DNA from: Hydrolagus colliei
Lineage: Eukaryota
Reading direction: 5' to 3'
Assembly: GCA_035084275.1 (NCBI GenBank)
Contig: CM068760.1
Location: forward strand, 5,084,001 to 5,148,000
DNA length: 64,000 nt
Numbering within the stretch: the stretch's first letter is position 1; every line of letters starts with the position of its first letter. Below, piece after piece: positions 1-64,000 of the stretch. The notes below the pieces were generated by a model that was given only the letters and a program-made list of their open reading frames with translations, did not search any database and was not told the DNA's origin. Position numbers and translations under genes: made by a program.

Positions 1-393
1 GTCACTTGAATCTCACCAAGATTTTTTTTTCTCAAAATCATCGTGTAGTTTTTAATGTGAAACTCCAGCTAAGGAAGGCCCTTTTAAGCCCTTTTAAATC
101 TTGAAGCATTTGATTCCCTAGTTAGAAGAAGGTGGTTTTATTTGCTTTCTTCAATAATTTGTAGCATCTCAAATCAGGTTGAGTTTCCTCATTGGCGGGG
201 AGCTGCCCTTTGTGGTTTGATACTGGCAAAATCCTGCACCTATTAGAAACTAAACTCTCCAGAGTTAGGGCAGTAATCAGAGAATGCCCCGAATCACCAT
301 AACTCCCCCCCCCCCCCCCCCCACCTTCCCATCTTGCTGTACAGTACAGTGCTTTGAAGTGCATCTAACTCCAAACGTACTATCTAAGTGCAA

Positions 394-746
394 GTGGAGC
401 TCCTGTAGCTCAGTGGTTAGAGCACTCACCTTACAAGCGTGAGACATGTGTTTGAATCCAGCCAGATCAGGGCGAAACCTTGGGCAAGTTTCCGTACTCC
501 ACACACACACACACACACACACTTACGCCTAGTACTAATCCCTTCAAGAAAACCCCCCACAATAATAAAATTGGTCATTTCAATCCACGGCTGTTTGTAG
601 GGACGCTGCTGTGCGCAATATGGCTGCTGAGTTTCGCTCACAAAAATACAGTCGATTCACTTTACAATATATTCTGCTAAGTGCTTTGAGACACGGTCTA
701 CAAGATGTGAAAAGGCGCTCTATCAAATTCAAGGATTATTCTTATT
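394..746 (+). mobile_element. tRNA-headed Deu-type SINE with L2-like tail (dominant family), full length
   Basis: A box TAGCTCAGTGGTTAGAGC, B-box-like GTTTGAATCC, central gctgtgcgcaa-tggctgc core, tail ...ctatcaaattcaaggattatt. Confidence 0.9.
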
Positions 747-3534
747 AAGTTGTTGTTTTTGTCAAATACCGTCGACAGGAATGTTTTGAAGACCAGGATA
801 TTCTGACACCACAATGTTCTGATGTAGGACAGAGAGTTCCTGGCAGACACGCGCTTTGCTGTTTGAAAATATTGTCAGACCGGAGGAAGCATCTGCAACT
901 GGAATTTCAGGTTTCCCTTTGTGTGCTCGTAGTCTCCTGGCGCTGGATAAAAATACACTGTCAGAAGCAAAACAGCCATTCCCAGTGCCAAGGTGTTTGA
1001 AATCCAGGTTCAAGAAAATTATTCATCCTCCGAGGAAGATAGTCAACCAACCCTGCTTCAAAGAATGTTTACAGCATAGAATTATTAGTGTTATTATTTG
1101 GCATTGCAGGGTTAACAGGAACCGAGTGAGAAGAAGCTCAGAACCCAGTGAACTCTCTGCCTCCCCCCACCCCCCACTTCCAGGTCATACCGATGAGCCA
1201 GGCTGGCTGGTCTTGTTATCAACTGTGTTAACTGTGTTATCAACTTGTTATTACCAGGCACGTCATTTTGGTACCAGGAACTCTAAGGAGCTCAAAGCTC
1301 TAAGGAGACCCCACTCACCTCCCTCCTACAGAAGATGGTCACCAGATAATCATTTGACATCCGAGAGCTCAGATCGGGCTATTTTACCCAAAACATCTGT
1401 GCTGGTGTTCGCTTCCCATTCTTGCCATTTGCTCCGATCCCTCCCTGTTCACCTACTCTTTCTCCATAATTTTGAAAGTTAGTTTTGCCTCAAATTAGTT
1501 TTTGATTTTCCAATTCCCTTGTAAAATTCTGTCACAACTGTCTCATCGTCAACGTCCAGCTATGAATTTCCTTCCATTTAATGGTACGGCTTTGGGATGG
1601 AATCGTTCCTGACATACCATGAAAGGCCAAGGAATATTTGCGGAGGTGGTTGTGGTGGGGGAGTGGTGTGGAAGACACACACCTCATGCCAAAATTTGGA
1701 ATGCTTTTGCAGGACTGATGGACTTCAATGGGATTGAGATAGGATTCTCCAAGGTACCAGAACAGGGTTCGAAAACACAGTTTCAAACACAGACAGCAGG
1801 AAACATTGCTTTAACCAGAGTTATTAATGACTGGGAAAAGGTTACCAGGAAAGATGGTTGAGGGCAGGATTTTCGCCCAGCTCAGCGCTACTGTTACAGA
1901 AGAGTTATATATTGGACCCAATATTGTTTGTTGTAGATTTTTTTTTTTAAAAAGAGGAGGTAGTTCAGTGGTCTGTATCCGTACGTGTTGGCATGTAAAA
2001 TTGGAAACCATTTCAAATCCAGAGAAGCATCACAGCGACATGCACTTATACAGAGCAAAGGACTGTATCGCCTATTATCAGAACACCTTAACAGTAATCC
2101 TGTGTGACTAACTCCAGCCATAGCTTGCAGTATTTCAGTTCTCCCTATTATCTAGCTTTTCTTGTTTAATTCAAAGAATTGTGCGTTTTCAAAATATTCA
2201 GGAAACGCAGGAAGGATTATCTTCAGTTGATATGCATGATCGTACTTTACTTGTGTTTTATATAAAGTTTTTTCATTTTTATATATATATAGTCTAAATT
2301 GTTATGTTAGTTGTTACAACGTATATGCCTTTGTATGTTTAGATTTAGTGGAAAAGATTTAAGAATAATTCAAAACTTTGTAACATCTGAAACGTCTCGA
2401 GTACAGCAATAAGATTTCATGTACTTCCTCTGGTGTGTTATGCTGGTGGTGTGATTTCATGGGCGGAATTCTGAAGGATGTAATGAAAAGAGAAATCGTG
2501 TCTATTTGGTTATAAAATCATGAAAAAGCTTACGGCACTCATGGGGGCAGGCAATCTGGCTGGTTTGGCTCCACTTGAGCATGTGTCAGATGGTCCTTAT
2601 TGCAATAACCTTTCGTGTAGCATAATAACAACATAAGTCTCGCATTTAATACAGTGTCTTATCACATTGTTGAGGTATCTCGAGTGCTTAACAGAACACA
2701 CTGCAAAGTGAATTGACTGTATTTTGTGGGTGAAATTTGGCAGCCAATTGTGGTGGTGAAAAATGTGTTTGTGAATATAAATAAAGCTCTGTGCTCTTCA
2801 GTACTCCAAATTTATGGACTAATGGGAAACACACTACACAGCTCGCAACCTCACAACCACCATAACAGCTCGTTACATTTCTAAAGTGCTTTTCACTCAC
2901 AAAATGTAGAGTAATTACACTTCATAAAGTGAAAGGTGTAAAGTCACTTTAGACAGCCTTCCGACTGATGTTAGATCAAATGCAAGGATTATTAACTACA
3001 TAATGTGGGGAGACTGACTCAAAACAGCTGTACGGTACTGTATATTCTTTCCAATTTATTAATAGAACCAAAATTGTCCCCCACACCCCAGGAATGTGAT
3101 CGACACTTTAGTATTTGTGTCTTAACAAGGTTACATGACTGTATATCACGCTAACTAGAGCTGATCAATTTAATGGTAAGTACACAGAGGTGCAATGGAC
3201 ACTGTTAAGACTATTTGAAGTAGTCTGCGCTTTGTTGTGTATAAACCATTTAACTAGATGGATGACACGTGAGACTTAATACCAGTGTACTGCGTTAGGT
3301 AGCTGGCATTGTATTCATGTGGTGAGGACATGGAATAGGTTTAAGTTGATTATCACGGCCATTTAATTATTAGGGAAGTCGAAGCTGTCAGATACTGGGG
3401 TGAAAAATAATAGTAACACTCACACATGTTATATGTCTACATTCACATTGACTGGATGTTTTAAAGTGTTTCGCAAAGTGCAGTGACTGCGTAGCTTGTC
3501 GGCAAATGCAGCAACCCATTTCCACACAGGAAAT

Positions 3535-3895
3535 AAATAGCCCAGTGATTAGAGTAACCTGCTTCACAGGGACGAGAAGGCCTGAGTTTGATTCCTGTGC
3601 AGGGCAAAAATATTAGGAAAGTTTCCTTACTCCGCCCGACATGCCTGCGTTTACCTAGCAGTGAATTGTTCCTTGATTGGTGAATCATTTTCCTGATGGT
3701 AATAATCGTTCCCCCCCAAAATTAATCACTCAAATAGATGACTATTTGTGGGTCACTATTATGCGCAATTGTCTGCCGCGTTTCACTCACAAACATACAC
3801 CGTTAATTCACTTTACAATGTATTCTGTGAAGTACTTTGCGGTGTCTCGAAGATGTGATAAGGTACTGTTCGATCAAATGCAAGGATTATTATTA
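3535..3895 (+). mobile_element. SINE, older/diverged copy
   Basis: Same head, core and tail, degenerate. Confidence 0.75.
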
Positions 3896-5699
3896 ACCCG
3901 CGAAACAGCCATGTAGTGAATGGCTTATTTTATTTGGGGGAATTGTTGGCCAGGACGTTGGATGTAACATTCTTTGGGACATTGACTTTATGCCCTTTCG
4001 ACTAATATTCAAAGCAGATGGAAATATGTATGCAAAACACATTTTTGTTTGCATCATACACTTTGAAAGGAATTGGCCAGTAGTTAATGTCATCTTGTAA
4101 ATTCTCGCGTGTGCTATTGTTCTGGTAAATTTGCGGATATTGCGTCACTTATTCCCTCGTGCCCTGGTTGTTTAATAAACATTAAATCTTAGATTGGCCA
4201 CAGTGTTTTTTTTCTTCCAGATCTTGTACATTCCTGTGTAGTACAGATCAAACGTAGGGCACTGCATCCTTCAGAAAAATATGCGGTCACTGGCATTTAT
4301 TCTCAAAGGATGTTGTGTATTGTGAGCAGTTCCCCATTGAATAATACGGGTTGTTATTGCCAGGGAAACGGAATGGAATAGTCATTTGAATAACTTTGGA
4401 CGTCAGGGAGAAGCTTCACACAGAGATTTTGTTTCCACATTCAGATAATGAAGAACTTTTGGTCATCCCAACTCCACCATCTCTCCATCACGGTATGAAA
4501 CTCTGTCTTGACTTCAATCATCACTCCCTGGAAATTATACTGATGATTATCTATTCCTGACTCAAACAGCCTTCCCATATAACATCTCGGGTTAGTTCCA
4601 CAAAAGCAATCATTCTTGGGATTACTCTTTCAGCGGCTGATACATTTGGCCTGATATATTGCGGAAGATACTTTATAAATTGATTGGAGTCACTATATTT
4701 TTATGAAATGTTCCTAGCAGGTCAGCAAGGACAACCTTTGGAGCGGTTGGTTAATGCATTGGCTGTAAATGTGTCTCTCCGTTAATTGTACGTGTAGACC
4801 AAATTAGAGATAGGGTAGGCTTGTGCCTAGGGTGATTTCATCCCAAGAAGCATCTGTCAGTAAAAGCGACAGGCATCTAAAGCAGATAAAGGGGAAATGT
4901 TAATTCGGAAAGATGACAAAAATAATTAGGGTGAAATATGAGGGAGTTTAAAGGCTGGTCATCGGAACTGCAATCCTGAGGCAATCCCAGTTGTGAGTAG
5001 CAGTTGTTGTAGAGACTTCAGGCATGTCCAGAAATTAGCACAAGCGTCTAAAACAATGGAGCTAAATTGATTTGGGCAATTACCTGATGTATCAATCACC
5101 CGGATTCGTTTTATGCAACCCATCATTTTTAATTAATTTTGGTTATCGAGAACCGTTGTTTTAGTCAGGGTTCAACCAGCTTAAAATAAAAGTGGCAGTT
5201 GCTTTGCTGAAAGAAGATTAGTAGAGTTTTAATCTCTCCCTGCGGTTTCCAACGGCTTCTCCTCTGCCCGGGAAGAGATGTGACCAGTATTTGGGAGCCT
5301 TTAAGTGTTTTTGTACAGTAAAGGGGGTTGCAATTTCTGATGCGGAGCACAGAAAATAATACTCAGAAAGGAATTCAAAGTAGATGTTAAGAGAGAGAGA
5401 AAAATACACGGAAGGTGGTTAGAATGTTGAAATGTCAGTAAAATGACAGCGCGTAAAAGTATTTCTGATGCACTGGAATTTCAAATCTCAGGTGGATAGA
5501 TATTTATTAGGTAAGGGTATTAAGGGATATGGGGAAGAATCAGGTAATTCCAGTTGAGGTATAGATCAGCCATGATAGAATAGCGGAACAGGCTTGTGTG
5601 GCTGAAGTGCCTATTCCTTTTTCTATGTTCCTAGATTCAGGTAGAGCATCAAATATTATTTCACTTAACTTTTGCTCTTCTGTATATCCACGATAGATT

Positions 5700-5889
5700 T
5701 GTGGCGGCCTGTAGCTCAGTGATTAGAGCACTCGCCTCACAAGTGAGAGACCTGAGTTTGGCAGGGCCAAACGCATGGACAGGTTTCCTTACTCCACACA
5801 CCTCATAATAATCCCTCAAGAAAAAAAACAATAATAAATTGGTCAGAAGACATTAAAAGCATAATATCAAACGCAAGGATTATTATTTA
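5700..5889 (+). mobile_element. SINE with internal deletion
   Basis: Head and tail are joined without the central core. Confidence 0.75.
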
Positions 5890-6337
5890 ATCGAAAAAAA
5901 TAGGATTACCTGTTCATGTTTTTATTGTAAATCACTTATTGCCTTTTTGTGATGATAAATTTACAATTTGGGGAAGTTAAAGGCAAACTGTGTGTATTTT
6001 CAGAAACCATCACAACGTAAAGATGTTTACCCACCAAATGACTCAGTTGGTAAAGTTGATGCTTGGAGTGAAACTGATCCGCACAGATCCAATGGGTCCC
6101 ACATAGGATTTGCACTGGTGTGTCCTGAGTTATCTGATCTCAACCAGGGCAGCTACATTTGATAAGAAATTATGTAGGAGGGGAGTGCAATGAGATCACG
6201 TTCCCACTTTAAATCCCCCACCCATCAGCTTCCAAATTAAGACTGCTTTCAATAATTAGACAGTGGCATTCATACTAAGACCATTGTTTCTCGATTGAGT
6301 TCCCTCACTGAGGCTAACTGAGGACTTTGAAATAACA

Positions 6338-6515
6338 ATAATAATCCTTGCATTTGATATAGTGCTTTTCACTTCTTCTAGACGTCTCAAAGTGTTTCAC
6401 AGTAAAGTGAATTGACTGTATATTTGTGGACGAAATACGGCAGCCAATTGCGCACAGCAGAGTCCCCACAGTCCCAAACAGTCGTGGATTGAAATGGCCA
6501 ATTTATTATCGATCT
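6338..6515 (-). mobile_element. SINE 3' half
   Basis: Reverse complement of the core and tail. Confidence 0.85.
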
Positions 6516-7314
6516 TTTGCAGAGGGCTTTGAGATGTCGTCCTAGCGTGAATGATGGATGCTACATCAAATTCAAAGATTAGGGACATTATTCTCACCTG
6601 TATCAGAGAGTGAACTAATCAGTGCCAATTATCGTTCCACTAACCTTACTGTTCAGGTTATAGAGTTAGGATTTTGTTTATTGGGATAAATGGCCTACTC
6701 CTGTTCCCATGTTCCTATAAAAGGATTACTATTATTATTATTAATGTTGTAGGCAAGCATATACGAACTGAAGAACAGGTGCTTTTTCAAAGCAAATCCC
6801 ACCCGACAGAGCAATTTAGTTCAGTTTACCTTTGAAATCGTACCCGAGTGTGCAATTAAAACAGTAAGAGCTTGTTCAATTTTAATCTAGCACATAATTG
6901 CGTTGACTTTTCGGAGAAACAGTTGAGATGTTATTTCTCGTTGCTTTGCGTTCTTAAGGGAAACTAATTCTATTCTGGCTGACGAAAAAGGGATTAACCC
7001 TGGATTCGATCCAAGTTGTTTTTAAAAATGAAGGAAATTGCTAACCAGGATACTGAGATAAAGGAAGCCAGGAGAACAATAGGATTCTAAACACTGGGGA
7101 TATGATACAAACACAAGAATGATGCCTTGACATTGTCATCTTTAATTAACTCTAGCCGGAGATACAATAGCCCCAAAACTAGTTTAATTGAATTTACAAC
7201 AAACCTCGTGGGATTTGGTAAGAAAAATATTAACTAGCAAAAAAAAATTACTGACGGGTTGGGTGGTCCTAGCTGGACAAGCAATGGGAAAGCTTGCCAG
7301 ACAGTGCTATCAAT

Positions 7315-7649
7315 GTGGGCTCCTGTAGTTCAGTGGTTAGAGCACTCGCCTTTCAAACCTGTGTGACCTGTGTTCGAATCCAGGCAGTTCAGGGTGAAAC
7401 CTTGGGCAAGTTTCTTTACTCCACACACACGCCGAATAATAATCTGTCCAAAAATAACCTATAATAAAAATTGCTCATTTCAATCCATGACTGTTTGTTG
7501 GGACACTGCTGTTCACAATTGGCTGCCACGTTTCGCCCACAAATATACAATCAATTCACCCTACAGTGTATAATGTGAAGCGTTTTGAGACATCAAGAAG
7601 ACATAAAAAGGGGTACAGTATATCAGAATGCAAGCATTATTATTATTAT
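7315..7649 (+). mobile_element. SINE full length
   Basis: Head to (TTA)n tail. Confidence 0.9.
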
Positions 7650-8169
7650 CAATGGCAAGCTAAGTAGTTTTAGTTGCACGGATTCCAAAAGTACCCCCTA
7701 GAGCACACTCTGTGGCCCCCAAGCCTTGGCTCTTGCCAACCTGTGCCTCATACTTTCTGGAATTGGGTAAGTAGGATGTGTCCCTTCGGGGGGAGAGAAT
7801 GCACATTTCTTTGTAACAATCTCTGGAATTTCCATGCGGAGGTGGATTGCATGGAACTCTGTTTGGTACGGATGCTCTTAAACATGGCGATGGGCTTTCC
7901 CATGTATCCCATGCACCCGGCTTACCAACTAAAAAAAAAAAGGAACCGAAACAGCCGAGCGCAGTTTCGTTTAACGCGGCAGAGGAAAAGAAGAGCAAAT
8001 TGTGTGCGTCATTGTTGAGTGAAAGCGATCCCCCAAAAAATACTAATAAGTGAGCGAAGGGCTTTTTGCTGTGCCTTACAAAACAACTAAAAGGTGACAT
8101 TTGTGCAGACACTCTCGGCTTATCTCCTTCATCTCAGCTTTTCCCCGTGGCTAACCTGAGCCTCTGTTT

Positions 8170-8364
8170 GGACGTGATGTCATCAGCTTAGCACGGACCA
8201 CAATTGATGTCAAAAGCTTATTACCTGGCTGACTGATAAAAGCCGTCCTTCCGCGCACACGAGGACCCAGAGACTCTGTAGGTAGAAACACAAAAGCAAC
8301 GTTGAGGGCTGCCTAGGGCTCTCACCTTTCTCTGGCGAATGGTCACCTTTGCCTCCCCATAGCG
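8170..8364 (+). promoter_or_regulatory. Candidate photoreceptor promoter and non-coding first exon of PDE6G
   Basis: TAAGCT-type CRX/OTX cores on the minus strand (8185-8191, 8214-8220), GGCTGAC Maf-like half site (8227), TATA-like GATAAAA (8235), strong donor GCG|GTAAGT at 8364/8365. An acceptor is available before the ATG exon (tgtag at 14629 or ctcag at 14637). Mammalian PDE6G has a non-coding first exon. Confidence 0.35.
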
Positions 8365-8460
8365 GTAAGTACCGGCTCGCTACTTATCTATGGTACAGGA
8401 CATGCCTTGTAACATCCATAGCAGATTTGCACAAACAAAATGAGATATTAAGGAGTTGTG

Positions 8461-8642
8461 TTATTTCAACGCACGGCTGTTTGTGGGGACGCCGCCGCTG
8501 TGCGCAATTGGCTGGCTGCCGCGTTTCGCCCACAAATGTACAGTCCACTCACTTTACGGTATATTCTGTGAAGCGCTTTGAGGCGTTTACAAGATGCGAA
8601 AAACATTACATCAAATGCAATTATTATTATTAGTATTATTAT
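8461..8642 (+). mobile_element. SINE 3' half
   Basis: Core and tail. Confidence 0.85.
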
Positions 8643-11600
8643 TGTGATGAAATGTGCTGTGAGGTACAATGAGTATTAGAATTTTCAAATGATTCCATTT
8701 AAAGATATTTTCACTGCCTGCGGTCGATGAGCTGGATGTTCAAGTGACTTTAAAAGCACCTTCCGATCAGCTGAAAACTGTACCAATCGGTCTTTTTACG
8801 GATGTAACTGGCCCCTAACGCAGAACTATTCTTTACGTGCGAAAGGATTGGCAAAAAAAAATACTCTTCAAATTTAAATCCACTTGTATTTTGATACGGA
8901 CTTAACAGGTGTCTGAGGTAATTTGTGGCAGAGCAGTTATGTACTTGTTAAAATCTGTTGGATACTTTAAAGCGGGCGGCGTATGTTTGACAGCTGTGCT
9001 TTAGTGGAACAAAACTTTCAACTGTTGGAATATGTTTAATTGACCGTGCAGCCGTGTACCTTTTGTGGTTCCATGTTCAACTGACACTGTATACTTGTTT
9101 GACTTTACACTTCTTCGGTGTAAAATAATCCTAGCGCCTTTTACATCACGAGGATAATAACAATCCTTGAATTTGATGTAGCGCCTTGGGACGTCCTCCT
9201 GATGTGAAAGGCGCTATACAAATGTAATTTTGTTGTTGTTGTTGTTATCATGTCCCTGAGACGTCTCAAAGAGCCTCATGGAATGTACTGTGAAGTAAAT
9301 TCATGGTATATTATTAGTGGGCGAAACGCAGCGGCAAATTGCACACAACAGTGTCCCGCAAACAGTAGTGGATTCAAAGGCATCGAAGGATGTCTCAAGA
9401 CACTTCACGGGGATTTTAGCAGAATGTGTAGTGACTGTGGGCCAAATGACTGTCTGTGCTCAGCGTTGTCCCAGAAAACAGCGATGAAATGAAGGACGGA
9501 ATAGAGAAACGTTAAGGAAATGTTGAAACAGTATGAAACAGTAGAACATGTATTGGTACGTAGGTTTCCATTGAAAACCCAATAGCTTTAGTTCCTTCTT
9601 GGAGGTTTTACGGTGATCTATATCAGATTGATTAGGGCCTTCGTTGTGGATCGTGGTCGATAGGTCTGGAAGAGGACAAGGACACAAAGTGAAGGTGAAC
9701 AAACGTCGTGGAGCCAATAACCTTTTGGAGATTATGTGCAATAGATTACCAGGGAAATGCTGGAGGCAGATTGCGTCAGTAAATTCTGGACAATTAAATT
9801 GACTGAGGGGAGTGCGGGATAGGGCCGTGTTGGGATCTTTACTTTGGGATTGGCTGGAGGGAACGCAATAGTCCTTTTCAATTCTGTCTAATCGTGCCTT
9901 TCTTCAAAATACTCAGCAACACGCAGTTTGCTTTGGGTTAAAGAATACAGAAAAGTAAGCCTTAAAGAAAATCTATCTCAACTGAAAGAAAAGCTTTTGA
10001 GGATGTTAAAGGTTATGAACATATTTGAAGTTGCTTCTATGTAACACTGCTCATCCGCTCTGAATAGTTTGCAATGATGGCTAGATGTCTGCCAGCCTCA
10101 GTAAACACCCCCTAATGAATCAAAGTCCTTTTTATTCATCGGAAGCGCCTGAACAAAATGGCTCTGGGACAGGATATTGTGGTTATTTTCCAATTTGTGT
10201 CGCCTTGTCTGTGAATCTTAGAGTTAGAGGAATTCCATCGTAGAGGCCATTCGGCCCGTTGAGAGTTTCGCTCACAAATATGCAGTCAATTCACTTTACA
10301 GTATATTCAGTGAAGCGCTTTAAGACGTCTGGAAGACGTGAAAAGCGTTATACCAAATGCAAGGATTATTATTATTATTATTGAGACTAAGATGCTGCCA
10401 AATGAAGCAATTACCTCTCATCCGAAGTCTTCCCTGTTTCTGCCAACCTCTTTTTAACTCTTCCACTAGCAACCTTGAGTCCACACTCCCTTGTTACCGA
10501 TTTATCAAGCAATCGTTCATTGTATATCATCACACAACCCTGGAGGATTTTGAACACCGCTGTTGGTTCCCCTCTTAATAACCTCCTCAATCCCAGTGGA
10601 AACAGACTGTTCTTTTATGGGTATAAATCTTTGTCCCAGATCTCATCCTCATGAACCTAGGCTGCACACTTCCCACAGTTCTGACATCCTTTCTGGAACG
10701 GTACTAGTGGGATACCCACTACAGAAAACACTGGCTCTTGCCTGGTTCTGTGCACAGAAAACACATGAGCTTCAACTCATTCACTGATGAAGACATTATC
10801 TTGGGGTCATTCCCACTGGCTGTGCGATTCTTCAGTTATTTCTCCATTTATAGGCTGTCAGGCAATGATTCAAAATCTAGCAAGTTGGAAACCAGTGAGA
10901 CTATGTTAAACTCATAGAATTAAGTTGACAAAGATTTTCAATGCTTTTCAAAAAAAACAAAATTCTGTATATGGCATTGGCAAACGTGCTTTAATAAGAG
11001 TTCTCCACCAGTGTCATTTCTCTCAGAAAATATGGTAAATTCTCTACGAGTTCCATTTAAATTTGTTTTTACTTGTTTTTTTCCTCCCTTAAAAGAAATG
11101 TTGTGGGGGAGGTGACTTGGTGGCGCAGATATCAAGCAAATGATGATGCATGGGGGTATTTCCTTCAAGAAATATCTTCTAGGGACATCACATTTAACTA
11201 GAATCCACCCCTCATGGATCCAACGTAGATCCCCAAACTGTCTTGACTCTCGTCAACGAAGAATGTTCTAGCGTTTGTCGACGTGCTGTGTTATTTACAG
11301 ACAGCACTGGTGTAGAACAGAAAACATATTCTTCTTCAGAAGTACCCTCAAGTTAATCAAAGGCGGACTGCTTCACATTGAGCAGCAGCTGCAGTTAATC
11401 TAACGGACTTCCATAAAAATCTGAAGCCAATTCTACGTGCGTCATTGACAATCAAGGCAAATCTCCAACCCCCAGACTGGTAGGATAGTCCGAGTAGGGC
11501 ACACATTATTACATCGAATCTTACCAGTAATCTGTGCAAGAGCCCTAACTCTTTGCATATCTGTGTGTTTGCATGTGTGTGTGTGTTATGCAACAGAAGT

Positions 11601-11894
11601 CACCGTTTGATTTGTCTGTTCTAAGATCCAATGGTATTTTACTAGATAAGGTTGCAGTACTTGCAAAACAGTTTGAAATTCATTTGGGTCTCCGCCAAGA
11701 AGATGCGCGGAGGAGAGTACAGTGCCCCAGTGGGTCATTCTCTTCACCAGCTGATGGAATGTCACATTGATGTGAAACATTGCTAGACCTGGCAAGGTAG
11801 CGTCATTTAGGTAGTGGGGTTCAAGATGGAGATGGAGTGGGGGCATAGGGTGAATGGGGGGGGTGGGAGGGCCTTCCATGCTTGTAACAATTTC

Positions 11895-12056
11895 AGCCTA
11901 GCTCAATTGGTAGCTCTCTCACCTCTGAGATAAATGATTGTGGGTTTTCATCCGGGCTTTCAACTCGTAGTCTAGCCTGATACACCAGGGTAGTGCTCGG
12001 TGGACACTGCAATGTCAGAGTTGCCGTCCTTCAGGAGAGACATTAAACTGAGAGCC
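11895..12056 (+). mobile_element. Older Deu-SINE (SacSINE/LmeSINE-like) fragment
   Basis: tRNA-like head followed by actgcaatgtcagagttgccgtccttcaggagagacattaaactgag, resembling the Deu-SINE body. Confidence 0.6.
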
Positions 12057-12224
12057 AAAAATAATAAGAATTATCCTTGCATTTGATATACGCCTTACCA
12101 CTCACGTCTTTGAGACTCCTCTAAGCGCTTCCCAGAATATACAGCAAAGTGAATTAATTGTGCTTTTTTTTTAGTTGGAACGTGGCAGCCCTCCACCTCC
12201 CCCCTGTTCTGGTGGACATTCAGG

Positions 12225-12581
12225 TGGAGTCCTGTAGCTCAGTGGTTAGAGCACCCGTCTTACAAGCGTGTAGAGCTGTGTTCGAATCCAGACAGGTCAG
12301 GGAGAAACCTTGGGCAAGTTTCCTTACTCCACATACCTAATAATAATCTGTCTAAAGAAACACAATAACAAAATTGGTCATTTCAATCCCTCAAAAAGAA
12401 CACAATAATAAAATTGATCACTTCAATCCAAGACTGTTTGTGGGACACCACTGTGCGCAATTGACTGCAACATTTCGCTCACAAATATACAGTCAATTCA
12501 CTTTACAGTATATTCTGTGAAGCACTTTGAGACGTCTAGAAGAAGCGAAAAGCGCTATACCAAATGCAAGGATTATTATTA
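12225..12581 (+). mobile_element. SINE full length with internal ~40-bp duplication
   Basis: The cacaataa..aaattg.tca.ttcaatcc block is present twice (12356-12430). Confidence 0.9.
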
Positions 12582-13865
12582 TCTCCTGGCACTATTCGAA
12601 AAGAAAAGGGGTGTTTTTCCTGGTGCTCAGGCTAACAATTCCCCCTATAAATACTGTACATATTCAATATTAATTAACTTCATGGCTGTGAGTGGGACAG
12701 TTTCTACACTTTATAGGAAATCCTCCTGACTTGAAGGGTGCGACACCCAATGTAAGAATTATCATTATTAAATATGTCACATTTCAAAGAATATACCGTG
12801 AATTGAATTGACTGTATATTTCGTGGGCAAAAGACGAGGAACCCTTCAAAGAGGCGCATCAAGCCACAGCTTTCCTATTTATGAGCAATGATCACTCAAC
12901 CAGCGTCAGTGCTGGAGAACAGGTGGCTGACTGTGGGGGATTTGAGATAGTAAACCTCTTACTGAGCTGGTTGCAGGCATCAGCAAAACCTTGAATCAAC
13001 TAATTAGTGAAAGTGCTGTGTCTGTAATTTAAGAATGAGTTGACCTTGCTGCGCGTTTTTCAGTTCATCCTTCCGTTCAAAGTTTGCGTTACTGCAGCTT
13101 CCAGATTTTATTCACGAATGAGACACGCTGTTCTGTTTAAAACGGATGATTTTTATGACGGTAATAATGATAATGATAATACTTCCATTTGATATAAATG
13201 GAATATACAATGAAAGAAACATAATAAAAATACAGGGATTTTGTTTGTAATGTCTATTTATAGGGATGCCACATTCTATTTATGTGAATGATCTTCAAAT
13301 TGACATTATGTCCTAACGTTGTGGCTGTCCATTCATTACATTACTAAATTGTATTGATTTTATCAACCGCGTAACAGATGTACACGAAGAAATTCCACCA
13401 AGGTTTAGATTTACTCTTTTTTTTAATGCCATTTTAGAACATACAACATTTGGCAAATGTGGACTTACATACCTTAATTTTGAAGCTGTTTTTTTTTCCT
13501 GTAAGTTTATTTTAAGTGCCATAGAAAACTGACTTGAACGTCGAGGTTGAATTCAATAATTTGCTATATTACAAAAACTTGGAGCTCTAAAATGTTACAT
13601 ACAAAATGTTACGCTTTGCATGTTTTGAGTGGTACTTGAGACGTTCTTGAAGAAGTAATAAGGCGCTATATCAAAATGCAAGGTTTATTATTAGTAGTTA
13701 CATTGTTAAAGTTCCTCATGTGAAATCACCTACACTATACAGTGTGGTCAAAATATTGTAGTCCATCTTGATGTCAAAACACATACACGTCTCATACATG
13801 TCAAAACACATAAACACAAGATTACAGGCCCCCAAATTAATTTATGGAATATTATCACTGATGGA

Positions 13866-14158
13866 TAATAATAATCCTTGCATTTGATATAGCGCTTTTT
13901 ACGTCTTGTAGACGTCTCAAAGTGTTTCACAGAATATACTTGTGGGTGAAATGCAGCCAACTGTGCACAGCAGTGTCCCACAAACAGTCATGGATTCAAA
14001 TGACCAATTTTATTATTGTTTTTTTTTGGAAGGGATTATTATTAAGCGTGCGGAGTAAGGAAACTTGCCCAAGGTTTCGCCCTGACCTGCCTGGATTTGA
14101 ACACAGGTCTCACGCTTGTAAGGCAAGTGCTCTAATCACTGAGCTACAGGACTCTACA
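13866..14158 (-). mobile_element. SINE full length
   Basis: Reverse-complement copy. Confidence 0.9.
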
Positions 14159-14489
14159 TGTGCTATCACATTTTATTTTCAGCCTTTAGGATAAAGCACA
14201 AATCCTAACGTGGATCTTTTATCATATTCGATTATACATTGCGTACAATTACATCTACATTTTATTATTTTTAATTTGATTCATGTATATTAATCTACGG
14301 AATGTTATCCATGGTTAGTATCACTGGACGACTTAATTTCAGGAAGAAATAAACATTTACTGCCCCCAAGATAGACAAGTACAGCTATTTGAAGGGAAAG
14401 ACAATGGGTTAATTCTCTCTATGTTAAATCCCTTTCCAACCCCTTCCATCCTTGTGGTTCGAAAATCCTATTACAAACAGAACTATTGA

Positions 14490-14575
14490 AAACTAATCCT
14501 ATTGTGTCTGTCTTTGAGTCTTGGCAACAGGGATTAAGCTAAACCTGCATAGGGTCACGTTGATTGCTTAATATC
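14490..14575 (+). promoter_or_regulatory. Cluster of CRX/OTX-type homeodomain sites just upstream of the PDE6G ATG exon
   Basis: CTAATCC (14493), overlapping GGATTAAGCT (14531-14540) and GCTTA (14566), all in non-repetitive DNA. Confidence 0.4.
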
Positions 14576-14664
14576 CCTATATGTGTTGCGTACATTAATC
14601 TGATATCGTTGTGTTTCTTTGAAATGTAGCATCTCAGTGAAGCGTGAAACAACCGTGAGCAACC

Positions 14665-14903
14665 ATGACGACCAAAATAGAAATGCAACCCAATTCTGGG
14701 TTGCTCAATGTAGAGATGCAACCCAGTACTGCGATGCTCAACGCAGCCAAGTTGGCCCTGGTCGAGACCAAAACTGTAGGAGAAATTAAGTCTGCAACCA
14801 GGGTAACTGGAGGCCCAGCCACTCCGAGGAAAGGGCCACCAAAATTCAAACAACGGCAAACAAGACAATTCAAAAGCAAGCCACCAAAGAAAGGAGTACA
14901 AGG
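14665..14903 (+). CDS. PDE6G: PDE6G first coding exon
   Basis: ATG in aaccATGa context, polycationic region, donor GG|gtaagc. The start codon is uncertain because in-frame ATGs also occur at 14683, 14716 and 14734. Confidence 0.9.
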
Positions 14904-15726
14904 GTAAGCGGGAGTGCAGGGCTGGGGGTGGGGGGAGGGGTGGGATTGGTGGGGATGGGGGGTGGGGGGTCAGGTGGGGTAACGAGAAGCGCAGTTGGCA
15001 TTGTTGTTTAGAAGCTGGTCGACTGTAAACCAAGGGGGGACAAAGATTTAATGTGTGACCACAAGGCATTTTTTTTAACATATGACCGAGTTGAGATGGA
15101 GTAAAGATAATGTCCCTTGCTTGGCACCTAGAGCTTGCAATGGAAATGTCAACTGCTCTTGCTGAATAAGTTGCATTATTGGGCAACGGTCACACGGGGA
15201 GGGCATATTTGTAACAAGACGAGATGTGCGGTACTGTATTGGGACATTGTGTGTGTGAATGTAGTCATAATGAGGTGAAGAAGGTCCTTTTTTTTTTATC
15301 TGTGTGGTGGTTGGGGTGGGGGGAGCAGAGGAGTGAAGGGTGGTGGGGCGGGGGTGGGTTGGGGAGGGAAACTAGGTTAGAGTCCTGTGAAACCTGCGTT
15401 TGAATCCTGCACATATCATTGAGAAAAAGGTTTTCTCTGTCTCTGTCCACTGAGGTTCCTGTTTGAAATGGGTTTGAGAAGTCAGTTGCTGATGAGCTAA
15501 ATTCCACAACACAAAACTGCACCTAATTTGCGCACCTTGAGTTGGTCTCTAACACAGTTACAGTTTTAATGCAAGGCTGGTAACAGAGAGTAATGGGGGA
15601 TTATTTAGGGCAATGTTACAGTAAGTATAGCCAGTTCAAGTGGTGCTCCATTGACGTGTAGAAACTAACAATTGGGCGAGCTGTTAAAAAACCATATTCA
15701 CTCTTCCCAACAGGTTTGGTGATGAC

Positions 15727-15757
<31 letters not shown>

Positions 15758-15959
15758 TGATGGATACTGCTTGTCATAAAGAGGATTTGTTCTTCGTTGT
15801 TTTCCGGCTCCTGCCTCACGTATGTTAAAAAAAAACGCCTTGTGGTCACACATTAAATCTTTGTCCCCCCCTTGGTTTACAGATATCACTGTCATCTGCC
15901 CCTGGGAAGCCTTCAATCACCTCGAGCTACACGAACTTGCACAGTATGGAATCATTTGA
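14665..15959 (+). CDS. PDE6G: Rod cGMP phosphodiesterase 6 inhibitory gamma subunit, join(14665..14903,15714..15754,15883..15959), 118 aa
   Basis: The spliced translation contains [76 protein letters not shown], the rod P-gamma signature including the AQYGII C-terminus. Introns are GT-AG and exon lengths sum to 357 nt in frame. Confidence 0.95.
15023..15882 (+). repeat. Long-range inverted repeat, arms 15023-15082 and 15821-15882, inside PDE6G introns
   Basis: ctgtaaaccaaggggggacaaagatttaatgtgtgaccacaaggcattttttttaacata is the reverse complement of tatgttaaaaaaaaacgccttgtggtcacacattaaatctttgtcccccccttggtttacag, apart from one mismatch and two single-base homopolymer length differences. Confidence 0.95.
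15714..15754 (+). CDS. PDE6G: PDE6G second coding exon (41 nt)
   Basis: cccaacag|G TTT GGT GAT GAC ATC CCT GGA ATG GAA GGA TTA GGA ACA G|gtatga. Confidence 0.95.
15883..15959 (+). CDS. PDE6G: PDE6G last coding exon
   Basis: gtttacag|AT ATC ACT GTC ATC TGC CCC TGG ... GGA ATC ATT TGA. Confidence 0.95.
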
Positions 15960-16172
15960 AAGTCAGCCACTACCCACGGAATTCTGTGTGCGTTTCCACT
16001 CTGCTCATCCCAAAAAATATTCGTCAAGGAACCATCCCTATATCGCCAATGGCCTTGAGCACAAGGACAACTTTCAAGGCCAAGAAGTCCCATTCACTGC
16101 ATTTGGAAAAGCAAAATAGCAACAAATAAGCCCCACTCCTCTTCCTTCCGCACCCCCCCTACCCCGCTCCGC

Positions 16173-16178
16173 AATAAA
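16173..16178 (+). terminator. Candidate polyadenylation signal of PDE6G
   Basis: AATAAA about 210 nt after the stop codon, followed by T-rich sequence. Confidence 0.5.
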
Positions 16179-16739
16179 AAAATATTTTTAATTCACATTT
16201 CCCTCACAGCTGTATTTACTGCGTAAAAGAGCTGCTCAACTTCAAATGCACACATCAGAATTGTAAGCCGTCCTGTCTTCAACGTGGCCGACCATTTCTC
16301 CGATAACCTCTCGTAGAACAATTTTCAGAGACGTTAGGACGTAAACTGCTGTTACCTGTGGTTACGTTCCAATAATCTCAGTTCTTTTTTTTTAAAAGCA
16401 AGCAAAGATACATATCTCCCTATGCAGGCACGTTCATTTCTGTTCATTGAGATTCTTTAACCGTTGAACTATGTAGAGGAACTATTCCAAGTGTGATTCT
16501 GTGGAGGTGGAATTGATAAATCCCTGCAAATGCTTTCCAAGTGCCTCCTTCTGAACAGGACCTTCACCCAACGCAATGCTGGACTAATCCCAGCTTCTAT
16601 CTAGTTGGAATTTCGCCCACAGTCAATCTGCTTTACAGTGTATTCTGAGAAAAGGTTTTGAGACCTCTCAATCACAAAATATGCCACTGTATCAAATGCA
16701 AGGGTTATTATAAGTTATATCATTTCTTTATCGTGACAT

Positions 16740-17470
16740 TTTTTAACGTTTGACTCTCAGTCAATTTTAATGATCTTAATGATCTTTTAATAATCTACAT
16801 TTATTTTTCTTTTCTGCTTATAAAAGGAACCACTCAGGGATTTTTTTTGCTGTTGTTGTTAAATTGATCTTCTGTGGGGAGCTCGAGATAGGAGAAAGTT
16901 GTTTGTTTCTCGCTGTGTCATGTAGCTGAGTGATGTATCGACAATTCCCTGAGATGTCCTCATTTTAGATCCCTTTTCTCCCATTTACATCTTTCAATTA
17001 GTTCCCAATTCCTTCCTGTCACGTTCCACTTAATCCACAAATGTAGAGTGATTTGTGATAAATCGTTTGAGATCACGCCAGCTTTTTTTTTGTCTTGTAC
17101 GGTCAATCCATTGGTTAACATCACACTAAAACCCCCATGTCACTTTTTAATTCTTCTCTGGCATTTTTATCCAATTTTGTTATGGTTTCGAAACGCAACC
17201 GTTATTTGATGAAATGTCAAGTCACTCCATCACATTGTCTCGCTATCTTGTCTCATCCACATTTCCTGTCTGTCGGGCATTCTTTCTCATCCATTCGCTT
17301 CCTGTCTTCCCCTATTAAATGCACAATTATCGTTATGTTAACTGTTCTTGCCCCCTATTCAGTAATCATTACCTCTACCTATGATCATCCTATTTGCTTG
17401 CTTTCTTTCCGTCAATTTGTAGGGCTTTTTTGTCGCTTTGGGAAAAATTTCCAGGACTAATTGTTGCACT
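16740..17470 (-). mobile_element. Heavily decayed L1/Tx1-like LINE endonuclease remnant
   Basis: The minus strand is A-rich, and a frame with stops reads SWK..PKRQK....RKE..QIG, resembling the start of an L1-clade ORF2 endonuclease. Confidence 0.3.
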
Positions 17471-18106
17471 ATTTTTTTAGAACAACACATAGTGTTGTTC
17501 TAAGCTTTTAAGATTCACATTCCTTGTTCTTAGGTCTTGTTAATTCTTGCTTTCCAATTCCTTTCATTTATCCCCTTTTTGGATTTTTGTAGTTTTCCCC
17601 TTTTTATAGTTTTGGGATTATTTCTTCATCTTTTCCTGGCTGCGAGTTCCAATGAAACCCGTCTTTTTTTTGTTCCTTTTCCCTTTCCTCTCGCTGTCTC
17701 TGCCACCATTTTTGTTCTTTTAATTTATCCATTTGAAAAAAATACTAGAAAGAATAATACTTATTTGTTTGGTAAAAGGTTCCTCTGCATTTCAGGCTTG
17801 TGTCCCTGCATTCTCTTTCTCACTCGGTTTGCTTTAGTATATTTCACGCACCTCTGAAGTCAGGCAGGAGGCACTTCTGTACAAACATCTGCAACGTATT
17901 GCGGGGAATGTTAAAGTGGGACTTAGCTGTTTCTTTGCATTGTTTCCATCCAGAACTTTATCATCTCAAGAAAAGGTTGTTCTCTCTACATTGTACCTAA
18001 TAAAAGCTTTGAAAAATAAAGAAATCAATCCGCAGTTTTGGCTTTCATTTGTAAAAAAAAACAAAAATTGTCTCTTTCATTTCTTTGGACCATTCCTAAC
18101 CCTTCC

Positions 18107-18366
18107 CGGAGTCTTGTAGCTCAGTGGCTAGAGACCTGGGTTTGATGCTAGGCAGGGCGAATTTTTGGACAAGTTTCCTTACACTGCACACGGCTGATAA
18201 TAATCGCTCAAAAAAAATGGTCACTTCAAACCACGGCTGTGCACAATTGGCTTAGGCATTTTTCCCACAAATATACAGTCAATTCACTTTATAACACAGT
18301 ATATTCTGTGAAGCTCTTTGAGACGTCTAGAACATGTGAAAAACGCTGTATCAAATACAAGGATTA
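18107..18366 (+). mobile_element. SINE with small deletions
   Basis: Head, core and tail recognisable. Confidence 0.8.
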
Positions 18367-18369
18367 GTA

Positions 18370-18866
18370 CAGTAAAAGCCTGTTTATCTGTGACCCGATC
18401 AACCGGCACCTAAAAAAAAGGTCTCCATTTGAATAACCGGATCTTAATCGGCACAATCACGGTGGCGCATTTTTTTTCCCTCGTATCAGTATTTTGGAAT
18501 GCTGCTACTCATGCCTGAAGGTGGCACTGCCATTTTTTCCCCTCGCATCGGTATTTTGGCTTGCCGTTAGTAGTGCCTGAAGGTGGTGCTGCCATTTTGT
18601 TCCCTCACTCGGCCATTATAGAAGATAGACTGTACACCTCTACCCCAGCTTCAAACCAGGCATGTACCAGCAAAGGTGATTTTTTGGTGAATAATAAAAG
18701 GTTTGTTATTATCTGTCATTATTTAGTCTATTATTAATATGGTATGTGTTAAAATAAGTATGTGTTAATTTTTTTTGTGTTGGGTTTTCGGCGTCAGATC
18801 CGCCTGAATATTCAGCATGTCATTTAGGCCAGGTCCCGAGGATGCCGGATAAACAGGCTTTTACTG
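18370..18866. mobile_element. Non-autonomous Tc1/mariner (Tigger/pogo-type) DNA transposon (MITE)
   Basis: 19-bp perfect TIR CAGTAAAAGCCTGTTTATC...GATAAACAGGCTTTTACTG flanked by TA on both sides, with an internal ~60-bp tandem repeat at 18461-18610. Confidence 0.88.
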
Positions 18867-19284
18867 TACTACACTAGACGCCCAGTGACTGATTGACTGC
18901 TGGGCCAATGCAGTCACCAACAGAGAGCAATTTGCAATGCTGATGAAATATTGGAGCCGGACGATTGAATCACTTGAAACACCATAAACACCATTGGTGT
19001 GGCACTGAGGAGGGCTGATGACTGATGCAGCGATGATAACGAGGCAGCGATTGGGTTTTCCTGCAAATGACCTCTTACACTGGAGATGAGATCGGCGGCA
19101 TATCTTTATTCAAATAAACCTCTTTTTCAATCTTCTTATCTTTATTGTGCCTCCATTGCGGCATCGTGACTGATTAACATCGATTGAACATTAATGTTAA
19201 TGTCAATCCACGACTGGTTGAGGGGAGAATGCCATGCACAATCAGCTGCCGCGGTTCGCCCACAAATAGTATTCCTCATAATGT

Positions 19285-19900
19285 ATTTATAAAAATGGGT
19301 CCATTATAGGCAGAGACAGGAGGAATTATATTGGAAGATAAAGATATGATAGAGTCCCTAAATAAATACTTTGCTTCTATCTTCGTGTTAGAAGACACAA
19401 AAAGTTTACCGAAAATAGAGATGAACCAAGCGGCTAATGATAGGGAGCAATTTAGGGAAATTTACGTTAGCAAGGAATGGGTGCTAGGGAAATTGTTGGC
19501 ATTAAAAAGTGACAAGTCCCCTGGACCTGATGGTTTGCATCCTAGGGTTTTAAAAGAGGTGATCCATGAGATAGTGGAGGCCTTGTGTCTAATAAGAGCA
19601 CAAAAATTAGGAGCAGGAGTATGCTATTCAGTCCCTCAAGCCTGCCCCACCATTCAATAAGATCACAGCTGATCTTCTATTCTAATTCCACCTACCTGCC
19701 TTATTCCCATATCCCTTAATCTTCCCAAATCCTTTGGATTCTGGAACTGTCCCCATAGATTGGAAGGTCGCAAATGTCACACCACTATTTAAGAAGGGTG
19801 GGAGAGAAAAGATGGGGAATTATAGACCAGTTAGTCTGACATTGAAGGTAGGGAAAATTCTAGAATCCTTAATTAAGGATGTCGCAGTGGGATACTTATT
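19285..19900 (+). mobile_element. CR1-clade LINE ORF2 fragment (pre-RT/RT start), interrupted by an inverted CR1 3' end at ~19593-19720
   Basis: KSDKSPGPDGLHPRVLKE and DWKVANVTPLFKKGGREKMGNYRPVSLT motifs. Confidence 0.9.
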
Positions 19901-22900
19901 GGAGTCAGTCCCACCTCCCCCTGTTATCCCGGGGACCGTCCGGGTGGTGGAATCAGTCCTACCCCTCCCTGCAAACAGTCACTACATTGAATGTAGTCAT
20001 TATCCACGATCCGGGAAGAGCTCAGAGACGCCGCAAAACGCAAAGACTTTCCTTTCTCCTTTTTTGTTCTTCTCCTGGCTTCAACTTTTCAATGTGGATT
20101 TGATGTGCTAACTCTTGTCTCTCTCTTGACTTGCCTTCTGTGTCTGTGATTACTAACATGGCTGACAGGGGGCTGCTGACTTGCTTCCAAGTTCTTTCTG
20201 ACGTTCTCGCAAGGAAATGAAACACATGTCAAGTGTCGAAATATTTATGGCAAATGGCAGTTTTCTGATAGATTTAGCATGTAGATTTACAAATCCCTTT
20301 CCCAGAGTCATGTATTTCTAAATCAAATGTTATTAGATTTGGTTTAGCAAATCCTTACCTATTTATGACTCTTTACTTCAGAAATGTGAAGATATTCAAA
20401 CTCAGCGTTCCAGTATATTCAATCAACATTATATAATCTTGATTTATCAAATATGTTTCTCCAAAGCCTCAGACAATTCAATCATGATTTAAGTTTCCAT
20501 TTTTTGAACTTTTTTTTATATCTCAGAGTTGATTAAATCCTTTCTTTAGATAAGTAAACACACTCATACTTTAATAAATCCTTATATTAATGTCCAGATT
20601 CAGTAAATTATCCTGTCAGGATATAGGTACACTAAGTTCTGAATTTTGCATTCGAATTTATAAATCCTCATTTAAATTCACAGGAATGCTTAAATCTCCA
20701 TAATTCCTAATATTAGTGGATTGTATCCGATATGGTTTGATCTGTGTGGATGGGACCGTCCACTCAAAGATTTAATTTAAAACAACATAAAAAAGCACAA
20801 AGAAGCCAGCAATTTCTCTAAAGATTCTTAGCTGTTATTTTTCTTCCCCCACTCCACCCCCAACCCCACCCCCACACCGTAATATCCCCACTTTTTTAAA
20901 ATATTGCATTACGTTATTTATTTCCTCAGTAACCGTCTCTCACACAGAGCAAAGGAAAGCTGCAGCGCTCAAACTGAACCCATCAGTGCAGTCCTTCAGC
21001 GGTCTCAGAGGCAACAGGTCGTGATTTAATGTAGGGCGTCCAGGGTGACTGCTGGCAGTGCCAGACTTGGACGGCTAAATGCAACGGGTAACTTTTAGCA
21101 AATGGACGCCGGCCGGGGTTTTTCGGGGGGTTTCGAGAAGCGTTTGTTTTTTTCGAGTCGAGAAAAAAGTGTTTTGTTCTCATTCCAGCTGCAAAACACA
21201 CACTGTTGATCCGCTTTCCAAACTATTACTGCCTTTGAGAAAAAGAACTTTTTTGGACGGCTCGAAGACACGATAAGACACTACATCAAATGAAAAGGAA
21301 GTTTATTATTATTATTATTTATGAAGCATTCCCTCCTCCGAGGCTCAGTTCTCGAAGGAAAATGCCCCAAATTTAAAAAAAAAAAAATTATTCTAATGAA
21401 TAGGGCCTGCCTAAGACACTAGCCAATTATACCCGTTTGATGCTCGAGGAGTCATTAGAGTGAGCAGTGTTGATTAAAATTTAGCCTGACCAAAAAGAAG
21501 AAACTATTGAACAGAACCTGGAACGCACCGCTCAGTCAGTGCCAAGACGCCCATTTACTAAATTAGGATGTATCACTCGGGGGACAAAATAGGAATCTCT
21601 AAACTCATTCGGTTTCCATAAAATATTCAGCATTCCAGTGGGCTCATAGATACAGTTTTTTGTTTTCCTCACACTGATGCTCTTTCTTGTTTCTTAAGTA
21701 AAGTACAAATACGGCCCCTTTTCTTCTACAATACAATATTATTATTTGTGTGCTAATGTCGCACGCATCTCCACTCTCTGCTCTCTAAAGCCGCTACTAC
21801 TTTGACTGCGTTTTCAGTCACCTTCCTCTCTCCCTATCCTCCAACCCTGCTTTGGCCCCTACATCATCTCTGTGAAGCTCTTTGAAATATTACCCGCTAA
21901 AAGTAGTAACTTGGTGTCACAAAAGACCCAGTGATAGGATTGCAGGCAAGACAAAGCGAAAGAGTTCAACTGCATTGCTTCAGGGCTTATAATAGAATTT
22001 GGCATCCTTGGAAATAAAGACACACAGTACAGCGTAGCTCCACCCTAACTCCTAAACGGTACGCTATGTACATTCCCTTGACTTTACATGCTTTCTCCGC
22101 TTCCATCTCAGTCTAGGAACCAAGACAGTTAGTTCTGAGTTAAGAGTGGGATAAAATAAGTGCTGTTTGATTAGAAACAGTCTCCCGGTGTCCATCCTAT
22201 CAGGGGACTATGAAATTAGAACAGCCGGCGATACCGTCTCAAAATGATGGTACGCATTCATTCCAGAACAAACTACAGTAAATGCAAACCAGACCGAGCG
22301 ACAGCGAGGCCATTACAGGCAGGAAGCGCAACAGATTCACAGCAGAATCGTGCGTAGCCCAGGGGAGGAAGGTCGAGACAGGATTCGAAATGCAGTAAAA
22401 GGCAGGAAGCGGTAATCGAACAAGGGGAAAAGGAGGTCAACGGCGCGAATGGCAAAAAAAAAAACGAGGTCAAGGGGAAGAGAAGGAAAGAACAGAACGT
22501 CCGAGAAAAGACATTTCTCATCCTGCAGAGGCCGAGGCTTCCTCTAAAGGATTAATAATAAATTGGTCACTTCAACCCACAACTGTTTGTGGGACACCGC
22601 TGTAGTGCCATTTGGCTGCCGCCTTTCGCCCACACAACACGCATTCAATTCACTTTACGGTGTATTCTGTGATAGTGCTTTGAGACATCTCAAAGTCATG
22701 ATAAGGCGCTGTATGAAACGCAAGAAATATTAGTGTTATGGCGAGAAGGAAATTCACTCGAGGTTTGTGAGTGAAGACATCCAGTGGAGTACAGAAGAGG
22801 CTTTTTGCAAACCATGCGGCAGACATTATCCATCTGCTTTGTCTTCCACCCTCTTGGCAGGCGCTTGACATGTTGTGTCACCATCTTTCCTGTGTGCTTT

Positions 22901-24215
22901 AATTCCTATTTTGCTTTTGAAAAAGATTCAAGCAGAATAAGGTTTGGCCGAGTGGAATTTCAAGTTGCAGGCATCGAACGAAGGAATCGAACTTAGGAAT
23001 TTCACCCAAGTATCGACTTAGCAAAATTGCTGAATTCCATTTTAAGTTTGCAGGTTTTGTTTCTGCGAGTCCCAGAAACGAAACCTATCAAAGTTGGCGT
23101 GTGCTAATTTGCGCGATGATTTCCAATGTCACTTTCCTGGTTTGATTTTGTGTTACGCTAAGTCAACAGAGTAAAATTCAAGTGTTGTTTCTACCCCCTT
23201 GTTCCCAAAACATGTACAGTCACAACCCATTACATTCCAGGTGAACGCTTCAGGTTATTTGAGATGTCTCTAGAACAAGCTCTCTCGCTGGCTTGCCATT
23301 GTCTCTCTCTGTGAATCAAGGCTCAGGGTCGATTCCACAGCATTGCTTCTGGCAAGACTTATTTTTTAGGTACGTAATCACTTGATTATCTGTCGAACAC
23401 AGTTTCCTGCGACCGTGTACTCTGCAACGAGTCTTTCCTTCCTTTCCCCTGACTCTGTTATGAAACTTCTCAATGATAAAAGAGAGGATTCTCTTTTTGG
23501 TTCAAGGTGCTTTCTTCTGAAGCGTATAATTAATCTTTTTTTTCATGTGTGTTTACCTGGACTGCAAGGCATTAAGACATCAAGGACTGTAGTGGTGGGG
23601 TAGTGGGGTGTGGGTGGGTGGGGGAAGGAAATACAAAATAGTGCTGGAAAATTACAATGTGAAGGGTGTTTATTAAAGTTTTGATAATTGGTTGTGAGGA
23701 CGTTAGCAATAAGTGAGGTAAAATAGGAACATTAACCATCAAAAGACTGTAGTTTACATTTTACAGATGTTTAACATCCTGAGTGTGTCTGGCTGTTCAC
23801 AGGGGAGATGAAATTGCAGTATATTTATCATCAATTATTATTTCTTCAGGAAAACAAAAATATAAGTTCAGCAGCACAGAAAACACAGGCTGCAATATTC
23901 AAATTCCTGTTTGATTGTGACTGAATTCTGTATGAATTTTAATTACAGCTTAGTTACAATATGTTATACGTGAGATTCCTCCGAATATATTCTGCACTGT
24001 ATATTTCTTTAGTCTCATTTTTACTATTTTTTTTCCCTAAAACGATAGACTTCAGCTGAAAAAAAAGCAGCTGTAACTAGGTATCCCTAGAGGCTGTTCA
24101 AACTCCATTGCAAGCATTCCCTCCATGTTCAGGCTTGTTACATTCTTAAAGCTTGCTGCATGATCACAGGACAAATTCGAGGCTTGGGATTACCTGTTGT
24201 TTTGCCTTCCTCTTT

Positions 24216-24440
24216 GCCTGGCTGAATTGGTATAACTCACACGCGGGAGTCAGTTAGTAGTTGTGAGTTCAAGCCCCATATCAAATCTGTCAACTCATAA
24301 TCTAGTTGACACTCTAGTTGACAGAGCAGCGCTGGGGGGTAAGCATTGGACTGTTGTAGATGCTGTCCTTCAGATAAGATGTTAGAAAAGGGTGTCCAGT
24401 CTATCTGTTCAAGTGGATGTTAAATCTCCCCACAACATGT
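24216..24440 (+). mobile_element. Older Deu-SINE fragment ~100 nt upstream of the ARPC1 ATG
   Basis: gactgttgtagatgctgtccttcagataagatgttagaaaaggg...ctgttcaagtggatgttaaa matches the Deu-SINE body. Confidence 0.6.
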
Positions 24441-24544
24441 ATGAATCATATGTTATATATGACCTATTCCGTGACCTGTGTTTTGTGTGTTCCTGGTGAG
24501 TGCAGGGAGCTGACAGGCAGCTCTGGGCTCACGTATGCGCAGAT

Positions 24545-24608
24545 ATGTCCCTGTACAGTTTTGGAGTGGAGCCCATAACATGTCATGCGTGGAACAAAGA
24601 CCGAACGC
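24545..24608 (+). CDS. ARPC1: ARPC1 coding exon 1
   Basis: [21 protein letters not shown], donor C|gtgagt. Confidence 0.9.
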
Positions 24609-27600
24609 GTGAGTAAAGAGTAAGCGTAACACTGTACCAACTCCCAACAGTGATCCTCTTGAGGTGCGCGTTTAGTGTGTAGTATCTTGGCGTCCAATTT
24701 GCAAGTTAGGTTAACAATGCCGTCTCTACGTTCGCCTCCAAGTTGCTCACCATTCCTGAGTTGGACATCACTACTATTCTTTAAAGTTTATCATATGAAG
24801 CGCTTGGAGATCACGTCTCGAAGATGTGATAAGGCGCTGTATCAAATACAATTATTATTATTATCAAATGTCAACACTCATTAATCGTCAATGAGTCGAT
24901 ATCCTAGAATTCCCTCACCCCCTACCCAACGCAACACCGTCATGGAATATTGCTTGCTCTTAGGTACGGTGATGGGTTTCTGCGCGTGTCAGACACCCGG
25001 CTGATCTCCCAAATAAAATGAGACTTTTGTTTTTCTTCACCTCCCCCCCAAAAAAAGAAATCGCCATCAACTCAAACAGTCACAAGGTTTTTATTTATCA
25101 GAAGAAAGGGAACGAGTGGAAGAAAATTCACGAACTGGCTGAGCATAGCGGTCATGTCACAGGTAAGTGGTTCAGAATCTATGACCCAATGTCAGTCAGT
25201 AAGATCCAATATATCTGCATCAGAACATACATTGTGAGTTCAAAGTCTCGGCCAAAAGCGCCCAAAGATATCCCTCAAAACTGCTGAGACTATGTGACAC
25301 TTGGCGGACTTTTTCACTCTTTTAACGGTGACGTCTTACTGTAACACAGATCCCGCAGATGCCATCCCATGTGAAGGGCGTTATATAACTACAAGTTGAT
25401 GTTGCTGCTATTGTTTCCTTTACCCACTAAATAAAACAATACAATCTATTCAAAGCCCTCCATGGTGACATCTGCGACCACCAAACCCCCTGCTAACCTG
25501 CCCCCTCCCTGGCTTCTTTCAAATTCCGCCTCTTCGATGGTCCCATCAGTCACCTCAAATTCCCACCTTTCCCTCCCTCCCTCCCTCCTTCCACCCTCCC
25601 CGACCCAGACCCCAGCTCGGGTCTGAAACAATGACTGTCCAGGGACCTCCTCCTGACGTGAAAGGCGCTGTACAAGTATCATTTTGTTGTTCTTATATCT
25701 ACTCCGATGGTTTCAAATAGCAAAGATTTTTCCACTACAACTTCTAGTGGTCAAATCCCTTCATGAAGGCTCGGTCAGAAGATCTCTAACTTCCGATAAT
25801 CACGGCTTTTCAACTGCCCATGCGTACGCACATTGTATAGACAATGGGTCTCAAGGGTCTATTTTTCAAACAACTGCAGGGATAGACTGGGCCTCGAGCA
25901 CCAATCGGATTGTGACGTGTGCCGTGGACCGGAACGCATATGTCTGGTCTCTAAAGGACGGGGTGTGGAAACCAACCTTGGTCCTGCTGCGTATCAACCG
26001 GGCGGCCACCTGTGTGAGGTGGTCACCGCTGGAGAACAAGTTCGCTGTGGGAAGTGGAGCCAGATCTGTCTCGGTGTGTTACTTTGATAAGGAAAATGAC
26101 TGGTGAGTCCAGTGGTTTTTAGTTTATCTCACCAACCACACAGCAACCACAGTTTATAATATTAATCCTTGTATTGGATGTAGTGCCTTATCCTGTCATC
26201 CTAGACGTCTCAAAGCGCTTCGCAGAATATACTGTAAAGCAAATTGACTGTATATGTTGTGGGAGAGACACGGCAGCCAATTGCACACAGCAATGGCCCA
26301 CAAACAGTCGTGGACTGAGTGACTGGGAGTTCCTGACATAGACACAAATCACCAAGCAAGGAATGAAAAAAAATTGATCTCAACTTAAAGAGTGATTCCG
26401 ATAACCAGACATGGATACTTAATCATGTTCCTACAACACCAGCAAATTACATTGCAGCATTTGTAACCTATAACAAAACCAAAGCCTCTGTAAAGTACCA
26501 TCGAGCCAATCAAATAGACTGTAATATCCTTTGATTAACTGTAATCAAAGTAATAGATTATCTCAAAATATACAGCTGCTGCTCTTAGCATAAGAGTGTC
26601 TTGTTTTCTGCAGGTGGCTGAGTAAACACATCAAGAAATCCATCAGGTCAACTGTGCTTACACTGGATTGGCACCCAAACAATATCATTCTAGGCGTTGG
26701 CTCATGTGATTTCAAGTGCAGGTAGGAACACAACAATGCAAATAAGAGGTACGGTTTGCTGCTTGTTCAATGCTGGGTCTCTCCTTTCTGTCTCCCCAAA
26801 GTTCAGCTAACTCAACTCAGCACAGCCCAAATCTGTCCACCGTGGCCTAAAGTAAAGCGTTTCCAATAAGGAATCCCAGTTATGTGACTCTTTGCAGTGA
26901 ATGAAAATAGTTCACAATGACCCATGGTAATGACTCTCTCTGATCCAGCCCCATCTCGTTCTGTGGGTCGATTGGAAGTTCTTCCAAATTCTACCAAAAT
27001 AAATCTCGTTAAGACGTAAAACTGTAATAATAATAATCCTTACATTTGATATTCATCACGTCTTTGTGACGTCTCAAAGCGCTTCGCAGAATAAACTGTA
27101 AAGTGGATCGACTGCGTATTTGTGGGACAAACACGGCAGCCAATTGTGCACAGCAAATAAGCTTGCGATCTGACTACACTGCCTCTTTGCTTACTGTGTG
27201 CTAGGGTGTTCTCGGCCTACGTCAAAGAGATTGAAGAGAAGCCTGCCCCGACAGCCTGGGGAACTCGGATGCTGTTTGGGGAGCTTCTGTTTGAGCAGAA
27301 AGAGTGTGGGGGGTGGCTGCACGCCGTGTGTTTCTCCCCCAGTGGGAACTGCCTTGCCTGGGTCAGTCACGACAGCACAATATCAGTGGTGGATGCCAGC
27401 AAAAACAAGGCGTGAGTATCTCTGTAACTCACAATCTGCTCAGGAAAAACTACTACTATTAATAATAATAATACAAAGCTTTGGAACTCCCTCTCTCAAC
27501 TGCTTTGCCTCACCCCCCATTTGATATAAGATCTTATCACATCGGCAACAGATCTCAAAGCGCTTCACCAAAATGACAGTACAGTACTGTAAAGTGGAAT

Positions 27601-30140
27601 TATTCTATTTTGTAGATGATTTCAACTAGCAACCTGCCCGCTGTAAAAAACACTCTCCCTCCCACACACACATCTAAGACACACAAACAAAGATATCCGC
27701 AGACACATACACACAAATACAGAATATAAAAGCGTCCACACATACACACACGTGCTTGCACATTTCCCAGGCATGGTTGAGCGGGAAGGTGTTGATCTGA
27801 AGATGGTGGGCAAAGAGGGTGGGGGAACGAGATTGAAACATGTGGAAAACATCCCACAAACAATGAAATGAAGGATCATTTGAAGATATCACCCATTGTT
27901 ATCAACTACTAGTTGAAGGCCACGGTGAAATGTATGTCTAATTCTGCTTCTGTCTCTCTGCTTTGGACACCTTGCCAGAGTGACCCAACTGAAGACATCA
28001 TTCCTCCCTCTGCTCAGTGTGCTGTTCCTTAGCGAGCGACACATCGTGGCAGCAGTAAGTGTTGAATCAAAGTCGGCCTCTGAAATTGGGAAACGTGTGC
28101 AGTCGAAGGCACCAGTGAACATAATGCAAAACTGCATCAATATCAGAGCCAGAGTAGTTCATTAACATTGGCGAAATTCTGCCTCTAAAAGGGGAAACTG
28201 AGGATATCTGTAAATCAGGCTTTGCCCGCAGGTTGCTTTCAATAACAAATTATATTTGTATAAGAATAATTATAATAATAATCCTTGCATTTGATATAGC
28301 GTTTTGCATGTCTTCTAGAATATGCTTCGCAGAATATGCTGTAAAATGAATTGACTGTGTATTTGTGGGCGAAACGCACAGTATAGTGCCTGCCTTGCAT
28401 GTCAGCAGATGCCAGGGCGCTCGACAGTGAGATCTTATCCACAGTTACCTTTTCCGTTTTCAGGGCCACGACTCCTGCCCCTTCCTCTTTGCGTACACCG
28501 ATCAAGGTAACTTGAGCTTCGTGACCAAAATGGATGTCCCAAAGCAAAGCTCCCAGCAGAGCCTGTCAGCCAGGCAGCTCTTCCGCAACTTGGACAAGAA
28601 TGCCATGGTCAAACAGGAGGACACGTCTCTGGAAACCCTGCACAAGAACACCATCAGGCGAGGAGGGGGTTTACCATATGCACTAAGGATGTAGCGAAGT
28701 GCATTTAAACATTTGTTGCATTTGCACAGCGCCCTTCAAGTTGGGCAACACAGTTGGAGAGGGCGCGATATGGTGGGTTATACGAAGGGAGTTTCAGGAT
28801 CCGAAGGAGGTAACGAGAGGGTGAGGGTCTCCCAGCAAGCCTGAGTTGGCGGAGTGAGCAAGCAGAGGAGTAGGGAAGCAGGAGATCAGAGAGGACAAGG
28901 AGGTTTTAATGTGTAGAAGGGGTTACCGAGCTCCTGAGGCAAGGTGGTTAGAGCACTCGCCTTACAAGCGTGAGACCTGTGTTCGAATCCAGGCAGGTTG
29001 GGGCAAAACCCTGGGCAAGTATCGTTACTCCACACACACGCCTAATAATAATCCATCCAAAAATAACCTATCAAAAAAATTGCTCATTTCAATCCACGAC
29101 TGTTTTGTGGCGACACTGCTGTGCGCAATTGGCTGCCGCATTTCGCCCACAAATATACAGTCAATTCACTTTACAGTATATTCTGTGAAGCGCTTTGAGA
29201 CGTCGATAAGATGTGAGAAGCGCTATATCGAATGAAAGGATTATTATTAGTATTATTGTTAATATAAGTGAGGATAAGGACTTTGAGATTAGTCCAGTGG
29301 TTCCAGACATGGAACAAATGGAGCGCAGCTTTGAGTGGGAATTTAGGGAAGGAAGAAATATGCCATCTGGTGGTCTATTGAGTAAAAGCACAGCCCCCTT
29401 TACACGCACAAGGGGCAGTGATGGTTATCCTGCTATTGGTGGGCAAGAAAATAATCATGGAAATAACAAAATAGTGTAAGATTGATGCCTTTGATCGAGA
29501 GATATTCAGAGGGAAGAAACATTGATTTTGTTGGCCTATCATAAAGGTTGCCTGGGATCCGATTGCATTGTGCTGAATTAGCCACCGAAAGGCAACCTCA
29601 CAGTTCCCGCTCAACAGTCAAAGAGTTTACGAACCGTTATTAATAATTGTATTAAGGCAGAATGCTTTTATTATAATATTGCAAAAAATATTTTGTCCAC
29701 AAAATATACACAGTTTACAATTTAGTCCATGAAGCGCTTTGAGACTTCTCGACAACTTGATAAGTGCTGCATCAAATGCAAGGATTATTATTATATAACT
29801 CTGTTTTTTCTATCACTTTTCTAACTATGTGTACTGTTGATGTTTGCTCCAGTCAGCTTTCGATCGTCACGGGGGACAAGGCTAATGTGACCACCTTCAG
29901 CAGTACTGGGTTTGATGGTGCGTTAGTTACCTGGGACTTCAGGGTAAGCATTTACTGATTGCAAATGTTGCGTTATCTCTCTTGCTATGGGACAAACACA
30001 GCCTCCCGGGCACTTACCATTCTTAGCATCAGTACGGCTTGTAGGTACGTACTTCATTTCATGGTCAACCTTTCAATAATCCTTCTTGTCGGTAGCGAGA
30101 AATACTTGTGCTAATTTTCTTTCAGGCTCCCAGTGTTTAA
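24545..30140 (+). CDS. ARPC1: Actin-related protein 2/3 complex subunit 1 (p40) family WD40 protein, join(24545..24608,25058..25162,25880..26102,26614..26721,27205..27411,27979..28054,28464..28657,29853..29943,30126..30140), ~360 aa
   Basis: The translation [22 protein letters not shown]...[61 protein letters not shown]...[24 protein letters not shown]...GHDSCPFLF...[13 protein letters not shown] matches the ARPC1A/ARPC1B family. Exon phases are consistent. The paralog identity is not resolved. Confidence 0.93.
25058..25162 (+). CDS. ARPC1: ARPC1 coding exon 2
   Basis: (Q)[34 protein letters not shown], donor G|gtaagt. Confidence 0.9.
25450..25692 (+). mobile_element. L2-tail element (second family; ...ctcgggtctgaaac.gtgactg...tcctcctgacgtgaaaggcgct...(TTG)n)
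   Basis: The same block recurs on the minus strand at 38715-38830 and 61747-61960. Confidence 0.7.
25880..26102 (+). CDS. ARPC1: ARPC1 coding exon 3
   Basis: [14 protein letters not shown]...YFDKENDW, ctgcag| and |gtgagt. Confidence 0.95.
26614..26721 (+). CDS. ARPC1: ARPC1 coding exon 4
   Basis: [36 protein letters not shown]. Confidence 0.95.
27205..27411 (+). CDS. ARPC1: ARPC1 coding exon 5
   Basis: [19 protein letters not shown]...[19 protein letters not shown]. Confidence 0.95.
27979..28054 (+). CDS. ARPC1: ARPC1 coding exon 6
   Basis: [25 protein letters not shown], donor |gtaagt. Confidence 0.93.
28464..28657 (+). CDS. ARPC1: ARPC1 coding exon 7 (ends at a GC donor)
   Basis: [64 protein letters not shown], then AG|gcgagg. 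Confidence 0.88.
28928..29256 (+). mobile_element. SINE full length in ARPC1 intron 7
   Basis: Head to tail. Confidence 0.9.
29853..29943 (+). CDS. ARPC1: ARPC1 coding exon 8
   Basis: [30 protein letters not shown], donor |gtaagc. Confidence 0.92.
30126..30140 (+). CDS. ARPC1: ARPC1 probable last coding exon (APSV*)
   Basis: Branch-point-like gctaat plus tttctttcag acceptor. It is too short to confirm by homology, and an alternative AG at 30133 would give CLKAHP*. Confidence 0.55.
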   Translation, partial: APSV

Positions 30141-31907
30141 AAGCACATCCTTGAAGGCCATGCACAGGCTGACGCACAAATTTGGATCTTCGAATCGAAT
30201 AACACAAGAGAATTTGAGCACACAATGGTGCATCGCTCAGTCAAGGAATTTTGTTCAAGACAAAGGCATCTCTTTTTGTGGCTGAAGTGATTGAACTCCT
30301 GAAAGAGCAAAGGCATTGATATTATTTGCGGTGTGAATACTGGGTGGAGGGTACTGATAATTGTTCTGTTCACTGTAGAAAATGCTCGTGTAATACAACA
30401 GAGAGTTTCAGATCATCTTTTCCTTTCTCTATCCACCTGTAGGGACTGAAATCTGCTAACACATTACGTTGGTACAGTGCTTTTGACCCGCAAGCTAGTT
30501 TTGTACGTGATGATTCTAAATGCATTAAAGTACGCTACTGCTTTAAATCGAGTCCATTTAACTTGGGATGGAAAAAATGGAACTCCATCCCAAAGTAGGT
30601 GGGGAGGGGGTGGAGTGGGGGGTGGGGTTGTGGGTGGGCGGGGTAGGCTGGTGGGGGGGAAGACGAGAATCCTATTGAAACATTTGATCACTTGGTGGCA
30701 GTGTTTCCCTATCTGAGCCTTTCTCATCGACTTTTGGAAAACTTTGCACCTACGTGGAGCCCTGTGTTTTTTTTAAAAAAGATTATTTATTTGCATGGAT
30801 GGAAAGAGGTCAACCGTCATTGAAGTTTATAATATTAACAGGAAATTGGTTACTTATGCATTAACCCTTCCAGTGTAACCCTACCAAAGGATTTCACTCC
30901 GCGCCTGAAATGGAAAGTGTGAATTGTTGCGCTATGAGCTATAAATTGTATGATATGAGCTTGAATTGTATTTTACATTATTTACTTTTTTTTTAAAAAA
31001 AGAAAAATACTGTACATTGAAATTCTAGGACAAGAAGCAGTCAGTATAATCTAATCGGAGTCGGTCTGTACGCTCTGTCTTAGGAATACTTTATAACATC
31101 CGGGGTAACTGAGTTAGTTGGTTTCTGACCAGAAGATTTGGGGTTCTGTTCTCAAGGGCTCAATTCAGCCCCTCACTCCTTCTACTTCAATACAGCAACT
31201 GCCATTTCATCTGTGCATTATAGTAGTAATAATAATAATCCTTCCATTTGATATAGAGCCTTATCGCACAGTACAAAACGCAGTCAAAGTACTTCACAGA
31301 ATATACTGCCAGGTGAATCGGCTCTATGTCTTGTGAGCAGCTCTTTGGATAATTCAACAATGATTCGCCCCATTCTCCAAGATTTAAAGCAACGACATCA
31401 GCAAGATAAGGCCCTATGATCAGTGGGTACCTATTTGCGTCATCGGGTTCACTGCTAGTGTTAATAATGAGGCTATTGTGTTTGCTGCCGTGTGGCTTTC
31501 TGCCAACCCCATCAGGTGAAGCTGGCACGAAAATGGATGCGCTGTACACACTGGACACAAGCTCCCTTTAAGATCGACAGAAGCCCAGGCTCCCAAATTA
31601 ACGCAGGTGAATCCAAGAGTCTGCACAAACTTTCTGTACAACCCGGAAATTGAAGATGGTAAGATCCCAGGGCTGAAAACCTATGTAAAGTTCCCATGCC
31701 CCCTGGACTTCCTTCTTGTGGATTTGTGGTGGGCAGGCATGGGAAGGGAGAGGTCAATGTGCGAACTGAACAGCCGTAACTATGGCAATGCTTGAGACAC
31801 ACAGGATGTGCTTCCCATTTCACCATTAACAGTTGTTCGAATGAACCGAAAGGCCGTTAAAACTGAAACAAACTAAAGATGACTTTATTTGTCACGTTTC
31901 AAAGATC

Positions 31908-31908
<1 letters not shown>

Positions 31909-31934
<26 letters not shown>
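31909..31934. repeat. (CA)n microsatellite
   Basis: Direct reading. Confidence 0.9.
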
Positions 31935-31939
<5 letters not shown>

Positions 31940-32244
31940 AAAATGGCTTGAATCCCACTTTTCAAGACTGACAAGTCTGTCTATTGTGTTCCTGGAGCTA
32001 TTGTCATGTGAACCGTGGCTGTCAGTGGCAGCCTTGTATCTAATGCAATCTCCCTAGCTCGGGGAGGCTGATGCAAATTTTGCTGCCTCATTCAAGGTCA
32101 TTTAACCCAGCACGTAGCAGGAATCAAATCAGGCTGCCATCTGGTCTGTGATGCATCATTGCTTTAATTCACTCGGATCAGGGGAGAGCGGAGGGGTAGA
32201 GAGTGGGGTATGTCGTTCGTTCTTACAAACGTTTAAGAAACACT

Positions 32245-32440
32245 TCATGGAATCATAGAATCCGACAGCACAAACGGAGGCCATTCGGCCCATCGTGACT
32301 GTGCTGGCTCTTTGAAAAGAGCTGTCTAAAGTCAATCCCACTCCCTGGCTCTCTCTCTCTCTCTCTCCCCACCCATAACCCCGCAAACCTGCCCTCCCCA
32401 AATCACCATCCACCTCTCTTTTAAAAGTTGTTATCGAAAT
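32245..32440 (-). mobile_element. CR1 LINE 3' end
   Basis: atcatagaat...ggaggccattcggcccatc...gctctttgaaaagagc, with related copies at 43948-44160 (-), 41160-41362 (+) and 5400-5635 (+). Confidence 0.75.
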
Positions 32441-33002
32441 AGAAATAATTGCAATTTGTTATAATGGTAATTGGTACTTTGCTCTGGGAGGCTGCTTGGG
32501 GTTTGCGTGAGGTTGAAACTAATAGATCAAGCACCATGAAGAGAAAATTTGCGGAGAGAAGCAGACCGAGTATCAAACCTCCACAGCGTGACCCAATGTG
32601 AACATACTACCCTCAGTGGGTAACTAACTGAGTGATCAGATAGCAAATTGTACAGATAGAAATAGGAAACCTATTGGATAGTAATGGCTGTTTTACACAA
32701 TACTACTAATAATAAGAATCCTTGCATTTGATAGAGTGCTCTTCTCGCTATCTCAAACCGCTTCACGGAATGTACCGTAAAGTGAATTGACTGCATATTT
32801 GTGGGCGTAACACGGAAGCCAATCGCGCACAGCAGTGTCCCACAGTCGTGGATTGAAGTGACCATAATTTATATAATCGTGTCTTTTATCTTGAGGAATC
32901 ATGATCAGGTGTGCAGGGTAAGCAAACTTGCCCAAGCTTTTGCCGTTCAGAAAACGGAACAATCGTCGTCTAAAGGTGAGGATGGGTGGGGGGTGGAGGG
33001 GG

Positions 33003-33033
<31 letters not shown>

Positions 33034-33341
33034 GGCTCGAAAACCTGCATTTACAGTCCTTCAAAGGTGCAGACACACCAATGAAATCCTGACATCTGCC
33101 ACTTGATCTCCCATCTGGTGCAGGGAATGCACGCCGGCTGTTTGTTTACTTACGGCAAATGAATCCTAAGCCACAGACTGAGCTAACCAGTCAAGAGTTG
33201 CAGCATTAACAGCCGCGCATTGTTCAAAGCCCAGCATCCAACCAGTGTTCAGAACAAGAGGGAAATGCAATGAAATTGTTTCGCTCACAAATTTACAGTC
33301 AATTCACTTTACAGTATATTCTGTTAAGCGCTTTGAGACGT

Positions 33342-33663
33342 AATAATAATAATCCTTGCATCTGATATAACGCTTTTTACATCTTATCAATGTCTCAAAG
33401 TGCTTCACAGAATATACTGTAAAGTGAATTGACTGTATATTTGTGGGTGAAACGCGGCAGCCAATTGCGCTCAGCAGTGTCCCCATAAACAGTCGTGGAT
33501 TGAAATGACCAATTTTTATTACAGTATTGTGTATTTTTGGAGGGATTATTATTAACATGTGGAGTAAGGAAACTTGCCCAAGGTTTCACCCATCCTGCCC
33601 AGAATCAAACACAGGTCTCACGCTTGTAAGGCGAGTGCTCTAATCACTGAGCTACAGGAGCTG
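33342..33663 (-). mobile_element. SINE full length, nested inside a plus-strand SINE (33278-33341 plus 33665-33706)
   Basis: The host copy is interrupted between ctttgagacgt and aagacatgaaaagtgctatatc. Confidence 0.88.
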
Positions 33664-34519
33664 CAAGACATGAAAAGTGCTATATCAAATGCAATATTAT
33701 TATTATGATATAAAACATCTATTTGCATATTAGTTATCTGTGAAATTAAATGATTCAGGCAAATTTCATGCCCAATTCTGTGACCGATACAGAAATGACT
33801 GAAAGTTACTATGTACTTCAACAGGAGGTAGCGTTTTCAGGCTTCGCAAAGAGGATGACTGCCAAAGTTTACCTGTGTCAATAGATCAAGGAAATGCTGG
33901 AGAGAGCACCGCAAATGTTTAATGTGTACGAGAAATATATATCTACAGGCACTGCCACTGAATCCTTAGACACACACTGGGTAGAAGTGGGTTAACATTT
34001 CAGGTCGATGGCCTTTCATTGGAACTGGGTAGATTGCTTAACGCATTAGTTTTTTTTGACAGGGTAGGGATGATGTGAAAGGCGCTATACAAATATAATT
34101 TTGGTGTTGTTCTTGTTCTTGCTGTTGTATGAACTAAATACGTGCAGTTGGCTGTGGGATTGCTATCACTTAAGGACAGGATCTATATTGCACAGGGCGA
34201 GGCCTGGCTGCAACACTAACCTACTGATATGGGCTTTGTGTAGCTGTTTGTATCATTCACACCCTTCTGCCTAAAAGTATTGGGCGCAGGTTGCCAAAGA
34301 AAACAAGGCTTGCGGACCCCAGAGTGTGTAAGTTGGGGTTCAACCAGTTCAAATCATTTAATTATCCACATCGCAAAGAGAAGAGCCAAATAGATTTTGT
34401 GCCATGGTGTGTTTTGCCATTTGATGCGGGTCTTGACAGTGAGAGAGAAGAATAGCCAGCTGCCCGACTGGCAAAACTAACTACCATCTTGGTTTCTCCG
34501 TCACAAATTATTTAATAAA

Positions 34520-34843
34520 AATAATCCTTGCATTTGATATAGCACTTTTCACGTCTTTCTAGGTGTCTCAAAGCGCTTCTCAGAGTTTACTGCAAAGCGA
34601 ATTGACTGTATATATTTTCGGAGGCGAAACGCGGCAGCCAATTGCGCAAAGCAGCCATCCCAAAAACAGTCGTGGATTGAAAATGACCAATTTATTATAG
34701 TTTTGTTTTTTGCAGGGATTATTATTAGGCGTGTGTGTGGAGTAAGGAAACTTGCCCAAGGTTTCACCCTGACCTGACTGAATTCGAAACACAGGTCTCA
34801 CGCCTCTAAGGCGAGCGCTCTAACCACTGAGCTACAGGAGCTC
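34520..34843 (-). mobile_element. SINE full length
   Basis: Reverse-complement copy. Confidence 0.9.
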
Positions 34844-35458
34844 CATATATGGGGGACACTCCGGTGTGATGAAGGATGAAATGCTTGACATTTTGTACTG
34901 CTATGGTATTTCAGCTGAGTTGTCCCAAAAGGTGTTGATCTTACAGTTGCAAGAATGGGTTAAGTTGAGCGCCACGGCAATTCATTCATCATTAATCATA
35001 TTTAGTTATTTCGCTTGTGACACATGCCTTCTGCAGGGTGAGTAAGGCATGACTGTCAGTGTGTGAGCTTCAGGGGGTTTCTGAAATGAGCCTCATTCGC
35101 AGCACATCAAGTTACATTTGACATGTACCCTTTGTACAGGAATTGCTCAACAAAAATATCTTTCTGAATCATGTTCCATTAAATGTGGCCACATTTGTAT
35201 GTGTTTAATGCTTCCACTTTTTTTCTTTGACTTGGCTTTCGGTCAAGCTCCTTCCCTCCCTGCCATCCACCTTCCCCAATTCCTACCTCCAGCTCAGATC
35301 CAGAATACTGTCTGTCCAGAGCCTTGGGACTGTACTAATGTAATGCTGTTGTTATTTTTCTGGTCTTTCCCAATTTGTGGTTTTTTTAGTGATACAGCTG
35401 CTCTGCAAGAATATCTTTCAGTTTTAACCGTGTCACCATATCCCATTAACTTTTTAAC

Positions 35459-35770
35459 TGTGGAGCTCAGTGGTCAGAGCACTCGCTTTACAAGCGTGAG
35501 ACCTGTGTTCGAATCCAGACAGGTCGAAACCTTGGGCAAGTTTCGTTACTCCACACACACAAGTCTAATAAAAATGCCTCAAAAAAAAAAATTGGTAATT
35601 TCAATCTTTGACTGTTTGTGGGACGCTGCTGTGCGCAATTGGCTGCCGCATTTCGCCCACATATATACAGTCAAATTCATTTTATAGCACATTCTGTGGA
35701 GCGCTTTGAGACATCTAGAAGATGTGAAAAGCGCTATATCAAATGCAAGGATTATTATTATTTATTATTA
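35459..35770 (+). mobile_element. SINE near full length
   Basis: Head to tail. Confidence 0.9.
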
Positions 35771-37439
35771 ATGGGATTAATTGTTTCAACAAAAAACCTT
35801 CGAGCGCTAAATGACTTTAACAAATCGAACCCCTATATTGCTACATTAAAACCTTCCAATATTTAGCTCAAATTTTAAACAGGGTGAAAGTCAGAGAGAA
35901 GTCAGAGAAAAGCCTGAATATACAGTACGAACAATCTTTTCCAGGATCTGAGCACTTGGTGAAATGAATGCCTTCAGAATAGACAGGGCAGAAGCAAAGT
36001 GTCTCAACAAAATCAGGCTGAACGTGTCATTTTTATCTTTGAACTTCCAGAGACATTTAATTGTAGGCCAGCAGTTGGGTGGTGTAAGTTTCGGAGCATT
36101 CCGAAACTCCCTAAACTGAAAACACAGCAAACTCAAGACTCACGTCACCTGATCGCACCCCATCCGTGCTTATCTGAGATGATGGGCGGCAATCAACAGG
36201 GTCCACGAATAGTACTCAAGCAGCCGGCTACATTCACAGCAGCAAACAAAGGAAGCGCGTGAAAACAGTCGCGATATTAATGGGAACTGTCTGAACAAAG
36301 AATGTTGTTTTTATTCAGCCAGATGTCTGACACATGCAGAAACCAACGTGAGAGCTAAAGAGGCCCCGAACCACACTGAGAGAGCCACAAATGCATTGGT
36401 ACTGACCGATGCATGGAAATTTCCCATTTGGCTGCCATAGAACATGTAGTCTCTCCCTGGAAACATGCTTTCTGTTCATCCAATTCCAGAAAACGAAACT
36501 AGGGGGGGGGGGGCCCAAATTGTGTGTTGGGAGTTTAAACAGCTGAAACTGCATACCTCACCCTATCAACCTATCTATTTTGGGCTTTGGCAACGAGGGT
36601 TACAGGACTTCGATGGGGAAAGAGCTCTGTGCCAAACTTACCCCTTCCAAGTCCTGTTGATGATCCATCCTGGCTTGTCTGTCGATATACTGCCTTGGAG
36701 TCCTGCAGAACTGCTCAGCCCAGGAATTCAAACGCCAAAACCACCATAAAGTATACATTTGATTGCCAGGCGCGTCATAAGAGTCAGCACAACCCTCAAG
36801 AAAACCCTACTACTCCCTCCTCCGAGAGAACAGTTGAAAGATGAAAGCAAGCATCCAAGTAAAACACCAAAACAATTTAGATTTTTATAGCCTCACTCCC
36901 TTTCGAACCATTGTGTGTATATATATTTTTTAAAATTCTTCCAAATTTCTCTGCTAATGATAGTGACTCATGCTGGGATAATGTTCCATGGACAATAGTG
37001 AATATGGTCTGTTTATGGAATACATGAACCTTTGGTCAAGAATCCTTACTCCACACGCCTCATAATAATCCCTCAACAAAACCCCGCACACACAATCATA
37101 AATGAATCATTTCAATCCATGACTCTTTGTGTGTGTGTGTGGGGTGGGGGGGGGGGGGGGGGGGCATCGCTGTGCGTAAAATATACAGTCAATTCACTTT
37201 ACAGTCTATTCTGTGAAGCGCTTCGGGGCGTCTGGAAGGCGTGATAAGCGCTCTGAGACGCCGTCCGGAGTGGAGGGCGCTATATAAATCAAAGTTGTTG
37301 TTAAGGTGCTACATCAAATATAATGTTGTTGTTGTTGTGGTGGTGGCTGTTGCTGTTGTTAGTTGGTGTTGTTGTTATTCTCTCGTCAATCAGTGAAGGA
37401 GGGAGGGTGGGAGAGTGGGAGGGAGAGTTTCATCAACAG

Positions 37440-37872
37440 TGAGTGAGTGAGTGTGTGTGTGAGTGAGTGAGTGAAGGCTGAACGCAGCCAATGGGAAACA
37501 AGGATTGGACCTGTTGGCTTGAGATGGATGGGTGAGGGCGGCCAATCACCATCGGCCCCGCTGGAGGGAGGGCGGGGCATGCGGGCGGGGGGGGAGAGGG
37601 GAAGCGGGGGCGGGGCAAGCGACGGTAGCGGGGCGGGGCCTAGAACCCTAATGTAACAGTTTGTATCCATTTGTATCCAATGGGGAGCGAGGGCTGACCC
37701 CCCCCAAGTAGCTCACAGCTGTTACATTGTATCCCAGTGGAGGGAAACCTCCCTCCCTCTCTCTCTGTCTCCCTCCATTGGCGATTCAGGAGTTCCCCCC
37801 CCCCCCCCCATTGGAATCGATACCAAACGAGCCAATCGATACGCCAATGTGCCTGCCTGCCCGGTGCTGACA
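37440..37872 (+). promoter_or_regulatory. WIPI1 GC-rich promoter/5' region
   Basis: Several GGGCGG boxes (37536-37640), eight CCAAT/ATTGG boxes (37488, 37504, 37542, 37677, 37777, 37810, 37832, 37844) and local CpG enrichment immediately upstream of the ATG. Confidence 0.75.
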
Positions 37873-37946
37873 ATGTCTGAGAACGATCCGGGCGGAGGGG
37901 GTTCGCCCGCAGCCCCTCTCTGCGCCTCTTTTAACCAGGACTGCAC
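37873..37946 (+). CDS. WIPI1: WIPI1 exon 1
   Basis: [27 protein letters not shown]|gtaaga. Confidence 0.9.
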
Positions 37947-40900
37947 GTAAGAAGCCGCCAGCGTCTGTCTGTCTGTCTCTGTTTGTCTGTCTGTCTGTCT
38001 CACTCACTCACTTCCTCCCTCCCCTCCCTCCCCACCGCTTTTATTGTTTATAAACAGTTCCAGGAGTTTCTAAACTGGTTTGGGGGGGAGGAGGCGAGTC
38101 ACTATCCCAGCTTCACTCACTCCTCTTCACTCACTCCTCTCCTCATTCCTCTCCACTCACTCATTTCTCTTCACTCACTCCTCTTCTCATTCCTCACTCT
38201 ACTCACTCACTCACTTCACTCTAGATTTGGATGTGAAGCCAACATCTGGAATTCGATCTACCCAGGAACGCTTTTTACCCAGGAAAGGGAAAAGGAACAG
38301 GGAATTTGGGAAGGATTTAACCTGGAAAATATTCTCTGCATCTTTACTCTCAATTTAACAGGGTTGGGAGGTTGGAGTTTTTAAAGCGAATTCAACTTCT
38401 AAAATGACTTTGTCCTTTCACTTGTAACCAAGTCAATGAATTACTGTACATAGGACAGGATATACAGACAAATTAATATAAGGCAGTACAATACAAGATA
38501 AGTTTACATATTTAAAGTTGAAATTATGTTTCAACCCGAGAAAAATAGCTTCTCTGTAGAAATCCTTATGAAATTATTTTGTTGTTTTGAAAACCTCATC
38601 ACCTCTCAACCTTCTAAACTCAAGGGAATATAGACCAGGTGTATGCAAGCAGTCCACATAATTTAACCCCTTTAAAGCCCTGGTATAATTCTGGTGCGTA
38701 TGTGAATACAACGACAGCAAAATAATTACACTTGTATAGGGCCTTTCACGTCAGGAGGACATCCAGGTCACTGCTTCAGACCCGAGCTGGGGATGGGGAC
38801 TGGGGTAGTGAGAGGGAAGGTGTCGGGGGGGCGGGAGGGTGGGGGAGGTGCGGAGGGAAGGAATAGGGAAGGAAGGAGCAAGGCATGGAACATCACTGTT
38901 GAGCCTGGTATGGTACAGAAAGCAATTACGAATGGGTAGCTTTGGCCTCCATTCTCCTCCTTCTCCCAAGATGCTGTGTCCAAATGTATAATATTCCCTC
39001 CCTCGCTGGCAGAGCAGGCCGTGAATCAAACCTGCATCCTTTAAAAACGTCTTTAAAAACCTCTCCCTCCAAACAAGCCCCAGTTCTGACGGAGGGTTGT
39101 AGACCCGTTGACTCTTTTTCCTTTCTCCATGGATGCTGCCTGACCTGCTGAGTTTCCCCAGCAACTTTTGTTTTTGATTCTGCATCCTTCTGATTTGTGT
39201 GGCTTGTGTTTTTTTTTAACCGCAGAGTGTTATCGATGGGAGCTGGACTGCAGACATCTTTCAACCACACTCTCACAAACTAGGCACCCTAGCTAGGAGT
39301 TTCAGTGCCTTGGGACGTCCTCCCGACGTGAAAGGCACTATACAAATATAATTCTGTTGTTGTTGTTGTTACTCCAAGGCTTGGTGAAGTCTGCTGTGCA
39401 GGCCACTATGCAAGTGCATATTGTGTTTTGTTGGTGGTGGTGTGGATGGGATGGGATCCTGTGAGTTTTCTCTATTGACCACCAGGACTACACCAAACAG
39501 TGAAACAACAACTTGCATTTACATTGTGGCCCTCACATGGGCTAGCGCTCTGAGAAGCCGTCCGGGCTGGAGGGCGCTGTATAAATCGAAGTTGTTGTTG
39601 TTGTTGCATCTTGGAGTGCTTAACAGTGATGGAGTCTGCCGTTGAGCCATTGGGGGGTGGGGTGGGGGGTGGGTTGGAGGGAGGGAGGGAGGAAGTGACT
39701 GTACACGTGGTTGTAGAGAAAGGTTTTCAGGTGCGATCTGAACATGCGGAAGCACGAAGCAAAGTTGAGAGAGACAGAGAGAGTTCCAAAGTTTTGGGGG
39801 CATAGTGGCTGAAGGCGCACGCAAGGTCAATCCGTTCTGCGGTTGGGAGCCAATTGGCCAGGGCCGGTGCAATGGAGGTATGGAGTTTAGAGCGGGTGAG
39901 AGTGTTTGGGCGGTGGAATTTTGTGGACAGTGGAGCTGAGGAGGGTATTGGAACACTCACTAAGGCGATTGAGGTGGCTGGCTTCATTTTACTTTTCATC
40001 CAACTGAATTAGCTGATTCATTTTGGTCTAGTGCACTCGCTGCACTTCCTGAAAGGCTGTTGCTTTCCAGTGAGTCAGCAGGTTACTGTAAAACGTTTAT
40101 GTCATGCGATTAGAATTATTTATGTTTATTTGAATATCCCCTCCCACCCCACCCACCATGAGAGTGAAAGAGGACATCTTTCGGGTGAAAATGTAGGCCG
40201 TGTGACATCTTATTAAAAGTCCAGCTGTGTTCCAGAAACAGACATAACGTTTAAAAATAACTAAATGACCAAAATCTGTATCAAGCTATTCAAGTAGACC
40301 CTACGCGTACATCATAATGTGGGTCAGTGGAGATTAATTAAATCAACTCAGATTTTTTTTAATGATAATTTTAAAACGATGCTTTAGTCCACAAAACATT
40401 TGAAATTACCTGCGCAGAAAATAATAGTAATAATACCAATAATAATACATATACTGTAGTTATAGATAGCATCTTATTGCATCACCAAAACATCTCAAAG
40501 AGCTTCACAGAATTTACTGTAAGGGTAGTGACTATATATATATATATATATAGGCATGCACGGGGACACATTTGTATAGAACAATGTCTCGCAAACAGCC
40601 ATGAAGTGAATGACCAACAATAATTGTTGGCTAGGGTACTAAGATTTACTGCCCCTTCCCATCCTTCTTTAAATCCTGACTGAAAATCTGCCCCTTCGAC
40701 TACATTGATTTCCTCTCCCTCTCACTCCTGCTTTGCTCAGTTATGACCCTCCCATTCCATCAATTACTCTATAATTACACGTCGTTGTTGTATTCAAATT
40801 ATGATCAGGTCATGTGAGCTAACATTCAACAAGCCTTGGGATGTCCTCCTGACCTGAAAGGTGCTATACAAGTGTAATTTTGTTGTTGTTGTTGAGGGCC

Positions 40901-43900
40901 CTGAGCCTTAGCCCTACATTCACCACAATCTAACAACCCTGTGATCCATTATTTTTGAATCTTCTCTTTGCTCTGCAGATCTCTGGCAGTTGGTACAAAC
41001 TCGGGGTATAAACTCTTTTCTCTCTCTTCGGTGGACAGATTGGAAGAGATCTACAAATGCAGTGAGTGGCAGTTCTTTTTGTTGTTATTTCCCCCCCCGC
41101 GCTCCCCCCATTAAAGAACAGAGGGGAGGGGAGGTGAGGAGAATTTTGTTTTTTTGCATAGAAGTTGTTCAGATTTGAAATGCATTGCTTGAAAGGTTGG
41201 TGGAAGCCAATTCAACAACAACTTTTGAGAGAGAAGTAGATGATTATTTGAGGGGAGAAAGCGGGGGAATGTGTTTGATTTGGATAGCTCTTTTCAAAGA
41301 GCTGGCATAGACAGAATGGCTGAATGGGCTTCTTTTGTAATATATAATTCAGATTTTATGATTAACGTTTGGGGACCAAGTAACATTCTATATTTTAACA
41401 CACGAAAGGTCGCAAATGAACGATAGCATCACTTTGAGTGTAACTCGGAAGATTATTTAAAAAGGCAGAGGCTCATTTGATAGATGGCTTTTCTGGGGGT
41501 AATAATCTCTTTTTAAAAAATTGTCAGTCAATCCATGACTGTTTGTAGGACACTGCTGTGTGCTGCCCCGTTTCACCCGCAGAATAAACACCCAATTCAG
41601 TATATTTGTGGTATTTTCCTTGAAGCGCTTTGAGACGTCTCAAATACTTGATAAAACACTCTGTCAAATGCAAGGACTATCACGATGGAGTCAGGGAGGT
41701 TACATTCACTGTGTTGGCAAGTTACCAGATCTCAGTAGGAGCCATCCCATCTTTATTCGACTTAATTTATGCTTCACAGAGCTTAAAAAAACACACACGC
41801 ACACACGGCATTGGGAATCCAGAATACATGCTTTGTTCATTTTGAGGTCAGATGACTCAGGTTTAATGCAGACAATTCAGTGGCATTCTGGAGGACATGG
41901 CATGCCTACTATAATGATAAGCAGATTCACAAAACACAGGGATTCGGTTGTGGTTTAATCTCTCCAGCCAAGTCTGGACATATGAGGAAAAATCTTGACC
42001 ATTCCAGCTACCAGGCCCAAGAAAAGCACAGAGGCAGGCTGTTCATTTGTTTCCATTTCCACCTTGGACTCCTGTCAAAAGCATGTGGCAAGCACCCAAT
42101 GATCTATTGGGTAAAGGTGCAGTAGTCACTAAGTCTTGAGGACGCTGAAGTTTTCAGGTTCGAATCCCGATCTGTGTCGAATTACCTGATCTGATCCAGG
42201 GAAACTTTCGGAGATGCTTGTGTTGGCTTCAGGAACGCATTGGTTGGAATCCACCAGGGTTCATCTCTCCTTTGCCATCCAGTGACTCCTGTTAAAGATT
42301 TGGGACTTCTGATGAACAACAATGATAAAACTACATCTGTATAATAGTAATAATAATAATCCTTGCATTTGATGCAGCGCTTTTCACATCTTATCGACAT
42401 CTCAAAGCGCTTCACAGAATATACTGTAAAGTGAATATTTGTGGGCGAAACGTGGCAGCCAATTGCACAAGCAGTGTCCCCACAAACAGTCGTGGATTGA
42501 AATGACCAATTTTTTATTGTTGTGGTTTTTTTTGGGACAGATTATTATTAGGCGTGTGAGTGGAATAACGAAACTTGCTCAAAGTTTCGCCCTGACCTGC
42601 CTGGATTCGAGCACAAGTCTCACGCTTGTAAGGCGAGTGCTCTAACCACCACGCTCCACCTGGCGCGTGTATAGTTCCTTTCACGTCGGGAAGACGGGAT
42701 TGGGTTTATCTTTGGTTCCCTTCCTCCAACCTCCCCCCCCCCCACCCGCCCTCTTGTGGGCTGCGAATATCCAAGTCAAAAAGTTCACTTTTTTTAAAAA
42801 AAAGCTGTTGATTCCTGCAGAAATTCAGCCCAGTCAACAAATTCAGGACAGGCATTCAACTCAGCCTGTAATGGATTAAACCTCAGTGTGGATGAGTGCA
42901 ATGTGGTTCAGATGGAAATAGGGGAACATGGAGTGTCTGTTTAGAGGTACTGTACAAAGTTTGACCCATCGCTTGCTGATGTCACACCACTTTGGTTCAC
43001 AAGGGAAGCGTGGCCCTTAGCGATACGCACTAGCGGATGTCGAGTAACTGTGAAACCACACTCCAGCGAATTGGGGAAAGGAGGGGTGGGGGTGGGTGAG
43101 GTGGGGAATTGAAAATGAGGAAATTGCGTGTGATGTCGAAACCAGGAATGGCATCAATAACAAACCAATGGCTTTGAATTTCCCCCCCACACCCCCCTGC
43201 CCTCCACCATGTTTTGTTGGAATGTTCTTCATGCATTACTAGGTGTTCAAGGAACATTGCTGCTTTTCAAACCTTTTTTTCTGATATCTATGGGAAGCGT
43301 TCTCAGATTGTGGAGCTCCTGTAGCTCAGTGGTTAGAGCACTCGCCTTGCAAGCGTGAGACCTGTGGTCAAATCCAAGCAGGTCAGGGAGAAACCTTTGG
43401 GCAAGTTTCTTTACACCACACGGCTAATAAACCTAAAAAAAAATAAAAAATTAGTCGTTTCAGTCCACAACTATTTGTGGGACGCTGCTGTGTGCAATTG
43501 GCTGCCGCGTTTCGCCCACAAATATACAGTCAATTCACTTTACGGTATATTCTGTGAAGCGCTTTGAGACGTCTAGAAGACGTAAAAATTCTTAACTAAG
43601 GCATCATGTTAAGAAATCGCGCAAATTAGACTCAGTCATGTGCTAAGATCATTTTAGGTCCAGGAAATTGTAGGAGATGACATGGGGAAGAACCCTATGA
43701 TACATATGGGACTCAAAGTAAGGATTGGATTAATATGAGTTTAAATCCTGGCTCCCGTACACTACACAGACATACTTTAGCCACCAGGAGGCTGTTTTAC
43801 TTTCTTGAACATTTCCACTTTCGAAAGAACAACTGAGCTCTTTGGGATAGGAAGTATGCCAGAAATCTTTGATGAATGTCGTTCCCTAGTCTTTATTCCT

Positions 43901-46900
43901 CACAATGTTTTCAACTTTAGCCAGGAAGTATTAACCTTGTCGTATTTCATAGAATCATAGAATTTTACAGCACAACAGGAGGCCATTCGGCCCATCTAGT
44001 CTGTGCCGGCTCTTTGAAAAGAGCAACTCAATCCCAATGCCCCGCTCTCTCCCCACAACCTAACAGACCTGTTCTCCCTAAATAAAGATCTAATTCTCTT
44101 TTAAAAACTGTTATCGAATCGGCCGTCACCACCTTTTCAGGCAATGCATTCCAGATTCGATTTGTCTCTCTTCAAAATAAATAACAGACTGAACTTTGGA
44201 ATGAAAGTCCATGAACGACAAATGGACATCACTTGTAAGATCATAAGAACCTTTAAACCGACAGCAAAACCCCCCACCTGCAATTATGCTCCCATTCTCT
44301 GCACCAGTTCTGGGCAATTGGAAAAGTGTGGCTGTGGTTGAATGGGAGATAGGAGAGAAGAACTGAGCCAATTTGCTGTGGTGGACTCCCCATTACCTAA
44401 GCATTCAGGTCCACATTGGTCCAGAGCAGAACTATTGACATCTCAAAATGCTTCACAGAATATACTGTAAAGCAAACTGACTGTATATTTGTGGGCGAAA
44501 CCCGACAGCCAATTGCGCACAGCAGCGTCCCACAAACAGTCGTGGGTTGAAGATGACCAATTTTTATTGTTGTGTTTTGGATTTTTGTTTGGACGGATTA
44601 TCATTAGTGTGTGTGTATGTGTGTGTGGAGTAAAGAAACTTGCCCAAGGTTTCGCCCTGACCTACCTGGATTCGAACACAGCTCTACATGCTTGTAAGGC
44701 AAGAGCTCTAACCACTGAGCTACGGGAGCTCCGGTTCACCAATGGCAAGCTGGCGTGAAAATGCTTCTAAAGTGTCCCGACGTTCTCGATCTCTCTCGTC
44801 CCCACACAGCAGACACTCCGGATGTCTACATTGTGGAACGGCTGTTCTCCAGCAGCCTGGTGATCATTGTCAGCCTCTCAGCTCCGCGGAAGATGAATGT
44901 TTATCATTTCAAGAAAGGGACAGAAATCTGTAACTACAGCTACTCCAACACAATCCTGACCGTGAGGCTCAACAGACAGGTATGGGCTGGAAATAATAAT
45001 CCTCGCATTTTTTTTGGCATTTGATACAGAGCCTCCTGTAGCGAGAACAGGTGCTCGGTTATCTCGTTTATAAAGTACACCCCCCCCCCCCCCCCGCCCT
45101 ACTCCCACCCCTAACCCAGTTCTACATCAGTGCTTTGGTATAAATGGTGGGAATTAGAATGTGAGAATACACGCAACCCATAAATTCTGCCACGCTCACC
45201 CACAAAACATCCGGTTTACAGTATATTCTGTGAAGTGTCTCAGTGACGTGACAAAGCACTATTTTAAATGTGAGGATTTTTATTAGTATTGTTATTATTA
45301 TTATGATGAAGTGCTTTGAGACGTCAATAAGACGTGAAAAGCGCTATATCAAATCCAAGAATTATTATTATTATCATCATTTGCTCCGGGATTCTCAGCT
45401 GCCGCCTCTGTCCCATGAAGCCGTTTTGAGCTCTGGGTAGTTTTACGACTTTGCTCTTTTTTTTGTCTCGGCAGAGGCTGATCGTGTGTCTGAAGGAAGC
45501 CATTTACATTCACAATATCAAAGACTTGAAGTTACTGAAAACCATTCAAGAAATACCACCAAACCCTACAGGTGGGTAAGATACATCACCCAAACCTAAC
45601 AAGTGGCTGGGAACCAAGTCAATGGGGCCCGCATGCTGGACTTGGGAGATTCCTTTGAGTTGTTCCACAGGGAAGAGAGTCAATCATTTTATTTCCAGTG
45701 TTGGTTGGTTCATGTCCGGGACAACTCAAAAGAGAGACCAGTGTCTCCCGGAGTCCGGGCCAACAAATCGCCCAAATAAAATTGGTCACCCATGGGTTTT
45801 TGTGGGGTATTGGCGTGTACAAACGAGCTGCCACACTTCGCCCACAAAATACACAGTCAACCCACTTGACAGTTTGTCCCATGAAGTTGCTTTGTGACAT
45901 CTCAACAAATTGACAACGTGTTAGATCAAACGCAAGGATTATTATTATTATTATTATTAATATTATTGCTGTTGTTATTATTTGTTGCTATTACAAAGTT
46001 AATGCCCCAATTGCAGACAGTGTAAAACATTGGGGATACACACGGATGATGTCTTGTTAGAGGGAAAGGAACCAAAAGTGATGTAATGTCTGGTCGTGGA
46101 ATATTTAAGTGTTCTTCCAAACCATCGTTAAGTCATAATAATCACTTCTGGTCAATCTTGCGATTGGCAGCCTGTCAGCTTCGTTCCTTTGCCATTCAGA
46201 AACGCGCACCTCTGCACAGGAAGGAGTTTACAAGCCGGGCAGCTTTGCGAACTTTTGTTAGACTGCCATCAACTTTCTCAGGGGCGTGCGTTTGGCCCAG
46301 ATATACTTGCCACTGCTCTGCTGATCACTGTTTAGGCCGGGCATTAATTATCTGTAATTTAAGAGAGGAGAGCGCACTCAGGTCTCCTTTGTCGTCATTC
46401 TAAACGCAAGAGAAATGGAACGTAGTGTAAGCTGCTGCGAAGATACCGGCCTTGCCAGTAATTCCAGTGAAATATCAATGGAACGCACTCCCCAGAGAGC
46501 GATGTGCTCTGATCCTGGGATAATGGGAACCATTCATTAATGTGCCTGGAGACTGTGAATGTGCCAAGTGTATATTGGGTGTAACTTGCCTCTTGCTGGC
46601 TTAACATGCAATTAATAGCAGGAGGTGGGATGGTCTCTGACTGTCTCCCTGTAAAGGACACCCCCTCCACTCCCCCCCCACCCCCTCTCCCCGCCCTCCA
46701 CCTTGTCTGTGGGATTTGCAGGTCCTGTCAGTAACCACTACCTCTGATCAACTTATAATGAAACCAGAACCGTGTAAAGCGTTACATCGAAAGAGCAGGT
46801 CATAAAGTGATTCACATACTGTATCTATAAGAAAAAATATCACTGTCCCACTGCAAAGTAAAGACAAGCTAATTGCCAGCATTTTCACTGTGGTTATCAC

Positions 46901-49900
46901 ACATCATTACAGTCAGTAGCCACACACACCAAGCTCTCGTTTCCAAGTAACATATGTGGCCCTGGTTCACATTCTGTATCCTTGCACCCTCATTTGCGAC
47001 ATGCGCAAACGGTGTGCGCAAATGGCTGCCACGTTTCACCAAAGTATACAGGCAATTCGCTTTGCAGTATATTCTGTGGAGAGCTTTGAGATGTCTCGAT
47101 GACGTGACGAGGCGCTGTATATCAAATGCAAGGATTAATATTATTAATATTATGTCTGCAATTATATGTCAATCTCTTTAATGTTGCCGCTTGCTTGTTT
47201 CTCCCAGGTCTCTGCGCACTTTCCATCAATCATTCCAACTCCTACTTGGCATATCCAGGCAATGCCACTATAGGAGAGATTGTGATTTACGATGCAAATA
47301 ACTTGGTGAGTCAGTATTGCGGTGGGGACTAATGAGGATTTGTCACTTTCATTAAAATAATAAAGGCAAAAGAATAACCCCTGAGATAGGGAAAGAAAAA
47401 GGGACGTATTAAGTTGTTCATTAAAAGTTAATCGCAAGGTTTAGTGAGATGAAAATTGTCTCAGAGGTGAGACGTCTGGCCAAGGCAAACATAGACGTAT
47501 AGATACGTCCTCAATACTGTAAGATATATTCTTAAAGGTCAGGATGATCCTAGCTGGAAAGAAGTTCTGCCGTGTTCCCAACATAGAGCTCCTGTAGCTC
47601 AGTGATTAGAGCACTCGTCCTTACAAGCATGAAACCTGTGTTCGAATCCGGGCAGAACATGGCGAAATCTTGCGCAAGTTTCCTTATTCCACACACCCAA
47701 TAACCAGTTAAAAAAAACCACAGTAATAAAAATTGTTCATTTCAATCCACGTCTGTTTGTGGGGGACGCCACTGTGTGCAATTGGCTGCCGCGTTTCGCC
47801 CACAAATATGCACTCAATTCACTTTACCGTACATCCTGTGAAGTGTTTTGAGACGTCTAGAAGCCGTGAAAAGCGCTGTATCAAATGCAAGGATTATTAT
47901 TATTTTATTATTATATGAAAGGCTGTTCTCTAAATTTCTCTGATTTGATCTTTGAGTAACTGCACCCTTTGATGGAGCAAGATACTCCCATTTAAAGGCC
48001 CACATAAATCATAAAAAGATCTCTCATTGAATTCAACCTGATTCAGATGATTGTTGAGGGCATCGTTCAGGCTCAAGCCATCTGAAAGGGAGTCCAATGG
48101 AGCGCCCAGGTAATAGGGAATTCTGAGTAGAATGAGGACTGTTCGATGAAGACCTGTGATTCTAATCTGAGCTCGACCACCCTCCCCGATATCATACTTA
48201 TTCAAGTAATGAAAATTAACCTCTGTAATGAGGAAGTGTTGCAGTTTCCTTCCTCCCCCAAAAAGGTTTCTTCCCTTTACTCCCTTCCTTTCCTAAAGCC
48301 ACCCAACCCTGGAGCTCCTGTAGCAAAGTGGTTAGAGCACTCGCCTTACAAGCGAGAGACTTGCTTTCGATTCCAGGCAGGTCAGGGCGAAACTTTGGGC
48401 AAGTTTCCTTACTTCACACGCCTGATAATAACCTCACAAAAGAAAACAATATTAAATTGGTCACTTCAAACCACGACTGTTTGTGGGATACTGCTGTGCG
48501 CAATTAGCCGGCTGCCCCTCATATATACGACCAATTCACTTTACAGTATATTCTGTGAAGGACTTTTGAGACGTCTAGAAGACATGAAAAGCGCTATATC
48601 AAATGCAAGCATTATTATTATTATTATTACAGATGTAATTTTGTATTGTATGTGCAGTCCAAAGCTTCCTTGTTGCACTGGGATTGTATGATGTGTTGGT
48701 TCCTCATGGCTCCTCTTCTTCCACCTTCAGAACAACATTTCAACAATCCTGGCGCACGATGGCTCTCTCGCTGCACTAACCTTCAACTCCACGGGTTTAA
48801 AACTGGCCAGTGCCTCCGAAAAGGTCAGTTCAAAATCTCCCTACTTGCGCTCCTGAATGCAAAACAAACTTTAAATTCTTCCCCAAAGCCCATCCAACCC
48901 ATTCCCCTGCCAGGCTCCATCCATTCCTATCTTCCCCAGTAGATCACCTTTATTTACGTGGTCCTCATACTTATCTTCATATGCCTCCCTGGAATTGCCC
49001 CAACTGACCTCAACGAAGTCCTATTCCTATGTCGATCCTTCCGCTCCTTCAACTCTGGCCTGTTTCATGTCCTCCGTATACTTCTGTCCCACCGTTGACG
49101 GGCGAGTTCAGCTGCTTTGACCCTCTGTCTCTTCAGACATCCCTCCGCCTCCCCACGCCCCCCCCCCCCCCCCACCCCACACAGCCTTCAAAACTCATCT
49201 GCGAAACAATCGCTTTTACCGCACCCTCACATGAATAAAATTGGTCATTTCAATCCACGACTGTTTGTGGGGACGCTGCTGTGCGCAATTGGCTGCCGCG
49301 TTTCACCCACAAATAAACACAGTCAATTCACTTTACAGTATATTCTATGAAGCGCTTTTGAAACGTTTGGAAGACGTTTCAAGAATCAATCAAATTCAAG
49401 GATTATTATTATTATTTGAGTTGGTATATCCCCAGTGCTGCGGTCTGTGCACTAAAGTGTGCTCACTCTGTTCCGCCCACAGGGTACTGTTATCCGAGTC
49501 TTCTCTATTCCTGAGGGACAGAAACTCTATGAATTCAGGCGAGGAATGAAAAGGTAATGCTACAGTAAAACTCGAATGAGTTGCATCAGTCGGGAACGTA
49601 ACAGTCAATCTGACTTGCACAAAATCCAAGCTGGAGGAAAACTGGTATAAATCGTATCAAATGCAGTTGAATTAATAATCTACGTGCGTAATTCACTGCA
49701 GCTGGCATGGCGACAGGTGCAGTTGCATGTCCCTTGGTTCAATGAGAAATCTCAGGATTTGGAATATTTTACCTACAATCTGCCTTGTTTTGTCACATTT
49801 GAACAGCTTCCAGTACACAGGAAATTGGATATTTGTTGGGTGGTGGTTGGGGGGGGTGTGGGGGGCAATGATTGCTGGGTCACTCAATGAACTTGACGGC

Positions 49901-52900
49901 ATGACTTTGAAACTCTTTTTCCTGGCAACAGGTACGTAAATATTGGCTCGCTGGCATTCAGCAGAGATTCGCAGTTCCTGTCTGCATCCAGCAACACTGA
50001 GACGATTCACATCTTCAGACTCGAAGAGCCCAGTCAAAGGTAACCATCATCCTGACCCTCGCATTTGATACAGGGACCTTTCATCTCAAAGGCTCATTGG
50101 ATTCACTGTGAAGGGTGATGACTGTCTATTTGTAGGCCAGTGTGCCAGACAGTTATGCACACAGCAGATGCCTCACCAACGGCCCATGAGGTGACTGATG
50201 AGTTTTATCAAAGACCTTCCTGTTTGACCATGCCTTCGGCCACCCTCTTGTGCCCCCGTCCTCCACCCACTTCTTGATCCCAACTCCCAATTTTGGTGCA
50301 AACCTTTGACGTCCAGAGGCTTGAGACGTTCTTTCGACGTGAAAGGCATTATATATAAATGCGCTTTGTTGTCGCTGTTGATTGTTGGCCAGGAATGTTG
50401 GGAGGCATGGAAAAACCATTTCGGAATCCGTTTCCTGACCAGAGTTCACGGCCTGACTGCTTTTGAGACGAAAGGAGTCTGTGAGGGCTGGGAAATAATG
50501 GGATATTGCAGGAATAACGCAAGTATCAAATAGCCTTCAACAAATAAATAAATCAACCAACTTTTAGCAAGACATCTGCTCGCTTCGAGCTATTTAGAGA
50601 ACTGAGCAAAATAATCGTTTTCGGCAAGTAAAAATAATCAAGCTATTTAGAGACTTAAGTAAAATATATCAAAACCCCCTTCTCCCCCCCACCCTCCCCC
50701 CATCCCCACCTCCTAATCTCACTCTCATTCTGCAATGTTCTCACTCTTCTTCAGAGTCAAAAGTCTAAAGCTGGCACAAAAAAACGTCGGCCGAACTTTG
50801 CTGCAATACATTTTGTTTACCACTAGGTGACACCAAAAGCCCCTGGCTTGATGTCCAAAGTCCAGTCTCAGCAACAGGTACCATTAGCGTTCAGTTAGGG
50901 CACGGTTTTTAGCTAAATTACTGTGGAACGTCACTCGAACTGTCAACGTGACACGTGATCCGATCGTCTGAAGGAAAAAGGAAAAGAAAAATGGTTTTGG
51001 CCTGGCTCAGTTTCACAGCACGTTCAGCTCTTGAATCAAGAAGGTTGTGGGTTCACCCGAGTCGAAACCGATACGTTCCAAGTGCACTAAAAGCCCATTT
51101 ACCCGGCACCCTCGGGATCTGGCCAATGCCGGTTAAAGCGCGTGCCAGATATTCGGCCGAGAACACAAAATAAATAATACTACATTGTGCCAGATAAATT
51201 CCGGTTAATCGAATGGGGACCGTTTTTTTTTCGCAGTACCGGTTATACGGAAGTTATGGTTGATTGGGTCATGGATAAATGGGCTTTTAGTGTACAGTGT
51301 TGGGTGTTCTGCCTTGTGGGAGTTGCCAGAGTTTCAGATGAGATGTTGAAATGAGTTCCCCTCTGTGAGCTCTGTGCCCGTCAAAAGAAAGCCGTTAAAC
51401 ATCACCCAACCATTCGAAAAGGGAAGGGCAGTTTCTCTGGTATTCTTGCGCGGGATCGCTGAACGTCGTTTCGCTTAAAGTCGCGCTTTTCGAGAACACA
51501 ACTGAGAGGACCAAATGTAGACCAATTGGTGCGCGGTAAATCCCGTGAAGGGACGTGACGTGACGAGACGCTGTATCAAATGCAAAGATTCTTATGAAAA
51601 TGACAGCTCGGTGTATGTGAGGCAATGATGTGATTCGTTCCAACCAAGAGGATCTGAATTAATTGTCATCAGGCTCCCGGAGGAGTCCCCGACATGGAGT
51701 GGCTACATGGGGAAGATGTTCATGGCGGCCACCAACTACCTCCCCACCCAGGTGTCGGGTATGATGAGCCAGGACCGAGCCTTCGCCACGGTGAGGCTCA
51801 ACTTTTCGGGGCACAGAAGCATCTGCATGCTGGCGACGTAAGTAGAAATTCATTGGAAGGGTTTGGGATGGAACCACGAAGCCCAACGCCACCTGAAAGT
51901 CCACAAAATGTGCAGTCGGTTCACTTTACGGTGTATATTCTGTGAAGCGCTTTGAGACGTTCTAGAAGACGTGAAAAGTAGCCATATCAACTGGAAGGAT
52001 TGTTATTATGAAGTCATTTGGTCCATCGTATCTGCGCTGGCTCCTTTCAGGCCCAATTACCTGCCTATCGCCCAGGGAGTGGTAAAGCCGACCGAATCGC
52101 CCGGTTTCAAAGATGATTTGGTTTTATTATTTCGTTGCCAGTGCGAAATAGCCCAGTTAGTGATGGAGCAATGATTGCGTAACCATAACATAACACAAAT
52201 AATTTAGAGAGAAAATGGCAGTGATGCTAACATGACCCTACTTTCTCAGCACCAATTTTAGGCCAAGGATTAACGAGAGCAATTAACTGTTTAGATGCCA
52301 GGCCACATTTCGAGTCCGGAGCGCTGATATCAGGTTACGTACGGTCTGTATTAGTCTGATATTAAACAGCATGTTAATTCAGTGCTAATTAGTGGTTTGC
52401 TCTGTTGCCTAGGATTCAGAAGTTACCTCGGCTTCTAGTTGCCGCGTCCGACGGATTCCTCTACATGTATAATCTGGACCCTCAGGATGGTGGGGAGTGT
52501 GTGCTGGTAAAGAAACACAGGTGTGTGCATGTGTGCGCGCGTAAACCCATGGTAATGCTTAGCGCGCTCGTCTCGCAGGCGGGTTCGATTCCCAGGTTGG
52601 GTGAAACCTTTCGCCCACAAATATACAGTCAATTTTCCCACTCTTCTTCATCCTGCCCCAATCCCTTCCCCCCCTGCTCTTGTACCTTACTGTACAGCGT
52701 CTTGGGAGATCCTCTCGACGTGAAAGGCGCTATATAAATGTAAGTTTTGATTGATCGATCGATCGATTGATTAAGGCACGTTTCTTGACTCCACAGGCCT
52801 CTGTTTACTTGGCAGACAGTAGGAATCTAATCTCGTTCCGGGGGGTGGGGGGGGGAGAGTGGGGGGTTGGGGGTAGTAATTAATCCACCTTCCCCTGCCT

Positions 52901-54598
52901 CCCTCCCCCCGCCTCACTCACTCACACTCAGAAATGTGGTCATTCGATCCATGACTGGTTTGTGGCACAAGCTCCCAGCACAATTGCCTGCCGTGTTTGG
53001 TTCCAGAAAATACACAAATCAGTCCACATGACCATATATTTTCTGTTAAACGCCAGTCACGCAAGCCTCTTAAAAAGGGAAGCTCGTCATCTCAGACACG
53101 GATACACAATGTTCCAAAAATATTGTTGCTGCACAGATTGTCACAAGGTGGAAAAGCCGCCGCATTGGAAATTCCTTTTTTTGGCTTTTTCGTGGATTTT
53201 TTTTTTGTGTGGCAGAACTGGGCCAGTTTCCAGCTGGCCTCTGTTGTCCACGTCACTTACAGATGCTGGACAGGCTTCAAATCTGACGAGTCTTAAGACT
53301 TTTCTTGGGTGGGGGGGAAAAAAATGATTTGTCAAGAGCGCCATAAAGCTATGCTGTCTGCTGGAGATCAGGGGGAATGTATATTGTGGAGCTCCAGTAG
53401 CTCAGTGGTTAGAGCGCTCGCCTTACAAACGTGAGATCTGTGTTCAAATCCAGGCAGGTCAGGGCGAAACCTTGGGAAAGTTTACTTACTCCACACACAC
53501 GCCTAACAATAATCCCTCCAAAAAAAACACAATAATAAAATTGGTCAGTTCAATCCAGCTGTGCGCAATTGCCTGCCGCGTTTCGCTCACAAATATACAG
53601 TCAATTAACTTTACATTACAGTACATTCTGTGAAACGCTTTGAGACATCTAAAAGACGTGAAAAGCGTTACACCAAATGCAAGGATTATTATTACACTAT
53701 TATTAATATCAAAGAACTCGATGTATGAGGAATTGAAGATATGAAGCTGGCGTTTGGGGATCCTGCTGCATTAGAACACCTCACAAGCGACGCAGTGTTA
53801 ATTCAAACTGCCCCACGTTTTCTTCATTGCATTCGTTCGTTCATTCTTCCATTTGATGGTTTAGGTTGCACAACAACGAAGACGATGGGAGGGACACTAC
53901 AGAACTCGACTCGGAGCCTCCCGTCTCACCGTCCTACGCGGAAACCGTTGCCAAAGTCAGCTCTGTGCCTTCATCGTCATCATCATCGACACCAGGTGAC
54001 TGCAGTGAACCCATGATAACTCGTCACTCCCGAGGGCAAGGCGTCCATTCAGTGACGACTTACTCCGGAGTGGCGAATTAGGCTTATGTGTAAACACTTC
54101 ATTAAATGTATTATTTGCTCACTTCATCCACGATTGTTTGCGGGACACCACTGTGTAAACTTGGCTGACACGTTTCGCCCACAAAAGATACAGTCACTCC
54201 ACTTTACACTATATTCGCCCACAAATTCACTTTACGGTATATTCTGTGAAGCGCTGTGAGATGTCTAGAAGAGGTGAAAAGCGCTATATCAAAGGCAAGC
54301 ATTATTATTATTAATTATATTCTTTGAAGCGCTTTGAGACATCTCGAAGACGCGATAAGACGCTATTTTAAATGCAAGGATTACCATTATCGTTATTAGT
54401 TTTAAGCGTGGCCGAGACAATGATAGCTTGATGACTTTGTGGCAAGCAAATTATTCTTTTGACTTGCTGTTTCCAGGGTACTCCGAGGACGGCGGGGCTT
54501 TGCGAGGAGAGATTATCCCGGAACATGAATTTGCTACTGGACCACTACAACTGGACGACGAGACAGAATTCCCTCCCGTGAGCATAAAGAATAACTAG
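37873..54598 (+). CDS. WIPI1: WD repeat domain phosphoinositide-interacting protein 1 (Atg18/PROPPIN), join(37873..37946,40979..41061,44810..44979,45475..45571,47208..47305,48731..48823,49483..49553,49932..50039,51673..51837,52413..52520,53865..53995,54477..54598), 439 aa
   Basis: Translation includes [50 protein letters not shown]...[11 protein letters not shown] (FRRG phosphoinositide motif), [22 protein letters not shown] and [23 protein letters not shown], which are WIPI1-specific. All introns are GT-AG, 1320 nt in frame, and the gene is convergent with ARSG as in human. Confidence 0.96.
38112..38222. repeat. (CACT/CTC)-rich low-complexity pyrimidine tract in WIPI1 intron 1
   Basis: tcactcactcctct repeated imperfectly. 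Confidence 0.8.
39500..39970 (-). mobile_element. L2 LINE 3' fragment(s)
   Basis: The minus-strand frame has PKLWNSL..., and a nearby frame has [10 protein letters not shown], typical of the L2 ORF2 C-terminus, followed by (TTG)n-type tails. Confidence 0.75.
40979..41061 (+). CDS. WIPI1: WIPI1 exon 2
   Basis: [27 protein letters not shown]. Confidence 0.92.
42342..42650 (-). mobile_element. SINE in WIPI1 intron 2
   Basis: Reverse-complement copy. Confidence 0.9.
43307..43588 (+). mobile_element. SINE in WIPI1 intron 2
   Basis: Head and core, tail truncated. Confidence 0.9.
44436..44732 (-). mobile_element. SINE in WIPI1 intron 2, ~75 nt upstream of exon 3
   Basis: Reverse-complement copy. 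Confidence 0.9.
44810..44979 (+). CDS. WIPI1: WIPI1 exon 3
   Basis: [56 protein letters not shown]. Confidence 0.95.
45475..45571 (+). CDS. WIPI1: WIPI1 exon 4
   Basis: [32 protein letters not shown]. Confidence 0.95.
47208..47305 (+). CDS. WIPI1: WIPI1 exon 5
   Basis: [33 protein letters not shown]. Confidence 0.95.
47586..47912 (+). mobile_element. SINE full length in WIPI1 intron 5
   Basis: Head to tail. Confidence 0.9.
48311..48629 (+). mobile_element. SINE full length in WIPI1 intron 5
   Basis: Head to tail. Confidence 0.9.
48731..48823 (+). CDS. WIPI1: WIPI1 exon 6
   Basis: [31 protein letters not shown]. Confidence 0.95.
48840..49415 (+). mobile_element. L2 3' fragment followed by SINE 3' half in WIPI1 intron 6
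   Basis: ...gagttcagctgc...ccttcaaaactcatctgcgaaac is L2-like, followed by the SINE core and tail from 49232. Confidence 0.65.
49483..49553 (+). CDS. WIPI1: WIPI1 exon 7 (FRRG motif)
   Basis: [24 protein letters not shown]. Confidence 0.96.
49932..50039 (+). CDS. WIPI1: WIPI1 exon 8
   Basis: [35 protein letters not shown]. Confidence 0.95.
51085..51292. mobile_element. Short MITE of the same Tigger-type family as 18370-18866, inserted into an older Deu-SINE
   Basis: TIR CACTAAAAGCCCATTTA...TAAATGGGCTTTTAGTG with TA on the right and TG on the left. The subterminal ccggcaccctcgggatctggcc matches the end of the 18.4-kb element. Confidence 0.8.
51673..51837 (+). CDS. WIPI1: WIPI1 exon 9
   Basis: [55 protein letters not shown]. 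Confidence 0.95.
52413..52520 (+). CDS. WIPI1: WIPI1 exon 10
   Basis: [36 protein letters not shown]. Confidence 0.95.
53383..53695 (+). mobile_element. SINE in WIPI1 intron 10
   Basis: Head to tail. Confidence 0.9.
53865..53995 (+). CDS. WIPI1: WIPI1 exon 11
   Basis: [43 protein letters not shown]. Confidence 0.88.
54477..54598 (+). CDS. WIPI1: WIPI1 exon 12 (read-through form ending VSIKNN*; internal donor after 54577)
   Basis: [34 protein letters not shown]|gtgagc. Confidence 0.92.
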
Positions 54599-57500
54599 AG
54601 CCTGAGCCCGGCCTTAGGCATTCGCAACGGAGGTCAGCGAGTGGTAATGTGGGAAACTCGGAAGAAAATTCTTCACCTCTGTTGCACAGGGAAAATTTGA
54701 CCTGGCACCTCATTTTTAATTAAGCCTTTTAAGGAACACAGTAGTTTTACTGCCGTGCCTGACCAAAGACAGTGTCGAGATTCAAAAAGAGTTTTGTTTT
54801 AACAGATACGCGTATATTCTCACCCCCAAACTCCCCGCCCGCCACCCCCACCCCTTTCTGCCGTTGAGTGATATTATTGTCAGACAGATGGCCGTAATGT
54901 GAATTTTGTTCTGTCAAATCGCTAGGTTTTCAACCACTTCGGGCAGCACACTTCAGGCGCACACCAAGCAGCAGATTTTGTTGGATCAGAGGCTAGATTC
55001 TCCACCTGATCATCGCCTGCGAGACGGGCGTTGTCTTTGAGTTCTAAGGCTGGCCCCGGGGGCAAGGCGGAAATTTTTTCTTTCGAATCGTAAAATCAGT
55101 CCAGAAATTTGGAAACTGCTTCTCTTTTCAAGATCGGCCAGAAAAGAGCAGTTTCCAAACTAAGACTGAACTTGAGAATTTTCCACCCCTTTGGGCACCT
55201 TTAACGATTCAGACAAAAAGGTCTCGCAGATTAAGGCTGGAATTTACGCTGTTAAACACTGTGTTAACAGAGTAAACCTGGACCCGGGCCTGTATGTCAG
55301 GCTATTATGCTATACATGTTGAGACAGCCTTCTGCTGGCGTCTTAATTTCCTAACTTGAACCCTGGCCATATTATCAATTTTGATAATGGTTTTACAGCC
55401 CACTGACAAGATGCAGAAGTGTTAAGTGAGACACGGTGGCGATATGCTAGGTCAATCCGAACAATAGTCTACGAGTGATTGCAGTCACAGTCAAGAAACG
55501 AGCTGAAAGTTCCCATGTTAAATACCATCCGCTCGCTGTATATTTTACCGCGCGTCTCAACCTCAGCACCTTCAGTGCATTCTCGTGTCACAACGGCTTC
55601 CAAAAGTGCACTTCGCAAACGAGTACAAGTCAACAGTTGGCTTGGAAAACAGCCAACCTTAAAGTGAACTTAACACGGTCCCAATCGGGTCCGGTGAGCC
55701 TCAAGGATTTGCTTTCGGGGGTTGGTGGGGGGAGTTAGAAGATCGCTGCCTTTGTACCACTTTTGCAAAAAACGTGTGAAGTTAGGGAGAGAATTGTTCT
55801 TAATACGTGTGCCATTTGGGCTGCCACGGTACAGTACCCGTCACTGACAACCCTGATATACAACCGTAGTGAGCCAGAGACGACACTACACATTGGTGAA
55901 AGAAAGGTAGCCAAAAACCACTACAGGCGTCAGCGTAAATACAAATTATAAGTGTTGCCTTCTGTTCGACGCCACCCAGCTCCCTCAAACATGAAACGCA
56001 CAGGAGTCAATTCAGTCCTGCAGGACGAATAGGAAAATCATTGCAATGTGAACTTTTTAATGCAGCCTCACCTCGTTCAGAAGGAGAAAAAGATTCCAAA
56101 TGGAAACGGGGGACGGCTTTACGTCCAAACACTTGTTCACCACTTCTCCAGCCCGGTATCGCACAACCTCAGTGGTCCCCGACACGCGAGAGCCTACGGC
56201 TAAAAACAGGGCGAAGGAGCGGAGGCTGGCAATCCATCTTCAGGCCAGGCCAGTCTCACAGTTTCCAACCCCCCCCCCCTCTATTTTGTCATTGGACAAC
56301 TTAGCTATATTCTCAACTCTTTACACCCCCCCCCCCCCCCCACCCCTTGCCCACCCCCTCCCAGAAGCCAGGACCAGTGGAAGAGGCGACTTGGGGTTGA
56401 CGATTATGCCACATAATAAGGGGGAGACGAGAGGATCCATAATGCCCATGGCTTCATTCCAATGCCACTTTAATGCAGCAAAATACCCGACACGAGCTAC
56501 GCAATAGCTTTCATCTGAAATCTTATTCCCCCTCAATAAACACTAACACTGTACTTACCTGTAAGTTACTGACAAAATGAAAACTCCTGCCTGTTCTCAA
56601 TTGGCTGCATGGATTTAAGATTGCCACAAAGGGAGTGGGGGTGGTGGTGGGGAGAGGGAGGTGTCAGGAAAAGTTTCTTTACACGCCGAGTGTAGATGTC
56701 ACTTGTTGAGACAGAGTGTGTAAAAAAATATTGTAACAAAAGGGAACGTTAAAAGGTACGGAGAGGGTTACATCTTGCGGCTGGTGTGTGAATAAAAACC
56801 AAAGGCTGACCTGATGATAATAATAATCACCATCCTTGCATTTGATGGGTGGAATAGCCCATTTCTGCTTAAATATTTTTGGATGTGCCAATGGATTCAT
56901 TTCAGTGCCACTGTGAGTGTAGCCTGCCTGGTTAGAGCACTCGCCTCTCCAGCGAGAGAACCCAGGTTCGATTCCCAGGCGGGGTGGTTAGGGGGGTGGG
57001 GAGAAAACCTTAAGCAGGTTTCCTGACTCCACACGCCTCTGTTTACCTAGCACTAAGTAGGAACCCGGCTGTTAGTAGATTGGCGGATTGGTTTCTGGGG
57101 GTAATCCCTCTGCCGAAAAAAAAAGTCAATCAATCCACGACTGTTTTGTGAGTCACTGCTTGTGCAGTTGGCTACTTGCTTCACCCACAAAGTATATCGA
57201 ATTCACTTTACAGTATATTCTGTGAAGCGTTTTGAGGCATCTCAAAGCTGTGACCAAATGCTTTTCCCCCCACAAACTGGGGACTATTATAGGAGCATGG
57301 ACACTGGCAATTGGGGTGCTGGGGCGTGAACCAAATGGCAATGTGATTTGCACAGATAAGGATTTCCGCAACTGATTTCCCACAAAGCAGCAACGACAAC
57401 AGAATTATACTTGCATTAGCGCCTCTCACGTCGGGAGGACGTCCCAAGGCGCGTCAGTCGTAAACCAAGGGGCAGGGAGTGTGGCGCGCCCGGCAGATTG

Positions 57501-57680
57501 GTATTATGTGTAAATATGTACGGCAGTTACAAACACACCCCACAACCACACCCCGGTTCAAGAACTTAAGGCTTTGTTTTGATTTTGGTAGATTTATTCA
57601 TGCCGGGAAAGCCATCCTGAAAAGAAGAAGAAACTTTGAATCAAAGAGCAGGGGCTAATTCCATCCGCGGACAGAGACAG

Positions 57681-57685
<5 letters not shown>

Positions 57686-57711
<26 letters not shown>
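57686..57711. repeat. (GA)n microsatellite
   Basis: Direct reading. Confidence 0.9.
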
Positions 57712-57712
<1 letters not shown>

Positions 57713-57929
57713 GTAGTGTACATCATTGGGAAGACAGAAGAGCCTGAAATCAGCATGTGTGAGACGGAATCACGCCAATGGCACAAAATTGAGACTTACC
57801 CTCTCCTCCCCCTACCCCCTGTCCCTCCTCCCCCCCCCCGCCCCACCCCTCCGCCTCAAAATAATCAATCGACATCATTTCGCTCACATTTTATATACCC
57901 ACCACATTCTATACATGTCTTTTTTTCAG

Positions 57930-57971
57930 GGAACAACAACAAATGGGTGTGTTATAAGGAAATGCACATAA
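57930..57971 (+). CDS. WIPI1: Candidate alternative terminal exon 13 of WIPI1 (GTTTNGCVIRKCT*)
   Basis: Strong acceptor catgtctttttttcag, phase-0 compatible with the donor at 54577/54578, followed by AU-rich UTR-like sequence and AATAAA at 58399. Confidence 0.5.
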   Translation, partial: GTTTNGCVIRKCT

Positions 57972-58398
57972 CTGATTGCCCTAAAAGTTATTAGTACATG
58001 ACAACAAGTAATGTGGCCATTTGTTTGTCAGATGTATTCAGCCCTGTTATTTTTAAAAGGTTGTATAATACAGAAGCTTGATTTCGGAAGTGTTGCGTTA
58101 ACCTACATTTTACTGTGTATATATACCTCGCCATATATAAAGGTACAAATCTATTCAACGTGTAATCTATTGTAAGGTCAAAAACCCCAGTCATGCTTGC
58201 TGCATTTAAGTGCCTGTCTGAAGTATTTTAACGGATTCTAGAGTATTTTGCAATCGGTTTGCACAGAAATGTACTGTTAAGCAATTAATGTAGCACTAGC
58301 ATTAAAATATTTGCAATAGCCATCGCTGCGTCTCCCTCGTCATTCAGTTCCTGAAGTGCAACAAATGTTCTGTGCACAGCTACATTTCGGACGCCACA

Positions 58399-58404
58399 AA
58401 TAAA
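58399..58404 (+). terminator. Candidate distal WIPI1 poly(A) signal
   Basis: AATAAA at the end of a non-repetitive, UTR-like block (57972-58410). Confidence 0.45.
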
Positions 58405-58619
58405 AGGAAAAATGCGTTCCCTTTTATGGTCGAGAGCACATTTTCAGAACGACCCCCTGCCACCCCCACGATCTAAATCAGTCACGCATTTGGCACCTGT
58501 TCACAGTGCACAAATCATCTTCGCGATATTTTTATGCCATGACAAGGAGCTACATCAAATGCAAAGAATATTTTTATATATATGTGTACTGTGTATGTGT
58601 ATATATATATATATATATA

Positions 58620-58765
58620 TTGTGGAGCTCCTGTAGCTCAGTGGTTAGAGCACTCGCCATACAAGCATGAGACCTATGTTCGAATCCAGGCAGGTCAGGC
58701 CGAAACCTTGGGCAAGTGTCCTCACTTCACACACGCGTCTAATAATAATCCATCCAAAAAATAAA
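58620..58765 (+). mobile_element. SINE 5' half
   Basis: Intact A/B box head. Confidence 0.85.
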
Positions 58766-60049
58766 CACGAATGGAACTAAATGGAGAACTCTGGAGGGTG
58801 GAGGCAGCAAAGACCCAGTGGGCCAAAAGGCTTCCTTCTGTGCTGTACTGTTTGATGGCTCCATGGGTGTAAAATTCATTCTGTGCACAGTTGGCTGCCA
58901 CATTTCACTCGCAAAATACACAGTTCGTTTCACTTCACCGCGAACCGCCTTGAGACGTGATAAGGCACTTTATCAAACGCAAGGATTGTTATTAACATGG
59001 ATTCTATTATTCTAAACACGGCCAACTCAGCCACTCAGCTCTATTGAGGTCTTGTCTCGTGTTGAACTCGGCTCCTGAACCTCGGGATTATCATATGACC
59101 GCACAGGATGTCGGAAGTGTTTTTGTTTTCTTCAATCTGAGGCATGATCCATTTAGTCATTTCTAGCCTCTCTGCGCTCTCTTTTGTAGAGGAACGTTTC
59201 TATGTCGTTCGGATCAAAACGCGGAACATTTAATAAAGAAACCTGTGTGGAGACCACATACAAGGGAAGTCAATCGCGCACAGTCATTTCCTGCTTGAAG
59301 GCTCTGGCTGTTTTAGTAGCAGTTTTGCAATCTCAGCCTGCCTGCCTGCACACATACAGGTCAGCCCGACCAGCTTTGTCACCCACTGGCACAAAGTCTC
59401 TACAGTACTAAGCCTTTGCTCCCCCTTGGCTCCAATCCAGATGATCTCAACAACATAATAAAGCCTCTGCAAGGGACAAAGTTGGGGAATTATATTTTAT
59501 CACGTGAAACTGGGAAACTGCTGTGCAACACTGCAGTTGGTAGGGTTGGGTTCCCCTGATGGCTTAAATATCATCAAACCTTTCCACCCACTACCCATTG
59601 TTCACAGCCAGGGACAATATCTTGTTGATGGGACAACACAGAACGCCCAGGGGACGTGCTTTGAGGTGTAATATTCTCTTTATCTCTCTTTTCGTTTCTA
59701 GCTTGTCTTTCAATGACTGAGAGTCGTGTTCCCAACCGTGTAAAACAAGAAATGTTTCCGAGATGAGAGAATGGAATCGATTCCCTTTTGAAAAGGCGCT
59801 TGAGATCCCAGACAAAGAGCTGGGCTGTGACAACGCAGTGACCCCAGCGAGCATCGGCTGGTAGAGCAGGAAGCGACAGAGACTATAACAGCAGAGAGAA
59901 CTCTTGAGACCTTCAGCGGGAACCAATGAGGAAGTGACACCATGCGAACAGTTATCATACTTTTACTGTCATAGCCCGCCTCTTAACAACGCGGTTATAT
60001 ATCCAGGAAAGAGCAAAGTTCAGTGTCAGTGTACTGTACAAACACACAA

Positions 60050-60582
60050 AATACAGCCGATGCTGTAAATCTGAAACAAAAAAAAACAGAAATGGCTGGG
60101 AACACTCAGCAGGTCAGGCAGCATAATAAAATAATAATAATCCTCAAATTTGATACAGCGCTTTTCACATCTTCTAGACGTCTCAAAGCGCTTCACAGGA
60201 TATACTGTAAAAGGGAATTGACTGTATATTTGTGGGCGAAACGCGGCAGCCAATTGCGCACTGCAGTGTCCGTCCCACAAACCGTCATGGATTGAAATTA
60301 CCAATTTCATTCTTGTGGTTTTTTTGGACGGATTATTATTAGGCGTGCAGAGTAAGGAAACTTGCCCAAGGTTTCGCCCTGACCTGCCTGGATTCGAACA
60401 CAGGTCTCACGCTTGTAAGGCGTAGGTGCTCTAACCACTGAGCTACAGGAGCTCCACAATCTGAGTCAACGTTTTGCGTCCACGACACTTCGTCAGAATG
60501 GGTCTAAGAAAGGGTCGTGGACTCATTTTTCCACTCTCCATAGGTGCTGCCTGACATGCTGAGTGTTCCCAGCCATTTCTGT
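60050..60582. mobile_element. Palindromic Penelope-associated element interrupted by a SINE
   Basis: 38-bp inverted arms 60086-60123 and 60545-60582 (1 mismatch), with a related half copy at 39080-39198. Confidence 0.7.
60125..60459 (-). mobile_element. SINE full length
   Basis: Reverse-complement copy. Confidence 0.92.
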
Positions 60583-61424
60583 CAGTATGCTGTATATCGC
60601 TTTAGAACCTGTCATTCAATTTAGCTCATAAAATAATCATAGCTGCCAGTTTCCTCCAGTCCATCCTCTATGAAACGAGTTTAGGCAGCTTTGTCCCAGT
60701 CTCTGCAAGGTTTTTGACTCGTATCACAATCTAATCTCGTTCAGACGGACACAGGATTGCCGAGGATGGGATTCCCACTGTGGACTTATCAAGGATTGCG
60801 CTGTAAAGCTTATCGCCTCAGTGGTTCTCTGTGGGCTCCGTTAATTAAAAAAACCAGCGATTCAATCTCCGTAATTACAACAGGTTTGGAGTCAGACCAG
60901 AACTGTGGCTCTTGTGTGAGAAAGTACTCAATACTGGAGCGTAAATATCACCCACGCAAGGGGCCTGAGCTCAGCAAGACATTCGTGGGGGGGGGGGGGG
61001 GGAGGGAGTGGGGGGGGGGGGGGGAAACTCGTCCACACCAAGAATGACCGAGTTTGTGACAGGAGTAGTCAGGGTTAAGTAGCCTGAGGTATGTTGCTGA
61101 ACCCAGCCGTAATAATCCCAGTTCAGCGCCTTAACATGTGGGAAATAAGACTGTCTCGTTAATAGTCAACGAGGCACCGCTTTCGGCGGCAGAGTGAGTT
61201 GGGAGTAGGGAAAGAGATTTCAACTTCCCACTCCGATCGTTACGAACTGTAGTCCACATTACAACAAAATGCAACAGCAAAATTACACGTGTATAGCGTC
61301 ATTCACGTCAGGAGGGCGTCACGAGGCGCTGAAATAGTCGATGATTTCCAGACTTATCTCGCGCGCTCTTGTTATTTGTTTTGTTTCAGCAGAGGTTCCT
61401 TCACGGGGCGTTGAAATTTCGCGC

Positions 61425-61744
61425 TCACTCCCCTCTCATTTCGCTGAACCCCCACCATCCCTCGTGTACCCGGCCCCCCTCACACCTGCACACCACGTGC
61501 TTCGGTTGGCAACACAAGATGGCGGACGGATCGTGGGAATAGTCCGCCGAGGAAGTGTTATCGGTGGAGATGTCCCGGAGGAGGTCGCTCAGTGCCACCT
61601 CGACCTGCGGAGCCACAGCCAGGAACTCCGGGCTCCTGGGATCCAGAGGCTGGAGCTCAGCGACGTCGCGGGACAGATCGAAAATCAGGGGCGGCTCGTG
61701 TCTCCGTTCGGGCCCCGTTCCCCCTCTGCAGGCTTGGGCTCCAC
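61425..61744 (-). CDS. ARSG: ARSG last exon
   Basis: ttgttgtag|GT GGA GCC CAA GCC TGC ... GGG GAG TGA on the minus strand. Confidence 0.9.
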
Positions 61745-62128
61745 CTACAACAACAACAACAACAAGAAAAACAAAATGACCCGTGTATAACTCGCCTTTG
61801 ACGTCAGGAGGACGTCACAAGGCGCTGGACAGTCACTGTTTCAGACCCGAGCTGGGGGCGCGGGGAGGACGAAGGGAAAGGAAGGGATTTGTGGCGACCG
61901 ATGGGGCAATCGAAGAGGAGGGTCTTGAGGCGGAGGCCAGGGAGGGAGCCACACCACCACCACCTCCACAAGAACAACAAAATTACACTTGTACAACGCT
62001 TAGTTTTTTTTTAACCAAGAATAAAACACTCTCGTACCTGTGAGATAGAAAGCTTTGTACTGCTTGAAGCGAACAGTCTGCAGATCCCCTATCTGCCCAG
62101 CCGCGCCACTGTTAGGATGGAAGAGGGT
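61425..62128 (-). CDS. ARSG: Arylsulfatase G, last two coding exons, complement(join(61425..61744,62038..62128)); the gene probably continues beyond the window
   Basis: [118 protein letters not shown] matches the ARSG C-terminus. Junctions are GT-AG and the gene is adjacent to WIPI1 as in human. Confidence 0.93.
62038..62128 (-). CDS. ARSG: ARSG penultimate exon (91 nt)
   Basis: gtttcag|ACC CTC TTC CAT CCT AAC AGT ... TAT CTC ACA G|gtacga on the minus strand. Confidence 0.93.
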
Positions 62129-63778
62129 CTGAAACAACAAGGGAATGATAATAATCACTGCGTTTGATAGCGCCTTTTTAGACTGTCGACGCGTCTCAAA
62201 GCTCTTCACAAGATTTACTGTGAAGTGGATTGATTTTGTGGGTCAAATGTGGTTCCGAATTGTGCACATAGCAATGTCGCACAAACAGCTATGGAAGTGA
62301 GCGATCAATTTTATTTTGGGGGGAGGACAGGACACCAGAAGAAACTCCCTTCTCATTTTGAAGAGTGCCTTGGGATCTTTAATCCTGCCATTTGATACAG
62401 CGCCTTATTAAGTCATTGACACATCTCAAAGCGGTTATTATACAGATTGTACGGTACTGCATTGTAAAGTGGATTGACTGTATATTGACTGTATATTACC
62501 GTGGGGAAGGGGAGAGAAATCGAACCATTGAGAGAAATCGAACCACTGAAAGTTACCGAGAAAAAGTGCAAAAGAATCCGGGATGGGAATCATGAGTGAA
62601 GCGTTAAAAAACTAATCTTCTAAGTCGCATTTTCAGTCGTGTTGAATATTTTATTTCGATATCAAACTCAACGATTCTTGCTCAATGGGTTTAATAAACT
62701 CGTAGCTTTCATTGCTGTTAGAAATCAGTAGCAAATACTGTACAGCACTTTGGGACGTGCTCGTGAGGTGAAAGGCGCTCTACAAATACACTTTGTTGTT
62801 GCTGTCGATTCCGCAGACTTGAAACTCTACCTCTCCAAAGCAGCCCAATGCTAACCCCCTAAAGACTTGATTAAAAATATGTGTTCAAATAAACCCGGTT
62901 CCTCTTTTCCCCCTTTCTCCCCTGGCCCCAATTCCACGACTGTTTGTGGGACACTATTGTGCGCAGTCTGGCTGCCACGTTTCTCCCACAAATATACAGT
63001 CAATTTTCCTACTTTCCTTCCCCCAACCACAACCCCTCCCCCACTGCTCTGGTCCCTACCTCTTTTCCCCCCTTTCTTCCCTCTTGTCTTCTCCCTCCCC
63101 ACCCCCTGCTCTGGTCTCAACCTTGGGACGTTGTTGTATTCTGTGAAGCAATGGAAAGCGCTGGGAAGCGCTATATAAATGTAAGGATTATTATTATTAG
63201 TTTGAAAAGGCAGCATAGAATTTTAAGATTATTCAGTTATTTGTGGAGAGAAATTCCACCTAAGTGCAGATTGAATCAAACTAGCATTTCAGAGTATCTA
63301 CCATTTGGCAAACTCTTAAATGCAGCCTGTGTTCTAAAACAATTTTTTTTCCCTGTAACGTCTCTCAAAGAAACTACAGAAAATCAGCTTCAAAGTCGAG
63401 ACTGTATTCAGCAAATTGCGAAATTCTGGAGGCTCTTAAAAAGCTTACATTAGCAGAGTAAAATTCTCGATGCGAATGGAATTTCTCCCTGGGGATATTA
63501 AGATCACCTTACGGAAATACCTGTGGGGGAGGGTGGGGGGCGGGGGGGGGGAGATAAATTAATTCTCCACATTCCCAGTACTTTGGGAATGTTATTCTGA
63601 AAATGTTATTCTGAAAACTTTCTGTGGCTGCTTTCCCTATCACAGCACCATCTTCGCAAATGTTCCAAGTCTCTCAGTCTTGGAACATTATGTTTCTTTG
63701 CTTGGGTTTAACTCTGTCCCATCTTCTCTCCTCCCCTTCCACCCTGACACAGCAATTAGATCGAAAACAATAAGTAGG

Positions 63779-64000
63779 TAATAATAATGATTCTGTAATA
63801 ATCCTTGCATTTGATATAGCGCTTTTCACGTGATCTAAACGTCTCAAAGCGCTTCATAGGATATACTGTAAAGTGAATTGATTGTATATACGTGGGCAGC
63901 CAATTGCGCACAGCAGCGTCCCACAAACAGTCGTGGATTGAAATGACCAATTTATTATAGGCTTTTTGGGGTGGGGTGGGGGGAGGGATTATTATCAGGC
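63779..64000 (-). mobile_element. SINE, cut by the window edge
   Basis: Reverse complement of the tail and core. Confidence 0.85.

What the first reader, a model, noticed from the sequence alone, without database searches (positions are those of the whole stretch)
15023..15882. Antisense copy of a 3' splice site inside PDE6G: candidate long-range RNA duplex controlling splicing
Seen: 15023-15082, in the intron after the first coding exon, is the reverse complement of 15821-15882, the last ~60 nt of the next intron. That stretch covers the branch region, the pyrimidine tract and the acceptor. The match has one mismatch and two 1-nt homopolymer differences, and it stops exactly at the AG of the last-exon acceptor. 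Neither arm resembles any repeat family elsewhere in the window. Inference: in the pre-mRNA the arms form a ~60-bp duplex that hides the final acceptor and loops out ~740 nt containing the 41-nt exon. This could act as a splicing-order lock, where the last acceptor is usable only after the upstream intron carrying the antisense arm is excised, which would protect a frame-shifting microexon from being skipped. It could instead be a switch promoting skipping or intron retention. The exact stop at AG could also mean the arm arose from a reverse-transcribed excised intron.
Basis: partly seen in the sequence, partly recalled or inferred. Interest (0 to 1): 0.85.

Follow-up and report, generated by a model that had tools for sequence, protein, structure and literature searches.

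The report
Young inverted repeat flanking PDE6G microexon
A cartilaginous-fish rod phototransduction gene carries a recent 60-base inverted copy of the end of its last intron inside the preceding intron; the two copies could pair in the RNA and hide a splice site, but they look like a tolerated mutation, not an evolved switch.

Summary
Arm 15023-15082 is the reverse complement of 15821-15882, with 59 of 60 aligned bases identical and two 1-nt gaps. The match ends exactly at the AG of the last acceptor of a PDE6-gamma gene.

It is not an artefact and not a repeat family. An independent sample of the same organism has both arms with their own flanks. The shared 31-mers sit at 2.0x single-copy depth in both samples. 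The window holds no other copy.

One relative (about 3% diverged) shows arm 1 and another (about 2%) shows arm 2. The arms change as fast as their flanks: 3/111 against 12/487, p=0.75. No compensatory change could be scored.

In silico the arms form a 59-bp duplex of -94 kcal/mol, and the AG is paired with P>0.9. No RNA run was found, so any effect on splicing is untested.

Best reading: a young, lineage-restricted inverted micro-duplication that is tolerated, not an evolved splicing lock. Which arm is the copy is unresolved.

The scan holds one unchecked first-reader note of an acceptor inside a 19-bp inverted repeat on another piece of this genome.

The parts
14665..14903 (+). Exon A of the PDE6-gamma gene (coding part). 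The ORF is open from ATG 14665, with further in-frame ATGs at 14716 and 14734. It ends in phase 2 before GT 14904.
   Evidence: Translation. Pfam PF04868 PDE6_gamma, E 9.2e-15, on 14716-14901. Homologs.
14904..15713 (+). Intron 1 (810 nt), GT...AG, with a CTAAC branch-like motif about 45 nt before its AG. It carries arm 1.
   Evidence: Read. Exon borders fixed by the reading frame and by homology.
15023..15082 (+). Arm 1: the antisense copy of the last 62 nt of intron 2.
   Evidence: Present with its own flanks in samples X1 and X4 and in relative X6.
15714..15754 (+). Exon B, the 41-nt frame-shifting microexon (encodes ..[13 protein letters not shown]..). It lies in the 738-nt loop between the arms.
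   Evidence: Read. The peptide matches the homologs listed.
15755..15882 (+). Intron 2 (128 nt). There is no AG between 15783 and the acceptor AG at 15881-15882.
   Evidence: AG dinucleotides only at 15780, 15782 and 15881.
15784..15819 (+). Pyrimidine-rich tract (27 of 36 bases) just upstream of arm 2. It ends in CTCAC (15815-15819), the only usable yUnAy branch-like motif of intron 2, with its A at 15818.
   Evidence: A15818 reads G in relative X7.
15821..15882 (+). Arm 2: the 3' half of intron 2, holding the A9 run, the distal pyrimidine tract (15857-15880) and the acceptor AG.
   Evidence: Present in X1, X4 and X7.
15883..15959 (+). Coding part of exon C (last exon), stop TGA at 15957-15959. 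The 3' UTR runs on to an AATAAA at 16173.
   Evidence: Pfam PF04868, E 3.1e-12.

Best explanation
What it is: a young, two-copy inverted micro-duplication inside the rod PDE6-gamma gene of a cartilaginous fish (apparently a chimaera). One DNA event placed a reverse-complement copy of about 60 nt some 740 nt away, in the neighbouring intron. The event could have been a template switch during replication or a templated patch at a repaired break. It happened before the split from two close relatives.

Which arm is the copy is open:
(a) Arm 2 is ancestral and arm 1 is its copy.
(b) Arm 1 is ancestral, and its inverted copy landed at the very end of a formerly 66-nt-class intron 2, behind an older pyrimidine tract. 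The copy then supplied (or sat just before) the AG that is used now.

At the RNA level (inferred, not shown): arm 2 is transcribed only 108-169 nt after the acceptor of intron 1, so intron 1 is almost surely still present when arm 2 appears. A 59-bp duplex can then form that covers the pyrimidine tract and AG of intron 2 and loops out the 41-nt exon. The expected effect is obstructive: slower removal of intron 2, some skipping of the exon, and A-to-I editing of the arms. Cells would have to resolve the duplex with helicases or RNA-binding proteins.

The arms evolve like neutral intron sequence. I therefore read the structure as a tolerated by-product and not as an evolved splicing controller.
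For: Real, and in two copies:
- X1 (possible source sample) and X4 (another sample and study, same organism) each give contigs 14600-15063, 15038-15866 and 15841-16300. These break exactly at the shared 31-mers, and each arm is joined to its own flanks.
- Depth at 15867 minus the single-copy contig is 39.0 against about 19.4 in X1, and 97.5 against about 47.4 in X4. That is 2.0-2.1x (my arithmetic).
- The window has no other copy, and the 34-mer has 0 hits in metagenome contigs.

Young, and shared by relatives:
- The arms differ by 1 substitution and 2 indels.
- X6 (organism B; 12 differences and 3 gaps in 350 nt) holds arm 1 from 15034 on. X7 (17 differences in 945 nt over five contigs) holds all of arm 2.

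No sign of constraint:
- Substitutions are 3/111 in the arms and 12/487 in the flanks, Fisher p = 0.75.
- X4 has a 1-nt shorter T run in arm 1.

Duplex potential.

Published rules, from passages read in PMC8052449: in human genes complementary pairs that loop out exons are depleted, looped-out exons are included less, complementary regions are depleted at active splice sites, and they are enriched in A-to-I editing.

One-step origin of inverted copies by template switching, with patterns of up to 59 bp: passages read in PMC8794818.
Against: - No outgroup lacking an arm was seen, so 'young' rests on arm similarity and on relatives only 2-3% diverged.
- Each relative shows only one arm, and the holes prove nothing. 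Co-occurrence outside organism A is therefore inferred.
- The neutrality test has very few changes (3 in the arms) and little power.
- A DNA-only event does not explain why one end of the copy is exactly the last base of the intron, or why the other end lies 1-3 nt after the only consensus branch motif.
- I found no microhomology at the left junction (read by eye).
- No RNA data exist here, so a real and even useful effect on splicing is not excluded.
Confidence: 0.6

Rival explanations
1. Evolved splicing device. The duplex is kept by selection as an order lock or switch that governs use of the last acceptor, or inclusion of the 41-nt exon.
For: - A strong predicted duplex sits over an active 3' splice site and around a frame-shifting exon.
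- It persists in two relatives.
- Both changes in X7's arm 2 are C>T opposite G, so they would keep G-U pairs if arm 1 is unchanged there.
[quoted passage not shown] Splicing here therefore matters.
Against: - The arms diverge as fast as the flanks.
- G15065>T in X6 would break a G-C pair unless it is compensated.
- Homopolymer lengths differ between the arms and vary within the species.
- The structure is young, and no RNA evidence exists.
- Excision of intron 1 would not release a -94 kcal/mol duplex (inference).
- Such configurations are depleted in human genes.
Confidence: 0.12
2. Origin variant: arm 2 is the insertion. An inverted copy of intron-1 sequence landed at the 3' end of an originally about 66-nt intron 2, and the first AG downstream became or stayed the acceptor.
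For: - A 27/36-pyrimidine tract (15784-15819) lies directly upstream of arm 2, where an older polypyrimidine tract and acceptor would sit.
- Arm 2 has no internal AG, true of 1087 of 20000 composition shuffles. That is what a surviving insertion ahead of an acceptor needs.
Against: - The match includes the AG itself (CT at 15023-15024). The insert must then have brought the AG to the exact exon border, or else the 2-nt match is a 1/16 coincidence.
- No target-site duplication was seen (read by eye).
- No outgroup was available.
Confidence: 0.25
3. RNA-templated origin: arm 1 is a cDNA patch copied from the 3' tail of the excised intron-2 lariat and inserted in antisense at a break in intron 1.
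For: - The copy starts at the very last nucleotide of the intron.
- Its other end (15821) is 3 nt after A15818 of CTCAC, the only usable yUnAy motif in the intron.
- If TG at 15083-15084 is read as a decayed CG, the homology reaches 15819, the base right after that A.
- RNA-derived patches without target-site duplication or poly(A) are described in humans as class 2 templated insertions (passages read in PMC5110952).
Against: - The branch point is only predicted, and A15818 is G in X7.
- The event needs germline expression of a photoreceptor gene.
- A source 740 nt away is what local DNA template switching predicts.
- The exact stop at the AG is the reason this locus was flagged, so it carries little weight.
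- I know of no documented case of a lariat-tail insertion (recalled; not searched specifically).
Confidence: 0.07
4. Assembly artefact, or a piece of a dispersed repeat or MITE.
For: The window is full of inverted pairs, 53 of at least 35 nt within 3 kb. Several overlap tRNA-like SINE heads.
Against: - An independent sample reproduces both arms.
- The shared 31-mers are at 2x single-copy depth.
- The arms match no other sequence in the window.
- The loop holds a conserved coding exon.
- No target-site duplication was seen.
Confidence: 0.02

Closest known systems
Long-range complementary regions in pre-mRNA (PCCRs; Kalmykova et al. 2021, PMC8052449)
   Same: Two intronic segments of one pre-mRNA are complementary over a long distance. 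They loop out an exon and overlap a splice site. The expected consequences are lower inclusion of the looped exon, obstruction of the splice site and ADAR editing.
   Different: PCCRs are defined by conservation and usually have 10-30 bp. This pair is near-perfect, 59 bp, young, and shows no constraint. It sits on an active constitutive acceptor and loops out a constitutive exon, the configuration that the catalogue finds depleted.
Intronic inverted repeats that drive exon circularisation (Liang & Wilusz 2014, PMC4201285)
   Same: Inverted repeats of at least 30-40 nt lie in the two introns that flank an exon (abstract).
   Different: The looped exon is 41 nt. In that study exons of 400 nt or less circularised poorly or not at all (passage). 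Arm 2 also covers the downstream intron's acceptor instead of lying away from the splice sites. No back-splice data exist here.
Template-switch mutations that create hairpin arms in one step (Mönttinen & Löytynoja 2022, PMC8794818)
   Same: A reverse-complement copy of nearby sequence appears as a single event and creates perfect pairing potential. Patterns of up to 59 bp are reported.
   Different: Those cases are mostly short-range stems within one RNA hairpin. Here the arms are 738 nt apart and lie in two different introns. The ancestral state has not been seen.
Class 2 templated sequence insertions (RNA-derived patches at repaired breaks; PMC5110952)
   Same: A short templated insert without target-site duplication or poly(A). 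One end coincides with an RNA-processing boundary.
   Different: Known donors are distant loci and mostly spliced cDNA or LINE-1 fragments. Here the donor would be an intron tail from the same gene, and the RNA origin is unproven.

Membership tests
PDE6 gamma subunit gene (Pfam PF04868) | Exon products match the PDE6_gamma profile above the curated cut-off. | tested here: met
   exon A scores 55 bits and exon C 46.9 bits, against a cut-off of 25. Exons were searched separately and no joined model was used.
Conserved long-range pre-mRNA structure (PCCR type) | Complementary intronic segments within one pre-mRNA, predicted to pair. | tested here: met
Conserved long-range pre-mRNA structure (PCCR type) | Both segments conserved across species, with compensatory substitutions. 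| tested here: inconclusive
   X6 shows only arm 1 and X7 only arm 2. No pair could be scored in one relative. The arms' substitution rate equals that of the flanks.
Conserved long-range pre-mRNA structure (PCCR type) | A measured effect on splicing. | not testable with these tools
   No RNA run holds the locus.
circRNA-promoting flanking inverted repeats | Inverted repeats of at least 30-40 nt in the introns on both sides of the exon. | tested here: met
   the criterion comes from the abstract.
circRNA-promoting flanking inverted repeats | An exon long enough to circularise, and back-splice junctions observed. | tested here: not met
   The exon is 41 nt, and exons of 400 nt or less circularise poorly. 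Back-splice reads are not testable.
Template-switch / templated inverted insertion | A near-identical reverse-complement copy of nearby single-copy sequence, two copies in all. | tested here: met
   (2x depth).
Template-switch / templated inverted insertion | An ancestral state without the copy in an outgroup. | not testable with these tools
Transposon / MITE with terminal inverted repeats | Many copies in the genome and a target-site duplication. | tested here: not met
   Two copies only. No flanking direct repeat adjoins the arms. A conserved exon lies inside.

The most novel reading that the evidence does not exclude
Arm 1 is a germline fossil of reverse transcription of an excised intron lariat. 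A cDNA would have been primed at the intron's terminal G, stopped at the branch, and been used in antisense as a patch in the neighbouring intron. Its two ends would then mark the 3' end (15882) and the branch point (A15818) of intron 2. As a side effect the insert created a 59-bp duplex that now masks that intron's own acceptor.
Probability: 0.07. Interest if true: 0.7.

Novelty: new member of a known kind. Interest (0 to 1): 0.35.

Why it matters
PDE6-gamma is a short, very highly expressed photoreceptor gene. Mis-splicing around its 41-nt penultimate exon shifts the frame into the 3' UTR and causes retinitis pigmentosa in humans (PMC7392665, passages read).

Here nature has placed a near-perfect 59-bp duplex over the last acceptor and around that exon. 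Human genes statistically avoid this configuration (PMC8052449, passages read). If the gene still works normally, the locus is a natural test of how well the nucleus neutralises a strong long-range duplex over an essential splice site. If splicing is altered, it is a clean one-mutation example of structure-driven change in splicing.

As it stands the evidence points to a tolerated accident, so the value is moderate.

Tried and rejected
- Repeat family or MITE: rejected. blastn of 14900-16000 against the window found only the pair. The 34-mer gave 2 hits in the window. The shared 31-mers are at 2x depth. A metagenome scan gave 0 hits.
- Assembly artefact: rejected by the independent sample X4.
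- Known RNA family in or near the arms: none. An Rfam scan of the whole window at gathering threshold returned only 9 tRNA-like hits, none within 14154-33592.
- Orthologous loci from sharks, rays or Callorhinchus: I searched exon A's peptide and listed seven proteins. The question of which arm is ancestral stays open.
- RNA evidence: the one run search found 11 runs, none on record as RNA. Splicing order, skipping, retention, editing and back-splicing could not be examined.
- Open alternative frames of the last exon (78 and 81 codons) as a sign of a coding 3' UTR: not significant. 598 and 540 of 5000 shuffles reach the observed lengths.
- circRNA reading: set aside because the exon is 41 nt.
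- Microhomology or target-site duplication at the arm junctions: none seen by eye.
- Earlier notes near this place: none.
They may hold Pde6g exon-skipping values.

Full report
OBSERVATION

The stretch read holds the three coding exons of a PDE6-gamma gene on the + strand.
- Exon A has an ORF open from ATG 14665 and ends at 14903.
- Intron 1 is 14904-15713 (810 nt).
- Exon B is 15714-15754 (41 nt).
- Intron 2 is 15755-15882 (128 nt).
- Exon C is coding from 15883 to the stop at 15957-15959.

Searched separately, exon A and exon C match Pfam PF04868 with 55 and 46.9 bits against a cut-off of 25. I made no joined model.

A gapped alignment places 15023-15082 against the reverse complement of 15821-15882. 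It has 60 columns, 59 identical, one mismatch and two single-base gaps in homopolymer runs. The match ends at C15023 / G15882, the last base of intron 2, and the next bases do not match.

The 34-nt exact core occurs twice in the window, and none of 100 shuffles gave a match. blastn of 14900-16000 against the window finds no other similarity of either arm beyond 12-14-nt words.

IS IT REAL DNA, AND HOW MANY COPIES?

The single run search listed 11 runs in five studies, none on record as RNA. I laid four of them on 14600-16300 at 80% likeness: X1 (possible source sample), X4 (another sample and study, same organism code), X6 (organism B) and X7 (no organism label). All are Logan contigs.

X1 and X4 each give three contigs: 14600-15063, 15038-15866 and 15841-16300. 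A k=31 graph must produce exactly this if the 34-nt core is present twice in opposite orientation, with each copy joined to its own flanks. X4 differs from the window by only two substitutions and a 1-nt shorter T run inside arm 1. So the repeat is not an assembly artefact.

At 15867 the depth is 56.9 in X1 and 145.8 in X4. Subtracting the single-copy contig (17.9 and 48.3) leaves 39.0 and 97.5 for the shared core. That is 2.0-2.1 times the single-copy level (about 19.4 and 47.4). The genome therefore holds two copies and no more, and the 60-mer is not a dispersed repeat. An exact scan of metagenome contigs found nothing.

The window itself is rich in inverted pairs, 53 of at least 35 nt within 3 kb. 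Several of these overlap tRNA-like SINE heads (9 Rfam tRNA hits). The arms share nothing with them.

RELATIVES

X6 (organism B) has a 354-nt contig over 15034-15383 with 12 differences and 3 gaps. It thus holds arm 1 from 15034 on, with G15065>T and A15068 deleted. That contig ends at 15034, the first base of the shared core. This looks like a graph branch and hints that arm 2 exists there too, but at 5.6x depth this is only a hint. X6 has no contig over 15683-16300.

X7 has a 252-nt contig over 15660-15907. It holds all of arm 2, with C15867>T, C15871>T and one extra A in the A run, plus A15818>G just upstream. It has nothing over 14780-15291. Over five contigs X7 differs at 17 of 945 positions.

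Each arm is thus seen in one close relative, and no relative shows both. The tool's own text says that holes prove nothing.

Counting substitutions gives 3 in 111 arm positions against 12 in 487 flank positions, Fisher p = 0.75. The result is the same if the exons are removed from the flanks. The numbers are small, but there is no sign that the arms are protected. No compensatory pair could be scored. The two C>T changes would keep G-U pairs, and the G>T change would break a pair (pair map).

More distant orthologs could not be fetched. Earlier notes of the scan call this genome a chimaera. I did not verify that beyond these protein hits.

RNA STRUCTURE

The two arms alone give a 59-bp duplex of -94.3 kcal/mol at 37 C and -132 kcal/mol at 10 C. 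In a fold of 15000-15900 the arms pair in both the MFE and the centroid structure, with z = -6.5 and 0 of 20 shuffles as stable.

In a partition-function fold of 14850-15960:
- arm-2 bases pair with arm 1 with mean probability 0.95;
- the acceptor A and G have 0.98 and 0.91;
- forcing arm 1 single-stranded costs 69 kcal/mol.

These are equilibrium predictions for naked RNA.

HOW IT MOST LIKELY WORKS

The thermodynamic potential is shown. The rest is inferred.

Arm 2 begins 108 nt after the acceptor of intron 1. At ordinary Pol II speeds (general knowledge) it appears seconds later, before intron 1 can be removed, so the duplex has the opportunity to form. It would cover the distal pyrimidine tract and AG of intron 2 and place the 41-nt exon in a 738-nt loop.

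From passages I read in PMC8052449, human complementary pairs that loop out exons are depleted. Looped exons are included less, complementary regions are depleted at active splice sites, and they avoid branch points. They are enriched in A-to-I editing. The expected effect here is therefore obstructive, not helpful.

A 59-bp duplex would hold the excised lariat on the transcript until a helicase, editing or decay removes it. Circularisation of the exon is unlikely, because exons of 400 nt or less circularise poorly (PMC4201285, passage).

Because this is the inhibitory subunit of rod PDE6, strong loss of splicing should be harmful. Mis-splicing at this exon causes human retinitis pigmentosa (PMC7392665, passages). 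Persistence of the repeat in at least two individuals and in close relatives therefore suggests that the cell resolves the duplex well enough. I commit to 'tolerated young inverted micro-duplication with at most a mild obstructive effect' at 0.6, and give an evolved control role 0.12.

ORIGIN

Three versions fit the data.

(a) Arm 1 is a DNA copy of arm 2, made by template switching or a templated patch. One-step inverted copies of up to 59 bp are documented (PMC8794818, passages).

(b) Arm 2 is the copy, inserted at the end of a once shorter intron 2. In favour:
- The 36 nt just upstream of arm 2 are 27/36 pyrimidine, like an older polypyrimidine tract.
- Arm 2 has no internal AG (5.4% of composition shuffles), which a surviving insertion ahead of an acceptor needs.

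(c) Arm 1 is a cDNA of the lariat tail of intron 2.
- In favour: the copy starts at the intron's last base. Its other end is 3 nt after A15818 of CTCAC, the only usable yUnAy motif in the intron. If TG at 15083-15084 is a decayed CG, that distance falls to 1 nt. RNA-derived patches without target-site duplication or poly(A) are known (PMC5110952, passages).
- Against: the branch point is only predicted, and A15818 is G in X7. A photoreceptor gene would have to be expressed in the germline. The stop at the AG is the very reason the locus was flagged.

I found no microhomology or target-site duplication at the junctions (by eye). An outgroup would settle this.

COMPARISON AND NOVELTY

The locus works like a long-range intronic complementary pair. 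By origin it is most like a template-switch or templated-insertion mutation. It fails the conservation criterion that defines catalogued functional pairs (inconclusive to negative here), and it fails the exon-length expectation for circRNA drivers. It is a new member of known kinds, not a new kind.

Its unusual points are the strength of the duplex, its position on an active constitutive acceptor of an essential, highly expressed gene, and the coincidence of both ends with intron landmarks.

One unchecked first-reader note reports a splice acceptor inside a 19-bp inverted repeat on another piece of this genome. I did not test it.

LIMITS

- There are no RNA data.
- Only contigs were laid, so there is no read-level view of allele frequencies.
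- No outgroup was available.
- The divergence counts are small.
- Paper supplements were closed.

Noticed in passing
window 14678-14741: An in-frame 33-nt tandem duplication (1.9 copies, 83% matches) lies in the variable N-terminal coding part of exon A, giving [11 protein letters not shown] / [11 protein letters not shown]. With ATG 14665 the three coding exons add up to 118 codons, against 107 aa in elasmobranch PDE6G, which is exactly 11 aa more. Relative X7 matches 14600-14779 without a difference, so it has the duplication too.
   Followed up: partly
window 14905-14985 and 15300-15370: G-run tracts (GGGGTG-like) sit directly after the 5' splice site of intron 1 and in mid-intron. Many unrelated contigs pile up on 15300-15370, to a depth of 521 in X6, so this is a common low-complexity motif in these genomes.
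   Followed up: no
window 12228-12583 and 13864-14153: Two tRNA-derived SINE copies lie in opposite orientation, forming inverted pairs of 77-90 nt at 84-90% with Rfam tRNA hits at 12228-12300 (+) and 14082-14153 (-). They end about 500 nt upstream of the PDE6G start codon. Seven more tRNA-like SINE heads lie elsewhere in the window.
   Followed up: partly
window about 15821-15841, run X4 only: In X4 an extra contig of single-copy depth (about 50) matches about 21 nt at the start of arm 2. It then runs on for at least 255 unlike letters after 15841. X1 shows no such contig. It may be a chance A-run match or a third partial copy that is polymorphic in the species. Unexplained.
   Followed up: no
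window 15883-16127: Both non-coding frames of the last exon stay open for 78 and 81 codons into the 3' UTR. The second is the frame that skipping of the 41-nt exon would use. This is not significant: 598 and 540 of 5000 shuffles of the UTR reach the observed lengths.
   Followed up: yes
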